Source of the DNA: Escherichia coli
Lineage (GTDB): Bacteria; Pseudomonadota; Gammaproteobacteria; Enterobacterales; Enterobacteriaceae
DNA: 64,000 bases
Reading direction: 5' to 3' (one strand)
Assembly: GCF_001677475.2 (NCBI RefSeq)
Contig: NZ_CP015229.1
In this document: piece after piece, positions 1 to 64,000 of the stretch
Numbering within the stretch: the first letter of the stretch is position 1
Layout of the letters: each line of letters opens with the position of its first letter
The notes under the pieces: model-generated
What the model was told of the DNA's origin: nothing
Databases searched by the model: none
What the model saw: only the letters and a program-made list of their open reading frames with translations
Program-made: the position numbers and the translations under genes

Positions 1-19
1 TTATTATTAGAAAAGATGA

Positions 20-1378
20 TTATGCTACGTCTTCGTACTGCGGAACCGGGTTACGGAAACTCTTGGTTACGCAAGCCAGGTAAATCAGGCCGATAGCCGC
101 CCAGATCAGACCCAGAACCATTGAGCTCTCTTCCAGGTTAACCCACAGCGCACCTACAGTCAGCGCACCACACATCGGCAGGAACAGATACTGGAAGTGA
201 TCTTTCAGCGTCTTGTTACGCTTCTCACGGATCCAGAACTGCGAAATAACCGACAGGTTAACGAAGGTGAACGCCACCAGCGCACCAAAGTTAATCAGCG
301 CCGTAGCCATTACCAGGTCGAAGTTGATTGCCAGCAGAGCAATCGCGCCAACCAGGATGATGTTCATCGCCGGAGTACGCCATTTCGGGTGTACATAACC
401 GAAGAAGCTTTTCGGGAACACGCCGTCACGACCCATTACGTACATCAGACGCGCCACGCCTGCGTGCGCCGCCATACCGGACGCCAGTACGGTAATGGTG
501 GAGAAGATCAGCGCGCCAACCTGGAACGCTTTACCCGCAACGTACAGCATGATTTCAGGCTGTGACGCATCCGGATCTTTAAAGCGAGAGATATCCGGGA
601 AGTACAGCTGCAGGAAGTAAGTTGCAAAGATGAAGATCATGCCGCCGATCAGCGCGGTCAGGAAAATCGCACGCGGGATCACGCGCTCTGCATCTTTGGT
701 TTCTTCCGACAGGTTGCTGATGCCGTCAAAGCCGGTAAAGGAGAAGCACAGGATTGTCGCCCCGGTAATCATCGGGATAACATGCGCATCGCCAGACCAG
801 AACGGACGAGTGCTCGCCAGCGTACCAGCGCCTTCACCTTCAAATACGCCATAAACAACCATGCCCAGAATCACCGCGATCAGCACTACCTGCAACACGA
901 CGATTACAGTGTTGAAGTTCGCTACGGATTTCAGACTACGCAGGTTAAAGGCGGTCATAAAGGCCACCAGCGCCACCACAAACATCCACGATGGGATGGA
1001 AGGCACCAGAGCTTCAAAATAGATTTTCGCCAGCAGAATGTTGATCATCGGCGCGAACAGATAGTCGAGCAGAGAAGACCAACCCACCATAAAGCCGACA
1101 GTCGGGCTAATGGATTTCTGGGCGTAAGTGTATGCAGAGCCAGCAGAAGGATAGCGGCGAACCAGCTTCCCGTAGCTCAGAGCCGTAAACAGGATCGCAA
1201 TCAATGCGAACGCATAGGCTGTCGGCACATGACCATCCGTGAGGCCTGAAACGATACCAAATGTATCAAACAGCGTCATCGGCTGCATATAGGCAAGACC
1301 CATCATTACAACCGGAACTAACGTAAGCGTTTTACGCAATTCCACGCGAGAGGTGTTTGGAGTAACGTTATGCGACAT
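20..1378 (-). CDS. plaP: Putrescine/amino acid APC-family permease PlaP (YeeF); 454-aa ORF, probable start at third codon (MSHNVTPNT...)
   Basis: ORF translation is a multi-TM APC-type permease matching remembered E. coli PlaP; synteny with yeeY/yeeZ. Confidence 0.85.
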
Positions 1379-1525
1379 GGTCATTCTCCTTTACGGTGAT
1401 AACCGTCGCGTAAGCAAAAAATTGCCCCATTTTTTTGGATTCCTCAGCGACAACAACTGTCGATTTTTAGTAAATATCTATCCGGTACGAAGCCCGGCCT
1501 CTTGGTATGAATGATTGGTTTGAAG

Positions 1526-1562
1526 CAAAAAATAACCGACGCTGATGAAACGTCGGTTTTTA
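1526..1562 (-). terminator. Rho-independent terminator hairpin (accgacg...cgtcggt) flanked by A and T runs, downstream of yeeY
   Basis: Inverted repeat with flanking A6/T5 runs read directly from sequence. Confidence 0.5.
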
Positions 1563-1644
1563 GTCATTTTTTGACAGCGGCGCATTGTGCCTAAATAGGG
1601 GGGAAATGACAAGAGAATGAGAGGCTTGTCATAATAATTTTTCT

Positions 1645-2574
1645 TTAAATGGCTGATTTTCCGTCATCAGATTTTGCATAAACACCGGCGATCGCACTAT
1701 TTGCTAAAATTTCATCTCGCCACCAGCCGCTGGCAAGCCCTGCGGTCTGTTCGTTCCAGCCAATCCAGACGGGTTCAAAGAGAGTTTGGGCGACTACTTT
1801 CTTCTCGATTAACGCGCCACTATCGAGAAAACGTTGCGCCAGATAACGGGGTAAATAGCCGCAGCCAAGGCCGCTAATTTGCAGCTCCAGCTTGGTTTTA
1901 AAATCGAAAACGGTAATGGCTTCTTGTTCGTCGAGAACTTGTGAGGCCGTAGAAGCGCCGGCCTGTGCAGTGTCCCCCACCACAATCGCCCGATATCGTT
2001 TAATGATACGACGGTTTAACGGTTCTTCTTCCAGGGCTAACGGATGATGAGGCGCGACCGCAAAGACTTGTTCCAGATCGCCCAACCGCGAGAAACCAAA
2101 CTCACTGGAAGATGGTGGCTCATGCATCGCGCCAACAATAATATCCGCTCGCCCCTGAGTCAGGGCATCCCAGGAACCACCGAGTACGCCATTGATAAAC
2201 TTCAGGCGCGTCACGCTATGATGTTGATAAAAAGCTTCAATGAGTGGCGCAAGCAGAGAAAAAGGAAACGTGTCGTCCACGCCAATCACCAGCTCGTTTT
2301 CCCAGCCTTCGTGCAGTTTGATCGCCTGCTTTTCCAGTTCTCGCACGGTATGCAGAACTTCCCGCCCTTTCTCTAATAACATTTTTCCGGTGCGGGTGAA
2401 TTTAGCGCGGTGACCGCTACGATCAAGCAATTGAATATTAAGGTCGCTTTCCAGCTTGTGAACGGTGTAACTTAGAGCGGATGGCGTCTTGTAGAGTTTG
2501 GCCGACGCCGCCGCAAAACTGCCTTCTTTTTCTAAGGCATCGAGGATCATCAACACATCCAGCAGTGGTTTCAT
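1645..2574 (-). CDS. yeeY: LysR-family transcriptional regulator YeeY
   Basis: N-terminal HTH (LSYTVHKLESDLNIQLLDR) plus LysR substrate-binding domain in ORF translation; synteny. Confidence 0.85.
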   Translation of the reverse strand: MKPLLDVLMILDALEKEGSFAAASAKLYKTPSALSYTVHKLESDLNIQLLDRSGHRAKFTRTGKMLLEKGREVLHTVRELEKQAIKLHEGWENELVIGVDDTFPFSLLAPLIEAFYQHHSVTRLKFINGVLGGSWDALTQGRADIIVGAMHEPPSSSEFGFSRLGDLEQVFAVAPHHPLALEEEPLNRRIIKRYRAIVVGDTAQAGASTASQVLDEQEAITVFDFKTKLELQISGLGCGYLPRYLAQRFLDSGALIEKKVVAQTLFEPVWIGWNEQTAGLASGWWRDEILANSAIAGVYAKSDDGKSAI

Positions 2575-2619
2575 ACACGCCCCCTTGCAGTGTATGCGGC
2601 GTCCTGCTGGCGTGATCGT

Positions 2620-3444
2620 TTACTCCAGCGGCATTACCAGCGGATCGGGATACTGGTATTCAAACCCCAGTTCATTACAAATCCGACTGCCATCAATAAT
2701 CTTACCTTTGCCGCTGTCCAGACTATTTCTGAACTGCGGAGGTTCCAGCCCCAGTAAACGGGCCATCTGCGGATAGAAAACATTACGCGCAGGGTGAGCT
2801 GGCGCACATATATTATAGATGTGTCCGCCTTTAGGTGCCTGTAACAACAGAGTGATAGCGCCAATAACATCTTCTAAATGGACTAAATTAACACCATGTT
2901 CACCATCAGGCGCGGTTTTTCCGGCAAAGAAGCGTCCGGGATGACGTCCCGGTCCGACCAGCCCCGCAAGACGCAGAATATCGACCGAAGTACCGGGTAA
3001 ATTGTGCAGCCAGTCTTCGAGTTCTTCTAATACTCGTCCACTGTTGGTCACCGGATTACGCGGGGTGGTTTCTTTCACCGTGCCTTGCGCGTCGCCATAG
3101 ACAGATGTTGAGCTGGTAAAAATAATTCGGGGAATACGATGGGCCAGCGCGCTATCCACTAACTCTTGTACCGCTTGTAAATAGAACTCATCGCCGGGGC
3201 CGCTACGACGTGCCGGAAGCGTAATGACCAGCGCGTCGGCATCCATCAGGGCATCCAGATCGTCAGAATCGCAAACTAACTCAGGCTCCATGCGAAGCAG
3301 ATAGCTATCAATGCCACTCATTCGGGCCGCTTCGACACCATCTTGTGTGGTTTTACTCCCGGTGACTTGCCAGCCTCGCGCTGAAAGTGACATCGCCAGC
3401 GGCATGCCTAACCACCCTAACCCGACAATTGCGACCTTTTTCAT
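2620..3444 (-). CDS. yeeZ: NAD-dependent epimerase/dehydratase family protein YeeZ
   Basis: Rossmann N-terminus MKKVAIVGLGWLG; 274 aa; synteny. Confidence 0.85.
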   Translation of the reverse strand: MKKVAIVGLGWLGMPLAMSLSARGWQVTGSKTTQDGVEAARMSGIDSYLLRMEPELVCDSDDLDALMDADALVITLPARRSGPGDEFYLQAVQELVDSALAHRIPRIIFTSSTSVYGDAQGTVKETTPRNPVTNSGRVLEELEDWLHNLPGTSVDILRLAGLVGPGRHPGRFFAGKTAPDGEHGVNLVHLEDVIGAITLLLQAPKGGHIYNICAPAHPARNVFYPQMARLLGLEPPQFRNSLDSGKGKIIDGSRICNELGFEYQYPDPLVMPLE

Positions 3445-3526
3445 CCGTTATCTCCTGATACACCTTAGATCTATAAGGCTACGCTAGCGTATCAAAACTG
3501 ACAATTCATTCTATGAATGAATCTGT

Positions 3527-3781
3527 TCAATAATGATAACGACATGCTGCAATGAGCAGTGAATCGTCGGTAACCGCGTATACCAGACGGTGCTCCTCTG
3601 TAATGCGTCGGGACCAGAAACCTGACAAATTATGTTTCAGGGGTTCTGGCTTCCCCTTACCTTCAAATGGCGTTCTGCGGGTATCTTTGATAAGTTCATT
3701 GATCTTTTTAACAATTCGCTTATCTGTTTCCTGCCAGTACAGATAATCATCCCATGATTCCTCAGACCAGATTAGTTTCAC
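3527..3781 (-). CDS. yoeB: YoeB toxin (RelE/ParE superfamily mRNA interferase)
   Basis: 84-aa [25 protein letters not shown]... ending ...CRYHY; overlaps yefM stop by 4 nt. Confidence 0.9.
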
Positions 3782-4029
3782 TCAATAATGTCCTTTTCCG
3801 TTCCTTTGCCAGATTTCAGGCTATCGATTGAGTCCATCAATCTCCGGGCATTAGCGGGGGAACGCAGTAGATAAGCCGTCTCCTCCAGGGAGTTGTATTC
3901 TTCGAGTGACATCAGAACACAAGCCTCTCCATTCTGACGAGTAATAAGGATCGGGGCATGATCTTCAACGGCTTTCATCATTGTTGCCGACAAATTCTGA
4001 CGCGCTTCGCTGTAGCTAATTGTACGCAT
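3778..4029 (-). CDS. yefM: YefM antitoxin (Phd/YefM family); start taken at internal Met [13 protein letters not shown]
   Basis: ORF translation matches remembered 83-aa YefM; ORF-track N-terminal extension is probably not translated. Confidence 0.85.
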
Positions 4030-4044
4030 GTTAATCTCCTCTTT

Positions 4045-4062
4045 TGTACATTTCATTGTACA
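4045..4062. promoter_or_regulatory. Putative YefM-YoeB operator: two TGTACA core motifs 12 bp apart just upstream of yefM
   Basis: ttgTGTACAtttcatTGTACAat read in sequence; the TGTACA core of the yefM operator is established knowledge. Confidence 0.5.
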
Positions 4063-4312
4063 ATGATGGGCGTTAATTAACTATTTATTAATTAGTTTGT
4101 AGATCAAGATATTGTCAGTGAGTCGAAAAATACAGGCTTCGCTATTTTTGGTGCCGTCAGCTTAGAGGTCAGTCCTCTTAGCACCCTCCTTGCCCCGCTC
4201 ATTCATTAAACAAATCCATCGCCATAAAATATATAAAAAAGCCCTTGCTTTCTAACGTGAAAGTGGTTTAGGTTAAAAGACATCAGTTGAATAAACATTC
4301 ACAGAGACTTTT

Positions 4313-4363
4313 ATGACACGCGTTCAATTTAAACACCACCATCATCACCATCATCCTGACTAG
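4313..4363 (+). CDS. hisL: his operon leader peptide HisL (MTRVQFKHHHHHHHPD, 7 consecutive His codons)
   Basis: 16-codon ORF with His7 run read directly; too short for ORF track. Confidence 0.95.
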   Translation: MTRVQFKHHHHHHHPD

Positions 4364-4423
4364 TCTTTCAGGCGATGTGTGCTGGAAGACATTCAGATCT
4401 TCCAGTGGTGCATGAACGCATGA

Positions 4424-4460
4424 GAAAGCCCCCGGAAGATCATCTTCCGGGGGCTTTTTT
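4424..4460 (+). terminator. his attenuator terminator (gcccccggaag...cttccgggggc followed by T6)
   Basis: Perfect GC-rich hairpin plus T-run between hisL and hisG. Confidence 0.9.
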
Positions 4461-4508
4461 ATTGCGCGATTGATAACGGTTCAGACAGGTTTAAAGAGGA
4501 ATAACAAA

Positions 4509-5408
4509 ATGACAGACAACACTCGTTTACGCATAGCTATGCAGAAATCCGGCCGTTTAAGTGATGACTCACGCGAATTGCTGGCGCGCTGTGGCATTAA
4601 AATCAATCTTCACACCCAGCGCCTGATCGCGATGGCAGAAAACATGCCGATTGATATTCTGCGTGTGCGTGACGACGACATTCCCGGTCTGGTAATGGAT
4701 GGCGTAGTAGACCTTGGGATTATCGGCGAAAACGTGCTGGAAGAAGAGCTGCTTAACCGCCGCGCCCAGGGTGAAGATCCGCGCTACTTTACCCTGCGTC
4801 GACTGGATTTCGGCGGCTGCCGCCTTTCGCTGGCAACGCCGGTTGATGAAGCCTGGGACGGCCCGCTCTCCTTAAACGGTAAACGTATTGCCACCTCTTA
4901 TCCTCACCTGCTCAAGCGTTATCTCGACCAGAAAGGCATCTCTTTTAAATCCTGCTTGCTGAACGGTTCTGTTGAAGTCGCCCCGCGCGCCGGACTGGCG
5001 GATGCAATTTGCGATCTGGTTTCCACCGGTGCCACGCTGGAAGCTAACGGCCTGCGCGAAGTCGAAGTTATCTACCGCTCGAAAGCCTGCCTGATCCAGC
5101 GCGATGGCGAAATGGAAGAATCCAAACAGCAGCTGATCGACAAACTGCTGACCCGTATTCAGGGTGTGATCCAAGCGCGCGAATCAAAATACATCATGAT
5201 GCACGCACCGACCGAACGTCTGGATGAAGTCATCGCCCTGCTGCCAGGTGCCGAACGCCCAACTATTCTACCGCTGGCGGGTGATCAACAGCGCGTAGCG
5301 ATGCACATGGTCAGTAGCGAAACCCTGTTCTGGGAAACGATGGAAAAACTGAAAGCGCTGGGTGCCAGTTCAATTCTGGTCCTGCCGATTGAGAAGATGA
5401 TGGAGTGA
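4509..5408 (+). CDS. hisG: ATP phosphoribosyltransferase HisG (start at [12 protein letters not shown])
   Basis: ORF translation matches HisG; operon context. Confidence 0.95.
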
Positions 5409-5413
5409 TCGCC

Positions 5414-7796
<2,383 letters not shown>

Positions 7797-7797
<1 letters not shown>

Positions 7798-8863
7798 TGA
7801 GTCAGAAGTATCTTTTTATCGATCGCGATGGAACCCTGATTAGCGAACCGCCGAGTGATTTTCAGGTGGACCGTTTTGACAAACTCGCCTTTGAACCGGG
7901 CGTGATCCCGGAACTGCTGAAGCTGCAAAAAGCGGGCTACAAGCTGGTGATGATCACTAATCAGGATGGTCTTGGAACACAAAGTTTCCCGCAGCCGGAT
8001 TTTGATGGCCCGCACAACCTGATGATGCAGATCTTCACCTCGCAAGGCGTACAGTTTGATGAAGTGCTGATTTGTCCGCATCTGCCCGCCGATGAGTGCG
8101 ACTGCCGTAAGCCGAAAGTAAAACTGGTGGAGCGTTATCTGGCTGAGCAAGCGATGGATCGCTCTAACAGTTATGTGATTGGCGATCGCGCGACCGATAT
8201 TCAACTGGCAGAAAACATGGGCATTACTGGTTTACGCTACGACCGCGAAACCCTGAACTGGCCGATGATTGGCGAGCAACTTACCAAACGAGACCGTTAC
8301 GCCCATGTAGTGCGCAACACCAAAGAGACGCAAATTGACGTCCAGGTGTGGCTGGATCGTGAAGGTGGCAGCAAGATTAACACCGGCGTTGGCTTCTTTG
8401 ATCACATGCTGGATCAGATCGCCACCCACGGCGGTTTCCGCATGGAAATCAACGTCAAAGGCGACCTCTATATCGACGATCACCACACCGTCGAAGATAC
8501 CGGCCTGGCGCTGGGCGAAGCGTTAAAAATGGCTCTTGGCGACAAACGCGGTATTTGTCGCTTTGGTTTTGTGCTACCGATGGACGAATGCCTTGCCCGC
8601 TGTGCACTGGATATCTCTGGTCGCCCGCACCTGGAATATAAGGCCGAATTTACCTACCAGCGCGTGGGCGATCTCAGCACCGAAATGATCGAGCACTTCT
8701 TCCGTTCGCTCTCATACACCATGGGCGTGACCCTGCACCTGAAAACCAAAGGTAAAAACGATCACCACCGTGTAGAGAGCCTGTTCAAAGCTTTTGGTCG
8801 CACCCTGCGCCAGGCCATCCGCGTGGAAGGCGATACCCTGCCCTCATCGAAAGGAGTGCTGTA

Positions 8864-8864
<1 letters not shown>
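7797..8864 (+). CDS. hisB: Bifunctional histidinol-phosphatase / imidazoleglycerol-phosphate dehydratase HisB (start at [14 protein letters not shown])
   Basis: HAD motif DRDGTL at N-terminus and IGPD domain; operon context. Confidence 0.95.
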
Positions 8865-10942
<2,078 letters not shown>

Positions 10943-10949
<7 letters not shown>

Positions 10950-11554
10950 CAGAACAACAACGTCGCGAACTGGACTGGGAAAAAACTGACGGACTGATGC
11001 CGGTGATTGTTCAACACGCGGTATCTGGCGAAGTGCTAATGCTGGGCTATATGAACCCGGAAGCCTTAGACAAAACCATCGAAAGCGGCAAAGTCACCTT
11101 CTTCTCGCGCACTAAACAGCGACTGTGGACCAAAGGCGAAACGTCGGGTAATTTCCTCAACGTAGTGAGCATTGCGCCGGACTGCGACAACGACACTTTA
11201 TTAGTGCTGGCGAATCCCATCGGCCCGACCTGCCACAAAGGCACCAGCAGCTGCTTCGGTGACACCGCTCACCAGTGGCTGTTCCTCTATCAACTGGAAC
11301 AACTGCTTGCCGAACGTAAATCTGCCGATCCGGAAACCTCCTACACTGCCAAACTGTATGCCAGCGGCACCAAACGCATCGCGCAGAAAGTGGGCGAAGA
11401 AGGCGTGGAAACCGCACTAGCAGCAACGGTACATGACCGCTTTGAGCTGACCAACGAGGCATCTGACTTGATGTATCACCTGCTGGTGCTGTTGCAGGAT
11501 CAGGACCTGGATTTAACGACGGTGATTGAGAACCTGCGTAAACGGCATCAGTGA
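10943..11554 (+). CDS. hisI: Bifunctional phosphoribosyl-AMP cyclohydrolase / phosphoribosyl-ATP pyrophosphatase HisIE
   Basis: 203-aa ORF; operon context. Confidence 0.95.
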
Positions 11555-11565
11555 GTTGCGGGGTA

Positions 11566-11640
11566 AGCGGATGCGATATTGTTGTCGCATCCGGCAAAAA
11601 AAAACGGGCAAGGTGTCACCACCCTGCCCATTTTCTTTAA
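11566..11640. terminator. Bidirectional terminator region between hisI and wzzB (two hairpins separated by A9, followed by T-rich run)
   Basis: gcggatgcgata...tgtcgcatccggc A9 gggcaaggtg...accctgccc attttcttt read in sequence. Confidence 0.7.
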
Positions 11641-11651
11641 AACCGAAAAGA

Positions 11652-12632
11652 TTACTTCGCGTTGTAATTACGCAGAGCGTTACGCCCCAACACAATCCCC
11701 GCGCCAACCATGCCGCCCAGCAGCACCGCCAGAATCAAGGTAATTGCCTTTTTCGGACTATCGCGACGAATAGGTAACGTCGGTTTCATCACATAACGGT
11801 AAGCATGAATATCAAGATCATCAACTTTTAAGCTTTCGATATCCAGCAGGTTTTGACGAGTCTGATAGTAGTTTGGTGAGAACACCAACGGACGGGTCGC
11901 TTCATGTTTAATCATCGACTCCAGCGCTTCGCTACCCAAAAGGAACAACGTATCTTGCGTCACATCTTCAGTCTGCTGAACCTGTGGCTTTGTCACCTGC
12001 GCCTGATTCGCATACTGCAACGCTTCCTGAATCTGACGGATACGCAGATCTTTCTGCTCCTGCGCGACTACTTCCTGCGTTCTTAAAGAGTCCTGCAAGT
12101 TTTTCCGTCCCAGAGCAATGTTGTCTTTGAGATCCTTTTCTAGCTCTTGATTCACTTTATCATCAACTTGCTGAATGTATTGGGCCAACTTCATTTGTGC
12201 GCCCTCTGCAGTTTGCCCAACATAAGAAACAGTCAATGGTAATTGCTGGTTCTTAACAGAAGGTTCGATGGTAAGTTTTTCTGGTTCATCCTGATTATCC
12301 AGCGTTTCTGCTAATGCAGAGAAGGCAGAACTGAAGCGACCAATTAACGTCTCCTGCAAATCCGATACTTTCGGTGCAGCCTGACCATAGATAACATTCA
12401 TGGCATTGTTATAGCCAGCAATTTGCCCCACGTCGGGCTGAGTGATAATTGCTGTTGACGTCCATTTCTCCTTCGCAACTGCCAAATATCCAATAGCCAG
12501 GGCAATAGCCACAATGACGGAAATGATGATTGTCATCTTGCCACGCCACAACTGCACTAGTAAATCAATCAAATCAATCTGTTCTGGGTCATTATTTTGC
12601 CCAGAAACATTATTATTTTCTACTCTCATCAT
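11652..12632 (-). CDS. wzzB: O-antigen chain-length determinant WzzB (polysaccharide co-polymerase 1); start approximate (near MRVENNN)
   Basis: ORF translation with N- and C-terminal TM segments and coiled-coil periplasmic region; position between his and ugd. Confidence 0.85.
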   Translation of the reverse strand: MMRVENNNVSGQNNDPEQIDLIDLLVQLWRGKMTIIISVIVAIALAIGYLAVAKEKWTSTAIITQPDVGQIAGYNNAMNVIYGQAAPKVSDLQETLIGRFSSAFSALAETLDNQDEPEKLTIEPSVKNQQLPLTVSYVGQTAEGAQMKLAQYIQQVDDKVNQELEKDLKDNIALGRKNLQDSLRTQEVVAQEQKDLRIRQIQEALQYANQAQVTKPQVQQTEDVTQDTLFLLGSEALESMIKHEATRPLVFSPNYYQTRQNLLDIESLKVDDLDIHAYRYVMKPTLPIRRDSPKKAITLILAVLLGGMVGAGIVLGRNALRNYNAK

Positions 12633-12774
12633 TACCCTAACTGACGGAAATTTCCAAGTCCGCATAGTTTAGCGATAATCCTCGTGAATGCTATAGGATA
12701 AGTGATAAAAATAATGAATTGTTGCGTAAGTAACAAAAGACAATCAGGGCGTAAATAGCCCTGATAACAAGATG

Positions 12775-13950
<1,176 letters not shown>

Positions 13951-14131
13951 TCAGAATTAACTTAACTGTGAATCATGATGTTTTTAGCATCCTGATAAGA
14001 GTTAAAAGTTTTAACGCTACGTTGTAAGATGGTCAACGCAACGAAAAACAATTCAGATTTTCTTTATAAGAATAGCTGATATTTATTAAGTTAATATTAA
14101 GCAGTGAAATTTAGTCTATAAGATATTTGGC

Positions 14132-14163
14132 AAAAAAAAGCCCGGTGCAATATACGCCGGGCC
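14132..14163 (-). terminator. Rho-independent terminator downstream of gnd (gcccggtg...cgccgggc with A8 on plus strand = T8 on minus)
   Basis: Hairpin plus homopolymer run read directly. Confidence 0.6.
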
Positions 14164-14189
14164 TCAATTTTATTGTTGATTAAATCAGA

Positions 14190-15596
14190 TTAATCCAGCC
14201 ATTCAGTATGGAACACACCTTCTTTATCAATGCGCTTATAAGTATGCGCACCGAAATAGTCACGCTGTGCCTGGATCAGGTTTGCAGGCAGAACTGCGGC
14301 GCGGTAGCTGTCATAATAGGCAACCGCAGCCGCGAAGGTCGGAACCGGGATACCGTTCTGTACTGCATAAGCAACGACATCACGCAGCGCCTGCTGGTAG
14401 TCATCGGCAATTTGCTTAAAGTACGGAGCCAGCAGCAGGTTAGCGATCTGTGGATTTTCGGCATATGCATCGGTGATTTTCTGCAGGAACTGCGCACGGA
14501 TGATGCAGCCAGCACGGAAAATCTTCGCGATTTCGCCGTAGTTCAGATCCCAGTTGTATTCTTCAGACGCAGCACGCAGCTGAGAGAAGCCCTGAGCGTA
14601 AGAAACGATTTTGCCCAGATACAGCGCACGGCGAACTTTTTCGATGAACTCAGCCTTGTCGCCTGCTGACTGAGCTTGCGGACCAGAGAGAACTTTAGAT
14701 GCGGCAACGCGCTGATCTTTCAGAGAAGAGATATAACGTGCAAACACAGACTCGGTAATCAGCGACAGCGGTTCTCCGAGATCCAGCGCGCTCTGGCTGG
14801 TCCATTTACCGGTACCTTTGTTAGCCGCTTCATCCAGGATCACATCAACCAAGTAGTTACCGTCTTCATCTTTTTTAGTGAAGATGTCTTTGGTGATGTC
14901 GATCAGGTAGCTGCTCAGTTCACCGTTATTCCACTCGGTAAAGGTCTGTGCCAGTTCTTCGTTGGTGAGGTTCAGGCCACCTTTAAGCAGAGAATAGGCT
15001 TCAGCAATCAGTTGCATATCACCGTATTCAATACCGTTGTGAACCATCTTCACATAGTGACCTGCACCATCGGCACCAATATAGGTAACGCATGGCTCCC
15101 CGTCTTCAGCTACTGCGGCGATTTTGGTCAGGATCGGTGCAACCAGTTCATAGGCTTCTTTCTGCCCACCAGGCATAATGGAAGGACCTTTCAGCGCACC
15201 TTCTTCACCGCCGGAAACACCGGTACCAATGAAGTTAAAACCTTCGGCAGAAAGCTCACGATTACGACGAATGGTGTCCTGGAAGAAGGTATTACCACCA
15301 TCAATAATGATGTCACCTTTATCGAGGTATGGCTTGAGGGAATCAATAGCAGCATCCGTGCCTGCACCTGCTTTAACCATTAACAGGATGCGACGAGGCG
15401 TTTCCAGAGATTCAACGAACTCTTTCACCGTATAGTAAGGAACCAGTTTTTTGCCTGGATTTTCGGCAATCACTTCTTCCGTCTTTTCACGGGAACGGTT
15501 GAAAATAGAGACGGTATAACCACGGCTTTCGATGTTAAGCGCAAGATTGCGCCCCATCACTGCCATACCGACTACGCCAATCTGTTGCTTTGACAT
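14190..15596 (-). CDS. gnd: 6-phosphogluconate dehydrogenase (decarboxylating) Gnd
   Basis: [21 protein letters not shown]... 468 aa; synteny. Confidence 0.95.
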
Positions 15597-15787
15597 TGTT
15601 TACTCCTGTCAGGGGGTTACCGCGGGATTGCGCGGCTTGAATATGAAACAGATGTTAACTCAAGTTACATGAATGTGTGTAGTGCTGAATTTCATTAATG
15701 CAACGAATACCGTTCATCTTCCTTTATACAGACATCCACTTGTAACCAAACCTACGCGCACATGTAAGCGAAGATAAATCTATAACA

Positions 15788-17212
15788 TCAAGAAATTAAA
15801 GATATAATACTCCCAAGCACATTCGTAACATATTGCTTAGCCTGATTTTCATCACTGCCTTCAGCGTAACAACGGAGTTCAGGGGCATTTCCGGAAGGAC
15901 GGAGATGTATAATATCACCATTAGTTAAAATAAATCTTGCACCATCAGTTTCATCAATAGTGGAACAGGATAATGATTCATACCCTAATTTATTAAAGAA
16001 ATTATTAGGTGATGAAATGGCATTTTTTATAATTTGCTGACTTGACTCTGAAGGAAAGTTTTTCACTCTATCTGACCAAGTAAATCGCTGTGGAAGATTA
16101 TTAACCAGTTGAGAGATAGTACTATTGCGAGAAGCTATTAAGAGCATTAACGCTGGTAATACTGCATCTCGAGTAGGTAACGCATTTAATTCTTTGCCAT
16201 TAATTTGTAAATCGGAGGCAAGCAGAAAACCGCCATTAGCTTCAAAACCAGCGACTGAATCAAATTGTTTAGCAAGTTCTGAAAACGCTGCAATCACATA
16301 AGGAGAGCCAATTTTAGTCCGTTGTGTATTTGCAAATTTATTAGATTGTTCAATTGCTGTATTACAACTCACTGGAATAGCCAACGCCTTGATATTAAGT
16401 TCAATAGCCGTAAGTAATCCCAGAATATCGCCTCGTAGCCATTCACCATTTTCATCGGCAACTAAAGGGCGATCACCATCACCATCTGTTGAGAAAATTG
16501 CATCGAGATTGTATTTTTTAGACCACTCTCTTGCAAGTAGACGATCTTCTTCGCTAACTGCTTCCGTATCAATAGGAACGAACTCATCACTTCTACCGAG
16601 GGAGATGACCTCAGCACCCAATTGATTAAAAAGTGGAGCATATAAATCTCGTCCTGCACTAGAATGTTCATAGATCCCAATTCTCTTCCCCTTTAAAATA
16701 TCGGAATTAAAAAGAGAAACATAACGTTCTAGGTATGAATCCGCACCTTGAGTACTTGTTTCAAGATGAGGTAATACATCTACAGGAGAAAAAACATATT
16801 CACTATTTACTATTGCTAACTCATCCTCTTTTGTGATTTCACCATCTGGACGGTAAAATTTCAAACCATTACGGTCAAAAGGTATGTGACTACCGGTAAC
16901 CATTATGCAGGGGATGTTTTTCTGCATGGAATAATGAGCTAATGCAGGGGTCGGAATTACACCATGATATTCAACAGCGAACCCATGTTGTTTGATAGCG
17001 AACGCGCATGCCTGAGCAATTTCATAACTACTCGGGCGATTGTCAATGGCTAAAGCAACTTTATTAAAATTGTATTTGTCATCAATAACAGAAAGAAACG
17101 CATGACTGAAGGCTGCACAAACATCATGGGTAAAATCGATGACTAAACCACGAGCACCACTAGTGCCGAAAGCAATATTGCTATCGGTAATGATTTTGTT
17201 AGCATTTAACAT
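15788..17212 (-). CDS. O-antigen cluster phosphohexomutase (phosphomannomutase-like, divergent; TGSHIP and DGDGDR motifs)
   Basis: alpha-D-phosphohexomutase-like motifs in ORF translation; position downstream of manC; sequence clearly different from cps CpsG in this window. Confidence 0.65.
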   Translation of the reverse strand: MLNANKIITDSNIAFGTSGARGLVIDFTHDVCAAFSHAFLSVIDDKYNFNKVALAIDNRPSSYEIAQACAFAIKQHGFAVEYHGVIPTPALAHYSMQKNIPCIMVTGSHIPFDRNGLKFYRPDGEITKEDELAIVNSEYVFSPVDVLPHLETSTQGADSYLERYVSLFNSDILKGKRIGIYEHSSAGRDLYAPLFNQLGAEVISLGRSDEFVPIDTEAVSEEDRLLAREWSKKYNLDAIFSTDGDGDRPLVADENGEWLRGDILGLLTAIELNIKALAIPVSCNTAIEQSNKFANTQRTKIGSPYVIAAFSELAKQFDSVAGFEANGGFLLASDLQINGKELNALPTRDAVLPALMLLIASRNSTISQLVNNLPQRFTWSDRVKNFPSESSQQIIKNAISSPNNFFNKLGYESLSCSTIDETDGARFILTNGDIIHLRPSGNAPELRCYAEGSDENQAKQYVTNVLGSIISLIS

Positions 17213-17217
17213 GATGA

Positions 17218-17964
17218 TTACTTCTTAATAAATTGAGGAAGTTTGGATAGATTTTTATACGCTAAAGCTATTGGCCAGATAATACCATTCTGTTTCATAG
17301 CGCGAATATCTTCCATTGATTTATTGATCATGGAAGATGCTGAGCGATTGCTAATTCCACCAACACGCATTTTCACTAATACTTTTGGTAAGTAAGCTAT
17401 TGAAATACGCTGTTTTAAAATATAACGTAATAATGAGTCATAATCAGCAGATATTCGGTAATCTAATGAAAAACAACCAAACTCACTATAACAATCGCGT
17501 TTCATATAAAATGATGGGTGTGGCGGCATCCAACCTAGTTTCATCTTCAAACGGCTAAATGAGCCACTCTTCCATAATCTAATACGTTTAGTCGTATCAT
17601 TTTGGGCAACATACTCCAAATCACCATAAACAGCATCACACCCTGAACTTTCAAATGTTTTTACTATATCTGCAATAGCATCGTCATAAGCAAGTAAGTC
17701 ATCAGAGTGCAAAAATCCAATTATATCACCAGAAGCTGCTTGAATACCTTTATTCAGTGCATCATAAATACCATTGTCGGGTTCGCAAATGATTGTTGAA
17801 ACTCTTGTACATTTACTCTTGATTAGCTCTATTGTATTATCTTTCGATGCTCCATCTACAACTATATATTCAATATCTGAATGCGTTTGTTTTTCCAGAG
17901 AGAGTAATGTATCAAGAAGCGTTTTTTCACTATTATAAGTTGCTGTGATAATTGAAATCCGCAT
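17218..17964 (-). CDS. Glycosyltransferase family 2 (WcaE-like)
   Basis: N-terminal ISIITATYNSEKTL...VVDGASKDNT motif typical of GT2; O-antigen cluster context. Confidence 0.75.
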   Translation of the reverse strand: MRISIITATYNSEKTLLDTLLSLEKQTHSDIEYIVVDGASKDNTIELIKSKCTRVSTIICEPDNGIYDALNKGIQAASGDIIGFLHSDDLLAYDDAIADIVKTFESSGCDAVYGDLEYVAQNDTTKRIRLWKSGSFSRLKMKLGWMPPHPSFYMKRDCYSEFGCFSLDYRISADYDSLLRYILKQRISIAYLPKVLVKMRVGGISNRSASSMINKSMEDIRAMKQNGIIWPIALAYKNLSKLPQFIKK

Positions 17965-19370
17965 TAGTATCCAACTCCAGAAGAAGAAACTCTTATAACA
18001 TCATCCTCTTCCAAGTAGACTCCTGATCTAACCTCAATTATTTCAAGTGGGATCTTGCCAGGATTTTCAATGGCATGTGGAACACCAACAGGTATATATG
18101 TTGATTCATTTTCTGAAACAAGATAAGTTTTCTCCTCAAGATGAACTTTAGCTGTCCCCGAAACAACAATCCAATGTTCAGTACGATGGTAATGGATCTG
18201 CTTAGCGGTAATGTGACCCGGTAATACAATCACATGTTTAACCTGAAAGCGTTGCCCTTCAGCTATAGTGTCATGACTGCCCCAAGGACGAAAAATTTCC
18301 CGATGTTGTAAATATTCTGTTCGATTATTCTTTTTAAGCTGAGCTACGATGTTTTTAACTTGCTGAACTTTATCTTTATGAGCAACTAATACTGCATCTT
18401 TCGTTTCAACGACAACCAAATCCTTTACGCCCACGGCACCAATAAGTCTATGCTGCGAATAAAGATAACTATCTGTAGCATCCTCAACCAAAACATCACC
18501 ACGAATGGCATTGCCGCTTTGGTCTTTTGAACTTATTTCCCACAGCGCAGACCATGACCCAACATCACTCCATTGCGCATCCAATGGTACGACTACAGCT
18601 TCTGCTGTTTTTTCCATAACGGCATAGTCGATTGACTCTTCAGGGCAGCAAGAAAAAGAAGAATTATCCAAGCGGATAAAATCTAAATCTTGAGTCGAGG
18701 AAGCTAAGGATTGCTGACAACTCTCTAGAATATCTGGACGGAATTTTTTTAGTTCATCGATGAATACAGATGCTCTGAACATAAACATTCCACTATTCCA
18801 AAGATAACCGCCATCTGACAAATACCGCTGAGCTAATTCTAGCTCTGGCTTTTCAACAAAAGCTGCAACTTTATAACCTTGCCCACTAAGTGGATCACCT
18901 GACTTAATATAGCCATACCCTGTCTCTGGAGCTGTTGGAACAATGCCAAATGTGACCAACTTACCTTGCTGCGCAAACTCCTTCGCGGCCAAAACTGCTG
19001 TAATGAAACTATTCTCATCCTGAATTTCATGGTCAGCCGCAAGAACTAAAAGTATAGGATCCTCTCCACTTGCCGTTGCCTGAAGCGCTGCAAGGGCTAC
19101 AGCTGGTGCCGTATTGCGCCCAACAGGCTCAAGCAAAATCCCACTATGCTTTAAACCAACTTTACGTAATTGTTCAGCAACGATGAAACGATGTGATTCA
19201 TTACAAATGATCAAAGCAGGATTGTGTTCAACCTTTTCTAGCCGTCGCATAGTCTCTTGCAACATAGTTAAGCGGCTATTTAAAGACAGAAATTGTTTCG
19301 GATAAAGTGTACGTGAAAGAGGCCATAATCTGGTACCAGATCCACCGGCCATGACAACGGGAAGTAGCAT
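17964..19370 (-). CDS. manC: Mannose-1-phosphate guanylyltransferase / mannose-6-phosphate isomerase (ManC), O-antigen copy
   Basis: ORF translation closely parallels cps CpsB in this window ([19 protein letters not shown]... C-terminal cupin); AT-rich codon usage. Confidence 0.9.
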   Translation of the reverse strand: MLLPVVMAGGSGTRLWPLSRTLYPKQFLSLNSRLTMLQETMRRLEKVEHNPALIICNESHRFIVAEQLRKVGLKHSGILLEPVGRNTAPAVALAALQATASGEDPILLVLAADHEIQDENSFITAVLAAKEFAQQGKLVTFGIVPTAPETGYGYIKSGDPLSGQGYKVAAFVEKPELELAQRYLSDGGYLWNSGMFMFRASVFIDELKKFRPDILESCQQSLASSTQDLDFIRLDNSSFSCCPEESIDYAVMEKTAEAVVVPLDAQWSDVGSWSALWEISSKDQSGNAIRGDVLVEDATDSYLYSQHRLIGAVGVKDLVVVETKDAVLVAHKDKVQQVKNIVAQLKKNNRTEYLQHREIFRPWGSHDTIAEGQRFQVKHVIVLPGHITAKQIHYHRTEHWIVVSGTAKVHLEEKTYLVSENESTYIPVGVPHAIENPGKIPLEIIEVRSGVYLEEDDVIRVSSSGVGY

Positions 19371-19375
19371 ATCTA

Positions 19376-19837
19376 TTACCTTGATATAAAATAATTTTTG
19401 GTATATTGATGAACTGTAGTGCTATTAAGCAACGTTACTACATCAAACCACTTGTAGGAATTATGCTGAATCGTTGGTAGGCGAAGTTGCTGCGGATTAA
19501 TTTGAATTTCATATCCATGCACTACGTAGTGTGTAGAAAAATCTAGTTCAGAAAAATTGTCATTGTAAAAGTGTTCATACACACCAAGAAATATGGCCTC
19601 ACCAAGACTAGTTTGAACGCCTAACTCTTCATATGTGATCCTTTTAAAAGCATCCTCGAATGACTCGTCCTTAAAAATTCGCCCTCCAGGCACAAACCAA
19701 TAATTTTTTGCGGGGCGATTCAGGCGCTGCCCAAGCAGCGCCTCTCCTTTATCATTTCTAATTATGAGGTCAATCGAGATTAGAGGAGTATGCTTGACTA
19801 TTGTTTTAAATAACTCATATTCTAATCTCTTTTTCAT
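19376..19837 (-). CDS. gmm: GDP-mannose mannosyl hydrolase (NUDIX), O-antigen copy
   Basis: NUDIX-type protein parallel to cps Gmm/WcaH in this window (YWFVPGGR motif). Confidence 0.85.
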   Translation of the reverse strand: MKKRLEYELFKTIVKHTPLISIDLIIRNDKGEALLGQRLNRPAKNYWFVPGGRIFKDESFEDAFKRITYEELGVQTSLGEAIFLGVYEHFYNDNFSELDFSTHYVVHGYEIQINPQQLRLPTIQHNSYKWFDVVTLLNSTTVHQYTKNYFISR

Positions 19838-19839
19838 AA

Positions 19840-20805
19840 CTATCCCCGAAAAGAATCAATATTCTCAAGAAACCATTGATATGTTAATGATAGACCTTCA
19901 TGTAAATTATAGCGATGTAGCCAGCCCAAGTTTTTGAGTCGGGTAACGTCCATAAGCTTTCGCGGGGTGCCATCTGGTTTGGTCGCGTCAAAAACAATTT
20001 TTCCTTGATAACCCACTACAGAAGCCATTGTTTCAGCCATTTCACGTATAGAACAATCCACCCCCGTACCAACATTAATATGAGATAACATTGGTTGTGT
20101 ATTTTGTTGATAGATTGTGTCCTCTAACTCCATCACATGAACCGAGGCAGCAGCCATATCATCAACATATAAAAACTCACGCATCGGTGTTCCCGTGCCC
20201 CAGACAATAACTTCTTGTGCACCACTTTCTTTTGCCTCATGGAATCTACGCATAAGCGCCGGAATAACATGGGAGTTTTCAGGATGGAAGTTATCATTCG
20301 AACCATAAAGATTAGTCGGCATTACACTTCTATAATCGCGACCATATTGACGATTATAAGACTCACATAATTTTATGCCCGCAATCTTAGCAATTGCGTA
20401 TGGCTCATTAGTTGGCTCAAGTATGCCCGTCAAAAGTGCAGACTCTTTCATCGGCTGCTCTGCAAATTTTGGATAAATGCAGCTAGAGCCTAAAAAAAGT
20501 AATTTTTGAATTCCAACCTTGTGAGCTGAATGTATAATATTACTCTCAATCATGAGATTCTGATAAATGAATTCTGCTGGAAATGTATTATTGGCATAAA
20601 TACCACCTACTTTTGCCGCAGCAAGATAAACCTGATCAACCCTCTCTCTCTCAAAAAATGCCTCAACATCCTTCTGCACGGTCAGATCGAGTTCTTTGTG
20701 TGTTTTAACCACTAACTCGATATCATCACGCAGCGATAATTGTCGGCAAATAGCAGAGCCAACCATGCCCTGGTGCCCAGCAACATATACTCTTTTCTTT
20801 ATCAT
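19840..20805 (-). CDS. fcl: GDP-L-fucose synthase (GDP-4-keto-6-deoxymannose 3,5-epimerase/4-reductase), O-antigen copy
   Basis: 321 aa, colinear with cps Fcl in this window ([12 protein letters not shown]...). Confidence 0.9.
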
Positions 20806-20808
20806 GTA

Positions 20809-21942
20809 TTAACGCTCCAGAGAAACCGAAACATCATAACCATGGCTTTTAAGAAGTGCATGTTGTTTCGCTTTTAACAAATCGCTAGCAACCATTTCTG
20901 CACACATCTCTTCAACTGTAATCTCTGGTTCCCAGCCTAATAGATTTTTTGCTTTTGCAGGGTCACCTAAGAGTGTTTCAACTTCAGCAGGACGGAAATA
21001 ACGAGGATCAACCCGAACTATAACGTCTCCAACATTTACACCAATAGCACAATCGGAAACTTTATTAACTACTGTGGCTATCTCATCTACACCCTCACCA
21101 GTGAATTCAAGTTCAAGTCCGACTTCTTTAGCAGCCATACGGACAAATTCACGCACAGATATCTGTTTACCTGTGGCGATGACAAAATCCTCTGGATGAT
21201 CTTGCTGAAGCATCATCCATTGCATGCGAACATAATCTTTAGCGTGTCCCCAGTCACGCAACGAATCCAGATTACCCAAATATAAGCATTGTTCGATCCC
21301 CTGAGAAATATTAGCTATTGCACGAGTAATTTTACGAGTAACAAAAGTTTCTCCACGGCGTGGCGATTCATGGTTAAAAAGAATACCATTACAAGCATAT
21401 ATACCATAAGATTCACGGTAGTTAACTGTTATCCAGTAAGCATACATCTTAGCTACAGCATAAGGCGAACGCGGGTAGAATGGAGTTGTTTCACGCTGAG
21501 GAATCTCTTGCACTAAACCAAAAAGTTCTGAAGTAGATGCTTGATAGAAACGTGTTTTTTTCTCCAGCCCACAGATTCGTATTGCTTCTAATAAACGTAA
21601 TGTACCTATTGCATCTACATCTGCTGTATATTCTGGTGACTCGAATGATACTGCGACATGGGATTGTGCACCAAGGTTATAAATTTCATCCGGTTGAATT
21701 TCTTGGATTAAACGGATCAGATTCGATGTATCTGTTAAATCCCCATAGTGTAAAATAAAATTAGGCTCATCAACGAATCGTGATTGATATATATGATCAA
21801 TTCTATCAGTGTTAAATGACGATGCTCGGCGTTTTATACCATGTACTTCATAACCTTTTTCAATAAGAAATTCAGCAAGATATGAACCATCTTGTCCAGT
21901 TACGCCTGTGATAAATGCAACTTTTTTATTCATTTTAATCAT
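20809..21942 (-). CDS. gmd: GDP-mannose 4,6-dehydratase, O-antigen copy (start may be at MNKK, 21930)
   Basis: Colinear with cps Gmd in this window ([37 protein letters not shown]). Confidence 0.9.
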
Positions 21943-21951
21943 GTTATGTTC

Positions 21952-22983
21952 CTAAATATTCAACTCATTATAAACTTTAATCGTTTCATTAACACATTTT
22001 GACCATGAAAATTTTTGCGCCTGCAGTAAACCTCTTTCGATCATAACATTTCTTTTTAAATTAACTAATTCTAAAGCTTCTTTTAACGTAAACTCATTAA
22101 TATCATCAATATAAATAGGCGCATTCCCCCCTACTTCCGGCAACGAGGATGTGTTTGCACAAATAACTGGACATCCGGCCTGCATAGCTTCTAGGACAGG
22201 TATTCCAAACCCCTCATAACTGGAAGGGTAAACAAGTGCATATGCAGTATTATACTGTATATTTAAATCTTCATTACTCAAAAATGTAAAATGTTCATAT
22301 CTATTTTTTAAATATTTTTCAAGGAGTTCTCTTTCATATTTTTTAAGCGAGCCTCCGCCTACAATTGTAAGCTTTAAGCCATGTAATTTCCCTACAGCTT
22401 TGACTGCAAGAACGAAATTTTTATAACCTTCTCTGGCACCGACAAACAAAACTGAATTATTTACTCTCATATCAGATATGTTAGAAATATGTTTATATGA
22501 TGGGGATACACCATTATAAATCACTCTAATTTTATCTTCACTAATTGGACAGTACTTAAGTAAATCTCTAGCAGTGTTGTTTGAAATACAAATTACGATA
22601 TCACTATTCTTGATAGCATGATATTTTTGAAGAGAATGAATAAATTTTGACATTCCTCCCCTGTATTTTTCATAGGTAAAATCATGAACAGTTGTAACAT
22701 TTTTCACATTCAAATTAGGATTTTTATGAACTCGATAATAACTTGAGTGTAAAACCCTAGTTTTAATATCACTTACATTTCTATATCTTTCTAAAATTCT
22801 TGGCTCACGATATTGCAACTTTAAGTCACTTGTATCAAACTCAAATTCTTTATTTTTATACAATAGAATTTCAGCTTGGTAATTTGATTTCACCATTCCT
22901 TGGATCAACTCATTAAAGTATACACTTATTCCACCAAATGATTGGAGATTATAAATAATCCCATCGATAGTTACCATTATCAT
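21952..22983 (-). CDS. Glycosyltransferase family 1 (GT4-like)
   Basis: C-terminal EGFGIPVLEAMQAGCPVI motif typical of GT-B retaining glycosyltransferases. Confidence 0.75.
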   Translation of the reverse strand: MIMVTIDGIIYNLQSFGGISVYFNELIQGMVKSNYQAEILLYKNKEFEFDTSDLKLQYREPRILERYRNVSDIKTRVLHSSYYRVHKNPNLNVKNVTTVHDFTYEKYRGGMSKFIHSLQKYHAIKNSDIVICISNNTARDLLKYCPISEDKIRVIYNGVSPSYKHISNISDMRVNNSVLFVGAREGYKNFVLAVKAVGKLHGLKLTIVGGGSLKKYERELLEKYLKNRYEHFTFLSNEDLNIQYNTAYALVYPSSYEGFGIPVLEAMQAGCPVICANTSSLPEVGGNAPIYIDDINEFTLKEALELVNLKRNVMIERGLLQAQKFSWSKCVNETIKVYNELNI

Positions 22984-24236
22984 CGCCCTCGCAAGGTAAT
23001 ACGTTCGATTAGAACGAACAATATCAAAAAGAAGATCAGTAACAATACATATGCAGGCCCAGAAAAATAAGTTCCAAATGAAGGTGAAATGAGAATTATA
23101 GAAAGCAAAAAATAGGATGCAGAGTTCGTAATTACTTTTGCATTAAACATTTTAAGCTTAGCAAAAATATAGCCATAAAAGATATTCATAGGTGAAAGAA
23201 AAGTTAAAATGACCAGTCCAACATATCCATAATCAACAAAATTATCCATCCCTTTTGAAAAAGCAGGTGTATGCCCCGACTCTGCAGCTCCTGGATAATA
23301 GATTTCATTTACATGCAGAAATCCATATACAAAAGGTTTATCAGGAAACAAACCTCTCGGTATATAAGACCAAAACTGGCTGAAATAGACTGTGCCATTG
23401 AAAAATTTAACCACACCTTTATCAATATCTTGCAGCAAATAAATACTGTTTTGATACTGGTCAAAATAAGACAATACTACATCGACATTCATATTTCCAA
23501 TAGCTAAAAATAAATTATAGAGAATGGCACACGCTGCCAGAGGTGTAACTAAAATCAGGCCAAATTTTAGAAATCTAGATTTATTAAGACTTAACACTGC
23601 AAGATAAAAAATCGCAAATGAAAGAATAAAGGTTTTCGATCCAAGAAAAAAAACCAAGGTACAATAGAATATCGCGCATAAAAATAATTTTATTTCCGAG
23701 CGTAAAGCCAACGCTCTAGAAAAATAAGATACTGAAAGCATACTTAAAGAAAAGGCATACAAAAAACCATTACCTTCTCGATAGTTTTGATAACCATCCC
23801 TGGGATTCGTCAACCATCCAGAAATACCTATTTCTGACTTTGAAGAAAGAAGAACAAATAATGTAACAAACAGAACCAATGTAATATTTGATATTCTTTT
23901 TAATTTTGTATGCGAAATTAAGCAAGTTAAATAGCTCTCTCTATTTTTGAATATTATATTAAAAATAAAATAAAATAAAATTATAGATAAAACACCCACA
24001 AAAGAGTATATGTTATATATGAATAAAGCCTCATTATAATATTGATTTAACGCAAAGTCTGAACCATAGAAAAGAGGGGCCAGAATATTTTCCAATAGAA
24101 AAACCGGGAATAAAATAATGGCGCAAATGGTAAAGGGATTGATAATTGTAAGTCTTAGCGTTTTCGTCGCTAATAAAGAAAAAGAAAAATATAGTACTAC
24201 AGCGAGTGTAACATTTAAACAATATATTATTACCAC
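22980..24236 (-). CDS. wzy: O-antigen polymerase Wzy (candidate)
   Basis: 418-aa highly hydrophobic multi-TM protein with no catalytic motifs of other families, very AT-rich, located in O-antigen cluster. Confidence 0.6.
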   Translation of the reverse strand: MVIIYCLNVTLAVVLYFSFSLLATKTLRLTIINPFTICAIILFPVFLLENILAPLFYGSDFALNQYYNEALFIYNIYSFVGVLSIILFYFIFNIIFKNRESYLTCLISHTKLKRISNITLVLFVTLFVLLSSKSEIGISGWLTNPRDGYQNYREGNGFLYAFSLSMLSVSYFSRALALRSEIKLFLCAIFYCTLVFFLGSKTFILSFAIFYLAVLSLNKSRFLKFGLILVTPLAACAILYNLFLAIGNMNVDVVLSYFDQYQNSIYLLQDIDKGVVKFFNGTVYFSQFWSYIPRGLFPDKPFVYGFLHVNEIYYPGAAESGHTPAFSKGMDNFVDYGYVGLVILTFLSPMNIFYGYIFAKLKMFNAKVITNSASYFLLSIILISPSFGTYFSGPAYVLLLIFFLILFVLIERITLRGR

Positions 24237-24246
24237 ATCCTCTCCC

Positions 24247-25056
24247 CTATCTTAAACCGAATAATTTGCGCTTAATTGATTTTGTTTTTTGATATAATGT
24301 TTGAGGAACAATCATTTTAAATAAAACTTGCAATGTATTATAGACAGCAAATTTTATTTTGTATGATAAGGGCATATGAATATTATTTTTAGCTAGAATG
24401 TAAGCAATTTCTTTCTTGACTAATTTTTTATTAGACTCATTTGAACTTACACCCGAAGCATCCATTATGGATACAGGAAAATTCACATAATGCAACGTAG
24501 ATGGATCTATTGTTCTTATCATAAAATCACTATCAGCAGCAATTTTTAGTGTTGTATCAAAGCGATTAGCATTATCTTTAAAAAAGCTAGAATGCTGGAA
24601 AGTACCCTGATGAGGAGGAAGTGAAGGCCGACCACATTCCCACTTTTTCTGTATTTTTCCGTAAACTCCAACTATATTATCTTTATCACTAAAATATACA
24701 TCACCATATATAGTTGTTGCACTCATATTTTCGTGAATGGCATTTGCTATTTTTGAAAGAGTATTATTTTCATAGAATGTATCGCCAGCTCCCATAAAAA
24801 TAACCCAATCGCCATTTATGTGAGGAAGAGCTTTATTCCAAGCGTCGTATATTCCTTGATCAGATTCGCATAAAAAATAATCTATAATATCAATATATCT
24901 ATAAATATATTCTAGTGTTGATTTGTTAGAGTTGCCGTCTATAACAATCCATTGAATATTACAATAATTTTGATTTTTAATAGATTCTGCAGTCTTGCAG
25001 AAATCTTCCTCACAATTATACGTCGATGTTATTATAGTAATCTGTAAGCCATTCAT
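24247..25056 (-). CDS. Glycosyltransferase family 2
   Basis: ITIITSTYNCEEDF...VIDGNSNKST N-terminal GT2 signature. Confidence 0.75.
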   Translation of the reverse strand: MNGLQITIITSTYNCEEDFCKTAESIKNQNYCNIQWIVIDGNSNKSTLEYIYRYIDIIDYFLCESDQGIYDAWNKALPHINGDWVIFMGAGDTFYENNTLSKIANAIHENMSATTIYGDVYFSDKDNIVGVYGKIQKKWECGRPSLPPHQGTFQHSSFFKDNANRFDTTLKIAADSDFMIRTIDPSTLHYVNFPVSIMDASGVSSNESNKKLVKKEIAYILAKNNIHMPLSYKIKFAVYNTLQVLFKMIVPQTLYQKTKSIKRKLFGLR

Positions 25057-25062
25057 CTTAAC

Positions 25063-25773
25063 TCACTTATTTTTCATAGCAATATATTTTAATCTTAATT
25101 CTTTAATTAATGTCTTTACTTTACTATCAGTGGAATACTCAATATTAAACGTGCCAGAGACTCCTCTTATTTTGGGAATAGTTGTTCCAATAACTCCTTT
25201 TAATTTATTATTTTTAATTTGCTCAAAAAAAATGTGTTCTAAATAAACACCATCAAGGTCACGCACAGATTTATAAGAATTAGCAAAAAAGTCCCAATAT
25301 ATTTTTTTATTTACAACATAAAATCTTGTATCAATCATATTTTCATTCAGAAAAGGAACTGGTATAAAAAAAGCTTTACCATTGAATGCATTTATACATT
25401 GCTTATAATTATCGACGTATAGTTTTGATGTTATTTTTGCAAAACTTTCAGCATTAGACAAATAGCGGCTATTCATTAATGCATACTCAATTATTTCACC
25501 CTCTCCGTAACCTTTACCATAAGATTGAACACTTTCTATATCATTTTTGAAATGTATTATCTCGATCGAATCTTTATTAAGTATTTGTTTATCATTATGA
25601 ATATCTTTCGTCAAATCATAATCACTACCATCACATATTACTATAGAATCAGCATTCTTTGACAACTCTCTTATCGCTTTCAATGTATGTAATAATCTTG
25701 AATTTTCATCAGAAAGATTTGTAAGAGGAGCATTAGGTGAGATACAAGAAGTCACTAATACTGGGATTTTCAT
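25063..25773 (-). CDS. Hypothetical O-antigen cluster protein, ~236 aa (possible glycosyltransferase of unassigned family); start ATG overlaps wzx stop (ATGA)
   Basis: ORF with ATGA coupling to wzx; contains DGSDYD (DxD-like) motif; no family recognised by eye. Confidence 0.4.
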   Translation of the reverse strand: MKIPVLVTSCISPNAPLTNLSDENSRLLHTLKAIRELSKNADSIVICDGSDYDLTKDIHNDKQILNKDSIEIIHFKNDIESVQSYGKGYGEGEIIEYALMNSRYLSNAESFAKITSKLYVDNYKQCINAFNGKAFFIPVPFLNENMIDTRFYVVNKKIYWDFFANSYKSVRDLDGVYLEHIFFEQIKNNKLKGVIGTTIPKIRGVSGTFNIEYSTDSKVKTLIKELRLKYIAMKNK

Positions 25774-27014
25774 TTTTTCTTTTCCAGCCTCAACGAAATT
25801 AACATTAGTATAAAATAATCGACGGTGACTCTTGCGCTCCAAGCATAAGCCACACCTGCTACAGAAAAATACATAATTGAAAAATATAAAACCAGCAGAT
25901 ATGGAATACATTCAACAAGATGAATGAGCCCCGTAATATTTGCATAACCTTTCGATTGGATTTGAGCAAATGGAACTTGAGCAAGAGAGTTGAATACAAA
26001 ACCTACTAATAATATTTGAAATATATAAGGACTCTCAGTGCTATATTGTTTTCCAAGCCATAAAGTTATAATATCACCAGCCTTCAAAGAAAACATAATA
26101 GCTATAACTATACTAGTTACACTTATTAATAACGTAGCCTCTTTTATTATTTTTCTCCGCTCATCTTTTGTATTATTCTTGCATAGAGCAGGAAAAACTG
26201 TCCTTGCTATAGTTGTCGGTAATATAAGTAACTTTGAAATTGCATCTGCAGGAGCAATATATAACGAAGCTTTAGCGGGGCCAACTGCATTTGATAAGAT
26301 AAATCGATCAATATTTGTAAGCAATGGGTTAATTATACTACTAATACTCGCCCATCCTCCAAAACTTAATAGTGCTTTTGTTTTACTTAGACTAAAATCC
26401 ATTGTAAGCCTATTATTTCTAAAAACAAAGAACACGCTTAAAAGAGCACCAACTATTCTCGCAATCACCAATCCCAAAGTAGCATTAAGCAAACCAACAT
26501 TTCCATGAATGAAAATAACTGGTAGTAGCGCAGTTAACACACCTGTAATTGTTTTTTGTACATTCAATAATTTGAACTTTTCATATCCTTCTAATATCCC
26601 CCAACAAACCATATTAAGAAGATAAAATGGCAGACAGTAGGATAAAATACTTATAGCATATGCAACACTTTCAGTTTGTTCCGGACCACTAATTAAGGAT
26701 GCAATCTTATGGTCGCAGTAATAAAAAATTACGGCTACAACAACACCAATAGATAATGTTAATAAAAATGATGTTGTAATTATTTGACTGGTTGCCTTTT
26801 TGTCGTTTTTATTTAATGATATTTCACGCACAACGGCTCGGGAAAGTCCGAGATCAAATATACTTGCGTATCCAACTATTGTAAAAAACATTAAAAAAAA
26901 GCCAAAGTTAGTTATTCCTAACTCCCTTGCCAAATACCCCATCGCAGGTATTGACAATAAAGTTGGGATTGCATACCCAACCAAATTTATTAAACTATTT
27001 ATTTTAATACTCAT
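25770..27014 (-). CDS. wzx: O-antigen flippase Wzx (polysaccharide transporter family)
   Basis: 414-aa protein with ~12 predicted TM segments, located immediately after rmlC. Confidence 0.7.
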   Translation of the reverse strand: MSIKINSLINLVGYAIPTLLSIPAMGYLARELGITNFGFFLMFFTIVGYASIFDLGLSRAVVREISLNKNDKKATSQIITTSFLLTLSIGVVVAVIFYYCDHKIASLISGPEQTESVAYAISILSYCLPFYLLNMVCWGILEGYEKFKLLNVQKTITGVLTALLPVIFIHGNVGLLNATLGLVIARIVGALLSVFFVFRNNRLTMDFSLSKTKALLSFGGWASISSIINPLLTNIDRFILSNAVGPAKASLYIAPADAISKLLILPTTIARTVFPALCKNNTKDERRKIIKEATLLISVTSIVIAIMFSLKAGDIITLWLGKQYSTESPYIFQILLVGFVFNSLAQVPFAQIQSKGYANITGLIHLVECIPYLLVLYFSIMYFSVAGVAYAWSARVTVDYFILMLISLRLEKKK

Positions 27015-27031
27015 TTTTTAATTATCTTTTG

Positions 27032-27574
27032 TCAATAATTATTTTGTATAAATGGAGTGCCCAAACAATCTTTTTGTGATAAAAGAGGTTCTTTGTATAA
27101 TTGCCAATCTATGTTAAGTAAAGCATCATTCCAAATGATACATTTCTCATGTTCTTTTGAGTAAAAATTATTGGTCTTATACAATATTTCTGAACCTTCT
27201 TCTTTTACATAAAAACCATGTGCAAATCCCTCAGGGATCCACAACTGGCGCTTATTCTCAGCAGATAAATTCACCCCAACCCACTTGCCAAAAGTAGGTG
27301 ACGATTTACGAATATCAACCGCAACATCAAAAACCTCACCAACAACGCAACGTACCAATTTCCCTTGCGCATAAGGTTCTAACTGATAATGCAGCCCGCG
27401 TAAAACACCTTTACTAGACTTCGAATGGTTATCCTGGACAAATTCAACCTTACGTCCTACAGCTTCTTCGAATACTTTCTGATTAAAGCTTTCCATAAAG
27501 AAACCACGCTCATCACCAAAAACTTTCGGCTCGAAAATTAACACATCAGGAATTTCTGTTTTAATTACGTTCAT
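27032..27574 (-). CDS. rmlC: dTDP-4-dehydrorhamnose 3,5-epimerase RmlC
   Basis: 180-aa cupin; rmlBDAC order. Confidence 0.9.
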   Translation of the reverse strand: MNVIKTEIPDVLIFEPKVFGDERGFFMESFNQKVFEEAVGRKVEFVQDNHSKSSKGVLRGLHYQLEPYAQGKLVRCVVGEVFDVAVDIRKSSPTFGKWVGVNLSAENKRQLWIPEGFAHGFYVKEEGSEILYKTNNFYSKEHEKCIIWNDALLNIDWQLYKEPLLSQKDCLGTPFIQNNY

Positions 27575-27578
27575 TTTA

Positions 27579-28457
27579 TTAATAACCTTTAATCATTTTC
27601 AGCAGATACTGTCCATAAGCATTTTTTTTCAGCGGCTCCGCTAATGCTTTCACCTGTTCAGCATCAATAAACCCTTTACGGTAAGCAATTTCTTCTGGGC
27701 AGGAAACCTTTAGTCCCTGGCGCTCTTCAATGGTGGCAATGAAGTTGCTTGCTTCAATAAGACTCTGATGTGTCCCCGTATCCAGCCATGCATAACCACG
27801 CCCCATCATGGCAACGGATAAACGCCCCTGTTCCATATAAATACGGTTAATATCGGTAATTTCCAGTTCACCACGGGCAGAAGGCTTAAGGTTTTTCGCC
27901 ATTTCGACAACGTCGTTATCATAGAAATAAAGCCCGGTTACCGCATAATTACTTTTTGGTTGTAGCGGTTTTTCTTCCAGGCAGATCGCCGTACCGTTTT
28001 TATCAAACTCAACGACACCGTAGCGTTCAGGATCATTAACGTGATAGGCAAATACCGTTGCACCACTTTCTTTGTTAACAGCGACATCCATTAACTTCGG
28101 CAGATCATGACCGTAGAAGATATTATCACCAAGAACCAAAGCACAATCATCACCACCGATAAACTCTTCACCGATAATAAACGCCTGCGCAAGCCCATCT
28201 GGAGTCGGTTGCACTTTGTACTGAAGATTTAGCCCCCACTGGCTACCGTCACCCAGCAGTTGTTGAAAACGAGGAGTATCCTGTGGCGTACTAATAATCA
28301 GAATATCGCGAATACCCGCCAACATCAGTGTAGAGAGCGGGTAATAGATCATCGGCTTATCATAAATAGGTAATAGCTGTTTACTGACAGCCATAGTCAC
28401 AGGATAAAGACGTGTACCAGAACCACCCGCTAAAATAATACCTTTACGCGTTTTCAT
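27579..28457 (-). CDS. rmlA: Glucose-1-phosphate thymidylyltransferase RmlA
   Basis: [19 protein letters not shown] nucleotidyltransferase N-terminus; 292 aa. Confidence 0.95.
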
Positions 28458-28514
28458 TTCATCATTCCTTTTAATTCATCTTGCTCCACCATCACGAACA
28501 AGATGCAAAAACTA

Positions 28515-29414
28515 TTAAATTGCTGTAGTCGTAAATAATTCGTTGAGCATTCGTTTCACACCAACCTGCCACTCAGGCAAGACAAGCGCAAAGTTCTGCT
28601 GAAATTTTTCTGTATTAAGGCGAGAGTTATGTGGACGACGAGCTGGTGTAGGATAGGCTGTTGTTGGTACTGCGTTGAGCTTGTTGAGTGCAAGGGGAAT
28701 ACCTGCTTTGCGCGCCTCTTCAAAAACCAGCGCAGCATAATCGTGCCAGGTTGTGGTACCACTGGCTACCAGATGGTACAAACCTGCGACTTCCGGTTTA
28801 TTCAGTGCCACACGAATAACATGTGCCGTACAATCAGCCAGCAGCTCAGCACCTGTTGGCGCACCAAATTGATCATTTATCACAGCCAGTTCTTCGCGCT
28901 CTTTTGCCAGACGCAACATCGTTTTGGCGAAGTTATTTCCTTTACCTGCGTATACCCAGCTGGTACGGAAAATAAGATGCTTCGCGCAATGTTCCTGTAA
29001 CGCTTTTTCTCCGGCTAACTTGGTTTCACCGTAAACATTTAGCGGTGCGGTTGCATCCGTCTCCAGCCATGGCGTGTCGCCATTTCCAGGGAAGACGTAG
29101 TCAGTTGAGTAATGAATTACCCAAGCCCCAACTTCATTAGCCGCTTTTGCAATTGATTCAACGCTAGTCGCATTGAGTAATTGTGCAAATTCGGGTTCTG
29201 ACTCAGCCTTATCTACTGCGGTGTGAGCCGCAGCATTAACAATAACATCAGGTCGAATTCTTTTGACTGTTTCAGCTACACCTTCAGGATTACTAAAATC
29301 ACCACAATAATCAGTGGAGTGAACATCAAGAGCAATCAAATTACCCAAAGGTGCCAGAGCACGCTGTAGTTCCCAACCTACCTGCCCTGTTTTGCCGAAA
29401 AGGAGGATATTCAT
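28515..29414 (-). CDS. rmlD: dTDP-4-dehydrorhamnose reductase RmlD
   Basis: [20 protein letters not shown]; 299 aa. Confidence 0.95.
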   Translation of the reverse strand: MNILLFGKTGQVGWELQRALAPLGNLIALDVHSTDYCGDFSNPEGVAETVKRIRPDVIVNAAAHTAVDKAESEPEFAQLLNATSVESIAKAANEVGAWVIHYSTDYVFPGNGDTPWLETDATAPLNVYGETKLAGEKALQEHCAKHLIFRTSWVYAGKGNNFAKTMLRLAKEREELAVINDQFGAPTGAELLADCTAHVIRVALNKPEVAGLYHLVASGTTTWHDYAALVFEEARKAGIPLALNKLNAVPTTAYPTPARRPHNSRLNTEKFQQNFALVLPEWQVGVKRMLNELFTTTAI

Positions 29415-30499
29415 TACTGGCGGCCCTCATAGTTCTGTGCAATCCACGATTGATAGGCACCACTTTTCACATTATCAACCCATTTTGTATTGGACAGGTA
29501 CCATTCCACTGTCTTCCGAATCCCGCTCTCAAACGTTTCCTGCGGTTTCCAGCCCAATTCGCGGCTAATCTTCTCAGCATCAATCGCATAACGGCGATCG
29601 TGTCCCGGGCGGTCGGCAACATAAGTAATTTGCTCACGATAAGATTTCTCTTTCGGTACAATCTCATCCAGCAAATCACAAATAGTAAGCACTACATCGA
29701 TGTTTTTCTTTTCGTTGTGTCCGCCAATATTATAGGTTTCGCCTGCTTTACCTTCAGTAACGACTGTATATAACGCTCGAGCATGATCCTCGACATACAA
29801 CCAATCGCGAATTTGATCCCCTTTACCATAAATAGGTAATGCTTTACCTTCCAGAGCATTCAGAATAACCAATGGAATCAATTTTTCCGGGAAATGATAA
29901 GGGCCATAATTGTTAGAGCAATTAGTCACAATGGTCGGTAAACCATAGGTACGTTTCCACGCGCGGACTAAATGATCGCTGGATGCTTTGGATGCGGAAT
30001 AAGGGCTGCTTGGTGCGTAAGCTGTTGTCTCAGTAAATAAGGGTAATTTTTCTTTATTATTTACTTCGTCAGGATGAGGCAAATCACCATAGACTTCGTC
30101 AGTAGAAATATGATGAAAACGGAAGCTATTTTTCTTGTCGCTATCAAGAGCAGACCAGTAATTGCGAGCGGCTTCCAAAAGGACATAAGTACCAACAATA
30201 TTGGTTTCAATAAATGCCGCAGGGCCTGTAATTGAACGATCCACATGGCTTTCAGCAGCCAGGTGCATCACTGCATCCGGCTGATGCAGAGCAAAAATCC
30301 GCGCCATTGCAGCAGCATCGCAAATATCCGCATGTTCAAAAACATAGCGTTCAGAATCAGAAACATCAGCAAGTGATTCCAGGTTTCCGGCGTACGTTAA
30401 TTTATCGACATTAACAACACTATCCTGCGTATTATTTATAATGTGACGAACTACAGCAGAACCAATAAATCCTGCGCCACCAGTAACAAGTATTTTCAC
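29414..30499 (-). CDS. rmlB: dTDP-glucose 4,6-dehydratase RmlB
   Basis: [20 protein letters not shown]; 361 aa SDR. Confidence 0.95.
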
Positions 30500-30573
30500 T
30501 TAATTATTCCATATTACTTCAGAGCATGCTGTGAAATAAGCGGCTCTTAGTTTGATTAATAGAGGTATTAATG

Positions 30574-30612
30574 CACGCTACCGCCCCTGGCTTTACAGCT
30601 ACCAGAGCACTG
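30574..30612 (-). promoter_or_regulatory. JUMPstart element containing ops (GGCGGTAGCGTG) upstream of the O-antigen operon
   Basis: Minus-strand read: cagtgctctggtagctgtaaagccaggggcggtagcgtg, matching the remembered 39-bp JUMPstart consensus. Confidence 0.9.
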
Positions 30613-30870
30613 CATGCATGCCTACGATGTGACGAGCGTTACCCACTCGCGCTAAACCCGAAAAATTCAAACACTAATTGTCTTACCAATCCGCTCTGGA
30701 AACAAGGAAAATCCTGGAAAACTTTGACTAAAATCCTATTGCTAACTCGTTGTTATCCTGATTGTTTATATAAAACAACGGCAGGAATATTCGCAACAAA
30801 TTACTTTCGCCACGAATCTTCACTGCCGTTATAATTTTCTTATCAACCGTTACATTCGGTCAGATTTTCA

Positions 30871-31764
30871 TTATTCGCTTAACAGCTTCTCAATGCCTTT
30901 ACGGAACTTCGCCCCTTCTTTCAGGTTGCGTAGTCCATACTTCACGAACGCTTGCATATAACCCATTTTTTTACCGCAGTCGTAGCTGTCACCAGTCATC
31001 AGCATTGCATCAACAGACTGTTTTTTCGCCAGTTCGGCAATGGCATCTGTCAGTTGGATACGTCCCCATGCACCTGGCTGAGTGCGTTCAAGTTCCGGCC
31101 AAATATCGGCAGAAAGCACATAGCGACCAACGGCCATGATGTCTGAGTCCAGCGTCTGCGGCTGATCCGGTTTTTCGATGAATTCAACAATGCGGCTGAC
31201 TTTACCTTCGCGATCCAGTGGTTCTTTGGTCTGAATAACGGAGTATTCAGAGAGGTCACCCGGCATACGTTTTGCCAGCACCTGGCTGCGGCCCGTTTCG
31301 TTGAAGCGCGCAATCATGGCAGCAAGGTTGTAGCGCAGCGGGTCGGCGCTGGCGTCATCGATCACAACGTCTGGCAGCACCACGACAAATGGGTTGTCAC
31401 CAATGGCGGGTCGTGCACACAAAATGGAGTGGCCCAAACCTAAAGGTTCGCCCTGACGCACGTTCATAATGGTCACGCCCGGTGGACAGATGGACTGCAC
31501 TTCCGCAAGCAGTTGACGCTTCACGCGCTGCTCAAGGAGAGATTCTAATTCATAAGAGGTGTCGAAGTGGTTTTCGACCGCGTTCTTGGACGCGTGAGTT
31601 ACCAGGAGGATTTCTTTGATCCCTGCAGCAACAATCTCGTCAACAATGTACTGAATCATTGGCTTGTCGACGATCGGTAGCATCTCTTTGGGAATCGCCT
31701 TAGTGGCAGGCAACATATGCATCCCAAGACCCGCTACAGGAATAACTGCTTTTAAATTCGTCAT
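30871..31764 (-). CDS. galF: UTP-glucose-1-phosphate uridylyltransferase-like regulatory subunit GalF (start at [14 protein letters not shown])
   Basis: ORF translation; conserved position between cps and O-antigen clusters. Confidence 0.95.
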
Positions 31765-31938
31765 TATTTCATCCACCTGTAAAATGGTTGCTGAATTATA
31801 GCTTGTTCGATTTTTTTCGCCAGCATCAATTACCCTGAATTGATTACTGAATTACTTTTGATGTTACGCCGCTTCGTTGTGGATTGCAGTAGCATTGTTC
31901 CTAAGTATGGCTCCATTTTTCCAGGAATGGTCGCAAAT

Positions 31939-33333
31939 CTACTCCCTCCGTTCCGGCAATCTAAAGTTAATCTTTTCCACATTAACAATATGGTGATTTA
32001 TCCTGTCGATATCGACGGAGCTTTGCCCTCTTTCATTCACCGCATGAACATTTGCAAGAGACAGTAGTGTTTCTTTTTTCGCCATATAAACGCCGCGAAC
32101 GTCTTTGCGCATGTCAAAGTTCATGCTCAATGCTGGTCCAACAGAGGATTCCTGCATCACTTTGATATTACGCATAAAAAGGTGTTGCGGCTTGTTGTGT
32201 AGCTCCAGCGAGGCACGCTTCATCTCAATGTTAGTCAGTGCCACAAAGGAGACGGCATTCCCGGCTGAGATTTGGATACCGCGCAATTTATAAACAAGGT
32301 GGGTGTTATCCAGTTGAATATTATTCACTCGGAAATTTTGTGGTATCGAGAGATATTTGCCTTTAATTACCCCATAGCCGATTAACATCCCGGCACTATT
32401 AATCATTTCAATATTATCAATCACGAAATTATCACAACCGTAAATAGCGACTGTCGCGTTATCAATACCTGCTTTCTTACTGAAATCCGGCGTGATATTG
32501 CGGGCTTTGATATTACGGATAACAAAATGTTTACCATTTTCAACATGGATCAACTGCCGACAATCCGATCCCGTGATATTCGCCACGACAAAGTTTTTCA
32601 CTGCCTGGTCTTCCGGGTAATTATTATCATAAGTGCTTCCCGCAAGACCTATGCCAATGCCCCAGTTGATTTTGCCGTTAGTACAGTTGATGCGCTCGAT
32701 GATGTGGTCGGAGATCAAAATATCACTGTCGTTAATCGCCACGTTCCATTCAATAGCGTCCCCCTGTAAGTCGCTGAACTTACAATTGGTGATGTTGGCA
32801 CCGATAATCTGGTTATGAAATCCCTGGCGTAAGATGGCGTAATTAGCGTGGCTGACAGTGAGGTTATCGATGGTCAGGTTGCGCATGACCCGTTTGTTTT
32901 TGCCGCCGATATAAATCTGCGTTACCGGGCCAAAGCCGCTCATCACCAGCCCTTTGATGGAGCAGTCAGAACCGCGCACATCCAGGGTGATGTTATGCAT
33001 ACTGCCGCCCTCCTCCCCTGTCACCTGGCTGCCGTCCTGTAAGACAAATCGCCCTCTGCCGTTGCCGCGCAGGCTTCCAAGGATGTGTAACGTTTTACCG
33101 GGAGGGATAAAGATGCCGGTGTTGATATTGTCACAAACCAATCCGGCAGGCACGACGACCGTTTGCCCTTCGCTGAAGGCTTGTTTAAATGAGGCGATCC
33201 AGTCGTGAGGGTTGTAGTCGTTAATGTTAACGCTTTGTCGGGCGGGAAGCGCGCGGGCGAAAGGGGTATGGAGGAAGGCAAGCGCCGAGCTTGCCGTCAG
33301 GAAGGTGCGTCGGGAGAGTGTTTTAAATGGCAT
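31939..33333 (-). CDS. wcaM: Colanic acid biosynthesis protein WcaM
   Basis: 464 aa with N-terminal Tat-like signal ([13 protein letters not shown]); synteny. Confidence 0.9.
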
Positions 33334-33343
33334 ACGTTCTCCT

Positions 33344-34564
33344 CTATAAAGCCTGCAGCAGGCTGGCGAGTTCTCGATTGATCACCTGCTGGTTAAAATC
33401 GTGTTCGACTTTTTCGCGAGCACGTTTGATAACCGGAGCCAGTTCGTCAGTGTCCAGTTGGCTAAATGCCGCCAGGCGTTGCGCCAGTGCGCGAGCATCG
33501 TTCTCAGGCACCAGCCAGCCGGATTTATCGGCCTCCACCAGTTCCGGTATTCCGCTATGCAGAGTAGAAACCACCGGAATGCCGACCGCCATCGCTTCCA
33601 TCAGCGCTACCGGAATGCCTTCCATATCGCCATCCGCGCCCGTTACCGATGGCAACAGGAAGACATCCGCGTCGTCGAGCATCGCTTTCACTTCGTGGCT
33701 CGGTTTAAAGCCCGGCATCTCTACCACATCTTCCAGTTGATATTGTTCGATGAGGGTACGCAGGCGTCGTTCCCACGGGCCAATGCCGAGGATGCGATAG
33801 CGAAATGCCATGCCCTGCTCTTTCAACTGACGGCAGGCTTCGATCGCCACATGCAGGCCTTTTTTCTCGGTTAAGCGTGCGACGGAAATGATTTCCAGCG
33901 GCGTTGCGGGCGCTTTCACCGGACGCGGGCTAAAGCGCGTCATGTCCACGCCCATACGCGATACGGCAATTTTTTCCCTCGGGCAGCCCATTTTTTGCAG
34001 CCTTCCGGCCCACAGATCGCTTATTGGTAACATCAGGTCGCCACGGCGAAACAGTTGTTGATATTCGGGAGTGTAGTGGTTGAGCACTTCCCGACTGGAG
34101 ATATCAATACCGTGGAAGATGGTGGCAATTTTGCCGCGAATGACACCCAGTTCGCGTAGTTTTGCTGCGGTTACCCCCGCAGGGCCAAAATGAGCGATAA
34201 AGACATCGGCATAAAATGGTGTTGCGACCTGGCCGCAAATGGCAGACAAAATCAGGTTCCGCGACTCGGCACCATAGCGTTTGAGGTTAAGCGCCTGCCA
34301 GGTATTTTTGCGATGAATGCCGCGTAAGGTCTGGCTGGCGCGGTGGCGCAGCTTCGCCACTTTGCCCGTAGGTTCGTCCTGTAACCAACGGGTTCTGGCG
34401 GCAAGGTTGTATTTCGTCCATGCCGCGTGGGTGTTCTGGGTGTCGCCTTTTTGCAGCGCAACAATCTCCACTTCAAAGCCCATATCAATAAACGCGGTAA
34501 TTTGATTGAGGACGAAGGTTTCTGACGACAGCGGAAATTTCAATAAGAAGAAGCCGACCTTCAT
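33344..34564 (-). CDS. wcaL: Colanic acid glycosyltransferase WcaL (GT1)
   Basis: 406 aa; GT-B fold motifs; synteny. Confidence 0.9.
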
Positions 34565-35841
34565 TTCGCCTCCCCGATGCGCTCAAGCACAGACTGCACC
34601 ATCTGCATTCCCGTCTGACGTTCGCGACTGACGGCTTCGTTAAGTCGAGCGTTCAGCACCGGAAGCTGGCCTAAGGTATCCGCAACCATCGTTTGCAGGC
34701 TGCCGTCTAATAAATGACGGATATCAATCGCCATCTCTGGCAGTCCCAGCTGCTGCATAATCCCGGCGGATTTATGTTCATAGTTGATGGCAATCGCCGG
34801 AGTGGCAAAGTTCATTGAGATAATGGCGGAGTGCAGGCGCGTACCGACGGTGAGTTCACAGGCCCCCAGAATTTTGCCCATTTCCAGATCGTTAAGTTCA
34901 TCCATCACTACGTGATAACGGGCAGGATCGCTGATGTGCTGGCGCAGGTTGAGCGCCACCATGCGGTCGTCTTTGTTATAGCTGTCGATGCCCGTACAGG
35001 TGGAGAGCGCAATGACCTGATAGCCTTCGTCGAGAATGCGATTGACCACCCCGGCAAAGGCTTTTTCATACGCTTGTTGGGTGGTGCCGAGACGTTTGTC
35101 GAACGGTGCCAGTTCGCGCAGGGTAATTGCCACCGCTTTCTGTTGTGCGGCAACATCCAGCCAGTGTTGAACAGCATAGCTGGCGGTGAAGTCTTCAATG
35201 TGGTGATCGACCAGCCACGCGGTATCGACGCCATGTTCCACTTTTGCAGTGGTGATATTGCTGCGTTTCATCAGATCAAGGCTGACCGATTCGCGCAGGA
35301 TCAGCGCGTCACAGTGACCAAAAACGTAGTTCGCCAGTTGGTTAAATTGCTCATCCTGGAAGGGACCGACGCTGTGACCAATCATAAACAGCGGCTTTTT
35401 CGCCATAAACGTGCAAAGTGCATGTTCAAACTGCGGCACGCCGTAGAGATCGACAAAAAACGATCCGCCGACCTGAATAATGGCGTCGTAACCTGACAGC
35501 AAGCGCACGAAGTCGGTGAATCCCTGGGCGATGGCGATATTACGCAGCTTGCCAGTGTCGGTGACGCGTGAGAGCAATACCTGATGTTGGTAGCGGCGAC
35601 GGAGGACTTTTTTAACGCGCCCGACAACGCCCGCCGCGCTGTTGTGTTGTTTCATTTGCAGGAACAACGGATCGCCCATTACCGGGCGGTTGAGCAGCCA
35701 GGAAGAACTGACCGGATAGCGGCTCATCACGTCCACTTCGGCATGTGGATTGAGGATGTTGATGGCATCAAGTAAGCCGCGCAAGATGGCGCTGTCGCCG
35801 CGATTGCCGCAAGTATGGTTGCCAAGAATAAGTAATTTCAT
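34561..35841 (-). CDS. wcaK: Colanic acid pyruvyl transferase WcaK
   Basis: 426 aa; synteny. Confidence 0.9.
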   Translation of the reverse strand: MKLLILGNHTCGNRGDSAILRGLLDAINILNPHAEVDVMSRYPVSSSWLLNRPVMGDPLFLQMKQHNSAAGVVGRVKKVLRRRYQHQVLLSRVTDTGKLRNIAIAQGFTDFVRLLSGYDAIIQVGGSFFVDLYGVPQFEHALCTFMAKKPLFMIGHSVGPFQDEQFNQLANYVFGHCDALILRESVSLDLMKRSNITTAKVEHGVDTAWLVDHHIEDFTASYAVQHWLDVAAQQKAVAITLRELAPFDKRLGTTQQAYEKAFAGVVNRILDEGYQVIALSTCTGIDSYNKDDRMVALNLRQHISDPARYHVVMDELNDLEMGKILGACELTVGTRLHSAIISMNFATPAIAINYEHKSAGIMQQLGLPEMAIDIRHLLDGSLQTMVADTLGQLPVLNARLNEAVSRERQTGMQMVQSVLERIGEAK

Positions 35842-35902
35842 TTTTTCCTCATAAATTTGATGCCAGGTGAGGCTGTGTTTGTTTTGTTCGTTGCCGCTTT
35901 TT

Positions 35903-36090
35903 GCCTGATGCGACGCTGGCGCGTCTTATCAGGCCTACAAGACCCGAGCACAGAACCGTAGGCCGGATAAGGCGTTCACGCCGCATCCGGCATTCAGTGC
36001 CTGATGCGACGCTGACGCGTCTTATCAGGCCTACAGGTCCCGAGCACAGAACCGTAGGACGGATAAGGCGTTTTACGCCGCATCCGGCAA
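35903..36090. repeat. BIME/REP cluster: two tandem ~90-bp units (gcctgatgcgacgctg[gc/ac]gcgtcttatcaggcctaca...ccgtagg.cggataaggcg...ccgcatccggca)
   Basis: Two near-identical palindromic units read directly; ORF-track ORFs here are spurious. Confidence 0.9.
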
Positions 36091-36116
36091 CCATTGCCGG
36101 AACCGAAAACAACAAC

Positions 36117-37595
36117 TCACCCCGCCCGTAAAAACATTTTCATTTTTTCGCTGCGACAAAACTGACGCTTCACTTCCACCACCAGCGGATGGCGCGACAG
36201 CACAATCATCACCACAAACGCCAGCACGCCCGCGGCTATTTGCACCGCCAGCAGCATCCCCAGCGCCAGTTGCCCTTTCAGTACAATGCCCAGTGCATAA
36301 CTGACCACCAGCGTCGGCAGCGAGAGATAAAACGGTAGCCACAAACTCAGGATGTACTGGCGATAACTGGAACCGAGCACCGGTTTAATCATCACGAAAT
36401 AGCTCAGAATGGTGTTGATAATCTGCACCAGCAGGAAACCGAGCGTGACGCCGATTGCGCCCGCCATCTGCCCACCAATGATGATTGCCGGAATAAACAG
36501 AAATGTTTTGAATACGTTGAATTTAAAGCTGATATCCACCCGCGCTTTCGCCATCAGCAGCGAACCAATCGGGTTACCCACTGAGCGCAGTAGCCCCACC
36601 ACACACAGCAATTGCAGCACCGGAATAATGCTGTTCCACTTTTCGCCAAATACCAGCGGTACAAAGTTATTCGACACCACCATTAGCCCCAGCAGCGCCG
36701 GAAAGTTGATAATCCCCACTACCGACAGCAGCTTGTAGAAGTTGACGCGCAGCTTTTCGGTGTCGTCCTGAATTTTGGCAAATGCCGGAAACAACACGCG
36801 GGTGATGATTGGGTTCAGCTTCATCGGCGGCACAACTGCCACGTTGTACGCCAGGTTGTATCCCCCTGCCACGCCCGCGCCGAGAATACGCGCCAGCACC
36901 AGCGTTGAAAGGTTGGTGTTGAGATAGTTGATGATGCTGTCCGCCGTCAGCCAGGCACCAAAGCGTAAGTTCGGTGCCACCGACGCCAGCGAGAAATGCA
37001 GACCGGGGCGATAAATTTTGCGGCCAAAGTAGCCAAACAGCAGCGTTCTTACCGCACTATTGACCAGATAACCGAGGATCGCGGTCATCGCCAGCGGCCA
37101 GAAATGGGCGCTAACCACCGTAAAAGTAAAGCCCGCCAGCACCGCGCTGGTTTCGATCATGCCGATTTTGTTGAACTCCAGCTCTTTTTGCATCAACGCG
37201 CGGAACTGCTGCCCGTGGGGGATCACCACAAACGCCAGTGACAATGTTTTAATCAACGGTGCCAGGTCCGGGTTATTCAGCACGTCGCCGATGAGATCAC
37301 TCAACAAAAACACTGCCACGCACACTACAATCCCCAGCCCGACGTTCAGCCAGTACAGCGTGGTGAGTTCCAGGTGGCTGATTTCTTTTCGCTGAATAAT
37401 CGAGTTAGCGATACCGAAGTCAGAAAGCGTATCTGCCAGCGCGATGATCACCAGCGACACGGTAAGCAAACCGAACTGGTGGTTGTCAATAATCCGCGCC
37501 AGCACGGTCATCTGTACCAGCCCGAGGCCGATGATGATCACCGTAGCAATCGCCGACCACTTCGCGCCGCTGATGGTTTTTTCACGTAAGCTCAT
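36117..37595 (-). CDS. wzxC: Colanic acid repeat-unit flippase WzxC
   Basis: 492-aa multi-TM; synteny. Confidence 0.9.
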   Translation of the reverse strand: MSLREKTISGAKWSAIATVIIIGLGLVQMTVLARIIDNHQFGLLTVSLVIIALADTLSDFGIANSIIQRKEISHLELTTLYWLNVGLGIVVCVAVFLLSDLIGDVLNNPDLAPLIKTLSLAFVVIPHGQQFRALMQKELEFNKIGMIETSAVLAGFTFTVVSAHFWPLAMTAILGYLVNSAVRTLLFGYFGRKIYRPGLHFSLASVAPNLRFGAWLTADSIINYLNTNLSTLVLARILGAGVAGGYNLAYNVAVVPPMKLNPIITRVLFPAFAKIQDDTEKLRVNFYKLLSVVGIINFPALLGLMVVSNNFVPLVFGEKWNSIIPVLQLLCVVGLLRSVGNPIGSLLMAKARVDISFKFNVFKTFLFIPAIIIGGQMAGAIGVTLGFLLVQIINTILSYFVMIKPVLGSSYRQYILSLWLPFYLSLPTLVVSYALGIVLKGQLALGMLLAVQIAAGVLAFVVMIVLSRHPLVVEVKRQFCRSEKMKMFLRAG

Positions 37596-37596
37596 A

Positions 37597-38991
37597 TCAA
37601 TATGCCGCTTTGTTAACGAAACCTTTGAATACCGTCAGGAAAACGATTTTGATATCGAACCAGACGCTCCATTCGCGGATGTACTCAAGGTCGAACTCGA
37701 CGCGTTTTTCCATTTTCTCCAGCGTGTCGGTTTCGCCGCGCCAGCCGTTAATCTGCGCCCAGCCAGTAATGCCCGGTTTCACTTTATGGCGCAGCATGTA
37801 GCCTTCAATGAGCTGTCGATACTGTTCGTTATGCGCCACTGCGTGCGGACGTGGCCCGACAATCGACATCCCACCAGTCAGCACATTGATAAACTGCGGC
37901 AATTCGTCCAGCGAGGTGCGGCGCAGAAAGTTCCCCACTTTGGTAACGCGCGGATCGTTCTGCGTCGCCTGGGTCACCACTTTGTCGTTCTCCATCACTT
38001 TCATGGAACGGAACTTCCACACTTTGATCGGTTTGCCATCCATGCCATAGCGAGTCTGGCGGAAAATAACCGGCCCTGGTGAACTGAGTTTCACCGCCAG
38101 CGCAATACAGCACAGCACCGGGGAGATCAGCAGCAGAATAAGCGTCGCCAGCACAATGTCTTCCGCACGTTTGAGCAGGCGGTTTACCCCGGAAAGCGGC
38201 GTATCGTACAGCGGTACCACCGGTACGCCGTTCATCTCTTCGATACGGGAATGGAGAATGTTGAAGGTAAAGACATCGGGGATCAGCAGCACCGAACAGG
38301 TGGTGTCCGCCAGTTGATGGACCAGTTTTTTCACGCGCGCGCCGTCGCACATTTGCATCGCGATATAGACGTTATGAATCTTGCCCGCTTTCGCATCCTC
38401 GACCAGTTGTTGCAGATTACCCGCCCAGTCGTTAGAAACGCCGCCCGGTTTTGGGTCGTGGTATACGCCCACCACTTCAAACCCTAACCACGGCTGATTA
38501 CGGAAGCTCTCCATCAGCATTTGTCCGGCGGCTAAATCCCCCGCTACGGCGACCATACGCTTGTTATAGCCATGATTACGCAGCCAGCCCGCCCCAATGC
38601 GAATACATGAACGGCAAACCACCAGTCCGATGCTGGTCAGCCCATACCACGCCAGCCAGATTTTCAGTTGCGTGTCGAAATCATTGTTGAACGCCACCAG
38701 ACCGGCGCTGAAAATCACGCTTAAGGTCCAGTTTTGTAGCAACAGGGCAAATTCTGTCGCTGCCCGAACACCGCGCCATGAGCGATAAAAATCGGTGATG
38801 CCGCCCAGCATCTGGAACACCACCAGCGTAATCAGCGCCACCAACAGGTGCATGTAGAGGAATGACAGTCCGCTCACTTCGCAAACCAGCCATAACCCGG
38901 CAAACATGATGGTGATATCTGAAAAGCGTTGCACCATAGAGATTAACGATGCATTGGTTTTCGCTCGCTCGCGCTTTTTTAGATTTGTCAT
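37597..38991 (-). CDS. wcaJ: Undecaprenyl-phosphate glucose phosphotransferase WcaJ
   Basis: 464 aa; C-terminal sugar transferase domain (VGPRPH); synteny. Confidence 0.9.
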   Translation of the reverse strand: MTNLKKRERAKTNASLISMVQRFSDITIMFAGLWLVCEVSGLSFLYMHLLVALITLVVFQMLGGITDFYRSWRGVRAATEFALLLQNWTLSVIFSAGLVAFNNDFDTQLKIWLAWYGLTSIGLVVCRSCIRIGAGWLRNHGYNKRMVAVAGDLAAGQMLMESFRNQPWLGFEVVGVYHDPKPGGVSNDWAGNLQQLVEDAKAGKIHNVYIAMQMCDGARVKKLVHQLADTTCSVLLIPDVFTFNILHSRIEEMNGVPVVPLYDTPLSGVNRLLKRAEDIVLATLILLLISPVLCCIALAVKLSSPGPVIFRQTRYGMDGKPIKVWKFRSMKVMENDKVVTQATQNDPRVTKVGNFLRRTSLDELPQFINVLTGGMSIVGPRPHAVAHNEQYRQLIEGYMLRHKVKPGITGWAQINGWRGETDTLEKMEKRVEFDLEYIREWSVWFDIKIVFLTVFKGFVNKAAY

Positions 38992-39126
38992 CGTTGTTCC
39001 TGTTCTATTGTCGCCTCGCCCCTCACCCCGGCCCTCTCCCCAAAGGGGCGAGGGGGAGAAGAAAGTTCCGTGCTCACTTCTCTCCGCAGGCAGTAGAGCG
39101 TCAGGGTGAGGGGGAAAGTAATGACA

Positions 39127-40497
39127 TTACTCGTTCAGCAACGTCAGCAGAGTTCGCGTTCGCGCTTCCATCAGCGGCACATCACCGCGCGATTCCACAT
39201 TCAGGCGCACCACCGGTTCGGTGTTGGAGGAGCGCAGGTTAAAGCGCCAGTCGGCAAAGGTCATGCTGATGCCATCGGTGCGATCCACCGCCAGCGCCTC
39301 ACGGCTAAAATGCTGTTCCACGCGGTTAATCGCCTCAACGGGATGCGCCAGTTTGCTGTTGATCTCACCGCTTGCCGGAAACGCCGCCATCCGGTCGCGT
39401 ACCAGTTCGCCCAGCGTTTTCTCTTTCAGGCACACCAGTTCGGCGACCAGCAGCCACGGGATCATGCCGCTGTCGCAGTAAGCGAAATCACGGAAGTAAT
39501 GGTGGGCGCTCATTTCGCCACCGTAGATGGCGTCTTCCTTGCGCATCCGTTCTTTAATAAAGGCGTGTCCGGTTTTCGACATCACCGGAGTGCCGCCCGC
39601 GGCAGTCACCACATCAACGGTGTTCCAGGAGAGACGTGGATCGTGGATGATCTTCGCGCCGGGATTTTTTTCGAGGAACGCTTCTGCCAGTAGGCCGACA
39701 ATGTAGTAGCCCTCAATAAACTGCCCTTTTTCGTCAAACAGGAAACAGCGGTCAAAATCGCCATCAAAGGCAATGCCCATATCCGCGCCGTGTTTGATGA
39801 CCGCATTGCGGGTGTCATCGCGGCATTCCGGCAGCAGCGGGTTAGGAATACCGTTGGGGAAATTGCCGTCCGGCGTGTTGTGCACTTTGATCAATTCCAC
39901 CGGTGCGCCGAGGGCGTTAAAGCGGGCTTCGATAGCGTCCACCACCGGCCCCGCTGCGCCGTTCCCGGAGTTGATTACCAGCTTGAGCGGCGTGAGGTTT
40001 TTGACGTTGATATAACCGAACAGGTGATCAACGTAAGCGTCACGCAGATTGATTTGCTGATAGCGACCGCGTTTTGTTTCATCAACGGGAGGAAAGTCGT
40101 TGGCTTCTGCCAGACGCTGGACGTCGCGCAGTCCGGTATCACCGCTGATCGGGCGGGCCCCTTCGCGCACCAGCTTCATGCCGTTGTAATCCATCGGGTT
40201 ATGGCTGGCGGTAACTTCGATGCCGCCATCCACGCCGAGATGGAACGTGGCGAAATAGATCTCTTCGGTGCCGGACATGCCAATATCCAGCACATCGACG
40301 CCCGCATCCTGTAAACCTTTCGCCAGCGCCAGTTTTAAGGTTTCGCTGGTGAGGCGGACATCACCGCCTAACACAATGGTTTTCGGTTTGAGAAATTCGC
40401 CATAGGCACGCCCAATACGCCAGGCAATATCTTCATTCAGTTCTTCGCCTAATTTCCCGCGAATATCGTAGGCTTTAAAGCAGGTTAATTTTTTCAT
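39127..40497 (-). CDS. cpsG: Phosphomannomutase CpsG/ManB (start at [14 protein letters not shown])
   Basis: TASHNP catalytic loop, [16 protein letters not shown] motifs in ORF translation. Confidence 0.95.
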
Positions 40498-40587
40498 GTC
40501 GTTACCCTTTTTCAGGCAATAGTTGGCCCTGACCGAAGCGGCCAATTTTGTTTTTGTCGTTATTTACATCGCGGTTCGGCATTCATT

Positions 40588-40688
<101 letters not shown>

Positions 40689-40689
40689 T

Positions 40690-42126
40690 TTACACCCGTC
40701 CGTAGCGATCCGCGAAGCGCACCACATCATCCTCTTCGAGATAAGAGCCGGAGCGCACTTCAATTAAATCGAGCGGAATTTTCCCCGGGTTTTCCAGGCA
40801 GTGCTTCGCCCCCAGCGGAATATAAATGGACTCGTTTTCACCAAGCAGTTTGATATCACCGTCAATAGTGACTTTTGCCGTTCCCGCGACAACCACCCAG
40901 TGTTCCGCCCGGTGATGGTGCATCTGTACCGACAAGCCTTCGCCCGGTTTCACGGTGATGCGTTTCACCTGGTAGCGGTCGCCCGCGTCGATAGAGTCAT
41001 ATTTGCCCCACGGGCGATAGACTTCGCGATGTACCCGATGCTCATGGCGACCATCGGCTTTGATCTGCTCGACCACTTTTTTCACATCCTGCACCGCATT
41101 GCGGTCGGCAATCAGCACCGCATCTTTGGTCTGCACTACCACCAAATCTTTCACCCCGACGGTGGTGACCAGGCCAGATTCGGCATACACATAGCTGTTT
41201 TCAGTTTTGTGATTAATCACATCGCCATGGCAAACGTTGCCCTCGGCGGTGTGGGCGCTGATCTCCCATAAAGAGGACCAGGAGCCGACATCGCTCCAGC
41301 CCGCATCCATCGGCACCACAACAGCATCTGCCGTGCGTTCCATAACTGCGTAATCCACCGACTCTTCCGGGCAGGCCAGAAACGCTTCTTCATCCACACG
41401 AATAAAATCGAGATCCGGATCGACGGCGCTCATCGCTTTTTCACAGGCGTTGAGGATGTCCGGGCGATATTTTTTCAGTTCTTCGAGATAGCGTCCGGCG
41501 CGGAACAGGAACATGCCGCTGTTCCAGTAATATTCGCCGCTTGCCACATAGGCCTGGGCGGTTTCCAGATTCGGTTTTTCGACAAACTGCGCCACTTCAA
41601 AGGCCACCGTATCCTGCTCACCCGCCGACACTTCACCGCGACGAATATAGCCATAACCGGTTTCTGGTAGATCCGGCACAATGCCGAAGGTCACCAGCTT
41701 ACCTGCTTCGGCATATGGCATGGCATTACGCACGGCGGCACGGAACGCGTCTTCATCGGCAATCACATGATCCGCCGCCAATACCAGCATTAACGGGTCG
41801 CTCTCCGGGCTATGACGTTTTGCCGCCAGCGCCGCCAGTGCAATGGCAGGTGCAGTGTTACGCCCTGCCGGTTCGAGAATAATGTTCTCGGTGAGTTTGT
41901 TCAGTTGACGCAGCTGTTCCGCGACAATAAAGCGGTGCTGCTCATTACAAATCACCACCGGGCTTTCGCACTCCACGCCGTTCAGGCGACAGATGGTGGT
42001 TTGCAGCATGGTGAGATCGCCTTTCAGGCATAAAAACTGCTTGGGGTAAAGTACGCGGGAAAGCGGCCATAAGCGGCTCCCGGAGCCACCTGCCATCACA
42101 ACTGGATAGAGTTTCGACTGCGCCAT
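40690..42126 (-). CDS. cpsB: Mannose-1-phosphate guanylyltransferase CpsB/ManC
   Basis: 478 aa; synteny. Confidence 0.95.
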
Positions 42127-42128
42127 AA

Positions 42129-43352
42129 TTATCCCCGAATATCATTTATAAATTGACGTAACACGTTCTCTTTATCGAGCGTGCGTTCGGCATATTCACG
42201 TGCCACCGTGTTGTGTTTGGGCAGCAGGAGCGCCTGACGGATCCCCGCCACCAGTGCCTCGACCGATTCCGGTTCTACGCAAACCGCAATGCCCGGAAAG
42301 GTTTCGCAAAGCTGCCCCAGTTCGGTGTGGGCTTCTGCGGTAATCACCGCGTTACCACCTACCGCCAGAATATTGGTCAGTTTCGACGGCAATACGGCAT
42401 CTGCCGCGCCGCGTTTTTGCACTACCAGATGGCAATCGCCCATCTTCAGCAGTGCGGGTAAAGCGTCATACGATTGCAGTGGAAAAAATTGCATGTTGCG
42501 CAGTCCACGCTGCTGCGCCATTTTTTCCAGCCGCGCTTTGCCGCCGCCCTGCCCGACAATGGCAAAAATCAGCGGTTCATCGCGCAGGCGATCGGCAGCT
42601 TCAATAACGTTTTCCAGCCCTTGCTTTTCACCAATATTGCCGGAGTAAAGAATGATTTTTTTGTTATCCGGCAGGCCAAGCTGGTTACGAAGGGCATCAA
42701 CATCGGCGTCTGCAACATATTGAAAACGGGCGATTTCCGACCAATTGGGGAAGAAGATGACGTTTTCCGCCGCCACGCCTTTTTCGATGGCTTTATTCAT
42801 CATCGAACGCGAAATCGTGGAGACGTTATCGACGTTATGCAGTCCGCTACGTTCGAACGCCGTCGCCAGCTGTGCCACTTTGCCGCCTTTGCCTTTTCCG
42901 GCAAGGCCCAGCCCCAGCATGGCGTCCACTTCGTAATCCTGAATATGCAGCACCGTGCGCGCACCAGAAAGTTTCGCCAGCAGGCGCATTCCCGGCGTGC
43001 AAAACAGCGTTGGCACTACGCCAATAATGCGCTCCGGCTTCCAGCGACGTTGCGCCATCAGCGGGAAAAAACTGCTGACGGCAAAACTGCCGAGATGCAA
43101 CAGGCGTTTCAGGGTGCTCGGCTGTTTTGGCACATACAGCGGGCAGCGCCACACCGTGGCGGCCCCCTCTTCCCGTTTGTACCGCCAGGCGGAATAGTTC
43201 TCACCCACCTGCCACTGCGGGTAGTAAGGCGGTGCGGTAATGACCCGCACCTCATGACCTTGTGCCGCAAGCCATTCCACCATCTCTCCGGTGTATTTGC
43301 CGATGCCGGTTAACTCCGGCGAGTAGTTAATGCCGTAGACCAGTATTTTCAT
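42129..43352 (-). CDS. wcaI: Colanic acid glycosyltransferase WcaI
   Basis: 407 aa GT1; synteny. Confidence 0.9.
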
Positions 43353-43828
43353 AATCCGGGTACTCCGGCACGCTTCTCAGCGAGAAAATAGGCGCGGCTG
43401 TTAGCGTGAACATTGTCACTGGCGAGCAGCGCGTCCGGCGTCAGCCAGCGGTAATCGTCATGCTGCTCATCCGGCAGTAACAGCTCTTCTTCCACTACTC
43501 TGAAGCGAAAACCGAGCACCACATAGTGAGTGGAGAAATCCGTGCCGGAGAAGTTATCGTCATAAAAGTGCTGCCAGACACCGTAAAACTGGCCTGCTGT
43601 TATCGGCAGACGCAGCCCCAGTTCCGCCATCGTCAGCCGCTCAAATGCGGCTTCCAGCGTTTCGTCTTTCTGCACGCGCCCTCCCGGCACAAACCAGTAA
43701 CCCTGCGCCGGGCGGTTGGTTCTTTTGCCAAGCAGAAACTCGCCGCGACTGTTCTCGACAATAAAGTCGAGAGAGACAAGCGGGGTGGAGCGCACTACCG
43801 TGGCAAAGTCTTCCTGACGTAAAAACAT
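43349..43828 (-). CDS. gmm: GDP-mannose mannosyl hydrolase Gmm/WcaH (start at MFLRQEDF)
   Basis: NUDIX protein; synteny. Confidence 0.9.
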
Positions 43829-43830
43829 CA

Positions 43831-44796
43831 TTACCCCCGAAAGCGGTCTTGATTCTCAAGGAACCACTGGTAAGTGCTGGCAAGCCCCGCTTCCAGTGAG
43901 ATTTCGTGATACCAGCCAAGCTGATGCAGGCGCGTCACATCCAGCAGTTTGCGCGGCGTACCATCCGGTTTACTGGCATCAAAAACCACCCGACCTTTGT
44001 AACCCACCACTTTGGCGATGGTTTGCGCCAGCTCGCGGATAGTGCAGTCAACGCCCGTGCCGACGTTAATGTGTGACAGCATCGGCTGGGTGTTTTCCAG
44101 CCAGACTTCGTGCGCCAGCTCCATCACATGAATGCTCGCCGCTGCCATATCATCGACGTGCAGAAATTCACGCATCGGTGTACCGCTGCCCCATACCACC
44201 ACGTCCGGTGCATTCTGTGCCGTCGTCTCGTGGAAGCGACGCAGCAATGCAGGTATCACATGCGAATTACTCGGATGGAAGTTGTCGTGTGGCCCGTACA
44301 GGTTGGTCGGCATGACCGAGCGGTAATCGCGTCCATACTGGCGGTTGTAAGATTCGCACAGTTTGATCCCGGCGATTTTGGCAATGGCGTAAGGCTCGTT
44401 GGTCGGCTCCAGCGTACCCTGCAATAACTCGCTTTCGGCCATCGGCTGTTTTGCCAGTTTCGGGTAGATGCAGGACGATCCGAGAAACAGCAGTTTGTTC
44501 ACGTCGTTCTGATGCGCAGCGTGAATGATGTTGCTCTCAATCATCATGTTCTGGTAGATGAAATCCGCCGGATAGGTGTTATTGGCAACAATGCCGCCCA
44601 CTTTCGCTGCCGCCAGATAAACCTGGTCAATGCGCTCGCTGGCAAAGAAATCATGCACCGCACGGCTATCCAGAAGGCTCAGCTCGTCGCGGGTGCGTAA
44701 TACCAGTTCCACATCACCGCGCTGTTCGAGCTGCCGCCTGATGGCGGAACCGACCATCCCGCGATGGCCAGCGATAAAAATGCGTTGTTTACTCAT
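43831..44796 (-). CDS. fcl: GDP-L-fucose synthase Fcl (WcaG)
   Basis: 321 aa; synteny. Confidence 0.95.
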
Positions 44797-44798
44797 GC

Positions 44799-45920
44799 TT
44801 ATGACTCCAGCGCGATCGCCACGTCGTAGCCGTGAGATTTCAGCAGAGAGTGTTTTTTCGCCGCTTCGAGGTCATTAGCCACCATTTCAGACACCATCTC
44901 TCTGAGGGTGATTTCCGGTTTCCAGCCCAGTTTTTCGTGCGCTTTGGTCGGGTCGCCAAGCAGCGTTTCAACTTCAGCCGGACGGAAGTAACGCGGGTCA
45001 ACGGCGATAATCACATCACCCGGTTTAACGCCCGGCGCGTCATGCCCGGTGACGGAAACCACAATGCCCTTCTCTTCAACACCCGTGCCTTCAAAGCGCA
45101 GTTTGATGCCCAACTGTGCTGCCGCCATTTCCACGAACTGACGTACGGAGTACTGAACGCCGGTCGCGATAACGAAATCTTCTGGCTGTTCCTGTTGCAG
45201 CATCATCCACTGCATTTTTACGTAGTCTTTGGCATGGCCCCAGTCACGCAGGGAATCCATATTGCCGAGGTACAGGCACGACTCCAGCCCCTGGGCGATG
45301 TTGGCGATTGCGCGGGTAATTTTGCGGGTAACGAAGGTTTCGCCGCGGCGCGGGGATTCATGGTTGAAGAGAATACCGTTACAGGCGTACATGCCGTAGG
45401 ATTCGCGGTAGTTAACGGTGATCCAGTAGGCGTACAGTTTGGCGACCGCATACGGAGAGCGTGGGTAGAACGGCGTGGTTTCTTTCTGCGGAATTTCCTG
45501 CACCAGACCGTACAGTTCAGAAGTGGAAGCCTGATAGAAACGAGTTTTCTTTTCCAGACCGAGGAAGCGGATCGCCTCCAGCAGGCGCAGCGTACCCATC
45601 GCATCAACGTCTGCGGTATATTCCGGTGACTCAAAAGAGACCGCAACGTGGCTCATTGCGCCCAGGTTGTAAACTTCATCCGGCTGCACTTCACGCAAAA
45701 TGCGCGTCAGGTTGGAGGTATCACTCAGGTCGCCATAATGCAGATGGAATTTCGGGTTGCAGGTGTGCGGATCCTGATAAATGTGATCCACGCGCTCGGT
45801 GTTGAATGACGATGCACGACGCTTAATACCATGCACCTCATAACCTTTTTCCAGCAGAAACTCTGCCAGGTAAGAACCGTCTTGTCCGGTTACACCGGTG
45901 ATGAGAGCGACTTTTGACAT
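44799..45920 (-). CDS. gmd: GDP-mannose 4,6-dehydratase Gmd
   Basis: 373 aa; synteny. Confidence 0.95.
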
Positions 45921-45946
45921 GTCTTATTCCTCTGTATTTTTTGAAT

Positions 45947-46495
45947 TTATTCAGTTTCAACGCGTTCGCGTATCACCACTGCGGGATTCCCCCGGCAAAC
46001 CACATTTGCCGGAAGCGATTTAAAAACACTGCTTCGCGCACCCACGACGGTGCCGTCGCCGATCGTTACGCCAGGGGCAACAAAGACATCGGTTGCCAGC
46101 CAGCATTTCTCGCCAATCACAATAGGTGTGGCGTTAATGGTGAAATGTTGACTTGCATGGTCGTGGCTACCGGTGCATAAATAACTTTTTTGCGATATCA
46201 CCGAATTTGCGCCAATGGTTATTTCACCGAGGGTATATAAATTGACCTCATCGCCGACCCACACGTAATCACCTAAGGTTAATTTCCACGGATAGGTAAT
46301 TTTTACTGACGGACGAATAACTACGTTTTTTCCTATTTTTGCGCCGAATAAACGTAATAAAAATTCCCGCCAGCGATACAATACTTGTGGCGACCAGGCA
46401 AATAATGTTGCCTGTACTGCCCACCACAATTGCACTTTAATAGCGTTGCCGCCCCGGAACCCTTTCGGCACCGAGAAACCACTTAAATCCTGCAT
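45947..46495 (-). CDS. wcaF: Colanic acid acetyltransferase WcaF (hexapeptide-repeat)
   Basis: 182 aa left-handed beta-helix repeats; synteny. Confidence 0.9.
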   Translation of the reverse strand: MQDLSGFSVPKGFRGGNAIKVQLWWAVQATLFAWSPQVLYRWREFLLRLFGAKIGKNVVIRPSVKITYPWKLTLGDYVWVGDEVNLYTLGEITIGANSVISQKSYLCTGSHDHASQHFTINATPIVIGEKCWLATDVFVAPGVTIGDGTVVGARSSVFKSLPANVVCRGNPAVVIRERVETE

Positions 46496-46510
46496 CGTTT
46501 TCCCTTATAT

Positions 46511-47257
46511 TCAGCTTTTGTTATATAAGGCTTTCGTCTTTGAGGTAGTACGTTGGCGTAAATGCCAGGATAATTCTGCCCAGAAGCCAGGCACATGTAA
46601 TATCTGCCGTTGGACTTTTTTGGCGTCAGCACACAATTCCATATTATTGGTGGTAGATACTCCACCCATAGAAAATTCAGACACCAGGCCATTGAGTTTT
46701 CTAAATGCATAACCAGCTTTATACATTTTGGCTGCCAGCGCGTAATCGGAAGAAACTTTATATTCCAGGTCATAACGCCATTTTTTCAAACCGGATACCG
46801 GGAAAAATATCGCCTGATGACTGGCGGGCAGGCTGTGATAAATATACCAGCCCGGTTTGGCGCTACGTTTAATTTTATGCCCGTCGCCAAAATCCAGCAG
46901 CGCATCGCCGGTGATCATCACGTTATCTTTTTGCATTTTTAACTTACGGACAAAAATTGCGGCATCCTGATGAAAAATATCGCCCGAGTTGAGAAACAAC
47001 GCGAACTTGCCTTGTGCCATCGCAATGCCCTTGTTCATGGCGTCGTAGATACCGTTATCTGGCTCGCTGACAAAGCGTAGGTTATAGATACCATTGAGGT
47101 TTTCCAGATACTCACGGGTGCCGTCGTTGGAACCGCCATCGACAACAATCCATTCGAAGCTGATATCGTCAGCCTGCGCCAGATGCGCCAGCGAGGCATG
47201 TGTTTTGACTATCCCTTCGAGGTTACGAAACGCGACAGTGATTATGCTAAGCAACAT
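46511..47257 (-). CDS. wcaE: Colanic acid glycosyltransferase WcaE (GT2)
   Basis: 248 aa; synteny. Confidence 0.9.
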
Positions 47258-47267
47258 GTTCTTATTC

Positions 47268-48485
47268 TTACCTCGTAATATTTAACGCTTTTCGCAAAAT
47301 AAACGGACAGACGATTAAAAAAGCATATTCCGGGCTAAATATCGAACCGGTAAAAAACAGCGATACCGGAGTGAAAAGATATAATTGCACGCGAAAATTG
47401 CGATTATCACCAAAAGCGTTGATCATCATTTTTATCACTTTTCCCATGTACCACAGCGATAAAAACACTGCGAACCAGGAAAAATAAATAATCAGCAGAT
47501 ACAAACCATTGTCTATGGTTTTTCCGACATCCGCACCGTTAAATATTCCGAATGATGCGACATATTCATAAAGTGAGCCAAATCTGACTACACCGTCAAT
47601 ATGGGTCAAAGAATAACCGACCATCACCAGCGGACCGACAATACGATAATACGATGACGATCCTTCCGTACCTAAATCACCCAGACGGGTGGAAATATAA
47701 GGAAACGCGATTACCACACCAACCAGGAATACAGCCAGAGAAATCAATGCTAACGGTAACTTTTTCTTAATCGCCTCTTTATTCAGATATTGAAATACCC
47801 ACTCCAGCAAATAAAAAAGGATAAAGGTCATAACCCCTGAAAACGATCCGGATAATATTATCCCTGCGAGAATCATAGCATCTGTTTTAGGCGTTTTGAT
47901 ACCAAACTGTTTGATGCTGAGCCAAATTGAGATTAATGCCAGAGCGAAAAATGCCGGTTCGAAATAAAGTGCTGTCGTGCGCTTGCCACCGAATTTAATG
48001 AAATTCAGTACATAGCTGTTGCTGTAAATCAGATATTTCGAAATCGACTCCATAATACTGCTGCCGCCGGTGAGGATAATTTGCGCCATCTCCACCGCCG
48101 CCAGCGCCACCACCAACCCGACCACCAGATAAAAAAAGCGTAATATCTTGCGGTGGTTGTGGGGCGAAATCGTTTTAAAGCGAATACTCCACACCATGCC
48201 AATAATGATCACAATATAGACAAACAGCATGGTTGAAGTGACGTATTTACTGGCATCCAACGACTGACCAAACAGGTAGTTAAACGCCGTGAGTCCCGCA
48301 CCAATCCCTAAGGCAATCATCAATTTTTTAACGCTGATGCGCTCTAAAAACAGCAGTAACAAGACAGGTAAAAAAGTGACGATGGTGATGGGAAAACTTT
48401 CGCCAAGCTGGGCGATTTTGACGTTAACCAGCAGGTAGATCAGCGGCAGCAGCAGGTAGCTACAGATTCTGATAGAAGTTGACAT
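47268..48485 (-). CDS. wcaD: Colanic acid polymerase WcaD (start at [12 protein letters not shown])
   Basis: Multi-TM 405-aa protein; ORF-track 5' extension overlaps wcaC and is probably not translated. Confidence 0.85.
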
Positions 48486-49677
48486 ACTCCTCCAGCATCT
48501 GTTGTCCACTGTAGGCGGCACGGCTGCGTTGGCTGAACTCAGCCAGCGTGGTACCAAATACCGCCTGCGCGATTTCCGGTTTGCTTAACTGGACCAGTTG
48601 CAGCACCTCTTCTTCGCTGACGGTTTTACCGCCGGATTTTTGCAACACTTCACGCGCCGCGTCGCTATGGGTGGCAATCACCGGCACGCCAATTGATAAC
48701 GCCTCACACAAAATCAGTGGGTAGTTATCGACACGAGAACTGAACACCAGCGCATCCATCTGATTGAGCGCGCTCATCAGCTTACGTTTGTCGGTTTCAA
48801 AGCCGTGATTGACCACGTTGCCAGCGGTGAACGGCGAGAACTTACCAAAGGTATGCAGTTCGATTTTGTCGTCCAGCGCCATCATCTCGCGCACCAGTTG
48901 CTGGTTAGTTTTGCCGTCGTAACGCAGGTCATGCGCTACCACCGCGATTTTCGGCTTGCCCTGAGTTTCGCGCACCGGAGGCAGATCCGCCAGAATCGCT
49001 TCGGTTGCCATATCAATACCGTTATTGATAATCCGGCAACGCCCTGGGCCATACAGGCTATTGAAAGCGTCAGCCACATGCTGGCTGGGGGAAATAAACT
49101 GACAGCCCAGTGCCAGCATCTCACGGAATAACTGGCGTTTGCCCGCCACCAGCTGGCGCGCGCGATCAATCTTCACCGGCGGATAATTATTTAAGGTCGG
49201 GCATTTCTGGCAGCTCGTTTTCCAGCCTTCGCAACCGTCGGTAAAGGCGCAGCGTCCGGTAACGCTCCAGTGGTCGTGCAGCGTCCAGACCAGTGTGATA
49301 TCCGGTTTATGGTTTTTCACTTTTTCGCAAAAGCGCACCACGCTCTTAAGATTCAACCAATAGCTGTGCAGCACATGAAAATGCAGAACCAGCGGACCCG
49401 GTGTGCGAGTAATGGTGCGATATAACTCATTGAAATTACCGAACAGATCGCGATTAAACAGACGAAACAACGCAATGTTCGCCATCGCGGTCATCCGCGG
49501 CGTATGTTTGATGACCTGCGGGTAGTTCTGATGGCTGACGCTCTCTTTGCCGCCTTTGCCGTAGCCGTAGACAAAATGTGACGCCAGCCCCTGTTGCAGC
49601 GCGCGCTGGTGGAGATCTAACGCCACACCTGCCGCCCCGCCTTCCGCCAGTCGCACATTAAATTGCAGAATATTCAT
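48460..49677 (-). CDS. wcaC: Colanic acid glycosyltransferase WcaC (GT1)
   Basis: 405 aa; synteny. Confidence 0.9.
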   Translation of the reverse strand: MNILQFNVRLAEGGAAGVALDLHQRALQQGLASHFVYGYGKGGKESVSHQNYPQVIKHTPRMTAMANIALFRLFNRDLFGNFNELYRTITRTPGPLVLHFHVLHSYWLNLKSVVRFCEKVKNHKPDITLVWTLHDHWSVTGRCAFTDGCEGWKTSCQKCPTLNNYPPVKIDRARQLVAGKRQLFREMLALGCQFISPSQHVADAFNSLYGPGRCRIINNGIDMATEAILADLPPVRETQGKPKIAVVAHDLRYDGKTNQQLVREMMALDDKIELHTFGKFSPFTAGNVVNHGFETDKRKLMSALNQMDALVFSSRVDNYPLILCEALSIGVPVIATHSDAAREVLQKSGGKTVSEEEVLQLVQLSKPEIAQAVFGTTLAEFSQRSRAAYSGQQMLEEYVNFYQNL

Positions 49678-50162
49678 TTAATTACCTTCACTCGCGCTTT
49701 TTCTCCCACCACCAGCGCGTTGTCCGGGACAGAGTCGAGCACCACGCTGCCCGCGCCCACGGTGACGTTGTTACCAAGCGTGATATCACCAAGAATAATG
49801 ACGTTGGCACCGAGTTCGACACCGTTACCAATGTGTGGACATGCCATGTTATCGGCACCCCGATTGCCGATAGTGACGCCGTGGCGAATGGTGAAATCAT
49901 CCCCCGCGACCACGTTTTTATTGATCACTACGGCGTAACCGTGATGGATAGTAAAGCGTCGGCCAATGGTCGCGGCGGCCTGGATTTCATAACCGAAAAA
50001 GCATTCGGTGATAATGCGATACAGCACCAGCAGCGGGGCCGCCCACAGATTGTTGAGGACGTTCTTTTTGCGCCACACCGAACAAAAATGAGCAACGCGA
50101 TAGGCAAGAACCATGCAGCACGGGCGTAAACTCCAGCTGTTGGCGCGCAGATCTTCCAGCAT
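49674..50162 (-). CDS. wcaB: Colanic acid acetyltransferase WcaB (serine acetyltransferase-like hexapeptide)
   Basis: 162 aa; synteny. Confidence 0.9.
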   Translation of the reverse strand: MLEDLRANSWSLRPCCMVLAYRVAHFCSVWRKKNVLNNLWAAPLLVLYRIITECFFGYEIQAAATIGRRFTIHHGYAVVINKNVVAGDDFTIRHGVTIGNRGADNMACPHIGNGVELGANVIILGDITLGNNVTVGAGSVVLDSVPDNALVVGEKARVKVIK

Positions 50163-50164
50163 CC

Positions 50165-51004
50165 TTAACGCCCCCGTATTCCATCAGCCAGACGTTTGCC
50201 GTTACGCACCGACAGTAGCGTCAACAAAGTCCGCCAGGTCATGCGTTTATTGCGGATCTGGTAGAGGGTAAACAATTGATATTTTTTGCTGGCGCGGTCA
50301 AATTTGTCTTTGTGCTTGCGGTAAAAGTGGAAGTATCCGGAGAATTTTTTCGGTGACGAGGTGATCTGCATTTCACCGTGATTGATATGCAGGATCTGCG
50401 TCGCTTCTTCCACTTTCCACGGTTCGCCATACTCCACCACCATCCGCAGGAAGATGTCGTAATCCTGTGCCGCTTTCAGTTCGGTATCGAACAAACACTC
50501 TTTGAAACGCCACGCCCAGGTAAAGACCTGATTGCCAATGATATTGCGTTTATAGAACAGGCGGCGTGAATAGGGTGATTTGGGATACAGCGGCAAACTT
50601 GCTGGTTGGGAATAGACTTCGCCCTGGCAAACGTAGTCGTTGGCGTACAAAAAGGCGTGAGTGACCAGTTGCTGCTTATGGGCGAGGAAGACGCTCAGGC
50701 GGTTGGGCGTCCATTCATCATCGTCATCGATCCCGGTGATGTATTCCCCTTGCGCCCGCATAATTGCCTGGTTACGTACCGCGCACGCTCCGCTGTTAAT
50801 ATCGTTGTGAATGTAAGTAATACGCGGATCGTTGAGGGCGGTGACGTACTGTTGCAGTTGTTCCCAGGAGGTGGAGCAATCATCCACGATGATCATCTCC
50901 CAGTTACTGTAGTCCTGGCGCAGGACCGATTTTATCGCCCGAATCGCCAGTTGTTGGCGGTTCCAGGTCGGCATATAGATTGAGATCAGCGGATTTTCTT
51001 TCAT
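50165..51004 (-). CDS. wcaA: Colanic acid glycosyltransferase WcaA (GT2)
   Basis: 279 aa; DDCS/DDDDE motifs; synteny. Confidence 0.9.
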   Translation of the reverse strand: MKENPLISIYMPTWNRQQLAIRAIKSVLRQDYSNWEMIIVDDCSTSWEQLQQYVTALNDPRITYIHNDINSGACAVRNQAIMRAQGEYITGIDDDDEWTPNRLSVFLAHKQQLVTHAFLYANDYVCQGEVYSQPASLPLYPKSPYSRRLFYKRNIIGNQVFTWAWRFKECLFDTELKAAQDYDIFLRMVVEYGEPWKVEEATQILHINHGEMQITSSPKKFSGYFHFYRKHKDKFDRASKKYQLFTLYQIRNKRMTWRTLLTLLSVRNGKRLADGIRGR

Positions 51005-51038
51005 AGGTTGTTCTCCCGACTTATGAGCTGGTTTGCTT

Positions 51039-51078
51039 GCCGGATGCGGCGTGAACGCCTTATCCGGCCTACGGGGCG
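51039..51078. repeat. REP element between wcaA and wzc
   Basis: gccggatgcggcgtgaacgccttatccggcctacg read directly. Confidence 0.8.
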
Positions 51079-51096
51079 GTGCGAATGCAGGTGTCG

Positions 51097-53259
51097 TTAT
51101 TTCGCGTCCGACTTATATTCGTATTCGTAATAGCCATAATCCTGATACGCGCTGGCGCGGCGGAAGATGGAGTTCAGAATCACCCCTTTCACCGGAATAC
51201 CGTTTTGCTCAAAGCGGCTCAGACTGGTTTCCACTTCTTTCAATGTGTTGACCGCATAACGCGCCACCATTAACGTGGTTCCAACATGACGACCAACAAT
51301 TGCCGCATCGGTCACTGCCAGAATCGGCGGCGTATCAATCAACACCAGGTCGTAGTTTTTACTCGCCCAGTTCACCAGTTCGGCAAAGCGTTCGCTCATC
51401 AACAGTTCAGAAGGATTTGGCGGTACCTGACCGCGCGGGATCAGGTCAAATTTGGCAATAGAGGTCGGTTTAGCAGCGGTAGTAATATCGCCCTGACCAA
51501 TCAGAATTTCCGACAGGCCATTGACGTTATTGGTGCCCAACAGCTCGTGGGTGTAGCCTTTGCGCATATCGCAGTCGATCAACAACACCCGTTTATTGGT
51601 CTGACTGATCACCGCCGCCAGGTTAGCGCAGACAAAGGTTTTACCGATTGACGGGCTAACCCCGGTCATCATCAACACATTGTTCTGCGCCTGCATCATC
51701 GCGAAGTGCAGACTGGTACGCAGACTGCGGATGGCTTCAATCGCCAGATCGGTTGGATTCCCCACCGCCAGTAGCTGGCTCTGTTTATAGCGTTTAATCC
51801 CTTTGATGGTTTTGACGCTATCGCGCGCTTTCTGCCATTCCGACAGCGGGATGCTGGCATAGACGCTGATACCGTGTTCTTCCAGCACCTGCGGGCTTTC
51901 GATGCCACGATTAAACAACGAGCGCAGCAGTACACCCACGATAGAGAGCATCAGGCCGAGGATAATCGCCCCGAGGATAATCAGCCCTTTCTTCGGTTTC
52001 AGCACACCAGGCTGGGTGATTGCCGGGTCAACAATGCGCACATCGCCGACGGTGCTGGCTTCGGTGATTTTCAGCTCCTGTTCTTTATTCAGCAGTTGCA
52101 TATAGACCTGCTGACCAGACTCGACATCGCGGGTCAGACGGACAATTTCCTGCTGGGTTTTCGGCATCGCCGTTACGCGCCCGTTAAGTTTGGCTTTTTC
52201 GTCTTCCAGCGCCTGCCGTTTCTCCAGCAGCGTGCGGTACGCCGGATGAACTTTGGTGAACAGCTTGGAGATTTCCGCCTCTTTAAAGGTCAGTTCGTTC
52301 AGCTGCGCGTCGATGTTCACCATCGAATCGAGCACCGCTTTCGCTTCCAGCGGCAGATCAACAGAATCTTTATCCTGACGGAAGGCATTCAGTTTGTTTT
52401 CGGCAACATCGAGGCGGCTACGTACTTCCGGTAACTGTTGCGCGAGGAAAGCGAGGCTTTTCGACGCTTCCGCCGATTTGCGCTCAATATTTTGTTCCTG
52501 ATAGTTACGGGCGATGCTGTTAAGAATGTCGCGGATCTGTTCGCGATCTTCACCGGTATAAGTCAGGCTCAGTACGCCTGCGTCTTTGCCGTTCTCCGTT
52601 ACCGTCAGGCTGTTTTGCAGTTGGTTGATCATCCCCAGCGTGGAGTATTTGGTGATGGTAAACTCACTGCCCGGGCTAGCGTGAATAGCTTCAACCATCA
52701 GCGTGACGCCTTCTTTTGTCAGCATCTGGCCCGCTTGCCCACGGGCGCTAAAGCCGCCATCGCTGCTCAGAGTGTAGTTTTTATCGTCCAGCACATTAAG
52801 CGTAAACACCTGATCCGCCATCTCTTTCGGACGGTTAAAGGTGGTCACTTTCACCGTTTCGTTCTGACTTCCCATCAGGCGATCCCAGCCCGCACCGAAA
52901 ATCGGGAACGTGTTTTTGCTCACCGCAATATCGAGGTCGAGATCGTCCACCGTTTTACCAAGCACCAGGCGCGAACGAATCAACTGGATCTCGGCGTCCG
53001 ATGCAGGCGGTTTGTTGGCTAACGCCGATCCGATATCCTGCACTAACGAATTGCCGCTGCTTTGCTCGATTTGTACCAGTGCGTCGGCACTATAAATCGG
53101 CGTGGCGAAGAAGGTGTAAACCACGGCACAGAGGGCGAATACGGTGGTGATGCCAATCACCCACCAGCGCGCTTCAATGACGGTGCCGACCAGGCGACCA
53201 ATATCGATTTCATCACTGCCCGTTACCGGAGCGGCATGTTGTTTTACTTTTTCTGTCAT
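51097..53259 (-). CDS. wzc: Tyrosine autokinase / co-polymerase Wzc (start at MTEKVKQHAAPV)
   Basis: Walker A (GVSPSIGKT) and C-terminal Tyr-rich tail (YQDYGYYEYEYKSDAK) in ORF translation. Confidence 0.95.
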   Translation of the reverse strand: MTEKVKQHAAPVTGSDEIDIGRLVGTVIEARWWVIGITTVFALCAVVYTFFATPIYSADALVQIEQSSGNSLVQDIGSALANKPPASDAEIQLIRSRLVLGKTVDDLDLDIAVSKNTFPIFGAGWDRLMGSQNETVKVTTFNRPKEMADQVFTLNVLDDKNYTLSSDGGFSARGQAGQMLTKEGVTLMVEAIHASPGSEFTITKYSTLGMINQLQNSLTVTENGKDAGVLSLTYTGEDREQIRDILNSIARNYQEQNIERKSAEASKSLAFLAQQLPEVRSRLDVAENKLNAFRQDKDSVDLPLEAKAVLDSMVNIDAQLNELTFKEAEISKLFTKVHPAYRTLLEKRQALEDEKAKLNGRVTAMPKTQQEIVRLTRDVESGQQVYMQLLNKEQELKITEASTVGDVRIVDPAITQPGVLKPKKGLIILGAIILGLMLSIVGVLLRSLFNRGIESPQVLEEHGISVYASIPLSEWQKARDSVKTIKGIKRYKQSQLLAVGNPTDLAIEAIRSLRTSLHFAMMQAQNNVLMMTGVSPSIGKTFVCANLAAVISQTNKRVLLIDCDMRKGYTHELLGTNNVNGLSEILIGQGDITTAAKPTSIAKFDLIPRGQVPPNPSELLMSERFAELVNWASKNYDLVLIDTPPILAVTDAAIVGRHVGTTLMVARYAVNTLKEVETSLSRFEQNGIPVKGVILNSIFRRASAYQDYGYYEYEYKSDAK

Positions 53260-53261
53260 TC

Positions 53262-53705
53262 TTATACCTGCTCTGCGTTCAATGCCTGCGCCCACTGGCG
53301 GGCAGACCGTTCAAGTAATGTGTACACCGCTGCAAACGTTTCCCGGCTTTTGCGATACGGATCGGGGATTTCACATTCGTTATCCCAGTGACCAAACAGC
53401 ATCACTTTGCCGCGCATCTCAGGTGCCATCTCGCATAAGCGTTCGATATGGCGCTTTTCCATGGTCAAAATCAGGTCATAGTTGCGACACAGACGGCGGC
53501 TGATTTGCCGTGCACAGTGACCTTCCAGAGACAGTTGATGTTCTGCGGCGACGCTGATAGCGGTAGGATCAGCGCCCTTACCGACCAGCGCGCCGAGTCC
53601 AGCGGACTCCACTTTCAGCTCCGGGTGATAACGTTGCAGTAAGCGTTCCGCCGTCGGGGAACGGCAAATATTGCCGACACAGACAACTAAGATGTTGTTA
53701 AACAT
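53262..53705 (-). CDS. wzb: Low-molecular-weight protein-tyrosine phosphatase Wzb
   Basis: CVGNICRSP P-loop at N-terminus. Confidence 0.95.
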   Translation of the reverse strand: MFNNILVVCVGNICRSPTAERLLQRYHPELKVESAGLGALVGKGADPTAISVAAEHQLSLEGHCARQISRRLCRNYDLILTMEKRHIERLCEMAPEMRGKVMLFGHWDNECEIPDPYRKSRETFAAVYTLLERSARQWAQALNAEQV

Positions 53706-53710
53706 GACGA

Positions 53711-54850
53711 TTACCAGTTATGAATGTCGCTGGCTGTATCCGTCATGTAACGGACACCGCTAATAGTTGGCAGCAACTGATTGATCAGACGGTTCCAGCG
53801 GGAAACCGGGGCGGTGGTGACATACACCACGTCATAAGGTTGCAGGCGGAATTCTGTCGCCATCACCAGCGACGTCGCATCGGACATATCCAGCTGGTAG
53901 ATATTGGCAATCTTGCCGTTACGCCCGCCCTCGCCTTTCAGCGGACGAATGACAAAGATGCCGCTGGCGTTGGAGGTGGTCATGTCGATACCTTCGGCAT
54001 TGCCCAGAGCTTCAGTCAGGGTCATGCCGCTAAAGTCCATTTTCAGGGTGCTCTGTTTCTTCACTTCACCCATCACAAATACTTTCAGATCATCATTACG
54101 CGGCACGTAGAGAATATCGCCGGGATAAAGCAGTCGGTTCTGATTGAGGTCGCCGTTTTGCATCAGCGCCTGCAAAGAAATGCGTTCTTCACGACCATTG
54201 TGTGTTAGCACCACGTTGCGCCAGTCAGCGGTGTCGGTCAGGCCACCTGCGGCGTTGATGGCATCGAGAATGGTCAGTGGCACGTTGGTGATCGCCTGTT
54301 GACCGGATTTATTCACCTGACCGGAGATATAGGCCTTTTGCGAGCGGAAGGCGGCGATATTAACGTCCACCTGCGGGTCAGCGATGTACGTCGCTAAGCG
54401 CCCGGTAATATCACTGCGGATTTCAGCGAGCGTTTTCCCCACGACGTGAACCTTGCCGATATACGGGTAGAACATAGTGCCGTCAGGCTGTACCCAGTTG
54501 CCGGTGTCGCTGGAGCTGCGGTACTGACCGGCTGGCGTGGTGAGTTCCGGGTGATCCCAGACGGTGACATTAAGAACGTCCCCCGGCCCGACGCGATACT
54601 GGTAATTCGCGATCTCACTTTCCAGCGTCATATTGGGGCGCGCTACATTCGGGCGTGGGCGTAATTGGTCAATCAGGCGCGGGGTCAGCGGATAAACATT
54701 CACCATTTTGTCGAGATCGAAATCAGCGTCCTGCTGTTTGATGACGTCTTTCCCCATCGTCGACATATTGCTGCCCGGAAGTACTGTGCAACCGCTTATC
54801 AAGGTTACTGACACCAATAATGGCATCAATTTCATTTTGGATTTCATCAT
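53711..54850 (-). CDS. wza: Outer-membrane polysaccharide export lipoprotein Wza
   Basis: 379 aa with lipoprotein signal (LISGCTV); synteny. Confidence 0.95.
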
Positions 54851-55028
54851 TGTTTATTTATCACTTTGGCAGAGTAATTATCCTGTGCACTATTAATAGC
54901 AATGTCGCCATGCACATTTACCTTGCAGTTAATTGAATAAAAATTTAACTGGCATCAGTCCTAAAAAAATTGATTTCATCCGCAGGCTATTGACAGAATA
55001 ATTCAGACTGGTCTTTCAGGCATCCAGA

Positions 55029-55066
55029 CACGCTACCGCCCCTGGCTTTTAGCTACCAATACACTG
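55029..55066 (-). promoter_or_regulatory. JUMPstart/ops element in the long 5' leader of the colanic acid operon
   Basis: Minus-strand read: cagtgtattggtagctaaaagccaggggcggtagcgtg (ops GGCGGTAGCGTG). Confidence 0.85.
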
Positions 55067-55507
55067 ATTTAGCTTAATTTTTAAAACCCTCTCAACATAC
55101 AGTCGTTGATGAGAAAGGGTTATTGCGGAAATTAACTTCCGAATATAAGGTGACATTATGGTAATTGAATATTGGCTCTCCAATAATGCAGGAGGAAGTG
55201 TTACAGCTAACGGAATAGCAGGCAAGGTAACAATTCGGCAATTGGCTATTTTTAAGAATTATATTAAGTGTCATTCAATATGGTTTTTAGGAGTTTCTTT
55301 AGGTTGACAATATTTAATATAGTGTCTCCACATGCGATATTTCTTAAATAATGTTTTATTATTACCACTTTTAATTCAGGGATAATGTGAGGTTATTACC
55401 CTCAAATAATATGAGATAAATAGTGCTGCAACATTGCATTTTTGCCCCGATTTATCCATGATCGAATTGTGACATTTGTCATACAACGAATAGGTTTTGT
55501 ACTTACT

Positions 55508-57091
55508 ATGGAATGGATTGCCGATCCGTCTATCTGGGCCGGGTTAATCACGCTGATTGTGATCGAACTGGTCCTCGGCATTGATAACCTGGTCTTTATT
55601 GCCATCCTCGCCGAAAAACTACCGCCGAAGCAGCGCGACCGCGCACGGGTTACCGGGCTGTTGCTGGCGATGTTAATGCGCCTGTTACTGCTGGCGTCAA
55701 TCTCCTGGCTGGTCACCCTGACACAACCGCTATTCAGCTTCCGCTCGTTTACCTTTAGCGCCCGCGATTTAATCATGCTGTTTGGTGGTTTCTTCCTGCT
55801 GTTCAAAGCCACGATGGAGCTGAACGAACGGCTGGAAGGGAAAGACAGCAATAACCCCACGCAACGCAAAGGTGCGAAGTTCTGGGGGGTGGTGACACAA
55901 ATTGTGGTACTGGACGCCATCTTCTCACTCGACTCAGTGATTACCGCCGTCGGGATGGTCGACCATTTACTGGTCATGATGGCCGCCGTTGTTATCGCTA
56001 TTAGCCTGATGTTGATGGCAAGCAAGCCGTTAACCCAGTTCGTTAACAGTCACCCGACCATCGTTATTCTCTGCTTAAGCTTCCTGTTGATGATTGGCTT
56101 TAGCCTGGTGGCGGAAGGTTTCGGCTTCGTCATTCCGAAAGGCTACCTGTACGCTGCCATTGGTTTCTCGGTGATGATCGAGGCGCTCAATCAGTTGGCT
56201 ATCTTTAACCGGCGACGTTTTCTTTCCGCTAACCAGACGCTGCGCCAGCGGACTACCGAAGCGGTAATGCGCCTGCTTAGCGGGCAAAAAGAAGATGCGG
56301 AACTGGACGCCGAAACCGCGTCCATGCTGGTGGATCATGGTAACCAGCAGATCTTTAATCCGCAGGAACGGCGGATGATTGAGCGGGTACTTAATCTTAA
56401 CCAGCGTACCGTCAGCAGCATTATGACGTCGCGCCACGATATTGAGCATATCGATCTCAACGCGCCGGAAGAAGAAATCCGCCAGTTGCTGGAGCGAAAT
56501 CAGCATACGCGGCTGGTGGTTACCGACGGTGATGACGCAGAAGATTTGCTCGGTGTTGTTCACGTTATCGACCTGCTACAACAGTCTCTGCGCGGCGAAC
56601 CGCTCAACCTGCGGGTGTTGATTCGCCAGCCGCTGGTGTTCCCGGAAACCTTGCCGTTGTTACCTGCCCTGGAGCAGTTCCGTAATGCCCGCACGCACTT
56701 TGCTTTTGTGGTGGATGAGTTTGGTTCAGTGGAAGGGATTGTGACATTAAGTGACGTCACTGAAACCATTGCCGGTAACTTACCGAACGAAGTGGAAGAG
56801 ATCGACGCCCGCCATGATATTCAGAAGAATGCGGACGGTTCCTGGACGGCGAATGGTCATATGCCGCTGGAGGATCTGGTGCAATATGTGCCGCTACCGC
56901 TGGATGAAAAACGTGAATATCACACCATTGCCGGGCTGTTGATGGAATATTTACAGCGTATTCCAAAACCTGGCGAAGAAGTTCAGGTGGGGGATTATTT
57001 GCTTAAAACGTTGCAGGTGGAAAGCCATCGCGTGCAGAAGGTGCAGATTATTCCACTGCGTAAGGATAGCGAGATGGAGTACGAGGTGTGA
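55508..57091 (+). CDS. yegH: Inner-membrane TerC-family/CBS/CorC-domain protein YegH (start at [12 protein letters not shown])
   Basis: TerC-like TM region followed by CBS pair and CorC_HlyC domain in ORF translation; synteny. Confidence 0.9.
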
Positions 57092-57099
57092 TAAAACAT

Positions 57100-57135
57100 C
57101 AAATGCGCAGGTTCAAACTGCGCATTTGATTTATA
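57100..57135 (+). terminator. Rho-independent terminator after yegH (caaatgcgcag...ctgcgcatttg + T-rich)
   Basis: 11-bp perfect inverted repeat read directly. Confidence 0.6.
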
Positions 57136-57165
57136 CAAAATTTAGTATAATCTAAGGATGGAGTA

Positions 57166-57527
57166 ATGAGAAAAAAGCTGGCTTTTCTTGATACCAGTCT
57201 TGACGATTTACGCGCATTTCCAGAATCGTCTCGACAGGAAATTGGCTATCAACTCGCCAGGAAATTGGCTATCAACTCGACAGGATCCAACAAGGGTTAA
57301 ACCCATACGACTGGAAACCTTTTACAACTATCGGCCCGGGTGTGCGAGAGATTCGTACTCGCGATGCTGATGGGATCTATCGCGTCATGTATGTCGCAAA
57401 ATTTGAAGAAGCGGTTTACGTATTGCATTGTTTTCAAAAGAAAACACAGACTACCAGTCAATCGGATATTGATTTAGCCAAACGACGCTATAAAGAACTT
57501 GTTCAGGAGCGGAAAAATGAAAATTGA
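57166..57527 (+). pseudogene. HigB-like (RelE/ParE superfamily, Gp49-like) toxin gene disrupted by a frameshift
   Basis: N-terminal 30 codons in frame 1 (MRKKLAFLDTSLDDLRAFPESSRQEIGYQL) then premature stop; C-terminal part in another frame (…REIRTRDADGIYRVMYVAKFEEAVYVLHCFQKKTQ…). Removing one copy of a 23-bp tandem repeat restores a 112-aa ORF. Confidence 0.7.
57233..57278 (+). repeat. 23-bp direct tandem duplication (gacaggaaattggctatcaactc / gccaggaaattggctatcaactc) causing the frameshift in the toxin gene
   Basis: Two adjacent copies with one mismatch read directly. Confidence 0.85.
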
Positions 57528-57807
57528 AACCTTTGATAGTGTGTGGGATGCGGTGAGTGTCACCCCTGAACAAGCGGAAAATATGCGGATCCGTGCCGAG
57601 CTTGTAACGATCATTAATAACTGGATTGAACAACAAGGGTTTAGCCAGACTCAGGCAGCGTCTGCTTTAGGGGTCACTCAACCTCGCATATCTGAACTTG
57701 CCAGAGGTAAGATCCAGATCTTTAGTATCGATAAATTGATCACCATGATGGCTCATGCAGGATTGCATATTCAACGTATTGAAGTTCAATATCCACATGC
57801 TGCTTAG
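57517..57807 (+). CDS. HigA-like antitoxin (XRE-family helix-turn-helix), start ATG overlaps toxin stop
   Basis: MKIETFDSVWDAV...QTQAASALGVTQPRISELARGKIQIFSIDKLITMMAHAGLHIQ; HTH_XRE-like motif; GGAG RBS upstream. Confidence 0.7.
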   Translation: MKIETFDSVWDAVSVTPEQAENMRIRAELVTIINNWIEQQGFSQTQAASALGVTQPRISELARGKIQIFSIDKLITMMAHAGLHIQRIEVQYPHAA

Positions 57808-57818
57808 TACTATAAATA

Positions 57819-57848
57819 CAGATGGCGACAAATTGACGCCGCCATCTG
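57819..57848. terminator. Possible hairpin terminator between antitoxin gene and asmA (cagatggcg...cgccatctg); weak flanking T/A runs
   Basis: 9-bp inverted repeat read directly. Confidence 0.35.
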
Positions 57849-57859
57849 CATAACTTGTC

Positions 57860-59713
57860 TTACATCTTCTCCAGCAACTTCTTCACATCTTTGCCATTGC
57901 GGGAATCTTTATTCCGCTCGGCCCAGTCATTCAGGCGACGTTTCGCTTCGTCCTGTAGATGTTTGCGCAGTAACTGATCCACTTGCAGACTGTAATTGAG
58001 TTGCTGCCAGTTGCCATAAACCCGCAGCGGTACTGGCGTTTCTTTGAGGAAATCAATCAGTTTGCTTTCCCCGTTCCAGCCACCCACGACCCGAATATCA
58101 AACTGGGTGTCGCAGGTTTGATCTGCCAGATTCAACATACCTTCCCCTGTAAGCGCCAGCACAGGCGATTGACCTTGCATGTCGTTTAACGTCACGACGC
58201 CATCCTTCAACGTCAAATCGGTGGTAAAGCGATCAAGCCGCGTCACGTTATCGAAGTTTTCAGCGGCCTTCACATCACCACCATTACGCTCTACCGCTTG
58301 CTGAATCATCTGCTGGAAGTTCATCCCTTCCATGCGCGTGTCAGTCATTTCGACATGTGCCTGTCCTTGCCAGTTGTGGCGGAATGCGTCGGCATCTATG
58401 TCAGCACCGGAGAAATCACCAGCCAGTGACATTTTTCCGGTCAACGAAATCGGATAGTTAAACGCCTTCAGAATGGTACCAATCTCAACGTTTTCCAGCC
58501 GTGGCTGAAAGTTTATCCGCGGATTTGCTGATGTCGCGTCCAGCGTGCCCGGCAGTGAAACCTGTCCACCGTTAAGTTTGCCCTGCAGTTGAGTAATTTC
58601 CAGCAAACCCGACTTGTTGGTCATTTGCGTGGCAACATCTGTAAAATTCATTCCGCGCCAGCGCACGTTACTGGCTTGCAACAAAATATCAGCCGTAAAG
58701 CCTTGCAGTCCCTGATAGGCCGGTTCATCAATACGCGAAGAAATGACCGGGCGCGGCAACGTTGATTGGCTCTGCCCTTGCTGCGCGGCACCGTTTTCAC
58801 CATTCGCTGTTTCATTAAGCGGGATGAGGTTGTCAAGATTCAGTTGCGGGAATTGCAGTCTCAGCTGCCATTCCGGTTTCTCTGTCAGCGTGACCTGTGC
58901 TTGCCCGCTCAGCGTACTTTCATTGGCGGTCAAGCTGATTTGGTTAAATGAAAGGCGTTTATGTGACTCCTGCCACTGGGCCTGGAAACTCCCCTGCCCC
59001 TGAATACCTTGTTTTGGTAAATCGGCACCCTGCAACTGCCAGTTAATTTGTTCAATAGCCGCCGTTAAATCATGCGGATAATCAGAAGCATCTACCGTAC
59101 CGTTAAGGGATATCGTGAGATCGCGCTGATCGCGATTAACCCGCCCGGAGAACTCAAATGAGCCACGATGTTGGGGATCTTGTTCCATTTGCAGGCGGAT
59201 ATTACGGATTGTCACCTGCTCGTCATCTTCATGCTGGAACACCAGAACGCTGTCCGCCACCTTAAGACTGGATATATCAAACGACCATCCGCGATCGTCT
59301 GACAGATCCGGCAAAGTATTGTCGCGCGGTGCAACAGGAGCGTCTTCACTGCGCACCGCTTCAGTCTGCGGCGTCAGTTGGATCACTGCCCCTTTTAGCA
59401 TCACCTGCTTAACGCTCAGTTGATGACTCAGTAGTGGTAAAAGCGCCACGTCCAGACGCATGTTGTCGGCGCGAACCAGTGGCTGGCTTGCGCCCTGGGC
59501 GGTGAGAGACATTCGCCCGGAGAGGATACTAAGCTGCGGCCAGACGTGCCAACGCAGTGGCCCGTCGAGCTGCAATTGATAACCGCTACGTGCAGCAACT
59601 TGCTTGACCATATAGTCGCGGAAATCATTCGGATTCACCAGCAACACTAACGCAGATAACCCGGCCACCAGCACGACCAGGAGTATCATCAGCGTCGTCA
59701 GAAATCGTCTCAT
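57860..59713 (-). CDS. asmA: Outer-membrane assembly protein AsmA
   Basis: 617 aa; N-terminal TM anchor; synteny with dcd/udk. Confidence 0.9.
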   Translation of the reverse strand: MRRFLTTLMILLVVLVAGLSALVLLVNPNDFRDYMVKQVAARSGYQLQLDGPLRWHVWPQLSILSGRMSLTAQGASQPLVRADNMRLDVALLPLLSHQLSVKQVMLKGAVIQLTPQTEAVRSEDAPVAPRDNTLPDLSDDRGWSFDISSLKVADSVLVFQHEDDEQVTIRNIRLQMEQDPQHRGSFEFSGRVNRDQRDLTISLNGTVDASDYPHDLTAAIEQINWQLQGADLPKQGIQGQGSFQAQWQESHKRLSFNQISLTANESTLSGQAQVTLTEKPEWQLRLQFPQLNLDNLIPLNETANGENGAAQQGQSQSTLPRPVISSRIDEPAYQGLQGFTADILLQASNVRWRGMNFTDVATQMTNKSGLLEITQLQGKLNGGQVSLPGTLDATSANPRINFQPRLENVEIGTILKAFNYPISLTGKMSLAGDFSGADIDADAFRHNWQGQAHVEMTDTRMEGMNFQQMIQQAVERNGGDVKAAENFDNVTRLDRFTTDLTLKDGVVTLNDMQGQSPVLALTGEGMLNLADQTCDTQFDIRVVGGWNGESKLIDFLKETPVPLRVYGNWQQLNYSLQVDQLLRKHLQDEAKRRLNDWAERNKDSRNGKDVKKLLEKM

Positions 59714-59734
59714 GGTATCCTCAATGGGCCTGAA

Positions 59735-60316
59735 TTAGTCTTTATCGATTCGGCTGGCTACCGCGCCCTGCTGGTTGCGATATTTCGCATCTTCACGGCG
59801 GTTGTAAGGTCGCGCCGCCGGGCCGGAAAGCGGCTCAAAGCTCAGCGCACCAATTAACATGCCCGGACGCAGCGCCAGCGGCAACTTACCGGAGTTGTAG
59901 AACTCCAGCACAATGCAGCCAGACCAGCCCGGATCGATACGGTGCGCGGTGACGTGCACCATAAGCCCCAGACGCGCCAATGAGGAACGCCCGTCCAGCC
60001 ATCCCACCAGATCGGCTGGCAGCGTCACTGACTCCAGCGTCACCGCCAGCGCCAGCTCTCCTGGGTGAAGATAAAACGCCTCGCTTTCATCGAGTACGAT
60101 CTCATCGCTCATCACGCGGTCAAGCGCGGCGCTCACTTCATCTTTGGGACCGCTCAGATCGATAAACGCTGCCGTGTGACCACGGAAGGTACGAAATTTA
60201 TTGCCCAGGCGCACATCCACCGTCGCGCCATTAATACGCTCCACTGGCGGACGTGGGTTGATCGACAAACGGCCTTCATCAAGCCAGGCTTCAATATCTC
60301 GGTCACACAGACGCAT
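59735..60316 (-). CDS. dcd: dCTP deaminase Dcd
   Basis: 193 aa [17 protein letters not shown]... Confidence 0.95.
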
Positions 60317-60407
60317 GGCATTTTCTCCTTTCGCGCATCACTCCCTTAACGCCAATTACGTCAAGGGCATACCAGGTTATCACTGAACGGTACACAATTT
60401 ATCAAGC

Positions 60408-61049
60408 TTATTCAAAGAACTGACTTATTTTCGCTTTCAATATATCGATGGCGATGCGGTTTTTCCCGCCGCGCGGCACGATAATGTCCGCATATTGTTT
60501 AGAAGGCTCAATGAATTGCAGGAACATCGGGCGCACGGTTTTTTGATATTGCGCCATCACGGAATCCATTGAACGCCCACGCTCGTTAACGTCACGCTTG
60601 ATGCGCCGCATCAGACAGATATCCAGCGGGGTATCAACGAAAATTGAGAAGTTAAGTTCATCACGCAAACGCGCATCCGTCAGCAGCAAAATGCCTTCGA
60701 GAATGATGACTTTCTTCGGCTCAACCGTCACCGTTTCTTTCATACGCGTATGTTCAACATAGCTGTAAACCGGCAGGTCAATGGCCGAGCCGCGTTTCAA
60801 TGCTTGTAAATGCTCAAGCAGCAGGCTGTGATCCATCGCGCTGGGATGGTCGTAGTTGGTCTTAACGCGTTCTTCCATCGACAGATGGCTTTGATCTTTG
60901 TAATAGCAGTCTTCGGGAATTACGCCGATGTGTTCATCACCGACTTGCTCACGTAATTCACGATAAAGGGTACTGGCAATAAGACTCTTGCCGGAAGCCG
61001 ATGCGCCAGCGATACCGATAATGACGCACTGATGAGACTGATCAGTCAT
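60408..61049 (-). CDS. udk: Uridine/cytidine kinase Udk (start at [22 protein letters not shown])
   Basis: P-loop [11 protein letters not shown]; 213 aa from the chosen start. Confidence 0.95.
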
Positions 61050-61366
61050 ATATTTAGCGACCTGATTAACCTGGATGTTAGGAAGGGGGCGACGAAGCGC
61101 CAAACGCGGCAATTATAGGGATTTCATCCGCCTGATACCAGTCGAATAGCGTTGCCGCGCGCTCAGAGTAATTGTTGACGAATAATTCCCGGTGGCAAAT
61201 TACGTTGTTCAGTTTTAATGCAAGGTAAAAATTGTTATACGCAGTTGCGCAAATTATCCGCCTTTACGTCACTTTATGAGCAATTCGCATATAAAATGTA
61301 AAACTTTTGTACTAGCATAAACACAGAAACGAATACTGGCGACCTGGTCTTGCGGATAAAGCGGTA

Positions 61367-64000
61367 ATGAGCAAACAATCACAGCATGTATTAATTGCCC
61401 TACCCCACCCGCTGCTTCACCTGGTCAGTTTAGGTTTAGTCTCGTTTATCTTTACCCTTTTCTCGCTTGAGCTTTCGCAGTTTGGCACCCAACTCGCCCC
61501 ACTGTGGTTCCCGACGTCCATCATGATGGTGGCGTTTTATCGCCATGCCGGGCGCATGTGGCCGGGGATTGCGCTGAGCTGCTCGCTGGGAAATATCGCC
61601 GCATCCATCCTGCTTTTTTCCACCAGCTCGCTGAACATGACCTGGACGACCATCAATATTGTTGAAGCCGTGGTCGGGGCAGTGCTACTGCGTAAATTGC
61701 TGCCGTGGTATAACCCATTGCAAAATCTGGCTGACTGGCTGCGTCTGGCACTCGGCAGCGCCATTGTTCCGCCTCTGTTGGGGGGTGTTCTGGTTGTCCT
61801 GCTGACGCCCGGAGACGATCCTCTCAGGGCATTTTTGATATGGGTACTGTCAGAATCCATCGGCGCACTGGCACTGGTGCCGCTGGGATTGTTATTTAAA
61901 CCACACTATCTGCTGCGCCATCGCAACCCACGGTTGCTTTTTGAGTCGCTGCTCACGTTGGCCATCACACTGACGTTAAGCTGGCTTTCGATGCTGTATC
62001 TGCCGTGGCCTTTTACTTTCATTATTGTGCTGTTGATGTGGAGCGCCGTGCGCCTGCCACGAATGGAAGCCTTTTTGATCTTCCTTACCACGGTGATGAT
62101 GGTGTCACTGATGATGGCCGCTGATCCCTCCCTGCTTGCTACGCCGCGTACATACCTGATGAGCCATATGCCGTGGCTACCGTTTTTGCTGATCCTACTG
62201 CCCGCCAACATCATGACCATGGTGATGTATGCCTTTCGTGCGGAGCGCAAACACATTTCCGAAAGCGAAACCCGTTTTCGTAATGCCATGGAATATTCCG
62301 CCATCGGCATGGCATTAGTGGGCACCGAGGGACAATGGCTGCAATCCAACAAAGCACTCTGCCAGTTTCTCGGTTACAGTCAGGAAGAACTGCGCGGACT
62401 CACCTTTCAGCAACTGACCTGGCCGGAGGATCTCAATAAAGATCTGCAACAGGTTGAAAAGCTGATCAGCGGTGAAATAAACACCTATTCAATGGAAAAA
62501 CGCTACTACAACCGCAATGGCGATGTTGTCTGGGCGTTGCTTGCCGTCTCACTGGTGCGCCACACGGATGGCACGCCGCTCTATTTTATCGCTCAGATTG
62601 AAGACATTAACGAGCTAAAACGCACCGAACAGGTGAATCAGCAACTGATGGAGCGCATCACGCTGGCTAACGAAGCGGGCGGGATTGGCATCTGGGAGTG
62701 GGAGCTTAAGCCGAATATTTTTAGCTGGGATAAGCGGATGTTCGAGCTGTATGAAATTCCTCCGCATATCAAACCGAACTGGCAGGTGTGGTACGAGTGC
62801 GTGCTGCCGGAAGATCGCCAGCACGCCGAAAAAGTGATTCGCGATTCATTGCAATCGCGCTCTCCCTTTAAACTGGAATTTCGCATTACCGTGAAAGACG
62901 GCATTCGCCATATCCGCGCCCTCGCTAACCGGGTACTGAATAAAGAAGGCGAAGTCGAACGCCTGCTCGGCATTAATATGGATATGACCGAAGTGAAACA
63001 GCTTAACGAGGCATTGTTTCAGGAAAAAGAGCGCCTGCACATAACGCTGGATTCCATCGGTGAAGCCGTGGTCTGTATTGATATGGCGATGAAAATTACC
63101 TTTATGAATCCGGTGGCGGAGAAGATGAGCGGCTGGACGCAGGAAGAAGCGTTAGGTGTTCCGCTCCTGACGGTGTTGCATATTACTTTTGGCGACAACG
63201 GACCATTAATGGAGAACATTTACAGTGCCGACACCTCACGTTCCGCGATTGAACAAGATGTGGTGTTGCACTGCCGAAGCGGCGGCAGCTACGACGTGCA
63301 TTACAGTATTACGCCGTTAAGTACTCTGGACGGCAGCAATATAGGCTCGGTTCTGGTGATTCAGGACGTCACCGAATCACGCAAAATGCTGCGCCAGCTG
63401 AGCTACAGCGCCTCCCATGATGCACTGACGCATCTCGCCAATCGCGCCAGTTTTGAGAAGCAACTACGCATCCTGCTGCAAACGGTAAACAGTACACATC
63501 AGCGACATGCACTGGTGTTTATCGATCTTGATCGCTTTAAAGCGGTGAATGACAGCGCCGGGCACGCCGCTGGCGACGCTTTACTGCGCGAACTGGCGTC
63601 ATTGATGCTGAGTATGCTGCGCTCCAGCGACGTGCTGGCGCGACTCGGTGGCGATGAATTTGGTCTGCTGCTGCCAGATTGTAATGTCGAAAGTGCGCGT
63701 TTTATCGCTACACGCATTATCAGCGCCGTGAATGACTATCACTTTATCTGGGAAGGACGTGTACATCGGGTAGGTGCCAGTGCCGGGATTACCTTGATTG
63801 ATGACAACAATCATCAGGCGGCTGAAGTGATGTCGCAGGCTGATATCGCCTGTTATGCCTCCAAAAATGGTGGACGGGGCCGGGTGACGGTTTACGAACC
63901 GCAGCAAGCTGCCGCACATAGCGAACGGGCGGCGATATCGCTTGATGAACAGTGGCGGATGATTAAAGAGAATCAGTTGATGATGATCGCCCACGGTGTC
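61367..64000 (+). CDS. dgcE: Diguanylate cyclase DgcE (YegE), 5' portion only; ORF runs off the window end (MASE1, PAS and GGDEF domains present)
   Basis: Manual plus-strand translation from ATG 61367 (MSKQSQHVLIALPHP...) remains open to 64000; GGDEF motif (LARLGGDEFGLLL) near 63650; not in ORF track because no stop codon lies in the window. Confidence 0.85.
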   Translation, partial: MSKQSQHVLIALPHPLLHLVSLGLVSFIFTLFSLELSQFGTQLAPLWFPTSIMMVAFYRHAGRMWPGIALSCSLGNIAASILLFSTSSLNMTWTTINIVEAVVGAVLLRKLLPWYNPLQNLADWLRLALGSAIVPPLLGGVLVVLLTPGDDPLRAFLIWVLSESIGALALVPLGLLFKPHYLLRHRNPRLLFESLLTLAITLTLSWLSMLYLPWPFTFIIVLLMWSAVRLPRMEAFLIFLTTVMMVSLMMAADPSLLATPRTYLMSHMPWLPFLLILLPANIMTMVMYAFRAERKHISESETRFRNAMEYSAIGMALVGTEGQWLQSNKALCQFLGYSQEELRGLTFQQLTWPEDLNKDLQQVEKLISGEINTYSMEKRYYNRNGDVVWALLAVSLVRHTDGTPLYFIAQIEDINELKRTEQVNQQLMERITLANEAGGIGIWEWELKPNIFSWDKRMFELYEIPPHIKPNWQVWYECVLPEDRQHAEKVIRDSLQSRSPFKLEFRITVKDGIRHIRALANRVLNKEGEVERLLGINMDMTEVKQLNEALFQEKERLHITLDSIGEAVVCIDMAMKITFMNPVAEKMSGWTQEEALGVPLLTVLHITFGDNGPLMENIYSADTSRSAIEQDVVLHCRSGGSYDVHYSITPLSTLDGSNIGSVLVIQDVTESRKMLRQLSYSASHDALTHLANRASFEKQLRILLQTVNSTHQRHALVFIDLDRFKAVNDSAGHAAGDALLRELASLMLSMLRSSDVLARLGGDEFGLLLPDCNVESARFIATRIISAVNDYHFIWEGRVHRVGASAGITLIDDNNHQAAEVMSQADIACYASKNGGRGRVTVYEPQQAAAHSERAAISLDEQWRMIKENQLMMIAHGV

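Follow-up and report, generated by a model that had tools for sequence, protein, structure and literature searches.

JUMPstart was named in 1994 as a 39-bp element (Hobbs & Reeves 1994), was linked to the operon polarity suppressor (ops) and to RfaH between 1996 and 1998, and is now a curated Rfam family (RF01707, the JUMPstart RNA motif; Weinberg et al. 2010, PMC2864571). The mechanism of this element, described since the 1990s, is known at atomic resolution. RNA polymerase pauses at ops U11, and the non-template strand of the complex adopts a small hairpin (C3:G8) with T6 flipped into a pocket of RfaH (PMC5995543, PMC11001881). Every single substitution in ops except G2C lowers stimulation by RfaH, the strongest effects in vivo being those of G5A, T6A, G8C and T11G, and recruitment in vitro is abolished by G4C, G5A, A7T and G8C (PMC5995543). 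After loading, RfaH travels with the polymerase; by excluding NusG it also keeps Rho away, and in addition it suppresses pausing and brings ribosomes to messages whose Shine-Dalgarno sites are poor (PMC6391919). A genome-scale description exists for the O-antigen operon of uropathogenic E. coli CFT073, on which ChIP-seq detects RfaH from the single leader ops onward. In that strain all RfaH targets are covered by H-NS/StpA, and RNA polymerase occupancy 5.4 kb downstream drops to 0.1–0.34 of wild type when RfaH is missing (Hustmyer et al. 2022, PMC9765446).

We analysed a 64-kb stretch of an E. coli chromosome, referred to below as the window, and focused on a 39-mer between galF and rmlB. It is a genuine, ordinary JUMPstart with a perfect ops, located in the predicted untranslated leader of an O36-type O-antigen operon. 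It matches the Rfam motif and the 1994 element over their full length, stem-loop included, with no substantive difference; the element is already known and there is nothing new at the level of finding. We consider it most probable, at roughly 0.9, that it serves as the RfaH loading site of this operon, a judgment made from sequence and published work. For annotation, it settles which way the O-antigen operon runs, where its 5′ boundary is and where the leader lies, and it leads to the prediction that this strain needs RfaH, a known virulence regulator, for O-antigen expression.

Identity of the 39-mer and of its ops

Read on the minus strand from 30612 to 30574, the element is CAGTGCTCTGGTAGCTGTAAAGCCAGGGGCGGTAGCGTG, and the plus strand carries the reverse complement. 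Its final 12 bases, 30585 to 30574, are an exact ops, GGCGGTAGCGTG, and the sequence-only reading had the coordinates, the letters and the strand reasoning right. The RF01707 covariance model aligns end to end (model positions 1–38 of 38) with 60.0 bits, the gathering score being 35 bits, and with E-values of 2.6e-11 for the whole window and 2.1e-13 locally. That reading had also called the 39-mer an exact match to the JUMPstart consensus. This holds for all conserved JUMPstart columns, the whole ops included, and the 39-mer is the same as the K-12 copy, but the statement is too strong for a few variable positions: the 39-mer departs from the Rfam consensus at one loop base and a few columns of low conservation, and from the majority consensus of 32 enterobacterial copies at three variable positions (7, 19 and 20).

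When both strands were searched, the exact ops 12-mer occurred twice in the window, each time on the minus strand, which is the operon strand, and no copy appeared in any of 100 dinucleotide-preserving shuffles. Allowing up to two mismatches yields six sites in the window, which is the chance level, so only the exact copies are meaningful. No other site with two mismatches or fewer was found inside the operon (15788..30573), leaving a single ops ahead of it. One degenerate 12-mer within wzc, GGCGGAAGCGTC (two mismatches, 52463..52474, minus strand), carries an A at the essential T6 position, and RfaH binding is therefore not expected there.

Table 1. Coordinates of the JUMPstart/ops element, its leader and the surrounding genes in the window.
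Feature	Coordinates	Strand	Basis
JUMPstart element, 39 nt	30574..30612	minus	Rfam RF01707, full length
ops (operon polarity suppressor), GGCGGTAGCGTG	30574..30585	minus, non-template (coding) strand of operon	exact match
Predicted pause position, ops U11	30575	minus	assigned from sequence; G12 next at 30574
Stem-loop: CUGGU (30605..30601), 9-nt loop, GCCAG (30591..30587)	30587..30605	minus	Rfam consensus structure
Small leader hairpin, GCGAGUG / CGCUCGU	30632..30650	minus	minimum-energy and centroid folds
Predicted −10 hexamer, GACAAT	30677..30682	minus	cross-serogroup block TAAGACAAT
Predicted −35 hexamer, TTGTTT	30700..30705	minus	cross-serogroup block CTTGTTTC
Long hairpin, putative galF terminator	30775..30832	minus	RNA fold; followed by U-rich run 30765..30774
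galF	30871..31776	minus	TIGR01105, 689 bits
rmlB/rfbB start codon, GTG	30497..30499	minus	74 nt past ops; ORF list and full-length NCBIfam match
rmlB/rfbB	29414..30499	minus	NCBIfam NF007490, 795 bits, residues 1–361, full length
O-antigen operon, 15 genes	15788..30499	minus	NCBIfam assignments; about 14.9 kb
Second JUMPstart, colanic-acid wza operon	55029..55066	minus	RF01707, 57.9 bits; exact ops 55029..55040

The predicted leader and the operon behind it

The element lies in the galF-rmlB spacer, as had been proposed, and ops sits between a strong terminator-like hairpin past galF and the start codon of rmlB. Every gene of the region from galF through the operon is on the minus strand; because galF and rmlB both are, the element has the orientation of the operon, which agrees with the direction assigned to it before. 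The hairpin that directly follows the galF stop codon (−33.3 kcal/mol, z = −6.3) is matched in stability by none of 200 shuffles, and its arms are kept, or altered in a complementary manner, in the leaders of other serogroups (e.g., O111). Together with the adjoining U-rich run, it is a probable galF terminator that parts galF from the O-antigen transcript. A simple terminator scan did not pick up this hairpin. Rfam microRNA matches at 30769..30844, far below threshold, were rejected as a mere reflection of it.

To locate a promoter, we rely on nine aligned leaders: those of the window (O36), K-12, EC444, O83, O111, O145 and CT265, a wzi capsule leader and the wza leader of the window. Across the galF-linked ones (O36, K-12, EC444, O83, O111, O145 and CT265) the blocks CTTGTTTC and TAAGACAAT are constant at a fixed spacing of 17 nt while the intervening 17 nt vary, the CT265 leader reading GATAAT at −10. 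This pair of blocks, 65–93 nt upstream of JUMPstart, is likely a weak sigma-70 promoter of the O-antigen operon. A consensus promoter and terminator scan of 30400..30950 turned up nothing convincing as a minus-strand promoter in the stretch from galF to JUMPstart, since the −35 hexamer matches the consensus at only 3 of 6 bases. The sole minus-strand hit of the scan (30893..30864) was rejected as the operon promoter, being inside galF and upstream of the terminator hairpin. The conserved block would place the transcription start near 30670 and make the leader about 170 nt long, with JUMPstart at roughly +59 to +97 and a small hairpin between the predicted start and JUMPstart. The promoter of E. 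coli O7, described by Marolda and Valvano in 1998, reportedly lies in the galF-rmlB spacer as well, and the untranslated leader there is said to be about 173 nt long and to contain JUMPstart and ops. That length agrees with the approximately 170 nt predicted here.

The operon runs in the order rmlB, rmlD, rmlA, rmlC, wzx, an unassigned ORF, a GT2 glycosyltransferase gene, wzy, a GT4 glycosyltransferase gene, gmd, fcl, gmm, manC, a second GT2 gene and manB, where the product of wzx is a MOP-family flippase and that of wzy a polymerase-like protein. Gaps between the 15 genes range from −4 to 57 nt. The last gene, manB, ends at 15788 and is followed, after a gap of 191 nt, by gnd, ugd and wzzB. 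GC content per gene is 28–47% in the cluster versus 50–56% in the colanic-acid and his flanks. The central cluster is 98–99.5% identical to clusters with RefSeq-annotated O36-family wzx and wzy, from which the O36 names are taken, and the O36-family cluster is rare (8 of 5426 complete E. coli genomes). Low GC and rarity together justify speaking of a long, foreign-looking O-antigen operon, and they are consistent with the earlier description of the cluster as foreign. The rfaH gene is absent from the 64-kb window, but it is a core gene in E. coli, the species indicated for this DNA by 98–99.5% identity to RefSeq genomes.

Two further observations concern gene content. The closest complete RefSeq O36 cluster, that of E. 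coli E06 (NZ_CM143910.1, 10865..15491, compared with window positions 20809..24236), is 99.5% identical; in E06 wzy is frameshifted and gmd is split by an IS5-family insertion, whereas both are intact ORFs in the window. The window also holds two GDP-mannose/GDP-fucose gene sets (gmd, fcl, gmm, manC/cpsB and manB/cpsG) on the minus strand, at 15788..21942 and 39127..46000. Per-gene GC is 37–42% in the O36 set and GC is about 53–58% in the colanic-acid set, a difference that indicates separate origins.

Conservation of the element and its stem-loop

A close reference is the K-12 rfb (galF-rfbB) leader, in which an identical 39-mer lies between the same two genes, in the same orientation and at the same spacing as in the window. 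The two 371-nt spacers are 96% identical, and their 15 substitutions or indels all fall outside the element; the cluster behind it differs, being O36-type here and not that of K-12. The same 39-mer is found in the O36 strain E06, and over both comparisons (K-12 and E06) the spacers show 10–15 differences, none inside it. Among the nine aligned leaders, which include those of unrelated polysaccharide clusters, no block other than JUMPstart is conserved throughout. With the 39-mer as query, JUMPstart-like sequence turned up in 5425 of 5426 complete E. coli genomes, at a median of three places per genome, and an identical copy in 2122 records.

Such conservation bears on whether the 39-mer could be a chance match, an inert relic or part of an 87-codon plus-strand ORF (30571..30834), possibilities to which we give a negligible chance. 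An ORF does exist on the opposite strand, and PGAP annotates a 41-aa "hypothetical protein" antisense to the JUMPstart of one genome (strain 2-331, locus positions 392..517). Chance is at odds with the absence of the ops 12-mer from all the shuffles and with the whole-window Rfam E-value, and both chance and decay are at odds with a 39-mer that is perfectly conserved while its flanks diverge. As for coding, RefSeq leaves the spacer without an annotated gene in K-12, EC444 and E06, and conservation along the region is patterned as promoter, hairpin and leader rather than as codons. We therefore rejected the ORF that crosses JUMPstart and the leader; both it and the 41-aa call in strain 2-331 are most likely ORF-calling artefacts over a conserved non-coding element.

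Alignment of the spacer to many E. coli genomes breaks off at query positions 296–304, which is 0–7 nt past JUMPstart, and in some genomes JUMPstart alone matches. A break at this point fits a fixed host-side control region placed before an exchangeable cassette. It could also be read as a sign that the 39-mer is primarily a recombination junction, which marks the 5′ edge of an exchangeable O-antigen cassette and lets clusters be replaced by homologous exchange, and that it has no part of its own in regulating this locus. We regard this as very unlikely: 39 bases are very short for RecA-dependent exchange, and a junction would leave unexplained the strand-specific placement of the element upstream of unrelated operons (rfaQ, wza and wzi), the invariance of exactly those bases that RfaH and the pause require, and the published RfaH ChIP signal that begins at ops. 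That the element marks a boundary is more readily understood as a by-product of conservation.

The wider distribution was surveyed by scanning one genome per species with the pattern AGCTG-N8/9-GGGGCGGTAGC. Chance accounts for 90 of the 127 matches, in unrelated phyla; true copies number 37 once the window and E. coli loci are pooled in. They come from Citrobacter, Enterobacter, E. albertii, Pluralibacter, Cedecea, Kosakonia and others, and precede, in sense orientation, rmlB, rfaQ, flippase-like, wzi-like, sugar acetyltransferase and FnlA-like genes. Position T11 of ops (column 38) is invariant in all 32 distinct copies, though the search pattern left that column free.

The Rfam consensus pairs positions 8–12 (CUGGU) with 22–26 (GCCAG), and all five pairs form in the window copy. 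The complete stem is present in 35 of the 37 enterobacterial copies against 2 of the 90 chance matches, which serve as a negative control, and 98.8% of cells are paired over the 32 distinct copies. Pair 9–25 is the only one of the five that covaries (UA 18, AU 8, GU 3, GC 1, unpaired 2). The observed score for pairing and covariation was reached by none of 500 shuffles and slid registers collapse, a result to be read with the caveats that three of the five pairs never vary and are partly fixed by the selection filter, and that the sequences are related. The U12–G22 wobble is invariant and becomes an A–C mismatch on the opposite strand, so that any structure would be specific to the sense strand. 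The 39-mer RNA fold is no more stable than shuffles (z about 0), and neither is that of the whole leader (z = −0.68); support for the stem-loop comes from covariation only.

It is conceivable on these grounds that the element acts mainly as a structured leader RNA, independent of RfaH, which binds a factor or acts on the polymerase in the manner of the Bacillus EAR/epsC element. Rfam indeed classes JUMPstart as a cis-regulatory RNA with a conserved stem-loop (PMC2864571), and both the covarying pair and the strand-specific U–G pair speak for RNA. However, ops is the most conserved part of the element and is read by RfaH as non-template DNA in crystal and cryo-EM structures (PMC5995543, PMC11001881), just one of the five pairs covaries and the hairpin is of unexceptional stability, and an RNA hairpin might well be an aid to RfaH action and not a substitute for it. 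We hold this reading to be highly improbable.

How the hairpin might assist is suggested by its position. In every copy examined the 3′ end of the stem lies 12 nt upstream of the ops pause position, and pause hairpins form 11–12 nt upstream of the RNA 3′ end (PMC4227799), so the stem has the geometry of an exit-channel pause hairpin and could play a part in the pause. The likeness to the hairpin-stabilised pause of the his leader is that the 5-bp JUMPstart stem stops 12 nt short of the paused RNA 3′ end; the difference is that the ops pause, characterised in the absence of any RNA hairpin upstream, is described as differing in its biochemistry from the hairpin-stabilised class (PMC11001881). 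As far as we found, the published work on the ops pause used ops without this hairpin. We tentatively hypothesize, while considering it rather unlikely, that the nascent-RNA hairpin may prolong the ops pause or block extended backtracking, thus lengthening the time available for loading scarce RfaH. If so, the natural ops pause would be a hybrid of two classical pause classes.

The second JUMPstart of the window likewise carries an exact ops and has its stem-loop and the spacing from stem to ops in common with the O-antigen copy, but it is a 38-nt form with one loop base fewer and a differing 5′ part. It is located 178 nt before the start codon (ATG) of wza, with which the colanic-acid cluster wza-wzb-wzc...wcaM begins. 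In CFT073, the wza operon is reported as a cryptic target of RfaH that H-NS silences at initiation (PMC9765446).

Probable RfaH loading and its expected consequences

Mismatches at essential ops positions were looked for and none was found: G4, G5, T6, A7, G8, the C3:G8 pair and T11, all required according to PMC5995543, are wild type in the window. The consensus pause bases are present too, with G2 at −10, the pyrimidine T11 at −1 and G12 at +1. A DNA fold of ops was uninformative, giving a weak hairpin (−0.9 kcal/mol) in a register unlike that of the crystal structure. The operon itself has the profile of a typical RfaH target, being long, tightly packed and of 28–47% GC, with a single ops ahead of the first gene and none internally. 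It resembles the CFT073 O-antigen operon (PMC9765446) in this single ops, predicted to lie in the leader, in being an AT-rich, H-NS-type target and in having ops a few tens of nucleotides before the first start codon. It differs in serogroup and first gene and in the distance from ops to the start codon, 74 nt here versus 40–67 nt in the CFT073 O-antigen, kps and rfa operons. Since published work fits the sequence base for base and the operon shares the properties of the CFT073 targets, we assigned the RfaH-loading function to the element, in support of the earlier interpretation; dependence on RfaH is expected because the K-12 rfb leader carries the identical 39-mer and because of the ChIP-seq signal on the CFT073 O-antigen operon (PMC9765446).

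The events may then be pictured as follows. Transcription would start at the weak conserved sigma-70 promoter near 30670, downstream of the galF terminator hairpin, and about 96 nt into the leader RNA polymerase would meet ops and pause at U11, as the literature describes and the sequence allows us to place. In the paused bubble, the non-template GGCGGTAGCGTG would fold into a tiny hairpin (C3:G8), presenting G5 and the flipped-out T6 to RfaH. RfaH would bind, its C-terminal domain would refold, and it would stay with the polymerase across the whole transcription unit, excluding NusG (and so Rho), suppressing pausing, overcoming H-NS/StpA filaments and recruiting a ribosome. Only a weak GGA Shine-Dalgarno-like motif precedes the rmlB GTG. 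The polymerase would thereby complete the AT-rich 15-gene operon of about 14.9 kb, and loss of RfaH or of ops should cut the distal genes (wzy, and gmd to manB) far more than rmlB. Sites resembling intrinsic terminators are not enriched in the operon (14 versus 11.9 in shuffles), so the barriers overcome would be Rho and H-NS and not hairpin terminators. The termination that is suppressed, be it by Rho or H-NS, is not visible in sequence.

Other structured RNAs were recognised elsewhere in the window. An Rfam algC RNA motif (40502..40551, minus strand; 77 bits versus a cut-off of 33.8) occupies the short gap between two colanic-acid genes, cpsB (mannose-1-phosphate guanylyltransferase) and cpsG (phosphomannomutase). 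A naRNA4 match, a REP-like double hairpin (35961..36031, plus strand; 79.7 bits), is found between the colanic-acid flippase gene and wcaK. Near the left end of the window are the histidine operon leader (4339..4462, plus strand; 132.6 bits) and the enterobacterial sRNA STnc240 (1525..1599, minus strand; 68.6 bits).

Follow-up and report, generated by a model that had tools for sequence, protein, structure and literature searches.

Y and Z2 REP elements, arranged as BIME-2 at two of three sites, in intergenic gaps of the colanic acid operon of Escherichia coli

The stretch of DNA analysed here, referred to as the window, comprises 64,000 nucleotides of Escherichia coli contig NZ_CP015229.1 and covers yeeF-his-O-antigen-colanic acid-udk. 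Every colanic acid gene is encoded on the minus strand, as judged from the open reading frame (ORF) list and from matching annotated genomes, and the gene names used below (wcaK/wzxC, cpsG/cpsB and wcaA/wzc) match the annotation of the matching E. coli genomes. Seven complete REPs are spread over three intergenic gaps of this operon (Table 1). An ops/JUMPstart element upstream of wza is the only one found for the operon. Our scan found no promoter-like sites in the wcaK-wzxC, cpsG-cpsB and wcaA-wzc gaps, terminator-like sites are absent from all three, a T/U tract is missing after every REP on both strands, and the sequence 3' of the REPs is A-rich or mixed. Region-wide, terminator- and promoter-like counts are at or below shuffle expectation. 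The position of the only ops/JUMPstart element upstream of wza, together with gaps free of terminators and promoters, argues that the REPs are co-transcribed with the operon. The RefSeq K-12 record for the region holds CDS rows only and no REP features, and no RAYT gene was found within the window.

Table 1. Repeat features of the three colanic acid operon gaps (window coordinates unless stated otherwise)
Feature	Position	Strand	Details
wcaK-wzxC gap	between wcaK start 35841 and wzxC stop 36117		275 bp
3' flank of array	35876..35900	-	partner of the 5' arm in the minimum-energy fold; counterpart of empty-site CGAAAACAACAAC, diverged here
BIME-2 array	35902..36089		two 96-bp tandem units; Tandem Repeats Finder, direct repeat, REP typing
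Z2 REP, copy 1	35903..35938	-	GTAG-first on minus (mRNA) strand; no mismatch to the Z2 consensus applied; hairpin -20.5 kcal/mol on mRNA strand
Y REP, copy 1	35958..35991	+	GTAG-first on plus strand; 0 mismatches; -21.3 kcal/mol on mRNA strand
Y-Z2 head-to-head junction	35961..36031	+	match to Rfam naRNA4 (RF02564)
Z2 REP, copy 2	35999..36034	-	1 mismatch, in the loop
Y REP, copy 2	36054..36088	+	3 differences; -15.6 kcal/mol
5' arm of array-flanking hairpin	36104..36116	-	mRNA sense GUUGUUGUUUUCG
Z2 REP	40588..40623	-	cpsG-cpsB gap
Y REP	40635..40668	+	cpsG-cpsB gap; -19.2 kcal/mol
Half-REP GCCTGATGCGACG	40676..40688	-	13 nt; 1 nt from the cpsB stop codon (40690-40692)
Single Y REP	51039..51072	-	wcaA-wzc gap; 0 mismatches; identical in K-12
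K-12 wcaK-wzxC gap	NC_000913.3 2118405-2118679

In order to establish family identity, the window was scanned for the REP head motif GCCKGATGCGRCG, with up to one mismatch, and for the tail motif CTTATCMGGCCTAC, with up to two mismatches. The head motif occurs 10 times against 0.44 expected, a count reached by none of 100 shuffles, and for the tail motif the count is 7, with 0.42 expected. Eight of the 10 head matches and all seven tail matches fall inside the three gaps. The REP/BIME identity offered by the original prediction, which had been made from the letters alone, was thus borne out by a consensus search. The two head matches outside the gaps are both weak. One, at 11583-11595, corresponds to a degenerate hairpin that resembles a REP and follows hisI. 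The other, at 60604-60616, was rejected as a REP; it lies inside a minus-strand ORF (60408-61112, udk) and was taken as a chance match.

REPs are recognized by an imperfect palindrome, a GTAG at the 5' foot and a two-base stem mismatch that is required for TnpA-REP binding (PMC3333891). All seven elements of the window are imperfect palindromes of 34-36 nt, whose predicted hairpins range from -15.2 to -21.4 kcal/mol whichever strand is folded. Each of the seven carries the GTAG/CTAC tag, the same G.T/C.T two-base interruption of the stem recurs in every one, and all seven positions are extragenic. Individual REPs differ from the Y or Z2 consensus at 0-3 positions, and REP-containing queries hit a median of at least 37-39 places per E. 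coli genome among the matches listed.

BIME-2 elements consist of Z2 and Y REPs in inverse orientation, joined by short linkers (S, s, l or r) and present in tandem copies that vary between strains (PMC3333891). Alternating inverse Y and Z2 REPs were found at 35903-36088 and at 40588-40668, with linkers of 19, 7 and 11 nt between REPs, and the tandem copies vary in number, with two 96-bp units here and 0-5 elsewhere in E. coli. The alternative composite, BIME-1, combines a Y REP with a Z1 REP across a long L linker that bears an IHF site. A Z1-type REP was the best match at no site in the window, no long linker is present, and the IHF consensus WATCARNNNNTTR was not found in the three gaps. 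Because Y and Z2 REPs alternate across short linkers, are amplified in tandem and are accompanied by no IHF consensus, the elements fit BIME-2 and exclude BIME-1. They are ordinary E. coli Y/Z2 REPs, organized as BIME-2 at two sites and as a lone Y REP at the third. A link of these copies to a RAYT is assumed.

One junction of the main array also matches an Rfam small-RNA family. The plus strand of 35961-36031 scores 79.7 bits against the naRNA4 model (RF02564), for which the gathering score is 59.5. The mRNA strand of the same segment scores 55.4 bits, and all other units score 29-39.5 bits, each below threshold. The naRNA4 match, a consensus derived independently that supports the identification, reflects membership in the repeat family and not a small-RNA gene.

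The wcaK-wzxC gap holds the largest of the arrays. Tandem Repeats Finder places one array at 35902-36089 (period 96, 1.9 copies, 93% matches), and the repeat search recovered the same two copies at 96-nt spacing, plus internal palindromes. The original prediction had described two tandem units of about 90 bp at this site; the count of two stands, and the unit measures 96 bp. Each unit consists of a Z2 REP, a 19-nt tail-to-tail linker, a Y REP and a 7-nt head-to-head linker, so that the order across 35903-36088 reads Z2(-) Y(+) Z2(-) Y(+). In the last Y REP (36054..36088), the stem foot is weakened (GGACGG) and the loop is longer. The array is bracketed by the arms of a hairpin, and these flanks still pair around it in the minimum-energy fold of the window. 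The corresponding K-12 gap is 99% identical to that of the window.

At the cpsG-cpsB site, tandem REPs had been proposed across 40588-40688. REPs are present there; the content is one Z2-Y pair (40588-40668) followed by a half-REP. In the Y REP, two compensatory changes in the stem foot, from GGCC to GGTC on one side and from CCGG to CCGA on the other, keep the helix. The half-REP is a second copy of the Z2 REP head and indicates the phase of a tandem unit of 88 bp. A 13-nt direct repeat, GCCTGATGCGACG, lies on both sides of the unit. K-12 has the half-REP only and lacks the Z2-Y pair. The bracketing by this direct repeat explains the gain or loss of whole units and the 'scar' in K-12. In the predicted minimum-energy fold, the half-REP pairs with the head arm of the Y REP and encloses the cpsB UAA (-89.1 kcal/mol, versus -83.9 kcal/mol for the canonical two-hairpin fold). 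No UAA-enclosing structure is predicted for K-12, in which the Z2-Y pair is missing.

The wcaA-wzc site had likewise been described as tandem, at 51039-51078. A REP is indeed present, but it is a lone element, neither tandem nor a BIME. At the other two sites, ORFs of 88 and 76 amino acids cross the main array and one of 101 amino acids (40548-40853) spans the cpsG-cpsB pair, in keeping with the claim that the repeats generate spurious ORF-track entries.

Variation within the species was assessed in complete E. coli genomes sampled evenly along the BLAST ranking, with representatives compared at the three gaps. Unit counts in other strains rest mainly on gap lengths in 96-bp steps, because the motif scan misses some overlapping copies. 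By this measure, the wcaK-wzxC gap ranges from 71 bp with no unit (L004), through 145 bp with one truncated unit (L005), 179 bp with one unit (O157:H7), 275 bp with two units (the window and K-12) and 371-372 bp with three units (L002 and L008), to 563 bp with five units (L007). A further allele of 161 bp (L006) contains an unrelated boxC-like repeat. The cpsG-cpsB gap measures 100 bp with no REP (L093), 104 bp with the half-REP only (K-12), 192 bp with one 88-bp unit (the window) and 280 bp with two units (L092). The wcaA-wzc gap is 92 bp with one Y REP in the window and K-12, 128 bp in a rearranged allele with an additional REP-like palindrome (L091), and 177 bp in a further rearranged allele with additional REP-like palindromes (L090). 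We attribute the differences in unit number to unequal recombination or slippage between repeats.

The 71-bp allele has a perfect 13-bp hairpin (GUUGUUGUUUUCG / CGAAAACAACAAC arms), and the BIME sits at the loop position of this hairpin in other alleles. Genome NZ_AP045812.1, which shares the O36-family O-antigen cluster of the window, has zero units at wcaK-wzxC. Finding 0-5 units among strains with the same operon implies that any stabilising or processing role would be modulatory and dispensable. REPs at these loci have also been suggested to mark recombination junctions (Iguchi et al. 2011, PLoS One; PMC3158064). The pair compared was the window and strain E06; no other complete genome has a near-identical O-antigen cluster of the O36 family. 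Divergence in this pair shifts at about 15-16 kb and at about 27 kb, not at the BIMEs, and a role as recombination junctions was rejected for the pair.

A wider comparison covered 80 loci around WcaI homologues of other Enterobacteriaceae, in which flanking genes were placed by tblastn and the gap was measurable in 65. In most of the 65, the wzxC-wcaK gap (as named in mRNA order) is 14-40 bp long and repeat-free. Longer gaps contain insertions that differ by lineage: E. whittamii has one Z2 REP within the same flanking hairpin, Salmonella enterica subsp. arizonae a single REP and Citrobacter amalonaticus a pair of REPs; Lelliottia, Pluralibacter and Pseudenterobacter have boxC-like repeats, and the L078 isolate an ERIC-like element. 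In the cpsB-cpsG gap, a REP of some local type usually comes directly after the cpsB stop, followed by a conserved algC RNA motif. Based upon the short, repeat-free gap in most genera and the lineage-specific insertions in others, the E. coli arrays are derived, lineage-specific and dispensable insertions at repeat-accepting sites, and not conserved operon signals.

Folding of the mRNA strand gave -128.2 kcal/mol for the wzxC-wcaK gap (z = -8.98 versus shuffled controls) and -68.9 kcal/mol for the cpsB-cpsG gap (z = -5.65). The wzc-wcaA gap, with its single REP, gave a weaker z of -2.4. RNA folding of the units (REP hairpins of -15 to -21 kcal/mol) agrees with the REP assignment.

Stabilisation and processing of mRNA are the standard role for transcribed REPs. 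Such a role, regarded as probable in the original prediction, is plausible in this operon by analogy. It is in keeping with the pronounced folding predicted for the two larger gaps (z = -9.0 and -5.7) and with recent experiments on REP325. Our preferred reading, which we hold with high confidence, is that Y/Z2 REPs and BIME-2 occupy permissive gaps and, judging from related arrays, would most likely function as an exonuclease barrier combined with partial Rho-assisted attenuation, an adjustable and non-essential arrangement. The REPs would be co-transcribed from the minus strand within the roughly 20-kb operon mRNA carrying ops/JUMPstart, and their transcripts are predicted to form very stable hairpins in that mRNA. 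These hairpins could act as a barrier to 3'-to-5' exonucleases and protect the upstream mRNA segment, and together with Rho they might partially attenuate transcription into downstream genes. The combined outcome would favor proximal over distal genes, in the order wza-wzc > wcaA-cpsB > cpsG-wzxC > wcaK-M. RfaH is recruited at the ops element, and may suppress Rho-dependent attenuation in this operon and leave little effect.

The analogy draws chiefly upon REP325, the BIME-2 studied in most depth, in which tandem Y and Z2 REPs separate two operon genes of the same strand, and where upstream mRNA is stabilised and downstream expression is attenuated ~8-10-fold in a partly Rho-dependent manner, such that yjdM is stabilised and yjdN is lowered (bioRxiv 10.64898/2026.03.23.713779). 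REP hairpins are also exonuclease-resistant, and mark and protect the 3' ends of Rho-dependent transcripts (PMC6061677). REP effects are strongly context-dependent, with no across-the-board rise in mRNA half-life (bioRxiv 10.64898/2026.03.23.713779).

The foremost alternative is that the repeats are selfish or neutral passengers, in which RAYT-dependent insertion and unequal recombination operate in tolerant gaps with no measurable effect on colanic acid expression. We consider this clearly less probable than the preferred reading. The presence of 0-5 copies at one site of the same operon favors it, as do the polymorphism of all three sites and the 14-40 bp, repeat-free ancestral wzxC-wcaK gap of most genera; a range of 0-5 units while the operon stays intact is explained just as well by neutrality. 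Unrelated families in that gap (boxC-like in Lelliottia, Pluralibacter, Pseudenterobacter and one E. coli, ERIC-like in L078) likewise indicate hot-spot behaviour rather than a conserved regulatory element. However, exonucleases and RNA polymerase or Rho would be unlikely to ignore hairpins of such stability (z = -9), and deletion of REP325 shifts neighbouring genes 3- to 10-fold (bioRxiv 10.64898/2026.03.23.713779). The occurrence of some REP type after the cpsB stop in many genera also hints at retention at that site.

A role at the DNA level, which would be compatible with the RNA roles, seems to us rather unlikely. It supposes that the BIME-2 array is a strong site for DNA gyrase that works independently of transcription, with most cleavage in the Y REPs, and that it absorbs the positive supercoils generated by transcription of the 20-kb operon or helps to organise local topology. 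The array does have the Y and Z2 composition that defines BIME-2, and gyrase cleavage is over-represented in a subset of BIME-2, with Y REPs preferred (PMC6379681). On the other hand, cleavage is confined to that subset, the names wcaK, wzxC, cpsG and wcaA are absent from the supplementary text of the gyrase Topo-seq study (PMC6379681), and the operon works in strains with zero units at wcaK-wzxC. A related model of nucleoid compaction by HU with naRNA4 was not reproduced (bioRxiv 10.64898/2026.03.23.713779).

An effect on translation would have the ribosome stall at a stop codon closely followed by a REP, with the output of the upstream gene, here cpsB, lowered through tmRNA; we regard this as improbable. 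Work by Liang, Rudd and Deutscher in Mol Cell in 2015 reportedly found that a REP near a stop codon stalls the ribosome, with output falling via tmRNA, and the effect is said to be limited to roughly 15 nt from the stop. The half-REP begins 1 nt past the cpsB stop codon, and the UAA-enclosing fold described above is predicted for the window and not for K-12. The complete REPs, however, begin 28, 21 and 24 nt past the wzxC, cpsB and wzc stops, beyond that reported limit, and the alternative fold is a prediction favoured by just 5 kcal/mol. It is very improbable indeed that the hairpins are intrinsic terminators, or that the gaps hold internal promoters, and thereby split the operon into separate transcription units: the stems are stable and GC-rich, but a Rho-independent terminator calls for a U tract directly after its hairpin, and this arrangement is absent from all three gaps on both strands, no terminator- or promoter-like site lies there, and the only ops/JUMPstart of the operon precedes wza.

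The reading of the repeats as a barrier and partial attenuator in permissive gaps can be extended to relative gene expression within the operon. The wcaK-wcaL-wcaM genes serve pyruvylation and late steps, and wza-wzb-wzc are the export genes. We speculate that the number of BIME-2 units could serve as a strain-variable, recombination-tuned expression dial for the distal wcaK-wcaL-wcaM and cpsG-wcaJ-wzxC genes relative to wza-wzb-wzc, and that, in alleles with the cpsB-cpsG pair, pairing between the half-REP and the Y REP across the cpsB stop may also lower ManC (CpsB) output; we consider this extension doubtful. If it were true, strains would differ in the amount or modification of capsule with coding and promoter sequence unchanged. 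The natural alleles with 0, 1, 2, 3 and 5 units in one inducible operon provide a ready series for a 'tunable terminator-stabiliser' model of REPs, including its behaviour with RfaH-modified polymerase. Recognition of the REPs and BIME-2 prevents the calling of the 76-101-amino-acid ORFs that cross the repeats, and explains the tandem-repeat and naRNA4 matches as a repeat family and not as genes. Importance beyond correct annotation is little.

The elements belong to a long-known family, the most common of the small palindromic repeats in E. coli, and lie at already described sites. The original prediction had regarded them as typical E. coli content and not novel, and both prior publication of the same three gaps (PMC3158064) and the high copy number per genome agree with that view. 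Iguchi et al. studied O157 strains of E. coli and reported 34-36-bp REPs in the wcaK-wzxC, cpsG-cpsB and wcaA-wzc gaps, and further REPs at yeeZ-hisL and hisI-wzz (PMC3158064). Between strains they described REP-containing insertions or deletions, of two or four REPs at wcaK-wzxC and, in one strain, of two at cpsG-cpsB, with one REP at wcaA-wzc (PMC3158064). Our analysis agrees on all three gaps and on REPs of 34-36 bp. The earlier study made no Y/Z2 or BIME-2 typing, which is given here, and covered six strains, whereas our comparison of complete genomes found 0-5 units and variation at wcaA-wzc as well.

Among known repeat systems, the Pseudomonas REPINs of the REP-RAYT type (Nunvar et al. 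2010, PMC2817692) share with the window inverted REP doublets that can be folded as one long hairpin. The REPIN doublet is the presumed unit mobilised by a single-copy RAYT (PMC2817692). The REP sequence class of Pseudomonas differs from that of the window, and the window is without a RAYT gene. BIME-1 (RIP/RIB) resembles the elements described here in containing a Y REP and in lying between genes, and is set apart by its Z1 REP, long L linker and IHF site, which are missing here. BIME-2, as defined by Bachellier, Gilson and Hofnung (in Ton-Hoang et al. 2012, PMC3333891), agrees in its inverse Z2 and Y REPs, short linkers, tandem arrangement and strain-variable copies, linker motifs S/s/l/r aside; the wcaA-wzc element differs from it as a solitary REP. 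The naRNA4 model (RF02564) was built from the REP325 BIME-2 of K-12, and the nucleoid-condensing role behind the naRNA4 name is contested and was not reproduced (bioRxiv 10.64898/2026.03.23.713779). Compared with REP325, which has six units, the window has two, its head-to-head linker is 6 nt shorter, and its above-threshold naRNA4 match lies on the strand antisense to the operon mRNA. The array of the window nevertheless shares the architecture of REP325 (yjdM-yjdN, E. coli K-12), in that both are tandem units of Y and Z2 REPs placed between same-strand genes of one operon.

For the mRNA across the cpsB-cpsG gap, the minimum-energy structure is predicted to join the half-REP near the end of cpsB to the Y REP's head arm, so that the cpsB UAA is enclosed. 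This fold has a predicted energy of -89.1 kcal/mol, versus -83.9 kcal/mol for a fold with canonical REP hairpins. The REP pair is absent from the K-12 gap, and the structure around the cpsB UAA is likewise absent from its predicted fold. The stretch from the BIME to the cpsG start codon contains the algC RNA motif (Rfam RF02929), which scores 77.3 bits where the gathering threshold is 33.8. In the majority of the other Enterobacteriaceae loci that were fetched, the cpsB-cpsG gap shows this motif too.

Positions of features in the window and in comparison loci
Feature	Position	Strand	Remark
STnc240, enterobacterial sRNA	window 1525-1599	-	Rfam match, 68.6 bits
Histidine operon leader	window 4339-4462	+	Rfam match, 132.6 bits
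JUMPstart element with ops core GGCGGTAGCGTG	window 30574-30612	-	upstream of rfbB (O-antigen operon)
algC RNA motif	window 40502-40551	-	
Half-REP structure enclosing cpsB UAA	window 40676-40704	-	predicted
JUMPstart element with ops core GGCGGTAGCGTG	window 55029-55066	-	upstream of wza (colanic acid operon)
wzxC-wcaK gaps with unrelated repeat families	L006 (E. coli) 451-611; L062, L053, L073, L078		other genomes
E. coli E06: O-antigen gmd split by an IS; wzzB and wzy annotated as pseudogenes	L089 17661-19984, 8504-9481, 21031-22287		

Repeats of other families occupy the wzxC-wcaK gap elsewhere. In Lelliottia, Pluralibacter, Pseudenterobacter and a single blood isolate of E. coli, it holds BoxC-like elements (CCCTCTCCC...GGGAGAGGG); in one Enterobacteriaceae isolate, it holds an ERIC-like element. 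Judging from these sequences, the gap looks like a hot spot at which small repeats insert.

JUMPstart elements precede both wza and rfbB, which makes each of these two long operons a candidate for antitermination that depends on RfaH. In the colanic acid operon, such antitermination could cancel whatever attenuation the BIMEs might cause.

Relatedness was sampled at 57900-61000 and 29440-55606 of the window by comparison with the complete E. coli genomes in the collection, none of which matched the sampled stretches at 99% or above. The top match, over asmA-dcd-udk, was 98.9%; identity over the colanic acid region was 96.6% for K-12 and 93.4% for E. whittamii. By these sequence comparisons, the lineage of the window is E. 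coli-like, without a close representative among the complete genomes in the collection. The O-antigen cluster (15788-30499) belongs to the O36 family, wzx and wzy being so named in matching genomes; among 5,426 complete genomes of E. coli, only 8 share it. Strain E06 is about 99.5% identical to the window over the core (about 16-26 kb) but only about 97% over the flanks, with shifts in divergence at about 15-16 kb and about 27 kb. An ISKpn26-family IS5-like element interrupts its O-antigen gmd, and its wzzB and wzy are annotated as pseudogenes; the corresponding ORFs of the window are intact.

The Rfam matches to STnc240 and the histidine operon leader are both expected in such a region. After the hisI stop codon, the window carries a degenerate REP-like hairpin (GCGGATGCGA...TCGCATCCGGC), followed by a GC-rich hairpin with a T-tract (together 11568-11640), the latter of which looks like the his operon terminator. 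The hisI-wzz gap is among the REP-containing gaps listed by Iguchi 2011 (PMC3158064).

Follow-up and report, generated by a model that had tools for sequence, protein, structure and literature searches.

The window, a stretch of 64,000 nucleotides of Escherichia coli contig NZ_CP015229.1, contains the colanic-acid (cps/wca) gene cluster and the divergently transcribed gene yegH (Table 1). With wza ending at 54850 and yegH starting at 55508, positions 54851-55507 are exactly the divergent spacer between the two, and both the ORF list and the RefSeq annotation give it a length of 657 bp, against the roughly 650 bp of a preliminary description of this DNA. The spacer is known to control the colanic-acid capsule operon of E. 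coli, and for that reason we consider the region an ordinary one whose biology is already known. The capsule affects mucoidy, biofilm formation, desiccation tolerance and phage resistance, and its activation by Rcs, its silencing by H-NS and the action of RfaH at JUMPstart/ops have been textbook material since the 1990s.

At least 80% of the length of the spacer is matched in 4818 of 5426 complete E. coli genomes. Its sequence identity is 99.8% with the spacer of ATCC 11775 and 98.5% with the 658-bp spacer of K-12, whose cps (wza) promoter and leader were reportedly studied by Stout in 1996 (J Bacteriol 178:4273, a study cited in PMC9976346 and PMC2478693), with primer extension. The locus is the same in this strain and K-12, with identical boxes, promoter hexamers and ops. 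The two spacers are separated by ten substitutions or indels. The distal leader, which is not conserved, holds nine of them and the tenth lies just upstream of the -35; the alignment places nine differences within 55046-55239. Apart from the JUMPstart loop, the elements described here are untouched by them. The only change within the JUMPstart element is in the loop, which has A4 in place of the A5 of K-12 (one fewer A), and after the leader hairpin this strain has UUUU where K-12 has UGUG.

A scan with YegH, taking one genome per species, gave 80 loci, of which 68, from about 25 genera, have wza and yegH as divergent neighbours, separated in all but 6 of the 68 by 643-740 bp. Among the 120 best matches listed by a search with the YegH protein, none is less than 83% identical to the query, and those that carry a name are nearly all from Enterobacteriaceae. 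Footprint alignment and promoter scoring used 65 spacers, and the conservation of the boxes was counted in 64 other Enterobacteriaceae species. The footprint resolves, in the direction of wza, six discrete conserved blocks (Table 1) and a stretch devoid of conservation at 55185-55070. The distances among the upstream blocks are 38, 16, 34-36, 30-31 and 17 bp and are held within 1 bp in nearly all species. G+C is only 25-33% in the upstream region (55200-55400; activating region 55250-55350). On the opposite side a further footprint block holds a putative yegH promoter, for which the phylogenetic promoter score is weak; yegH would thereby have a small promoter of its own in the last ~75 bp before its ATG.

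Table 1. Features of the wza-yegH spacer and other elements of the window (positions are those of the window)
Feature	Positions	Strand	Sequence or basis
STnc240	1525-1599		Rfam match above gathering score
His leader	4339-4462		Rfam match above gathering score
naRNA4	35961-36031		Rfam match above gathering score
algC RNA motif, within the colanic-acid cluster	40502-40551	-	Rfam match above gathering score
wza CDS, first gene of the colanic-acid (cps/wca) operon	53711-54850	-	ORF list; annotated wza in ATCC 11775 and K-12
Proximal wza leader, ops to ATG	54851-55028	-	Primary sequence highly conserved (footprint, 65 sequences)
ops, exact 12-mer on the non-template strand	55029-55040	-	GGCGGTAGCGTG; presumed RfaH recruitment and pause site
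JUMPstart element (Rfam RF01707)	55029-55066	-	cmscan match to the full-length model
Distal leader, variable	55067-55188	-	Low conservation; Escherichia-specific hairpin and most K-12 differences
Predicted core cps promoter	55197-55225	-	Weight matrix; -35 TTGCCT 55225-55220, 17 bp, TG 55205-55204, -10 AACACT 55202-55197
Conserved blocks 5 and 6	JUMPstart; most of the last 180 nt before the wza ATG	-	Footprint
Conserved block 4, around the predicted promoter	55232-55186	-	Footprint
Conserved block 3, element of the preliminary description	55268-55249	-	CTTAATATAATTCTTAAAAA
Conserved block 2	55310-55284	-	TTGTCAAC..TAAAGAAACTCCTAAAA
Conserved block 1	55346-55333	-	TAAGAAATATCGCA; TAGGAAATATCGCA in most other genera
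Box 2, centre near -70.5	55253-55266	-	TAATATAATTCTTA on the minus strand, TAAGAATTATATTA on the plus strand; one Rcs-type half-site TTCTTA, then A-tract
Box 1, centre near -105.5	55288-55301	-	TAAAGAAACTCCTA; conserved TTGTCAA at 55304-55310
Box 3, centre near -150.5	55333-55346	-	TAAGAAATATCGCA; top consensus score in the spacer
Putative yegH promoter	55434-55481	+	TTGCAT 55434-55439, 17 bp, CATGAT 55457-55462; conserved footprint block
Inverted repeat, conserved, beside the putative yegH promoter	55470-55481	+	TGACATTTGTCA
yegH (TerC family / CBS / CorC protein)	55508-57091	+	Transcription directed away from wza

Core promoter, JUMPstart and wza leader

We applied a sigma-70 weight matrix at every position of the 65 spacers. 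The top match in this spacer, TTGCCT, 17 bp and TGtAACACT, is also the sole position that scores consistently over all 65 sequences, with a mean of 6.7 bits compared to 1.8 for the next. The -10 reads AACAAT in most other genera, and the distance from CTTGCC to TAGCTG, which reflects the length of the promoter spacer, is 17 bases in 63 of the 64 spacers that have both motifs. The expectation of the preliminary description that the spacer holds the cps promoter is thus supported by a predicted sigma-70 promoter at 55225-55197. A simple consensus scan missed this position because the -10 matches at only 3 of 6 positions; the sole promoter match returned by that scan, TGGAGA-16-CATAAT at 55182-55155, sits in non-conserved sequence and was rejected. 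The literature describes one cps promoter only, which lies upstream of wza and has an RcsAB box (PMC2478693). RegulonDB, as quoted in a passage of PMC9764084, gives two promoters for the operon and assigns one to sigma-E; inspection of the spacer by eye for the sigma-E motif GGAACTT-N16-TCTGA found none that was convincing. The 47-bp block around the predicted promoter (55186-55232, minus strand) is wholly conserved, including the promoter spacer GCTATTnnGTTAGCTG, and so exceeds what a promoter needs; it also contains a 9-mer, TAGCTGTAA, that is shared with the Rfam JUMPstart consensus.

From this promoter we predict that transcription starts near 55189-55190 and yields a leader of about 339 nt, in line with the long wza leader proposed earlier. 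A start at 55189 would place the JUMPstart element at about +124 to +161, and the centres of three upstream boxes at the distances given in Table 1. The Rfam JUMPstart model matches the minus strand with 57.9 bits (gathering score 35, E=2.9e-12) over model positions 1-38 of 38, and its coordinates are identical to those at which the preliminary description had placed a cps-oriented JUMPstart with a perfect ops. The ops lies 178 nt upstream of the wza ATG, on the wza-sense strand and downstream of the predicted start. With at most one mismatch the ops 12-mer occurs twice in the 64 kb, where 0.16 occurrences are expected. The other copy, at 30574-30585, has its own JUMPstart match (30574-30612, minus strand) and falls in the gap between galF and rmlB, so the element upstream of wza was correctly called the second in the window.

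Nothing material sets this element apart from known JUMPstart/ops-RfaH antitermination elements (RF01707; Hobbs and Reeves 1994), with which it has in common the full-length match, the perfect ops, the location on the non-template strand and a place in the leader of a long polysaccharide operon. The wca operon has been reported to be under JUMPstart-RfaH control (PMC9976346). In E. coli CFT073 the wza promoter is covered and silenced by H-NS, and an RfaH ChIP signal is found at the wza ops when hns and stpA are lacking (PMC9765446). Two related sequences lie elsewhere in the window. About 170 bp upstream of the galF-rmlB JUMPstart, TGCGAATATTCCTG (30782-30795, minus strand) agrees with the RcsAB consensus at 11 of 14 positions and lacks two of the strongly conserved ones. 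The ops core 8-mer GGCGGTAG occurs at 55619-55626 on the minus strand, inside yegH and antisense to the gene; it is kept in Escherichia and Salmonella arizonae loci, and is most likely incidental to the coding sequence.

The two parts of the leader on either side of the JUMPstart element are constrained very differently (Table 1). Downstream, the distance from ops to ATG is held at 188-199 nt across species, and the search of this stretch for conserved RNA structure revealed no covariation. Most of its 178 nt, for instance TTATTCTGTCAATAG, TTTTTAGGACTGATGCCAGTTA and GCACAGGATAATTACTCTGCCAAAGTGATAAATAA on the minus strand, are nearly invariant across about 25 genera, and an IS1 insertion within the stretch has been found to enhance a colanic-acid phenotype (PMC8117528). 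Upstream, the distance from TAGCTG to ops, which spans the distal leader, ranges from 156 to 193 nt between species. Just upstream of the JUMPstart, positions 55085-55121 (minus strand) can form a hairpin of -14.5 kcal/mol (z=-3.0 in E. coli), followed by UUUUAAAAAUU in this strain and by UGUGAAAAAUU in K-12. We considered this hairpin as a terminator or attenuator and rejected it: the median z is about -0.3 in other genera and K-12 has no U-run. Its conservation does not extend beyond Escherichia, which makes a role as a general attenuator unlikely.

It is very improbable that the spacer encodes a small protein, for which there are two candidates, a 60-aa ORF at 55092-55274 (minus strand) and a 49-aa ORF at 55158-55307 (plus strand). 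The latter is annotated by PGAP as a 'hypothetical protein' (WP_162829205.1) in many RefSeq E. coli genomes, and AAGGTG stands upstream of its ATG; however, K-12 has it shortened to 27 aa, and none of the seven other spacers checked (two Escherichia, an E. coli E69 locus and other genera) has its start context. The 60-aa ORF was already judged probably not a gene in the preliminary description, and indeed neither E. whittamii nor another Escherichia locus has its ATG. Both ORFs moreover cross blocks that appear to be regulatory at the DNA level as well as the non-conserved leader. The PGAP entry is therefore probably a spurious call and can be flagged as such in RefSeq. The 49-aa ORF overlaps the boxes of the cps promoter.

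Rcs-type boxes upstream of the promoter

Against TaAGaatatTCctA, which is reportedly the RcsAB box consensus of Wehland and Bernhard from 2000, nothing in the spacer matches within 3 mismatches, and no single box scores above chance in the spacer scan. The four best matches to the consensus are exactly the three conserved upstream blocks. One of them had been noticed before, as the preliminary description had tentatively suggested an RcsAB box near 55243-55256. The sequence in question, TAAGAATTATATTA, actually lies 10 bases away, at 55253-55266 (box 2), and is a conserved element. The agreement of box 2 with TaAGaatatTCctA at 10 of 14 positions, including 5 of the 6 strongly conserved ones, is at chance level: a top match at least this good is found in composition-matched random 657-bp spacers with P=0.49, so that the consensus match of TAAGAATTATATTA alone carries no weight.

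What sets box 2 apart is conservation. It is nearly invariant in the 64 species (TAATATTAWTCTTA on the minus strand), at fixed distances from the neighbouring blocks, and positions 1-3, 7, 8, 10, 11, 13 and 14 each have a single base in at least 63 of them. One half, TAAGAA (TTCTTA on the other strand), fits the consensus and the other, ATATTA/TAATAT, does not; this second half reads TAATA/TATTA in 60 of the 64 species, leaving box 2 with one recognisable half-site in place of two. The 14 bp look functional, and we take box 2 to be a conserved element that is probably not the main activator site, and most likely an auxiliary RcsB/RcsAB contact rather than a full RcsAB box.

In box 1 the right half TCCTA and the AAAA are close to invariant among the 64 species, and the left half varies and lacks G4. 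When the E. coli rcsA box is compared together with its flanking bases, nothing in the spacer matches it better than 55278-55306, which is in register with box 1 (19/29, P about 0.04). The sequence used for this comparison, TAAGGATTATCCGA, which we take to be the rcsA box of E. coli, occurs 251-264 bp upstream of the rcsA gene. From box 1 to the predicted wza -10 is 99 bp, the same distance as the approximately 100 bp from the full box to the putative -10 of galF in Klebsiella and Raoultella. Box 3 is the sole 14-mer of the spacer with 6 of 6 strongly conserved positions and two half-sites, its score alone having P=0.13; it becomes TAGGAAATATCGCA in most other genera, and several genera, Kluyvera and Trabulsiella among them, have lost it. 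The 8-mer ATATCGCA is found in the promoter region of E. coli rcsA (locus L083, 485-495), some 70 bp downstream of the RcsAB box there, and it recurs as the right half of box 3 (55333-55340).

Published descriptions give the RcsAB consensus as TaAGaa followed by tatTCctA, with the right half assigned to RcsB (PMC3950696), and the RcsB box as TN(G/A)GAN4TC(T/C)NA (PMC7913699). In common with the RcsAB boxes of rcsA (TAAGGATTATCCGA) and galF (TAAGATTATTCTCA), all three wza boxes precede an Rcs-dependent promoter and contain an identically oriented TC(C/T/G)(T/C)A half-site, and an A-tract follows boxes 1 and 2 as it follows the rcsA box. Unlike the rcsA and galF boxes, boxes 1 and 2 have one good half-site each, and only box 3 has both.

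Which of the three is the published wza RcsAB box has to be judged from these comparisons. A full-text literature search with 12- to 14-mers of all three gave no relevant paper, and the papers found to mention the RcsAB box print the consensus only. An operator whose loss abolishes the capsule is expected to be universally conserved, which favours boxes 1 and 2 over box 3. When the rcsA match, the galF distance and the conservation are set against the full consensus of box 3 alone, box 1 would have about an even chance of being the published site, and boxes 2 and 3 each about half of that. That box 2 is itself the site characterised in K-12 is thus unlikely, even though its conservation is the strongest of the three, its minus strand reads TAATATTATTCTTA in most genera, identical at 12 of 14 positions to the K. 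pneumoniae galF box TAAGATTATTCTCA, and its centre near -70 from the predicted start is the usual position of a class I activator. It offers one half-site only, with G4 or C11 wrong on either strand, where the verified rcsA and galF boxes have two halves, and the rcsA box, flanks included, finds its best alignment at 55288-55301. All three boxes may be contacted. In Erwinia the RcsAB site of amsG reportedly lies at -555 to -533.

A different reading would make box 2 part of a core promoter, with TAATAT (55266-55261) serving as -10 and transcription, dependent on an activator, starting near 55254; box 1 would then abut the -35 position, an arrangement known for the RcsB boxes at rprA and osmC, and TTGCCT/AACACT would be a second promoter or an element of the leader. 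The pattern of variation in TAATAT is indeed that of a -10, as T1, A2 and T6 are nearly invariant and positions 4 and 5 variable. RcsB sites are usually found immediately upstream of the -35 (PMC5651002), and the passage of PMC9764084 that quotes RegulonDB lists two promoters for the operon. However, TAATAT has neither a -35 nor a TG extension, its phylogenetic promoter score is 0.8 bits compared to 6.7 for the downstream promoter, and a -10 element does not account for the invariant TTCTTAAAA that follows it. We regard this reading as quite improbable, and retain box 2 as a probable auxiliary contact and 55225-55197 as the predicted core promoter.

Proposed control of wza, and galF in Klebsiella and Raoultella

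We judge it likely that the spacer regulates the colanic-acid (cps/wca) operon on the minus strand, and that it works in the following way. The AT-rich upstream activating region at 55250-55350 would present three Rcs-type boxes at fixed spacing, of which box 2, a conserved single half-site, would be the one proximal to the promoter. Phosphorylated RcsB together with RcsA would bind this array and activate the weak sigma-70 promoter at 55225-55197, and this binding would probably also lift silencing by H-NS. Transcription from near 55189 would then produce the leader of about 339 nt, in which RNA polymerase would pause at ops, where the exposed non-template strand could recruit RfaH. RfaH in turn would keep the polymerase elongating through the operon of more than 20 kb.

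A more tentative proposal, which we consider possible but would not yet favour, is that the colanic-acid promoter uses a rigid array of about 100 bp, composed of one full and two half-site boxes, rather than a single RcsAB box. The box centres, near -150, -105 and -70, keep their spacing within 1 bp across about 25 Enterobacteriaceae genera. If the proposal is true, RcsA and RcsB might form a higher-order nucleoprotein complex that displaces H-NS. What the analysis adds to the known biology is modest, namely a comparative map of the bases constrained across the family, of the likely core promoter and of three Rcs-like boxes rather than one, and this map could serve as a guide for promoter engineering or mutagenesis.

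A related arrangement is found in Klebsiella and Raoultella, where yegH faces galF instead of wza (eight loci). The galF (K-antigen) promoter thus occupies the same chromosomal position opposite yegH as that of wza. It has a full RcsAB box, TAAGATTATTCTCA in K. pneumoniae (reportedly also the galF box of Wehland and Bernhard) and TAAGAATTTTCTTA in relatives; a putative -10 (AAACAT/AACCGT), with a -35-like TTGACG, follows about 100 bp further downstream. Further TTCT half-sites lie between the box and the -10, and TATTCT and TAAGAAT half-sites are present as well. It differs from the wza promoter in its short leader, in having no JUMPstart before galF, in its clean pseudo-palindromic box and in a different arrangement of the middle elements. 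The design of box, half-sites and the TTGACG...AAACAT pair parallels that of the wza promoter.

Follow-up and report, generated by a model that had tools for sequence, protein, structure and literature searches.

The spacer between yegH and asmA in this Escherichia coli genome carries a chromosomal cassette of a Gp49 (HigB-type) toxin gene and an HTH_37 (HigA-type) antitoxin gene, which represents one of several alternative alleles of the spacer and probably derives from a plasmid addiction module. Here the toxin appears to be dead and the antitoxin an orphan. We put the probability of this reading at roughly 88%. Toxin-antitoxin pairs of the Gp49/HTH_37 type are a known kind, and the pair in the window (the whole stretch of 64,000 nucleotides that was analysed) is already annotated by RefSeq. 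The useful outcome is a correction, in that the locus is to be recorded as a toxin pseudogene with an orphan antitoxin and not counted as a working module, and for biology at large it has little consequence.

A frameshifted toxin gene and an intact antitoxin gene

The spacer, put at about 770 bp in the preliminary description, measures 768 bp from the yegH stop codon (57089-57091) to the asmA stop codon (57860-57862, minus strand), and its parts are listed in Table 1. The order of toxin then antitoxin proposed earlier was borne out, with the two genes overlapping by 11 bp at atgaaaattga (57517-57527), which holds the antitoxin ATG at 57517 and the toxin TGA at 57525-57527. The antitoxin is an intact open reading frame of 96 codons, as had been reported. 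The hairpins at the two boundaries of the spacer are mutually unrelated. The one between the convergent antitoxin and asmA genes is probably a terminator, and it belongs to the toxin-antitoxin-type allele and is missing from K-12-type spacers. An Rfam scan of the toxin-antitoxin-type spacer of the window gave no match.

Table 1. Features of the yegH–asmA spacer, in coordinates of the window.
Feature	Position	Strand	Basis or remark
Toxin-antitoxin-type yegH–asmA intergenic allele	57092-57859		768 bp here; 745 bp without the duplication
Terminator-like hairpin, 13-bp stem, abutting the yegH stop codon	57098-57130		Inverted repeat I1; terminator-like score on the minus strand
Candidate antitoxin operator, palindrome TATACAAAATTTAGTATA (TATAC-N8-GTATA)	57132-57149		Inverted repeat I2
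TATAAT, probable -10 hexamer, sharing bases with the right operator arm	57146-57151	+	Sequence reading
Toxin stub ORF, 30 native and 14 out-of-frame residues, then TAA	57166-57300	+	ORF list, translation
23-bp tandem duplication, unit CTCGACAGGAAATTGGCTATCAA, 2.4 copies; A>C at 57257 in the second copy	57230-57285	+	Tandem Repeats Finder
Rest of the toxin gene, not in the frame of the start codon	57258-57527	+	Frame-3 translation
AGGAG ribosome-binding site, 7 nt 5' of the antitoxin ATG	57505-57509	+	Sequence reading
Intact antitoxin gene, 96 aa, HTH_37/XRE	57517-57807	+	ORF; Pfam PF13744
Hairpin, 9-bp stem (CAGATGGCG ... CGCCATCTG), between the convergent antitoxin and asmA genes	57819-57848		Sequence reading

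Translation from the toxin ATG at 57166 reaches a stop codon at 57298-57300 after 44 amino acids and leaves codons 31-112 in another frame, because a 23-bp duplication shifts the frame after codon 30. Tandem Repeats Finder scored the repeat at 105, and alignment to the intact allele of E. coli strain ST2350 placed exactly 23 extra bases in the window. Deleting 23 nt yields a toxin of 112 amino acids, the length previously given for the repaired protein, which differs from RefSeq WP_001227701.1 only by S46T. The intact toxin gene carries the 10-bp direct repeat CTCGACAGGA twice, 23 bp apart, a spacing from which slippage or unequal exchange would yield the duplication, and we infer that the duplication arose between these native repeats in this way. 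The toxin C-terminal motif described earlier, YRVMYVAKFEEAVYVLHCFQKK, is indeed encoded at the locus but lies outside the frame of the toxin start codon, and the out-of-frame remainder keeps the family-invariant residues R56, R65, Y68, H80 and K84.

As judged from its reading frame, then, the toxin is a pseudogene in the window genome, and the antitoxin alone is intact. By calling the toxin repaired, the preliminary description implied that the defect had been seen, but it stopped short of naming the gene a pseudogene, and its title implied a working module. The intact toxin ORF that a functional type II module would have is absent here, interrupted by the frameshift and the stop after 44 amino acids. 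An active HigBA-like addiction or stress module would find its antitoxin, the ribosome-binding site of that gene, the operator and the sequence for the catalytic part of the toxin all still in place. However, beyond the truncated ATG frame the only downstream in-frame start is a GTG at 57342 (61 amino acids), which has no ribosome-binding site visible ahead of it and which would give a product lacking the first strand and two helices of the predicted fold, so that we consider an intact and functional module extremely improbable.

The duplication occurs in 0 of 5426 complete RefSeq E. coli genomes, as might be expected if it were a sequencing or assembly artefact and the true genome carried the common intact allele. 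Against this, gene calls giving exactly this 44-amino-acid stub exist in at least 24 other contigs, which come from independent assemblies of NCBI, ENA and SRA-derived origin, with the identical duplication including its A>C mismatch; both were present in all eight carrier loci that were fetched, whose flanks differ from those of the window by 0 to 0.75%. The allele is therefore inherited and not a sequencing error, and we give almost no credence to an artefact.

Family, predicted fold and candidate operator

The repaired toxin matches Pfam Gp49 (PF05973) over its full length (model positions 1-90 of 90, E=6.5e-31, 106.7 bits), and the antitoxin matches HTH_37 (PF13744, E=3.6e-21) and HTH_3 (E=5.6e-07), in agreement with the earlier assignment of an XRE-type helix-turn-helix (HTH) protein; both halves of the toxin-antitoxin call thus survived the HMM search proposed for them. 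The AlphaFold (AF2) model of the toxin (pLDDT 91) is predicted to have a RelE-like fold of N-terminal helices on an antiparallel sheet, placing it in the RelE/ParE superfamily. Its top Foldseek matches were HigB1 (7NBU and 7AWK, TM 0.67), S. pneumoniae HigB (6AF4), ParE2 (5CW7), HigB2 (5JA8) and RelE (2KHE), and its sequence identity to solved toxins is only 13-21%. The antitoxin model (pLDDT 86), confident in the HTH core and less so at the N-terminus, resembles XRE regulators; it is closest to 2O38 and 2A6C and is also like HigA (6AF3) and HigA2 (7EWC). Profile searches matched the antitoxin to 2A6C (3e-29) and to M. tuberculosis HigA3 and HigA2 and S. pneumoniae HigA (6LTY, 7EWC and 6AF3_B, respectively).

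The label HigB-like, given to the toxin at the outset, holds for the full-length Gp49 match and the RelE/HigB-like predicted fold, but not for the canonical HigB families of the Rts1 and K-12 type, none of which matched in a Pfam scan of the toxin that returned only Gp49 and one insignificant family. NCBIfam scores likewise fell below curated cut-offs, at 27 bits for the toxin against 62.85 for TIGR02683 (upstrm_HI1419) and 17.1 bits for the antitoxin against 47.7 for TIGR02607 (antidote_HigA), and PADLOC defence models gave only weak matches (E=0.0013 for the toxin, and E=6.3e-05 for the antitoxin to the candidate model PDC-M64C). By these profiles the pair deserves the name HigB-like only if the term is taken broadly, to cover Gp49. 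In hundreds of E. coli genomes RefSeq lists the intact pair as a toxin of the RelE/ParE family and an HTH protein. The arrangement is that of HigBA systems, with the toxin upstream of an overlapping HTH antitoxin gene, and the pairing is conserved: all 75 related loci with a downstream ORF of 75-130 amino acids encode a homologous antitoxin there, 65 of them with a 4-bp gene overlap.

Several known systems share features with the pair. Plasmid Rts1 HigBA and E. coli K-12 HigBA (YgjN/YgjM) have the same reversed gene order and an HTH antitoxin, but their toxin belongs to a different family, and the window antitoxin misses the TIGR02607 cut-off. The M. tuberculosis HigBA1 system includes a chaperone gene, which the window pair lacks. 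Pairs encoding a Gp49 (PF05973) toxin ahead of an HTH_37 (PF13744) antitoxin are known from Tn3-family transposons (PMC7157771), and these agree with the window pair in both Pfam families, in gene order and in combining a RelE/ParE-superfamily toxin with a HigA-superfamily antitoxin; the window pair, however, is located between chromosomal genes, no transposase, resolvase or terminal inverted repeats were found nearby, and its toxin is frameshifted. Experimentally studied HigB toxins with a Gp49 domain, Acinetobacter baumannii HigBA2 and M. tuberculosis HigBA1, HigBA2 and HigBA3, are also encoded first and followed by an XRE-HTH antitoxin (PMC5906591; PDB 7NBU, 7EWC, 6LTY). M. tuberculosis HigB1 on the ribosome (7NBU) is the best structural match of the toxin model, although sequence identity to these systems is only about 20%.

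Vibrio cholerae HigB2–HigA2 (PMC5416850; 5JA8, 8A0X) is likewise toxin-first and RelE-like (TM 0.61), and the neutralising segment of its antitoxin lies N-terminal to the HTH. The window antitoxin has a conserved, lower-confidence N-terminal segment ahead of its HTH core, of about 16-20 residues as against 36 in V. cholerae HigA2. Neither V. cholerae protein was recovered by single-sequence or profile searches of the PDB, and the likeness is one of predicted fold.

From these relatives, the toxin of intact copies would act as a ribosome-dependent mRNA endonuclease, which the conserved N-terminal segment of the antitoxin would neutralise, while an antitoxin dimer would use its HTH to bind the palindrome that overlaps the -10 hexamer and so repress the operon. 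In the window genome, repeat slippage would have duplicated 23 bp, shifted the frame after codon 30 and killed the toxin, leaving the antitoxin as an orphan, still equipped with its operator and a ribosome-binding site of its own, at a locus that presumably cannot poison the cell.

The palindrome TATACAAAATTTAGTATA overlaps a perfect TATAAT hexamer. We searched the 90 nt ahead of the toxin for TATAC-N8-GTATA in 79 related loci spread over many proteobacterial genera. With no more than one mismatch in the arms it occurred in 59 of them, 21 being perfect copies, and 562,570 nt of flanking sequence taken as background gave no match. The palindrome mostly stands 14-16 nt before the toxin start, with the consensus TATACAAAATTTTGTATA across loci L013-L092 and the window. 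These data suggest that TATAC-N8-GTATA is likely an operator common to the Gp49/HTH_37 subfamily, at which binding by the antitoxin would be expected. No description of the palindrome was found in the searched literature, and a candidate operator conserved across the subfamily in many Proteobacteria is a by-product for toxin-antitoxin specialists. A promoter scan upstream of the toxin returned no plus-strand sigma-70 promoter, and no well-spaced -35 hexamer was found, the sole -35-like hexamer being TTGATT at 57126-57131, 14 nt from TATAAT.

An alternative spacer allele and its relatives

At least some of the toxin-antitoxin-type spacer is present in 910 of 5426 complete E. coli genomes (about 1 in 6), with 792 of these at 80% coverage or more, and among the matches listed those of full coverage are 745 bp long, the size of the spacer when the duplication is absent. 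K-12 lacks the pair, and its spacer has no annotated gene, in line with the preliminary description, but is 273 bp long and not about 100 bp, and contains a REP element. The pair is thus carried by a minority, which upholds its description as strain-variable and accessory and argues against a core locus. Gene-free spacers of 67, 273, 291 and 450 bp are nested forms of one REP-containing sequence. In K-12-type spacers Rfam gave only sub-threshold REP-like (naRNA4) matches. The 450-bp spacer (L003, positions 802-945) also has a sub-threshold match to TwoAYGGAY (31.5 bits versus a gathering threshold of 43, E=0.052), which is probably chance or a repeat element.

Between the stop codons, toxin-antitoxin-type and gene-free spacers have no sequence in common. 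Divergence starts right after the yegH stop codon, and the asmA stop codon also differs between the two classes (TAA versus TAG). No empty site with common spacer sequence, target-site duplication or terminal inverted repeats, as expected of a mobile insertion, was found. The bounding of the divergence by the two stop codons and the lack of common spacer sequence argue for allele replacement over insertion, and by this comparison the window carries an alternative allele in which the complete intergenic segment, from stop codon to stop codon, has been exchanged. The earlier term "inserted" therefore has to be dropped, there being no K-12-like empty site. In a hybrid spacer (L004), sequence from the left part of the 450-bp type runs into the 3' half of the toxin gene and an intact antitoxin gene, a structure that points to recombination between the allele classes or to an ancestor holding both. 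We found nothing in the searched literature on yegH and asmA together with toxin-antitoxin genes.

The genome itself belongs to a poorly sampled E. coli lineage, as indicated by a best identity of 97.8% among the 5426 complete genomes over the 24 kb from the colanic-acid genes to dgcE (window positions 40000-64000). So low an identity raised the possibility of Shigella or another Escherichia species, which was set aside since the exact antitoxin protein is labelled E. coli in the source records.

Outside E. coli, the toxin belongs to a large family (7804 clusters) with homologs on 637 plasmid records, among them 115 Escherichia and 24 Shigella plasmids, and some in prophages; most plasmid homologs are below 60% identity. 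A scan of one genome per species found the toxin in no Escherichia or Salmonella representative, with the best match in Pantoea at 71%. The nearest relatives outside E. coli are Salmonella enterica pairs (P0016 and P0017, loci L099-L103). Their toxins are 79-82% identical, their antitoxins agree at 69 and 75 of 96 residues (72-78%), and the 20-bp operator site, TTATACAAAATTTAGTATAA, is the same. These pairs are intact and adjoin IncFII repA or tra/exclusion genes, whereas the E. coli copy is chromosomal and, in the window, broken. Because the closest relatives outside E. coli lie in such plasmid-like settings, albeit in a handful of Salmonella contigs, the most economical reading suggests that the chromosomal copy is a captured plasmid addiction module.

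Two further observations concern plasmid-like records. The Salmonella contig L099 has two different Gp49/HTH pairs (3501-4125 and 5413-6004) in convergent orientation about 1.3 kb apart, with TraX/TraW-like and exclusion genes as neighbours, and L100 is arranged likewise. In addition, three E. coli entries classed as plasmids (NZ_CP114132.1, CP137936.1 and NZ_CP083887.1, of 438, 365 and 43 kb; H97-H99) encode toxins 99-100% identical to the chromosomal one, and may be mislabelled chromosomal pieces or genuine transfers.

Decay of the locus and fate of the orphan antitoxin

Other alleles of the locus are also damaged. A nonsense allele found in 326 contigs (P0045), which lies at the yegH–asmA position in another E. 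coli lineage (L093-L096), ends its toxin with a stop at codon 83 and replaces an invariant residue (R56P); its left operator arm is mutated, its antitoxin differs by several substitutions, and in two of its loci (L093 and L096) the loss of 1 bp cuts the antitoxin down to 50 amino acids. One toxin variant (P0061) has a late frameshift, the hybrid L004 has a 5'-truncated toxin beside its intact antitoxin, and one genome (H30) retains only the last ~100 bp. Read together, these alleles indicate that the toxin has been disabled independently in other E. coli lineages, one of which has lost the antitoxin as well. The window locus is an intermediate stage of this toxin-first decay, and a single locus displaying clear decay stages, with the toxin lost first, may serve toxin-antitoxin specialists as a second by-product.

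One E. coli toxin variant of 104 amino acids (P0015) reads ...SSRQDATRVNPYDW... and looks, from the protein, like a reciprocal 23-bp deletion between the 10-bp repeats accompanied by a compensating 1-bp deletion. If so, the repeat pair would be a slippage hot spot in both directions. Tandem duplications can revert through the slippage that made them, and with a +23 allele in the window and an apparent -23 allele in P0015, the repeats could be imagined as a reversible on/off switch of the toxin through gain and loss of the 23-bp unit. We regard such a switch as highly unlikely: the duplication has been stably inherited over backgrounds differing by up to 0.75%, its two copies are already one base apart, no revertant of the lineage was seen and the nearest intact allele among complete genomes is about 7 of 745 positions away, and P0015 required a second mutation to restore its frame.

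Compared to the common E. coli protein, the window antitoxin carries D15V, A45T and I90V. In the lineage with the duplication we found only two changes to the cassette since the duplication, both of them amino-acid substitutions in the antitoxin, and these can be ordered, with neither in L009 and L010, D15V in L007 and L008, and D15V together with A45T in the window. Of 75 relatives, 66 have D or E at position 15 and none has V. The pattern hints at relaxed constraint on the antitoxin, with two changes to judge from.

Orphan antitoxins are common in E. coli, where surveys have found 11 Gp49 clusters and many such orphans, and an anti-addiction role has been proposed for them (PMC10790755). The antitoxin here might have been retained because it is useful, either as an anti-addiction factor or repressor directed at incoming plasmids that carry Gp49 modules of a related kind, or by regulating genes elsewhere, a reading that is compatible with the broken-toxin explanation and adds to it selection for retention. 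All seven loci of the duplicated allele that cover the ORF keep it intact; the antitoxins of the plasmid-like Salmonella relatives have an identical LGVTQPRISELARGKIQ segment in addition to the operator and overall identity given above; and toxin homologs are encoded on the Escherichia and Shigella plasmids counted above. However, both changes since the duplication alter the antitoxin, one of them at the D/E position, the antitoxin has been lost too in another lineage, and the low identity of most plasmid homologs also speaks against usefulness, which leaves selective retention doubtful. Its most specific form, in which the orphan is a retained immunity or anti-addiction factor that represses, and perhaps neutralises, incoming plasmid modules, draws on the identical operator and the 72-78% identity, by which the Salmonella modules could be repressible; we hold it to be unlikely, and if it were true, the lineage could shed such plasmids without being killed. 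With the toxin a pseudogene and the antitoxin an orphan, the early stop in the toxin could also lower expression of the antitoxin by polarity.

Follow-up and report, generated by a model that had tools for sequence, protein, structure and literature searches.

What has happened to the toxin gene between yegH and asmA in this Escherichia coli chromosome, and why does it no longer read through? The original prediction had described a toxin gene inactivated by a 23-bp tandem duplication beside an intact antitoxin gene, and named toxin decay, a slippage-prone site and a sequencing or assembly artefact as possible explanations. The window (the whole stretch of 64,000 nucleotides that was analysed) covers the E. 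coli his / O-antigen / colanic acid / yegH / asmA / dcd region. Against 5,426 complete E. coli genomes its best match reaches just 96-98% identity over 14-25 kb stretches, so the lineage of the source strain, or its O-antigen-region haplotype, is poorly represented among complete genomes. No relevant publications were found on ECs2869/ECs2870 or on a toxin-antitoxin (TA) locus together with yegH and asmA.

The TA operon has the toxin gene first and the antitoxin gene second. Its left neighbour is yegH, encoding a TerC/CBS/CorC membrane protein (55508-57091, + strand; identified by its open reading frame (ORF), Pfam domains and the RefSeq annotation of homologous loci), and its right neighbour is asmA (57860-59713, - strand; ORF and homologous loci). 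A terminator scan detected a hairpin with a 13-bp stem 3' of yegH (57098-57130), which is putatively a terminator. On reading the sequence, a perfect TATAAT (57146-57151, + strand) is found 15 nt 5' of the toxin ATG and is a candidate -10 element of the operon. A consensus scan of the + strand returned no full -35/-10 pair, which leaves this TATAAT as no more than a candidate. It is followed by an AAGGA/GGAG ribosome-binding sequence ahead of the toxin ATG. No Rfam family reached its gathering score within 55067-64000. Elsewhere in the window a His leader (4339-4462), STnc240 (1525-1599) and an algC RNA motif (40502-40551) were found, as well as two JUMPstart elements on the minus strand (30574-30612 and 55029-55066), which are expected 5' of the O-antigen and colanic-acid (wza) operons. 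PADLOC gave no matches but insignificant ones and no known defence system.

The duplication itself is well defined. In Tandem Repeats Finder the region 57230-57285 comes out as a single array (period 23, 2.4 copies, 93% matches, 0 indels). On the + strand, copy 1 of the 23-bp unit (57230-57252) is CTCGACAGGAAATTGGCTATCAA and consists of the 10-mer CTCGACAGGA and the 13-bp spacer AATTGGCTATCAA. Copy 2 (57253-57275, + strand) is CTCGCCAGGAAATTGGCTATCAA, with the 10-mer CTCGCCAGGA carrying C at 57257, and accounts for the 23 bp by which this allele exceeds intact ones. A third 10-mer, again CTCGACAGGA, repeats the start of the unit at 57276-57285 (+ strand). As had been proposed, the two adjacent copies differ at one base only, A57234 versus C57257. 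Reading this repeat in the register 57233-57255 / 57256-57278 displaces it by 3 bases, again with one mismatch. The first and third 10-mers are the ancestral direct repeat and the probable substrate for slippage. It is established that slipped-strand misalignment between short direct repeats produces small tandem duplications and deletions.

Adjacent repeats with a period of 15-40 and at most one mismatch occur at two loci in the window, the toxin repeat and a (GCTG)n tract. Five shuffles of the window contained no adjacent repeat of that quality, and a chance origin of the 23-bp repeat is therefore excluded. The second locus is a perfect (GCTG)7.5 tract at 7299-7328 within hisC (6715-7797). 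The HisC encoded here is 360 aa long, against 356 aa with a single LAGW in K-12, and the tract in the window looks like the result of an in-frame gain of three units. A longer repeat at 35902-36089 (a 96-bp unit, 1.9 copies) holds REP/BIME-like palindromes and includes an Rfam naRNA4 match (35961-36031, 79.7 bits).

Retranslation bore out the proposed reading of the frame. The truncated toxin ORF (57166-57300, + strand; its exact product is recorded elsewhere) encodes 44 aa, of which residues 1-30 are native and the following 14 are out of frame, and it ends with a stop at 57298-57300 (codon 45). The remainder of the toxin, residues 33-112, lies at 57286-57527 (+ strand), starts in mid-codon and no longer shares the frame of the ATG at 57166. 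It was recovered by frame-2 translation and by tblastn (98.9% identity over residues 21-112), is identical to intact alleles and shows no further damage. Removal of either copy in silico, in either register, gives one identical 112-aa ORF ending at 57527, again as proposed. The uninterrupted ORF of about 110 aa expected of this family is absent from the window, and the toxin gene there is a pseudogene of the Gp49/HigB-type family.

The family assignment comes from the repaired ORF, whose exact 112-aa product is also encoded by other E. coli isolates. Its match to Pfam Gp49 (PF05973) has an E-value of 6.5e-31 and covers the full model (1-90 of 90). In the same Pfam-A scan there was, besides Gp49, one insignificant hit, and HigB-like_toxin was not matched. 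The NCBIfam model TIGR02683 (upstrm_HI1419 RelE/ParE toxin) gave 27 bits (E 4.4e-06), which is below its curated cut-off of 62.85 bits. A homologue search of the repaired toxin returned 7,824 proteins; those listed are mostly about 110-113 aa long, and conserved residues are found in both halves. The AlphaFold model of the repaired ORF (pLDDT 91.7) contains a strand, two helices, four strands and a long C-terminal helix, and thus shows N-terminal helices on an antiparallel beta-sheet, as in the RelE-like fold. The best PDB match in Foldseek is Mycobacterium tuberculosis HigB1 (7nbu/7awk, crystal and ribosome-bound; TM 0.68), followed by Streptococcus pneumoniae HigB (6af4), Vibrio cholerae HigB2 (5ja8) and then RelE, YafQ and ParE. 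A PDB search by sequence only gave a weak match to S. pneumoniae HigB alone. The gene is also coupled, toxin first, to a gene for a helix-turn-helix antitoxin (Xre/HTH_37) with an overlap of 11 nt. The intact toxin belongs to the RelE/ParE superfamily as a HigB-type protein with a Gp49 domain and, judging by its homologues, would be a ribosome-dependent mRNA endonuclease. The label 'HigB-like' given earlier therefore stands in the broad sense of a Gp49/HigB-type fold, and fails in the narrow sense, because the canonical HigB family of Pfam is not matched.

The antitoxin gene (57517-57807, + strand; ORF, with Pfam HTH_37 found in identical loci) is of HTH_37/Xre type and full length at 96 aa. 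It starts 11 nt before the toxin reading frame ends (57517 versus 57527) and has its own AGGAG 7 nt 5' of the ATG. The protein matches PHROG 2339 (HTH protein) with an E-value of 4e-26 and is 97-99% identical to antitoxins that are paired with a toxin, carrying the substitutions Val15 and Thr45. The Ala45Thr change (A at 57649), at the start of the helix-turn-helix, is private to the sub-lineage of the window, and Ala is retained in the other two-copy loci L003-L006. Relaxed constraint on an orphan antitoxin could be behind it, but it is a single change. The premature stop in the toxin leaves 216 nt of untranslated mRNA ahead of the antitoxin start, which could cause polarity on the antitoxin. 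With its own ribosome-binding site and a full-length ORF the antitoxin persists as an orphan, and its expression would be expected to continue. No second toxin copy that it could serve was found within the window. An anti-addiction role against plasmid copies was considered and rejected: the homologues on 423 plasmids belong nearly all to other genera, and only three close matches are among E. coli 'plasmid' records.

A comparison of homologous loci for the copy number of the 23-mer, suggested together with the original prediction, was carried out on 5,426 complete E. coli genomes. The module is present at least in part in 910 of them, and the 5' part of the toxin gene in about 790. Intact homologues have one copy. 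The listed matches from the roughly 790 genomes all span the one-copy length (83 bp against a 106-bp query), and with a module query of 771 bp the listed complete-genome matches are all 748 bp long, again the one-copy length. None of the highest-ranked of these toxin-bearing genomes has the two-copy allele. One copy was read directly in O157:H7 Sakai (ECs_2869/ECs_2870) and in the loci L009-L018. In Sakai the toxin gene reads CTCGACAGGA, 13 bp, CTCGACAGGA, so that the 10-mer is already present twice, 23 bp apart, and one-copy alleles as a group read CTCG[A/C]CAGGA-13 bp-CTCGACAGGA. These intact one-copy orthologues at the same yegH-asmA position, together with the full-length 96-aa ORF, confirm that the toxin has been inactivated and the antitoxin left intact.

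The two-copy allele is genuine and inherited. Its exact 44-aa product is recorded from at least 24 contigs. The identical allele, A-S-C-S-A (A- or C-bearing 10-mers separated by the spacer S), is present in the assemblies GCA_018683295.1, GCA_040939905.1, GCA_033745465.1, GCA_016118575.1, GCA_016118615.1, GCA_031341795.3 and GCA_037967675.1, in the Logan raw-read assemblies SRR25183521, ERR14024652 and ERR10434734 and in the metagenome ERZ927465. Over 4,272 bp the carrier loci differ from the window at 0, 1, 19, 33 and 34 sites, mostly in asmA, and the TA cassette is nearly invariant. Since the flanks differ among carriers, these loci are not one clone. The two-copy allele has a single origin and predates the recombination that diversified the flanks.

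Taken together, the feature is very probably an inherited toxin pseudogene that arose by a 23-bp slippage duplication and left an orphan antitoxin, a case of plain toxin-first decay. The 10-mer repeats would have misaligned during replication or repair, and the 23-bp unit would thereby have been duplicated; slippage is the probable mechanism. The duplication shifts the frame after codon 30 and ends translation at codon 45, giving a predicted toxin null, and the antitoxin, with its own ribosome-binding site and full ORF, stays as an orphan. The allele has one origin, was passed on by descent and came to lie on several recombinant flanking haplotypes.

The behaviour of the repeat in other genomes agrees with the proposal of a slippage-prone site. 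In L029/L030 (1501-1815) exactly 23 bp are deleted between the 10-mers and a 1-bp deletion 20 nt downstream restores the frame; the product, P0049, has 104 aa and is without the conserved G27, Q29 and Q34. L028 also has a 23-bp deletion, with a different junction, and its deletion is thus independent of that in L029/L030. Independent 23-bp deletions at the same repeat identify the site as a slippage hotspot, and copy numbers 0, 1 and 2 of the 23-mer are all present in the population.

Toxin decay leaving an orphan antitoxin, the other course that had been proposed, is supported as well, and the two hold together. At least 7 other independent toxin lesions that spare the antitoxin were found at this locus. 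They include +1 and -1 frameshifts in a C/G run on other contigs, the nonsense alleles W42* and Q35* and a frameshift near residue 77 (P0103), as well as the P0081 truncation and the 042-type replacement described below. One short metagenome contig of uncertain quality may have lost the start codon. Wherever the antitoxin was seen beside these lesions it was full length (96 aa). Such toxin-first decay is the expected direction, because antitoxin-first loss would be lethal. Orphan antitoxins and toxin pseudogenes are reported from Klebsiella populations too.

Three arrangements at the locus were seen in more detail. P0081, an 82-aa product found on 326 contigs (the longest 5.05 Mb), stops after His80-Cys81-Phe82 and has several extra substitutions; its allele is another toxin pseudogene at this site, more widespread and, it appears, older. 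In a 042-type hybrid (L002 2112-2502, from E. coli 042, set against L040 2785-3076) the spacer of TA-less genomes, together with ~155 additional bp, stands in place of the promoter and of the toxin gene's first 192 bp. It is fused to what is left of the toxin gene and to an intact antitoxin gene. Roughly a hundred complete genomes share this hybrid, and the orphan antitoxin of 042 is identical to the paired antitoxin of Sakai. In L021 (E. coli WB61; 1-1305) yegH is annotated as a pseudogene truncated at the C-terminal end, and all that is left of the antitoxin is its final ~50 bp, followed by the spacer before asmA; this looks like a deletion of the 3' end of yegH, the toxin and most of the antitoxin.

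The single A/C mismatch between the copies complicates the origin of the allele. It falls on toxin nt 69 (CGA/CGC, Arg23) and is synonymous. It had been read as a sign that the duplication is not brand new. The conclusion stands, owing to the diversity of the flanking haplotypes, and the argument does not: the mismatch was rejected as a clock of duplication age, as A/C at this site is a rare polymorphism that already existed and is found among the nearest one-copy relatives. A C-type query had no exact match in the ~790 toxin-bearing complete genomes, each listed match being one base away from it. Neither A-S-A nor C-S-A can give A-S-C-S-A by slippage in one step; one or more additional events must have taken place, whether a point mutation, conversion over a short tract or a templated change of a recurrent kind. 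Exact look-up in a collection of 15 billion proteins did not return the products predicted for perfect-duplication or three-copy intermediates (A-S-A-S-A, C-S-C-S-A).

A different origin with the same outcome is conceivable, and we regard it as a tentative alternative of appreciable but minor probability. Here, instead of simple slippage and then a random point mutation, a C-type one-copy allele would have been duplicated and its first 10-mer then turned to A by recombination ending at the 23-bp heterology, or a recurrent templated A-to-C change would have completed the small palindrome GCCA...TGGC. C at nt 69 is indeed common among one-copy loci encoding exactly the repaired protein (8 of the 10 sampled) and is present in the middle copy of every two-copy allele, and the C-type L009 differs from the two-copy L004 at 26 of 1788 sites on the left and at only 4 of 2428 on the right. 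The left flank of two-copy loci (the yegH allele) is, however, common to many TA-less genomes, and the discontinuity may reflect recombination that did not touch the toxin. The C allele can form a 5-bp hairpin (-2.5 kcal/mol) and the A allele cannot, but this hairpin is weak (z -1.1), and the sample behind the whole reading is small. An A at 57068 (YegH Gly->Ser) was also tried as a private derived marker of two-copy loci, with the duplication as the junction of a recombination by which the left flank was acquired, and was rejected: the exact YegH is common (481 index blocks) and also occurs beside TA-less loci.

It is unlikely that the duplication is the OFF state of a reversible switch, in which precise slippage reversion would toggle the toxin at the population level and the one-copy locus L016 would be a revertant. 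The geometry would allow it, as the copies share a perfect 22-bp run of period 23 and all 23 deletion windows through this run restore A-S-A exactly. L016 (A-S-A; source ERR14024112) has the flanks of the two-copy L004 apart from one real SNP over 3.6 kb, and from its sequence may be either the progenitor or a precise revertant of the two-copy allele; it serves equally well as the progenitor. The occurrence of copy numbers 0, 1 and 2 across the population, and of the antitoxin SNP 57560 T/A with both two-copy and C-type one-copy alleles, would suit a switch, but rampant recombination of the flanks accounts for such mosaic patterns. Two copies of a 23-mer are also far less mutable than classical contingency repeats, within-strain heterogeneity is not documented, and the many irreversible lesions at the locus (nonsense, 5' replacement) point to plain decay. 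If it were true, a switch would make this a modestly interesting toxin gene open to resurrection.

By the AlphaFold model of the repaired ORF, the 44-aa product retains just strand 1, helix 1 and part of helix 2. It is without the whole beta-sheet and the invariant E54, R56, R65, Y68 and H80-K84, and it has no NCBIfam family match and no precomputed Pfam hit. The absence of the sheet and of the conserved residues of the C-terminal half makes the allele a predicted toxin null, and the model argues strongly for loss of toxin function. That a toxin is nevertheless made, from an internal GTG start at 57342 or by ribosomal frameshifting over the duplication, is highly unlikely. A 61-aa ORF covering residues 52-112 does begin at this GTG, and some pipelines annotate it, or an 80-aa ORF, as a gene. 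However, the GTG has no Shine-Dalgarno sequence upstream, and the fragment is without strands 1-2 and helices 1-2 of the fold and without the invariant L15, F18, P19, G27, Q29, Q34, P39 and W42. No slippery heptamer is seen by eye at the junction, and a frameshifted product would still contain an insertion of ~8 residues in helix 2. For annotators, the ORFs of 44, 61 and 80 aa at this position are pieces of one pseudogene.

That the extra 23 bp are a sequencing or assembly artefact, as had been allowed for, is scarcely credible: no RefSeq complete genome among the highest-ranked carries the two-copy allele, but the identical allele, middle-10-mer C included, in at least 11 independent samples with different pipelines and different flanking haplotypes excludes it, and a 23-bp tandem duplication is an untypical mode of read error.

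The feature is thus an ordinary lineage-specific toxin pseudogene, accompanied by an orphan antitoxin, from a TA family already known. It adds little to present knowledge. As a natural example it is clean and well sampled, and it follows the order expected of TA decay, toxin first and antitoxin kept; one chromosomal site combines a defined hotspot, with a duplication and deletions, and at least 8 independent toxin-killing lesions.

The locus resembles textbook slipped-strand misalignment in having a 10-bp direct repeat with a 13-bp spacer and in showing both the duplication and the reciprocal 23-bp deletions. It departs from the simple form of that process in its middle 10-mer, which differs by one base, as one step does not predict.

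Orphan antitoxins are abundant in E. coli (PMC10790755), and the transposon Tn5501.5 has a truncated toxin and an intact antitoxin (PMC7157771). As in those cases, the toxin is lost or broken here and the antitoxin ORF is kept. The pattern has arisen independently more than once at this one locus. What sets the lesion in the window apart is that it consists of a defined 23-bp tandem duplication, located at a 10-bp direct repeat which also gave deletions.

Pairs of a Gp49 toxin and an HTH_37 antitoxin with the toxin gene first are recognised as a HigBA-type class within the RelE/ParE superfamily (PMC5906591, PMC7157771). The pair described here shares the toxin-first order, overlapping genes and an HTH_37 partner with M. 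tuberculosis HigB1 (Rv1955), Acinetobacter baumannii HigBA and the Gp49-HTH_37 pairs of Tn3-family transposons. It differs from these Gp49 HigBA systems in that its toxin is frameshifted and that the TIGR02683 score is under the cut-off, and the repaired toxin has merely 13-21% sequence identity to the solved HigB structures. Canonical HigB (Proteus vulgaris Rts1 HigB, E. coli K-12 HigB/YgjN) belongs to the same superfamily and has the same reversed operon order; it falls into Pfam HigB-like_toxin, whereas the repaired ORF matches Gp49 only.

Follow-up and report, generated by a model that had tools for sequence, protein, structure and literature searches.

The last part of the window, i.e. 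of the whole 64,000 nt stretch of Escherichia coli DNA that was analysed, contains the 5′ 79% of the chromosomal gene dgcE (formerly yegE, orthologue of b2067), which codes for an inner-membrane diguanylate cyclase, and the minus-strand open reading frames (ORFs) in the same interval are by-products of this gene. We assign a probability of about 0.97 to this reading. The coding sequence was identified by translation, megablast, NCBIfam models and reference annotations. It extends on the plus strand from 61367 to 64000 and comprises codons 1-878 of 1105, leaving 227 codons (684 nt including the stop codon) beyond base 64000. All features that define DgcE and can be visible in the window are present, and the degenerate EAL domain and the alkA side are located beyond its end. 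The gene is thus already known: it is the orthologue of a named and characterised gene, found at the usual chromosomal place and with the usual architecture.

An earlier note on this DNA had described a long plus-strand ORF that begins at 61367 and is free of stops up to 64000. Translation of frame +2, as obtained from (61367-1) mod 3 = 1, to the end of the window gave 878 codons with zero stops; an in-frame plus-strand stop before 64000, which the note had named as the refuting observation, was not found. As stop triplets occur at a frequency of 0.044 in the window, the chance probability of a stop-free run of 878 codons is about 8e-18. An in-frame TAG is located upstream at 61313-61315. As ATG, GTG and TTG are all absent between this TAG and the ATG at 61367, the latter is the first possible start and is unambiguous. 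In the reference annotations, dgcE begins at exactly this codon, both in E. coli MS8345, where the gene extends over 4368-7685 of locus L001 and position 4368 maps to 61367, and in K-12 (b2067), where the start at position 5267 of locus L002 maps to the same base.

The note had also recognised that the window edge truncates the gene and that the ORF track does not contain it. The latter is explained by the rule applied in ORF listing, which by design leaves out ORFs running off either end of the source, and the absence of dgcE from the track is a mechanical artefact. With the default threshold of at least 60 aa, eight ORFs overlapping 61367-64000 are listed and all eight are on the minus strand. 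The claim that every entry of the track is on the minus strand is correct for this threshold, but it does not hold at 40 aa, where three more short ORFs (53, 48 and 50 aa) are found in the interval which are on the plus strand, out of frame.

The gene had been named dgcE/YegE from the sequence, and its product a membrane-sensor and GGDEF protein; both assignments were reproduced when the interval was compared with known genes and protein families. When the region 61000-64000 was used as a megablast query, matches were obtained in 5,416 of 5,426 complete E. coli genomes, mostly with 95-99% and at best with 99.1% sequence identity, and the matching regions are annotated as 'dgcE: diguanylate cyclase' and 'udk: uridine kinase'. 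In the other 10 complete genomes, megablast found no match to the dgcE region. At least 80% of the query is covered in one place in 5,406 of the 5,426 genomes, and more than 99% of the complete E. coli genomes have the dgcE region in one piece. Three of the places that match the query sit on plasmids. The NCBIfam equivalog model for DgcE (NF007298, PRK09776) was matched with 1706.9 bits, which exceeds the cut-off of 1135 despite the truncation, and residues 1-877 were aligned to positions 1-879 of the profile (of 1111). All other diguanylate cyclase and phosphodiesterase equivalogs in NCBIfam scored far below their own cut-offs. According to NCBIfam equivalog models and reference annotations, synteny is preserved on the visible side, with udk and dcd upstream on the minus strand, divergent from dgcE. 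In K-12 MG1655, b2067 ('diguanylate cyclase DgcE') is flanked by yegH, asmA, dcd and udk on one side and by the convergent gene alkA and by yegD on the other, and the neighbours are the same in MS8345.

The domains follow each other on the plus strand. A MASE1 membrane domain (Pfam PF05231, E=5.6e-36) covers residues 19-294 (61421..62248). Hydropathy analysis revealed multiple hydrophobic segments, all of them within residues 8-291, and this pattern fits a polytopic N-terminal membrane domain. Three PAS domains are found between MASE1 and GGDEF, and three stretches were matched by the PAS model TIGR00229. The first PAS domain comprises residues 303-414 (62273..62608; Pfam PF00989/PF08447), the second residues ~452-537 (62720..62977; Pfam PAS_3, E=3.3e-11, obtained with the sub-fragment 62600-63100) and the third residues 561-672 (63047..63382; Pfam PAS_4). 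The GGDEF diguanylate cyclase domain covers residues 682-838 (63410..63880) and was matched by Pfam PF00990 over profile positions 1-160 of 161 (E=9e-46). By motif search, the active-site motif GG(D/E)EF was found to be intact (GGDEF, residues 761-765, 63647-63661). The RxxD site RSSD (residues 752-755, 63620-63631) is located five residues upstream, where GGDEF enzymes have their allosteric inhibitory site. In the full-length DgcE from MS8345, the EAL match is at residues 898-1087 and thus wholly past codon 878, the last codon of the window. The domain order MASE1-PAS-PAS-PAS-GGDEF is the full N-terminal architecture of DgcE.

K-12 DgcE (YegE, b2067, NP_416571.1) shares with the window protein not only the start codon and the divergent udk gene but also the domain order and the intact GGDEF and RxxD motifs. 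Its C-terminal 227 residues correspond to the part past the window. The proteins are identical in 874 of 878 residues (99.5%), and the four substitutions (H303R, T327S, M857I and L874I, from K-12 to the window) are all conservative. At the DNA level (96.9% identity), there are 81 differences in 2634 nt, and 77 of these occur at codon position 3 (binomial p=6e-32). The closest allele that was found is the B2-type dgcE from MS8345 (WP_001513856.1), with 99.05% DNA identity. It differs by 25 nt, 23 of them at codon position 3, and by a single amino acid: position 863 is R in MS8345 but W in the window and in K-12. As the 25 differences are spread out along the gene, a mosaic block relative to MS8345 is not obvious. 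The substitutions show the pattern that marks a protein-coding gene, with purifying selection acting on the plus-strand frame.

The eight mechanical antisense ORFs, which we judge to be non-coding, have a length of 64-148 aa and together span 61537..63994 on the minus strand (61537-61860, 61906-62352, 62615-62824, 62638-62973, 62846-63040, 63019-63219, 63499-63717 and 63599-63994). It is conceivable that these ORFs include at least one genuine antisense gene overlapping dgcE, e.g. 61906-62352 (148 aa) or 63599-63994 (131 aa). Five of the eight are open in K-12 and in MS8345 and show few amino acid changes (e.g. at 1 of 14 or at 0 of 3 substitutions), which might be taken to favour such a gene. 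However, these five share the third codon position with dgcE, and changes that are synonymous in the sense gene tend to be synonymous in antisense too. Their low divergence is a geometric by-product and is uninformative on coding, so that for these five ORFs the substitution pattern by itself cannot exclude coding. The case against them rests on a null model, on the absence of a family match and on the fact that they overlap a known gene under strong constraint. For the null model, the synonymous codons of dgcE were permuted in 500 shuffles which kept the protein sequence. Seven antisense ORFs of at least 60 aa occur inside the real fragment, compared to 6.7 +/- 1.5 in the shuffles, and the longest one has 148 aa, compared to 146 +/- 36 aa. 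As number and length equal the expectation from synonymous shuffling, the ORFs are such as the composition of the sense gene produces. A Pfam scan of all eight ORFs returned nothing significant, the only two matches (E=0.027 and E=0.083) being far below the gathering cut-offs. In the three ORFs which have their first codon position on position 3 of the sense gene, 5 of 6, 8 of 9 and 16 of 16 substitutions relative to K-12 change an amino acid, and two of the three are interrupted by stops in K-12 or MS8345. The 131 aa ORF is the one which is altered at all 16 substitutions, and it has two internal stops in K-12. The annotations of MS8345 and K-12 contain none of the eight. The minus-strand ORFs, which the earlier note had taken for antisense noise, are by-products of the codon composition of dgcE and may be disregarded. 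We consider it extremely improbable that any of them is a gene. The odds are just as low that the interval holds something new in the form of a translated overlapping antisense gene which shares the third position with dgcE (e.g. 61906-62352) or of a functionally distinct dgcE allele or promoter variant.

Two other explanations concern the sense gene itself. The gene might be intact in the window but broken downstream, by an IS insertion, a frameshift or a deletion in the last 684 nt, in which case there would be no functional DgcE. The 3′ end of dgcE is indeed outside the window, and some complete E. coli genomes carry a dgcE that is interrupted by ISEc20 or only a fragment annotated as 'MASE1 domain-containing protein'. 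Examples are NZ_CP086340.1 (H15), with dgcE interrupted by an IS110-like ISEc20 element, and NZ_CP026932.2 (H35), where dgcE is truncated and only a 5′ fragment persists. Also, the source lineage may lack close representatives among complete genomes, the best match over the last 25 kb being 97.6-97.7%. On the other hand, the sampled rows among the genomes with the query covered in one place are nearly all annotated with an intact dgcE, and the strong purifying selection over 878 codons is unlike long-standing decay. A pseudogene is thus very unlikely, although slightly less so than an antisense gene. The other explanation, that the sequence codes for a paralogous MASE1/PAS/GGDEF(-EAL) protein such as a PdeR- or DosP-type c-di-GMP phosphodiesterase, draws on the fact that PAS-GGDEF(-EAL) architectures are common and that several NCBIfam phosphodiesterase models match partially. 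The GGDEF-EAL phosphodiesterase equivalogs remained far from their family cut-offs, with 109 versus 857 bits for DosP, 109 versus 782 bits for PRK10060 and 160 versus 980 bits for DibA, whereas the DgcE equivalog passes. Furthermore, the sequence shows 99.1% DNA identity to an annotated dgcE and is syntenic with it. The paralogue reading is refuted. PdeA/YfgA and PdeF/YfgF of E. coli resemble the window protein in that an N-terminal MASE1 domain is linked to GGDEF/EAL modules (PMC6510439). They differ from it by being phosphodiesterases with the order MASE1-GGDEF(degenerate)-EAL and without the three PAS domains, whereas the GGDEF motif of the window protein is intact and the DgcE model is the only one that it passes. 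The assignment as dgcE therefore stands.

Synteny is fixed by the divergent upstream neighbour udk, which codes for uridine kinase and was assigned to 60408..61049 on the minus strand (NCBIfam NF004018, 350 bits, and annotation transfer). The mechanical ORF extends from 60408 to 61112, with a TTG start at 61112 and 234 aa. In MS8345 and K-12, the annotated start of udk is 21 codons later, equivalent to 61049 in the window, resulting in 213 aa, and the NCBIfam uridine kinase models align to the mechanical ORF only from residue ~25. The udk start in the ORF track is probably an over-extension.

The intergenic region between the divergent genes udk and dgcE (61050..61366) has 317 nt and is the putative location of the promoters of both genes. 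According to MAFFT alignment, it shows one substitution relative to MS8345 and, relative to K-12, ~10 substitutions and two 1-nt indels. This divergence from K-12 (~3%) is the same as that of the coding sequence. An ungapped comparison with K-12 had shown 34 differences and suggested a hyper-divergent promoter region, but MAFFT resolved these as a register shift between the two compensating indels. The indels are ~50 nt apart, at alignment columns 120 and 169, and most substitutions cluster in columns 132-190. The 130 nt directly before the dgcE start show a single difference to K-12. Such a clustering of indels and substitutions could reflect variable and constrained parts of the divergent promoter region. 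A simple scan of 61000-61450 for sigma-70 promoters and terminators returned one minus-strand site, which is no more than in shuffled sequences, and no promoter was assigned to dgcE. Rfam at gathering threshold returned no family for 60900-64000. The sole match in a permissive Rfam scan was to the archaeal C/D-box snoRNA sR30 at 63952-64000 (plus strand), inside the dgcE coding sequence, and was discarded as a chance match (16.7 bits versus a gathering threshold of 38, E=0.49). Thus, neither the gathering nor the permissive Rfam scan points to a known cis-regulatory or antisense RNA family at this locus.

Elsewhere in the window, several elements were identified by Rfam at gathering threshold. 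These are the His operon leader (4339-4462, plus strand), the sRNA STnc240 (1525-1599, minus strand), naRNA4, a REP-type element (35961-36031, plus strand), an algC RNA motif (40502-40551, minus strand) and two JUMPstart elements (30574-30612 and 55029-55066, minus strand). Together with the annotation of the matching genomes (wzc, cpsB, yegH, asmA), these matches identify the window as the region that comprises the his operon, the O-antigen and colanic acid loci and yegH-asmA-dcd-udk-dgcE. The last 25 kb (39001-64000) have a best match of 97.6-97.7% among complete E. coli genomes, but dgcE taken alone peaks at 99.1%, in B2-type strains. As the two values differ in this way, either close representatives of the source lineage are lacking among the complete genomes or the recombination-prone region beside the O-antigen locus has a mosaic structure.

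In macrocolony biofilms of E. coli, DgcE is the diguanylate cyclase at the top level of matrix production (Pfiffer et al. 2019, PMC6510439). The output of the K-12 enzyme needs the GGDEF motif, and its activation requires the MASE1 domain as well as the PAS region (PMC6510439). The dynamin-like GTPase RdcA contacts the MASE1 domain and acts with RdcB, and GTP has to be hydrolysed for activation; dimerisation occurs via the PAS region and the degenerate EAL domain is inhibitory (PMC6510439). DgcE is subject to rapid processive proteolysis from the N-terminus, for which membrane localisation is required (PMC6510439). The trigger phosphodiesterase PdeR senses the c-di-GMP made by DgcE; this relieves the inhibition of DgcM and MlrA and permits transcription of csgD (PMC6510439).

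We infer the activity and regulation of the window allele from these K-12 experiments, with 4 of 878 residues differing between the two proteins. By analogy to its K-12 orthologue, the DgcE of the window would make c-di-GMP on entry into stationary phase. The GTPase pair RdcA/RdcB would activate it via the MASE1 domain, and dimerisation of the GGDEF domains, mediated by the PAS region, would switch on c-di-GMP synthesis. PdeR would then sense this c-di-GMP, so that DgcM and MlrA are freed and csgD is expressed, resulting in the curli and cellulose matrix. The C-terminal degenerate EAL domain, which is outside the window, may inhibit the enzyme, and its turnover would presumably proceed by processive proteolysis from the N-terminus.

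When dgcE is dropped at the window edge, only antisense shadow ORFs are left in the interval, and these can be mistaken for genes; labelling the interval as dgcE prevents this mistake. The gene is a well-studied one, coding for the top-level diguanylate cyclase for the curli and cellulose matrix of E. coli, and the copy in the window is typical and conserved.
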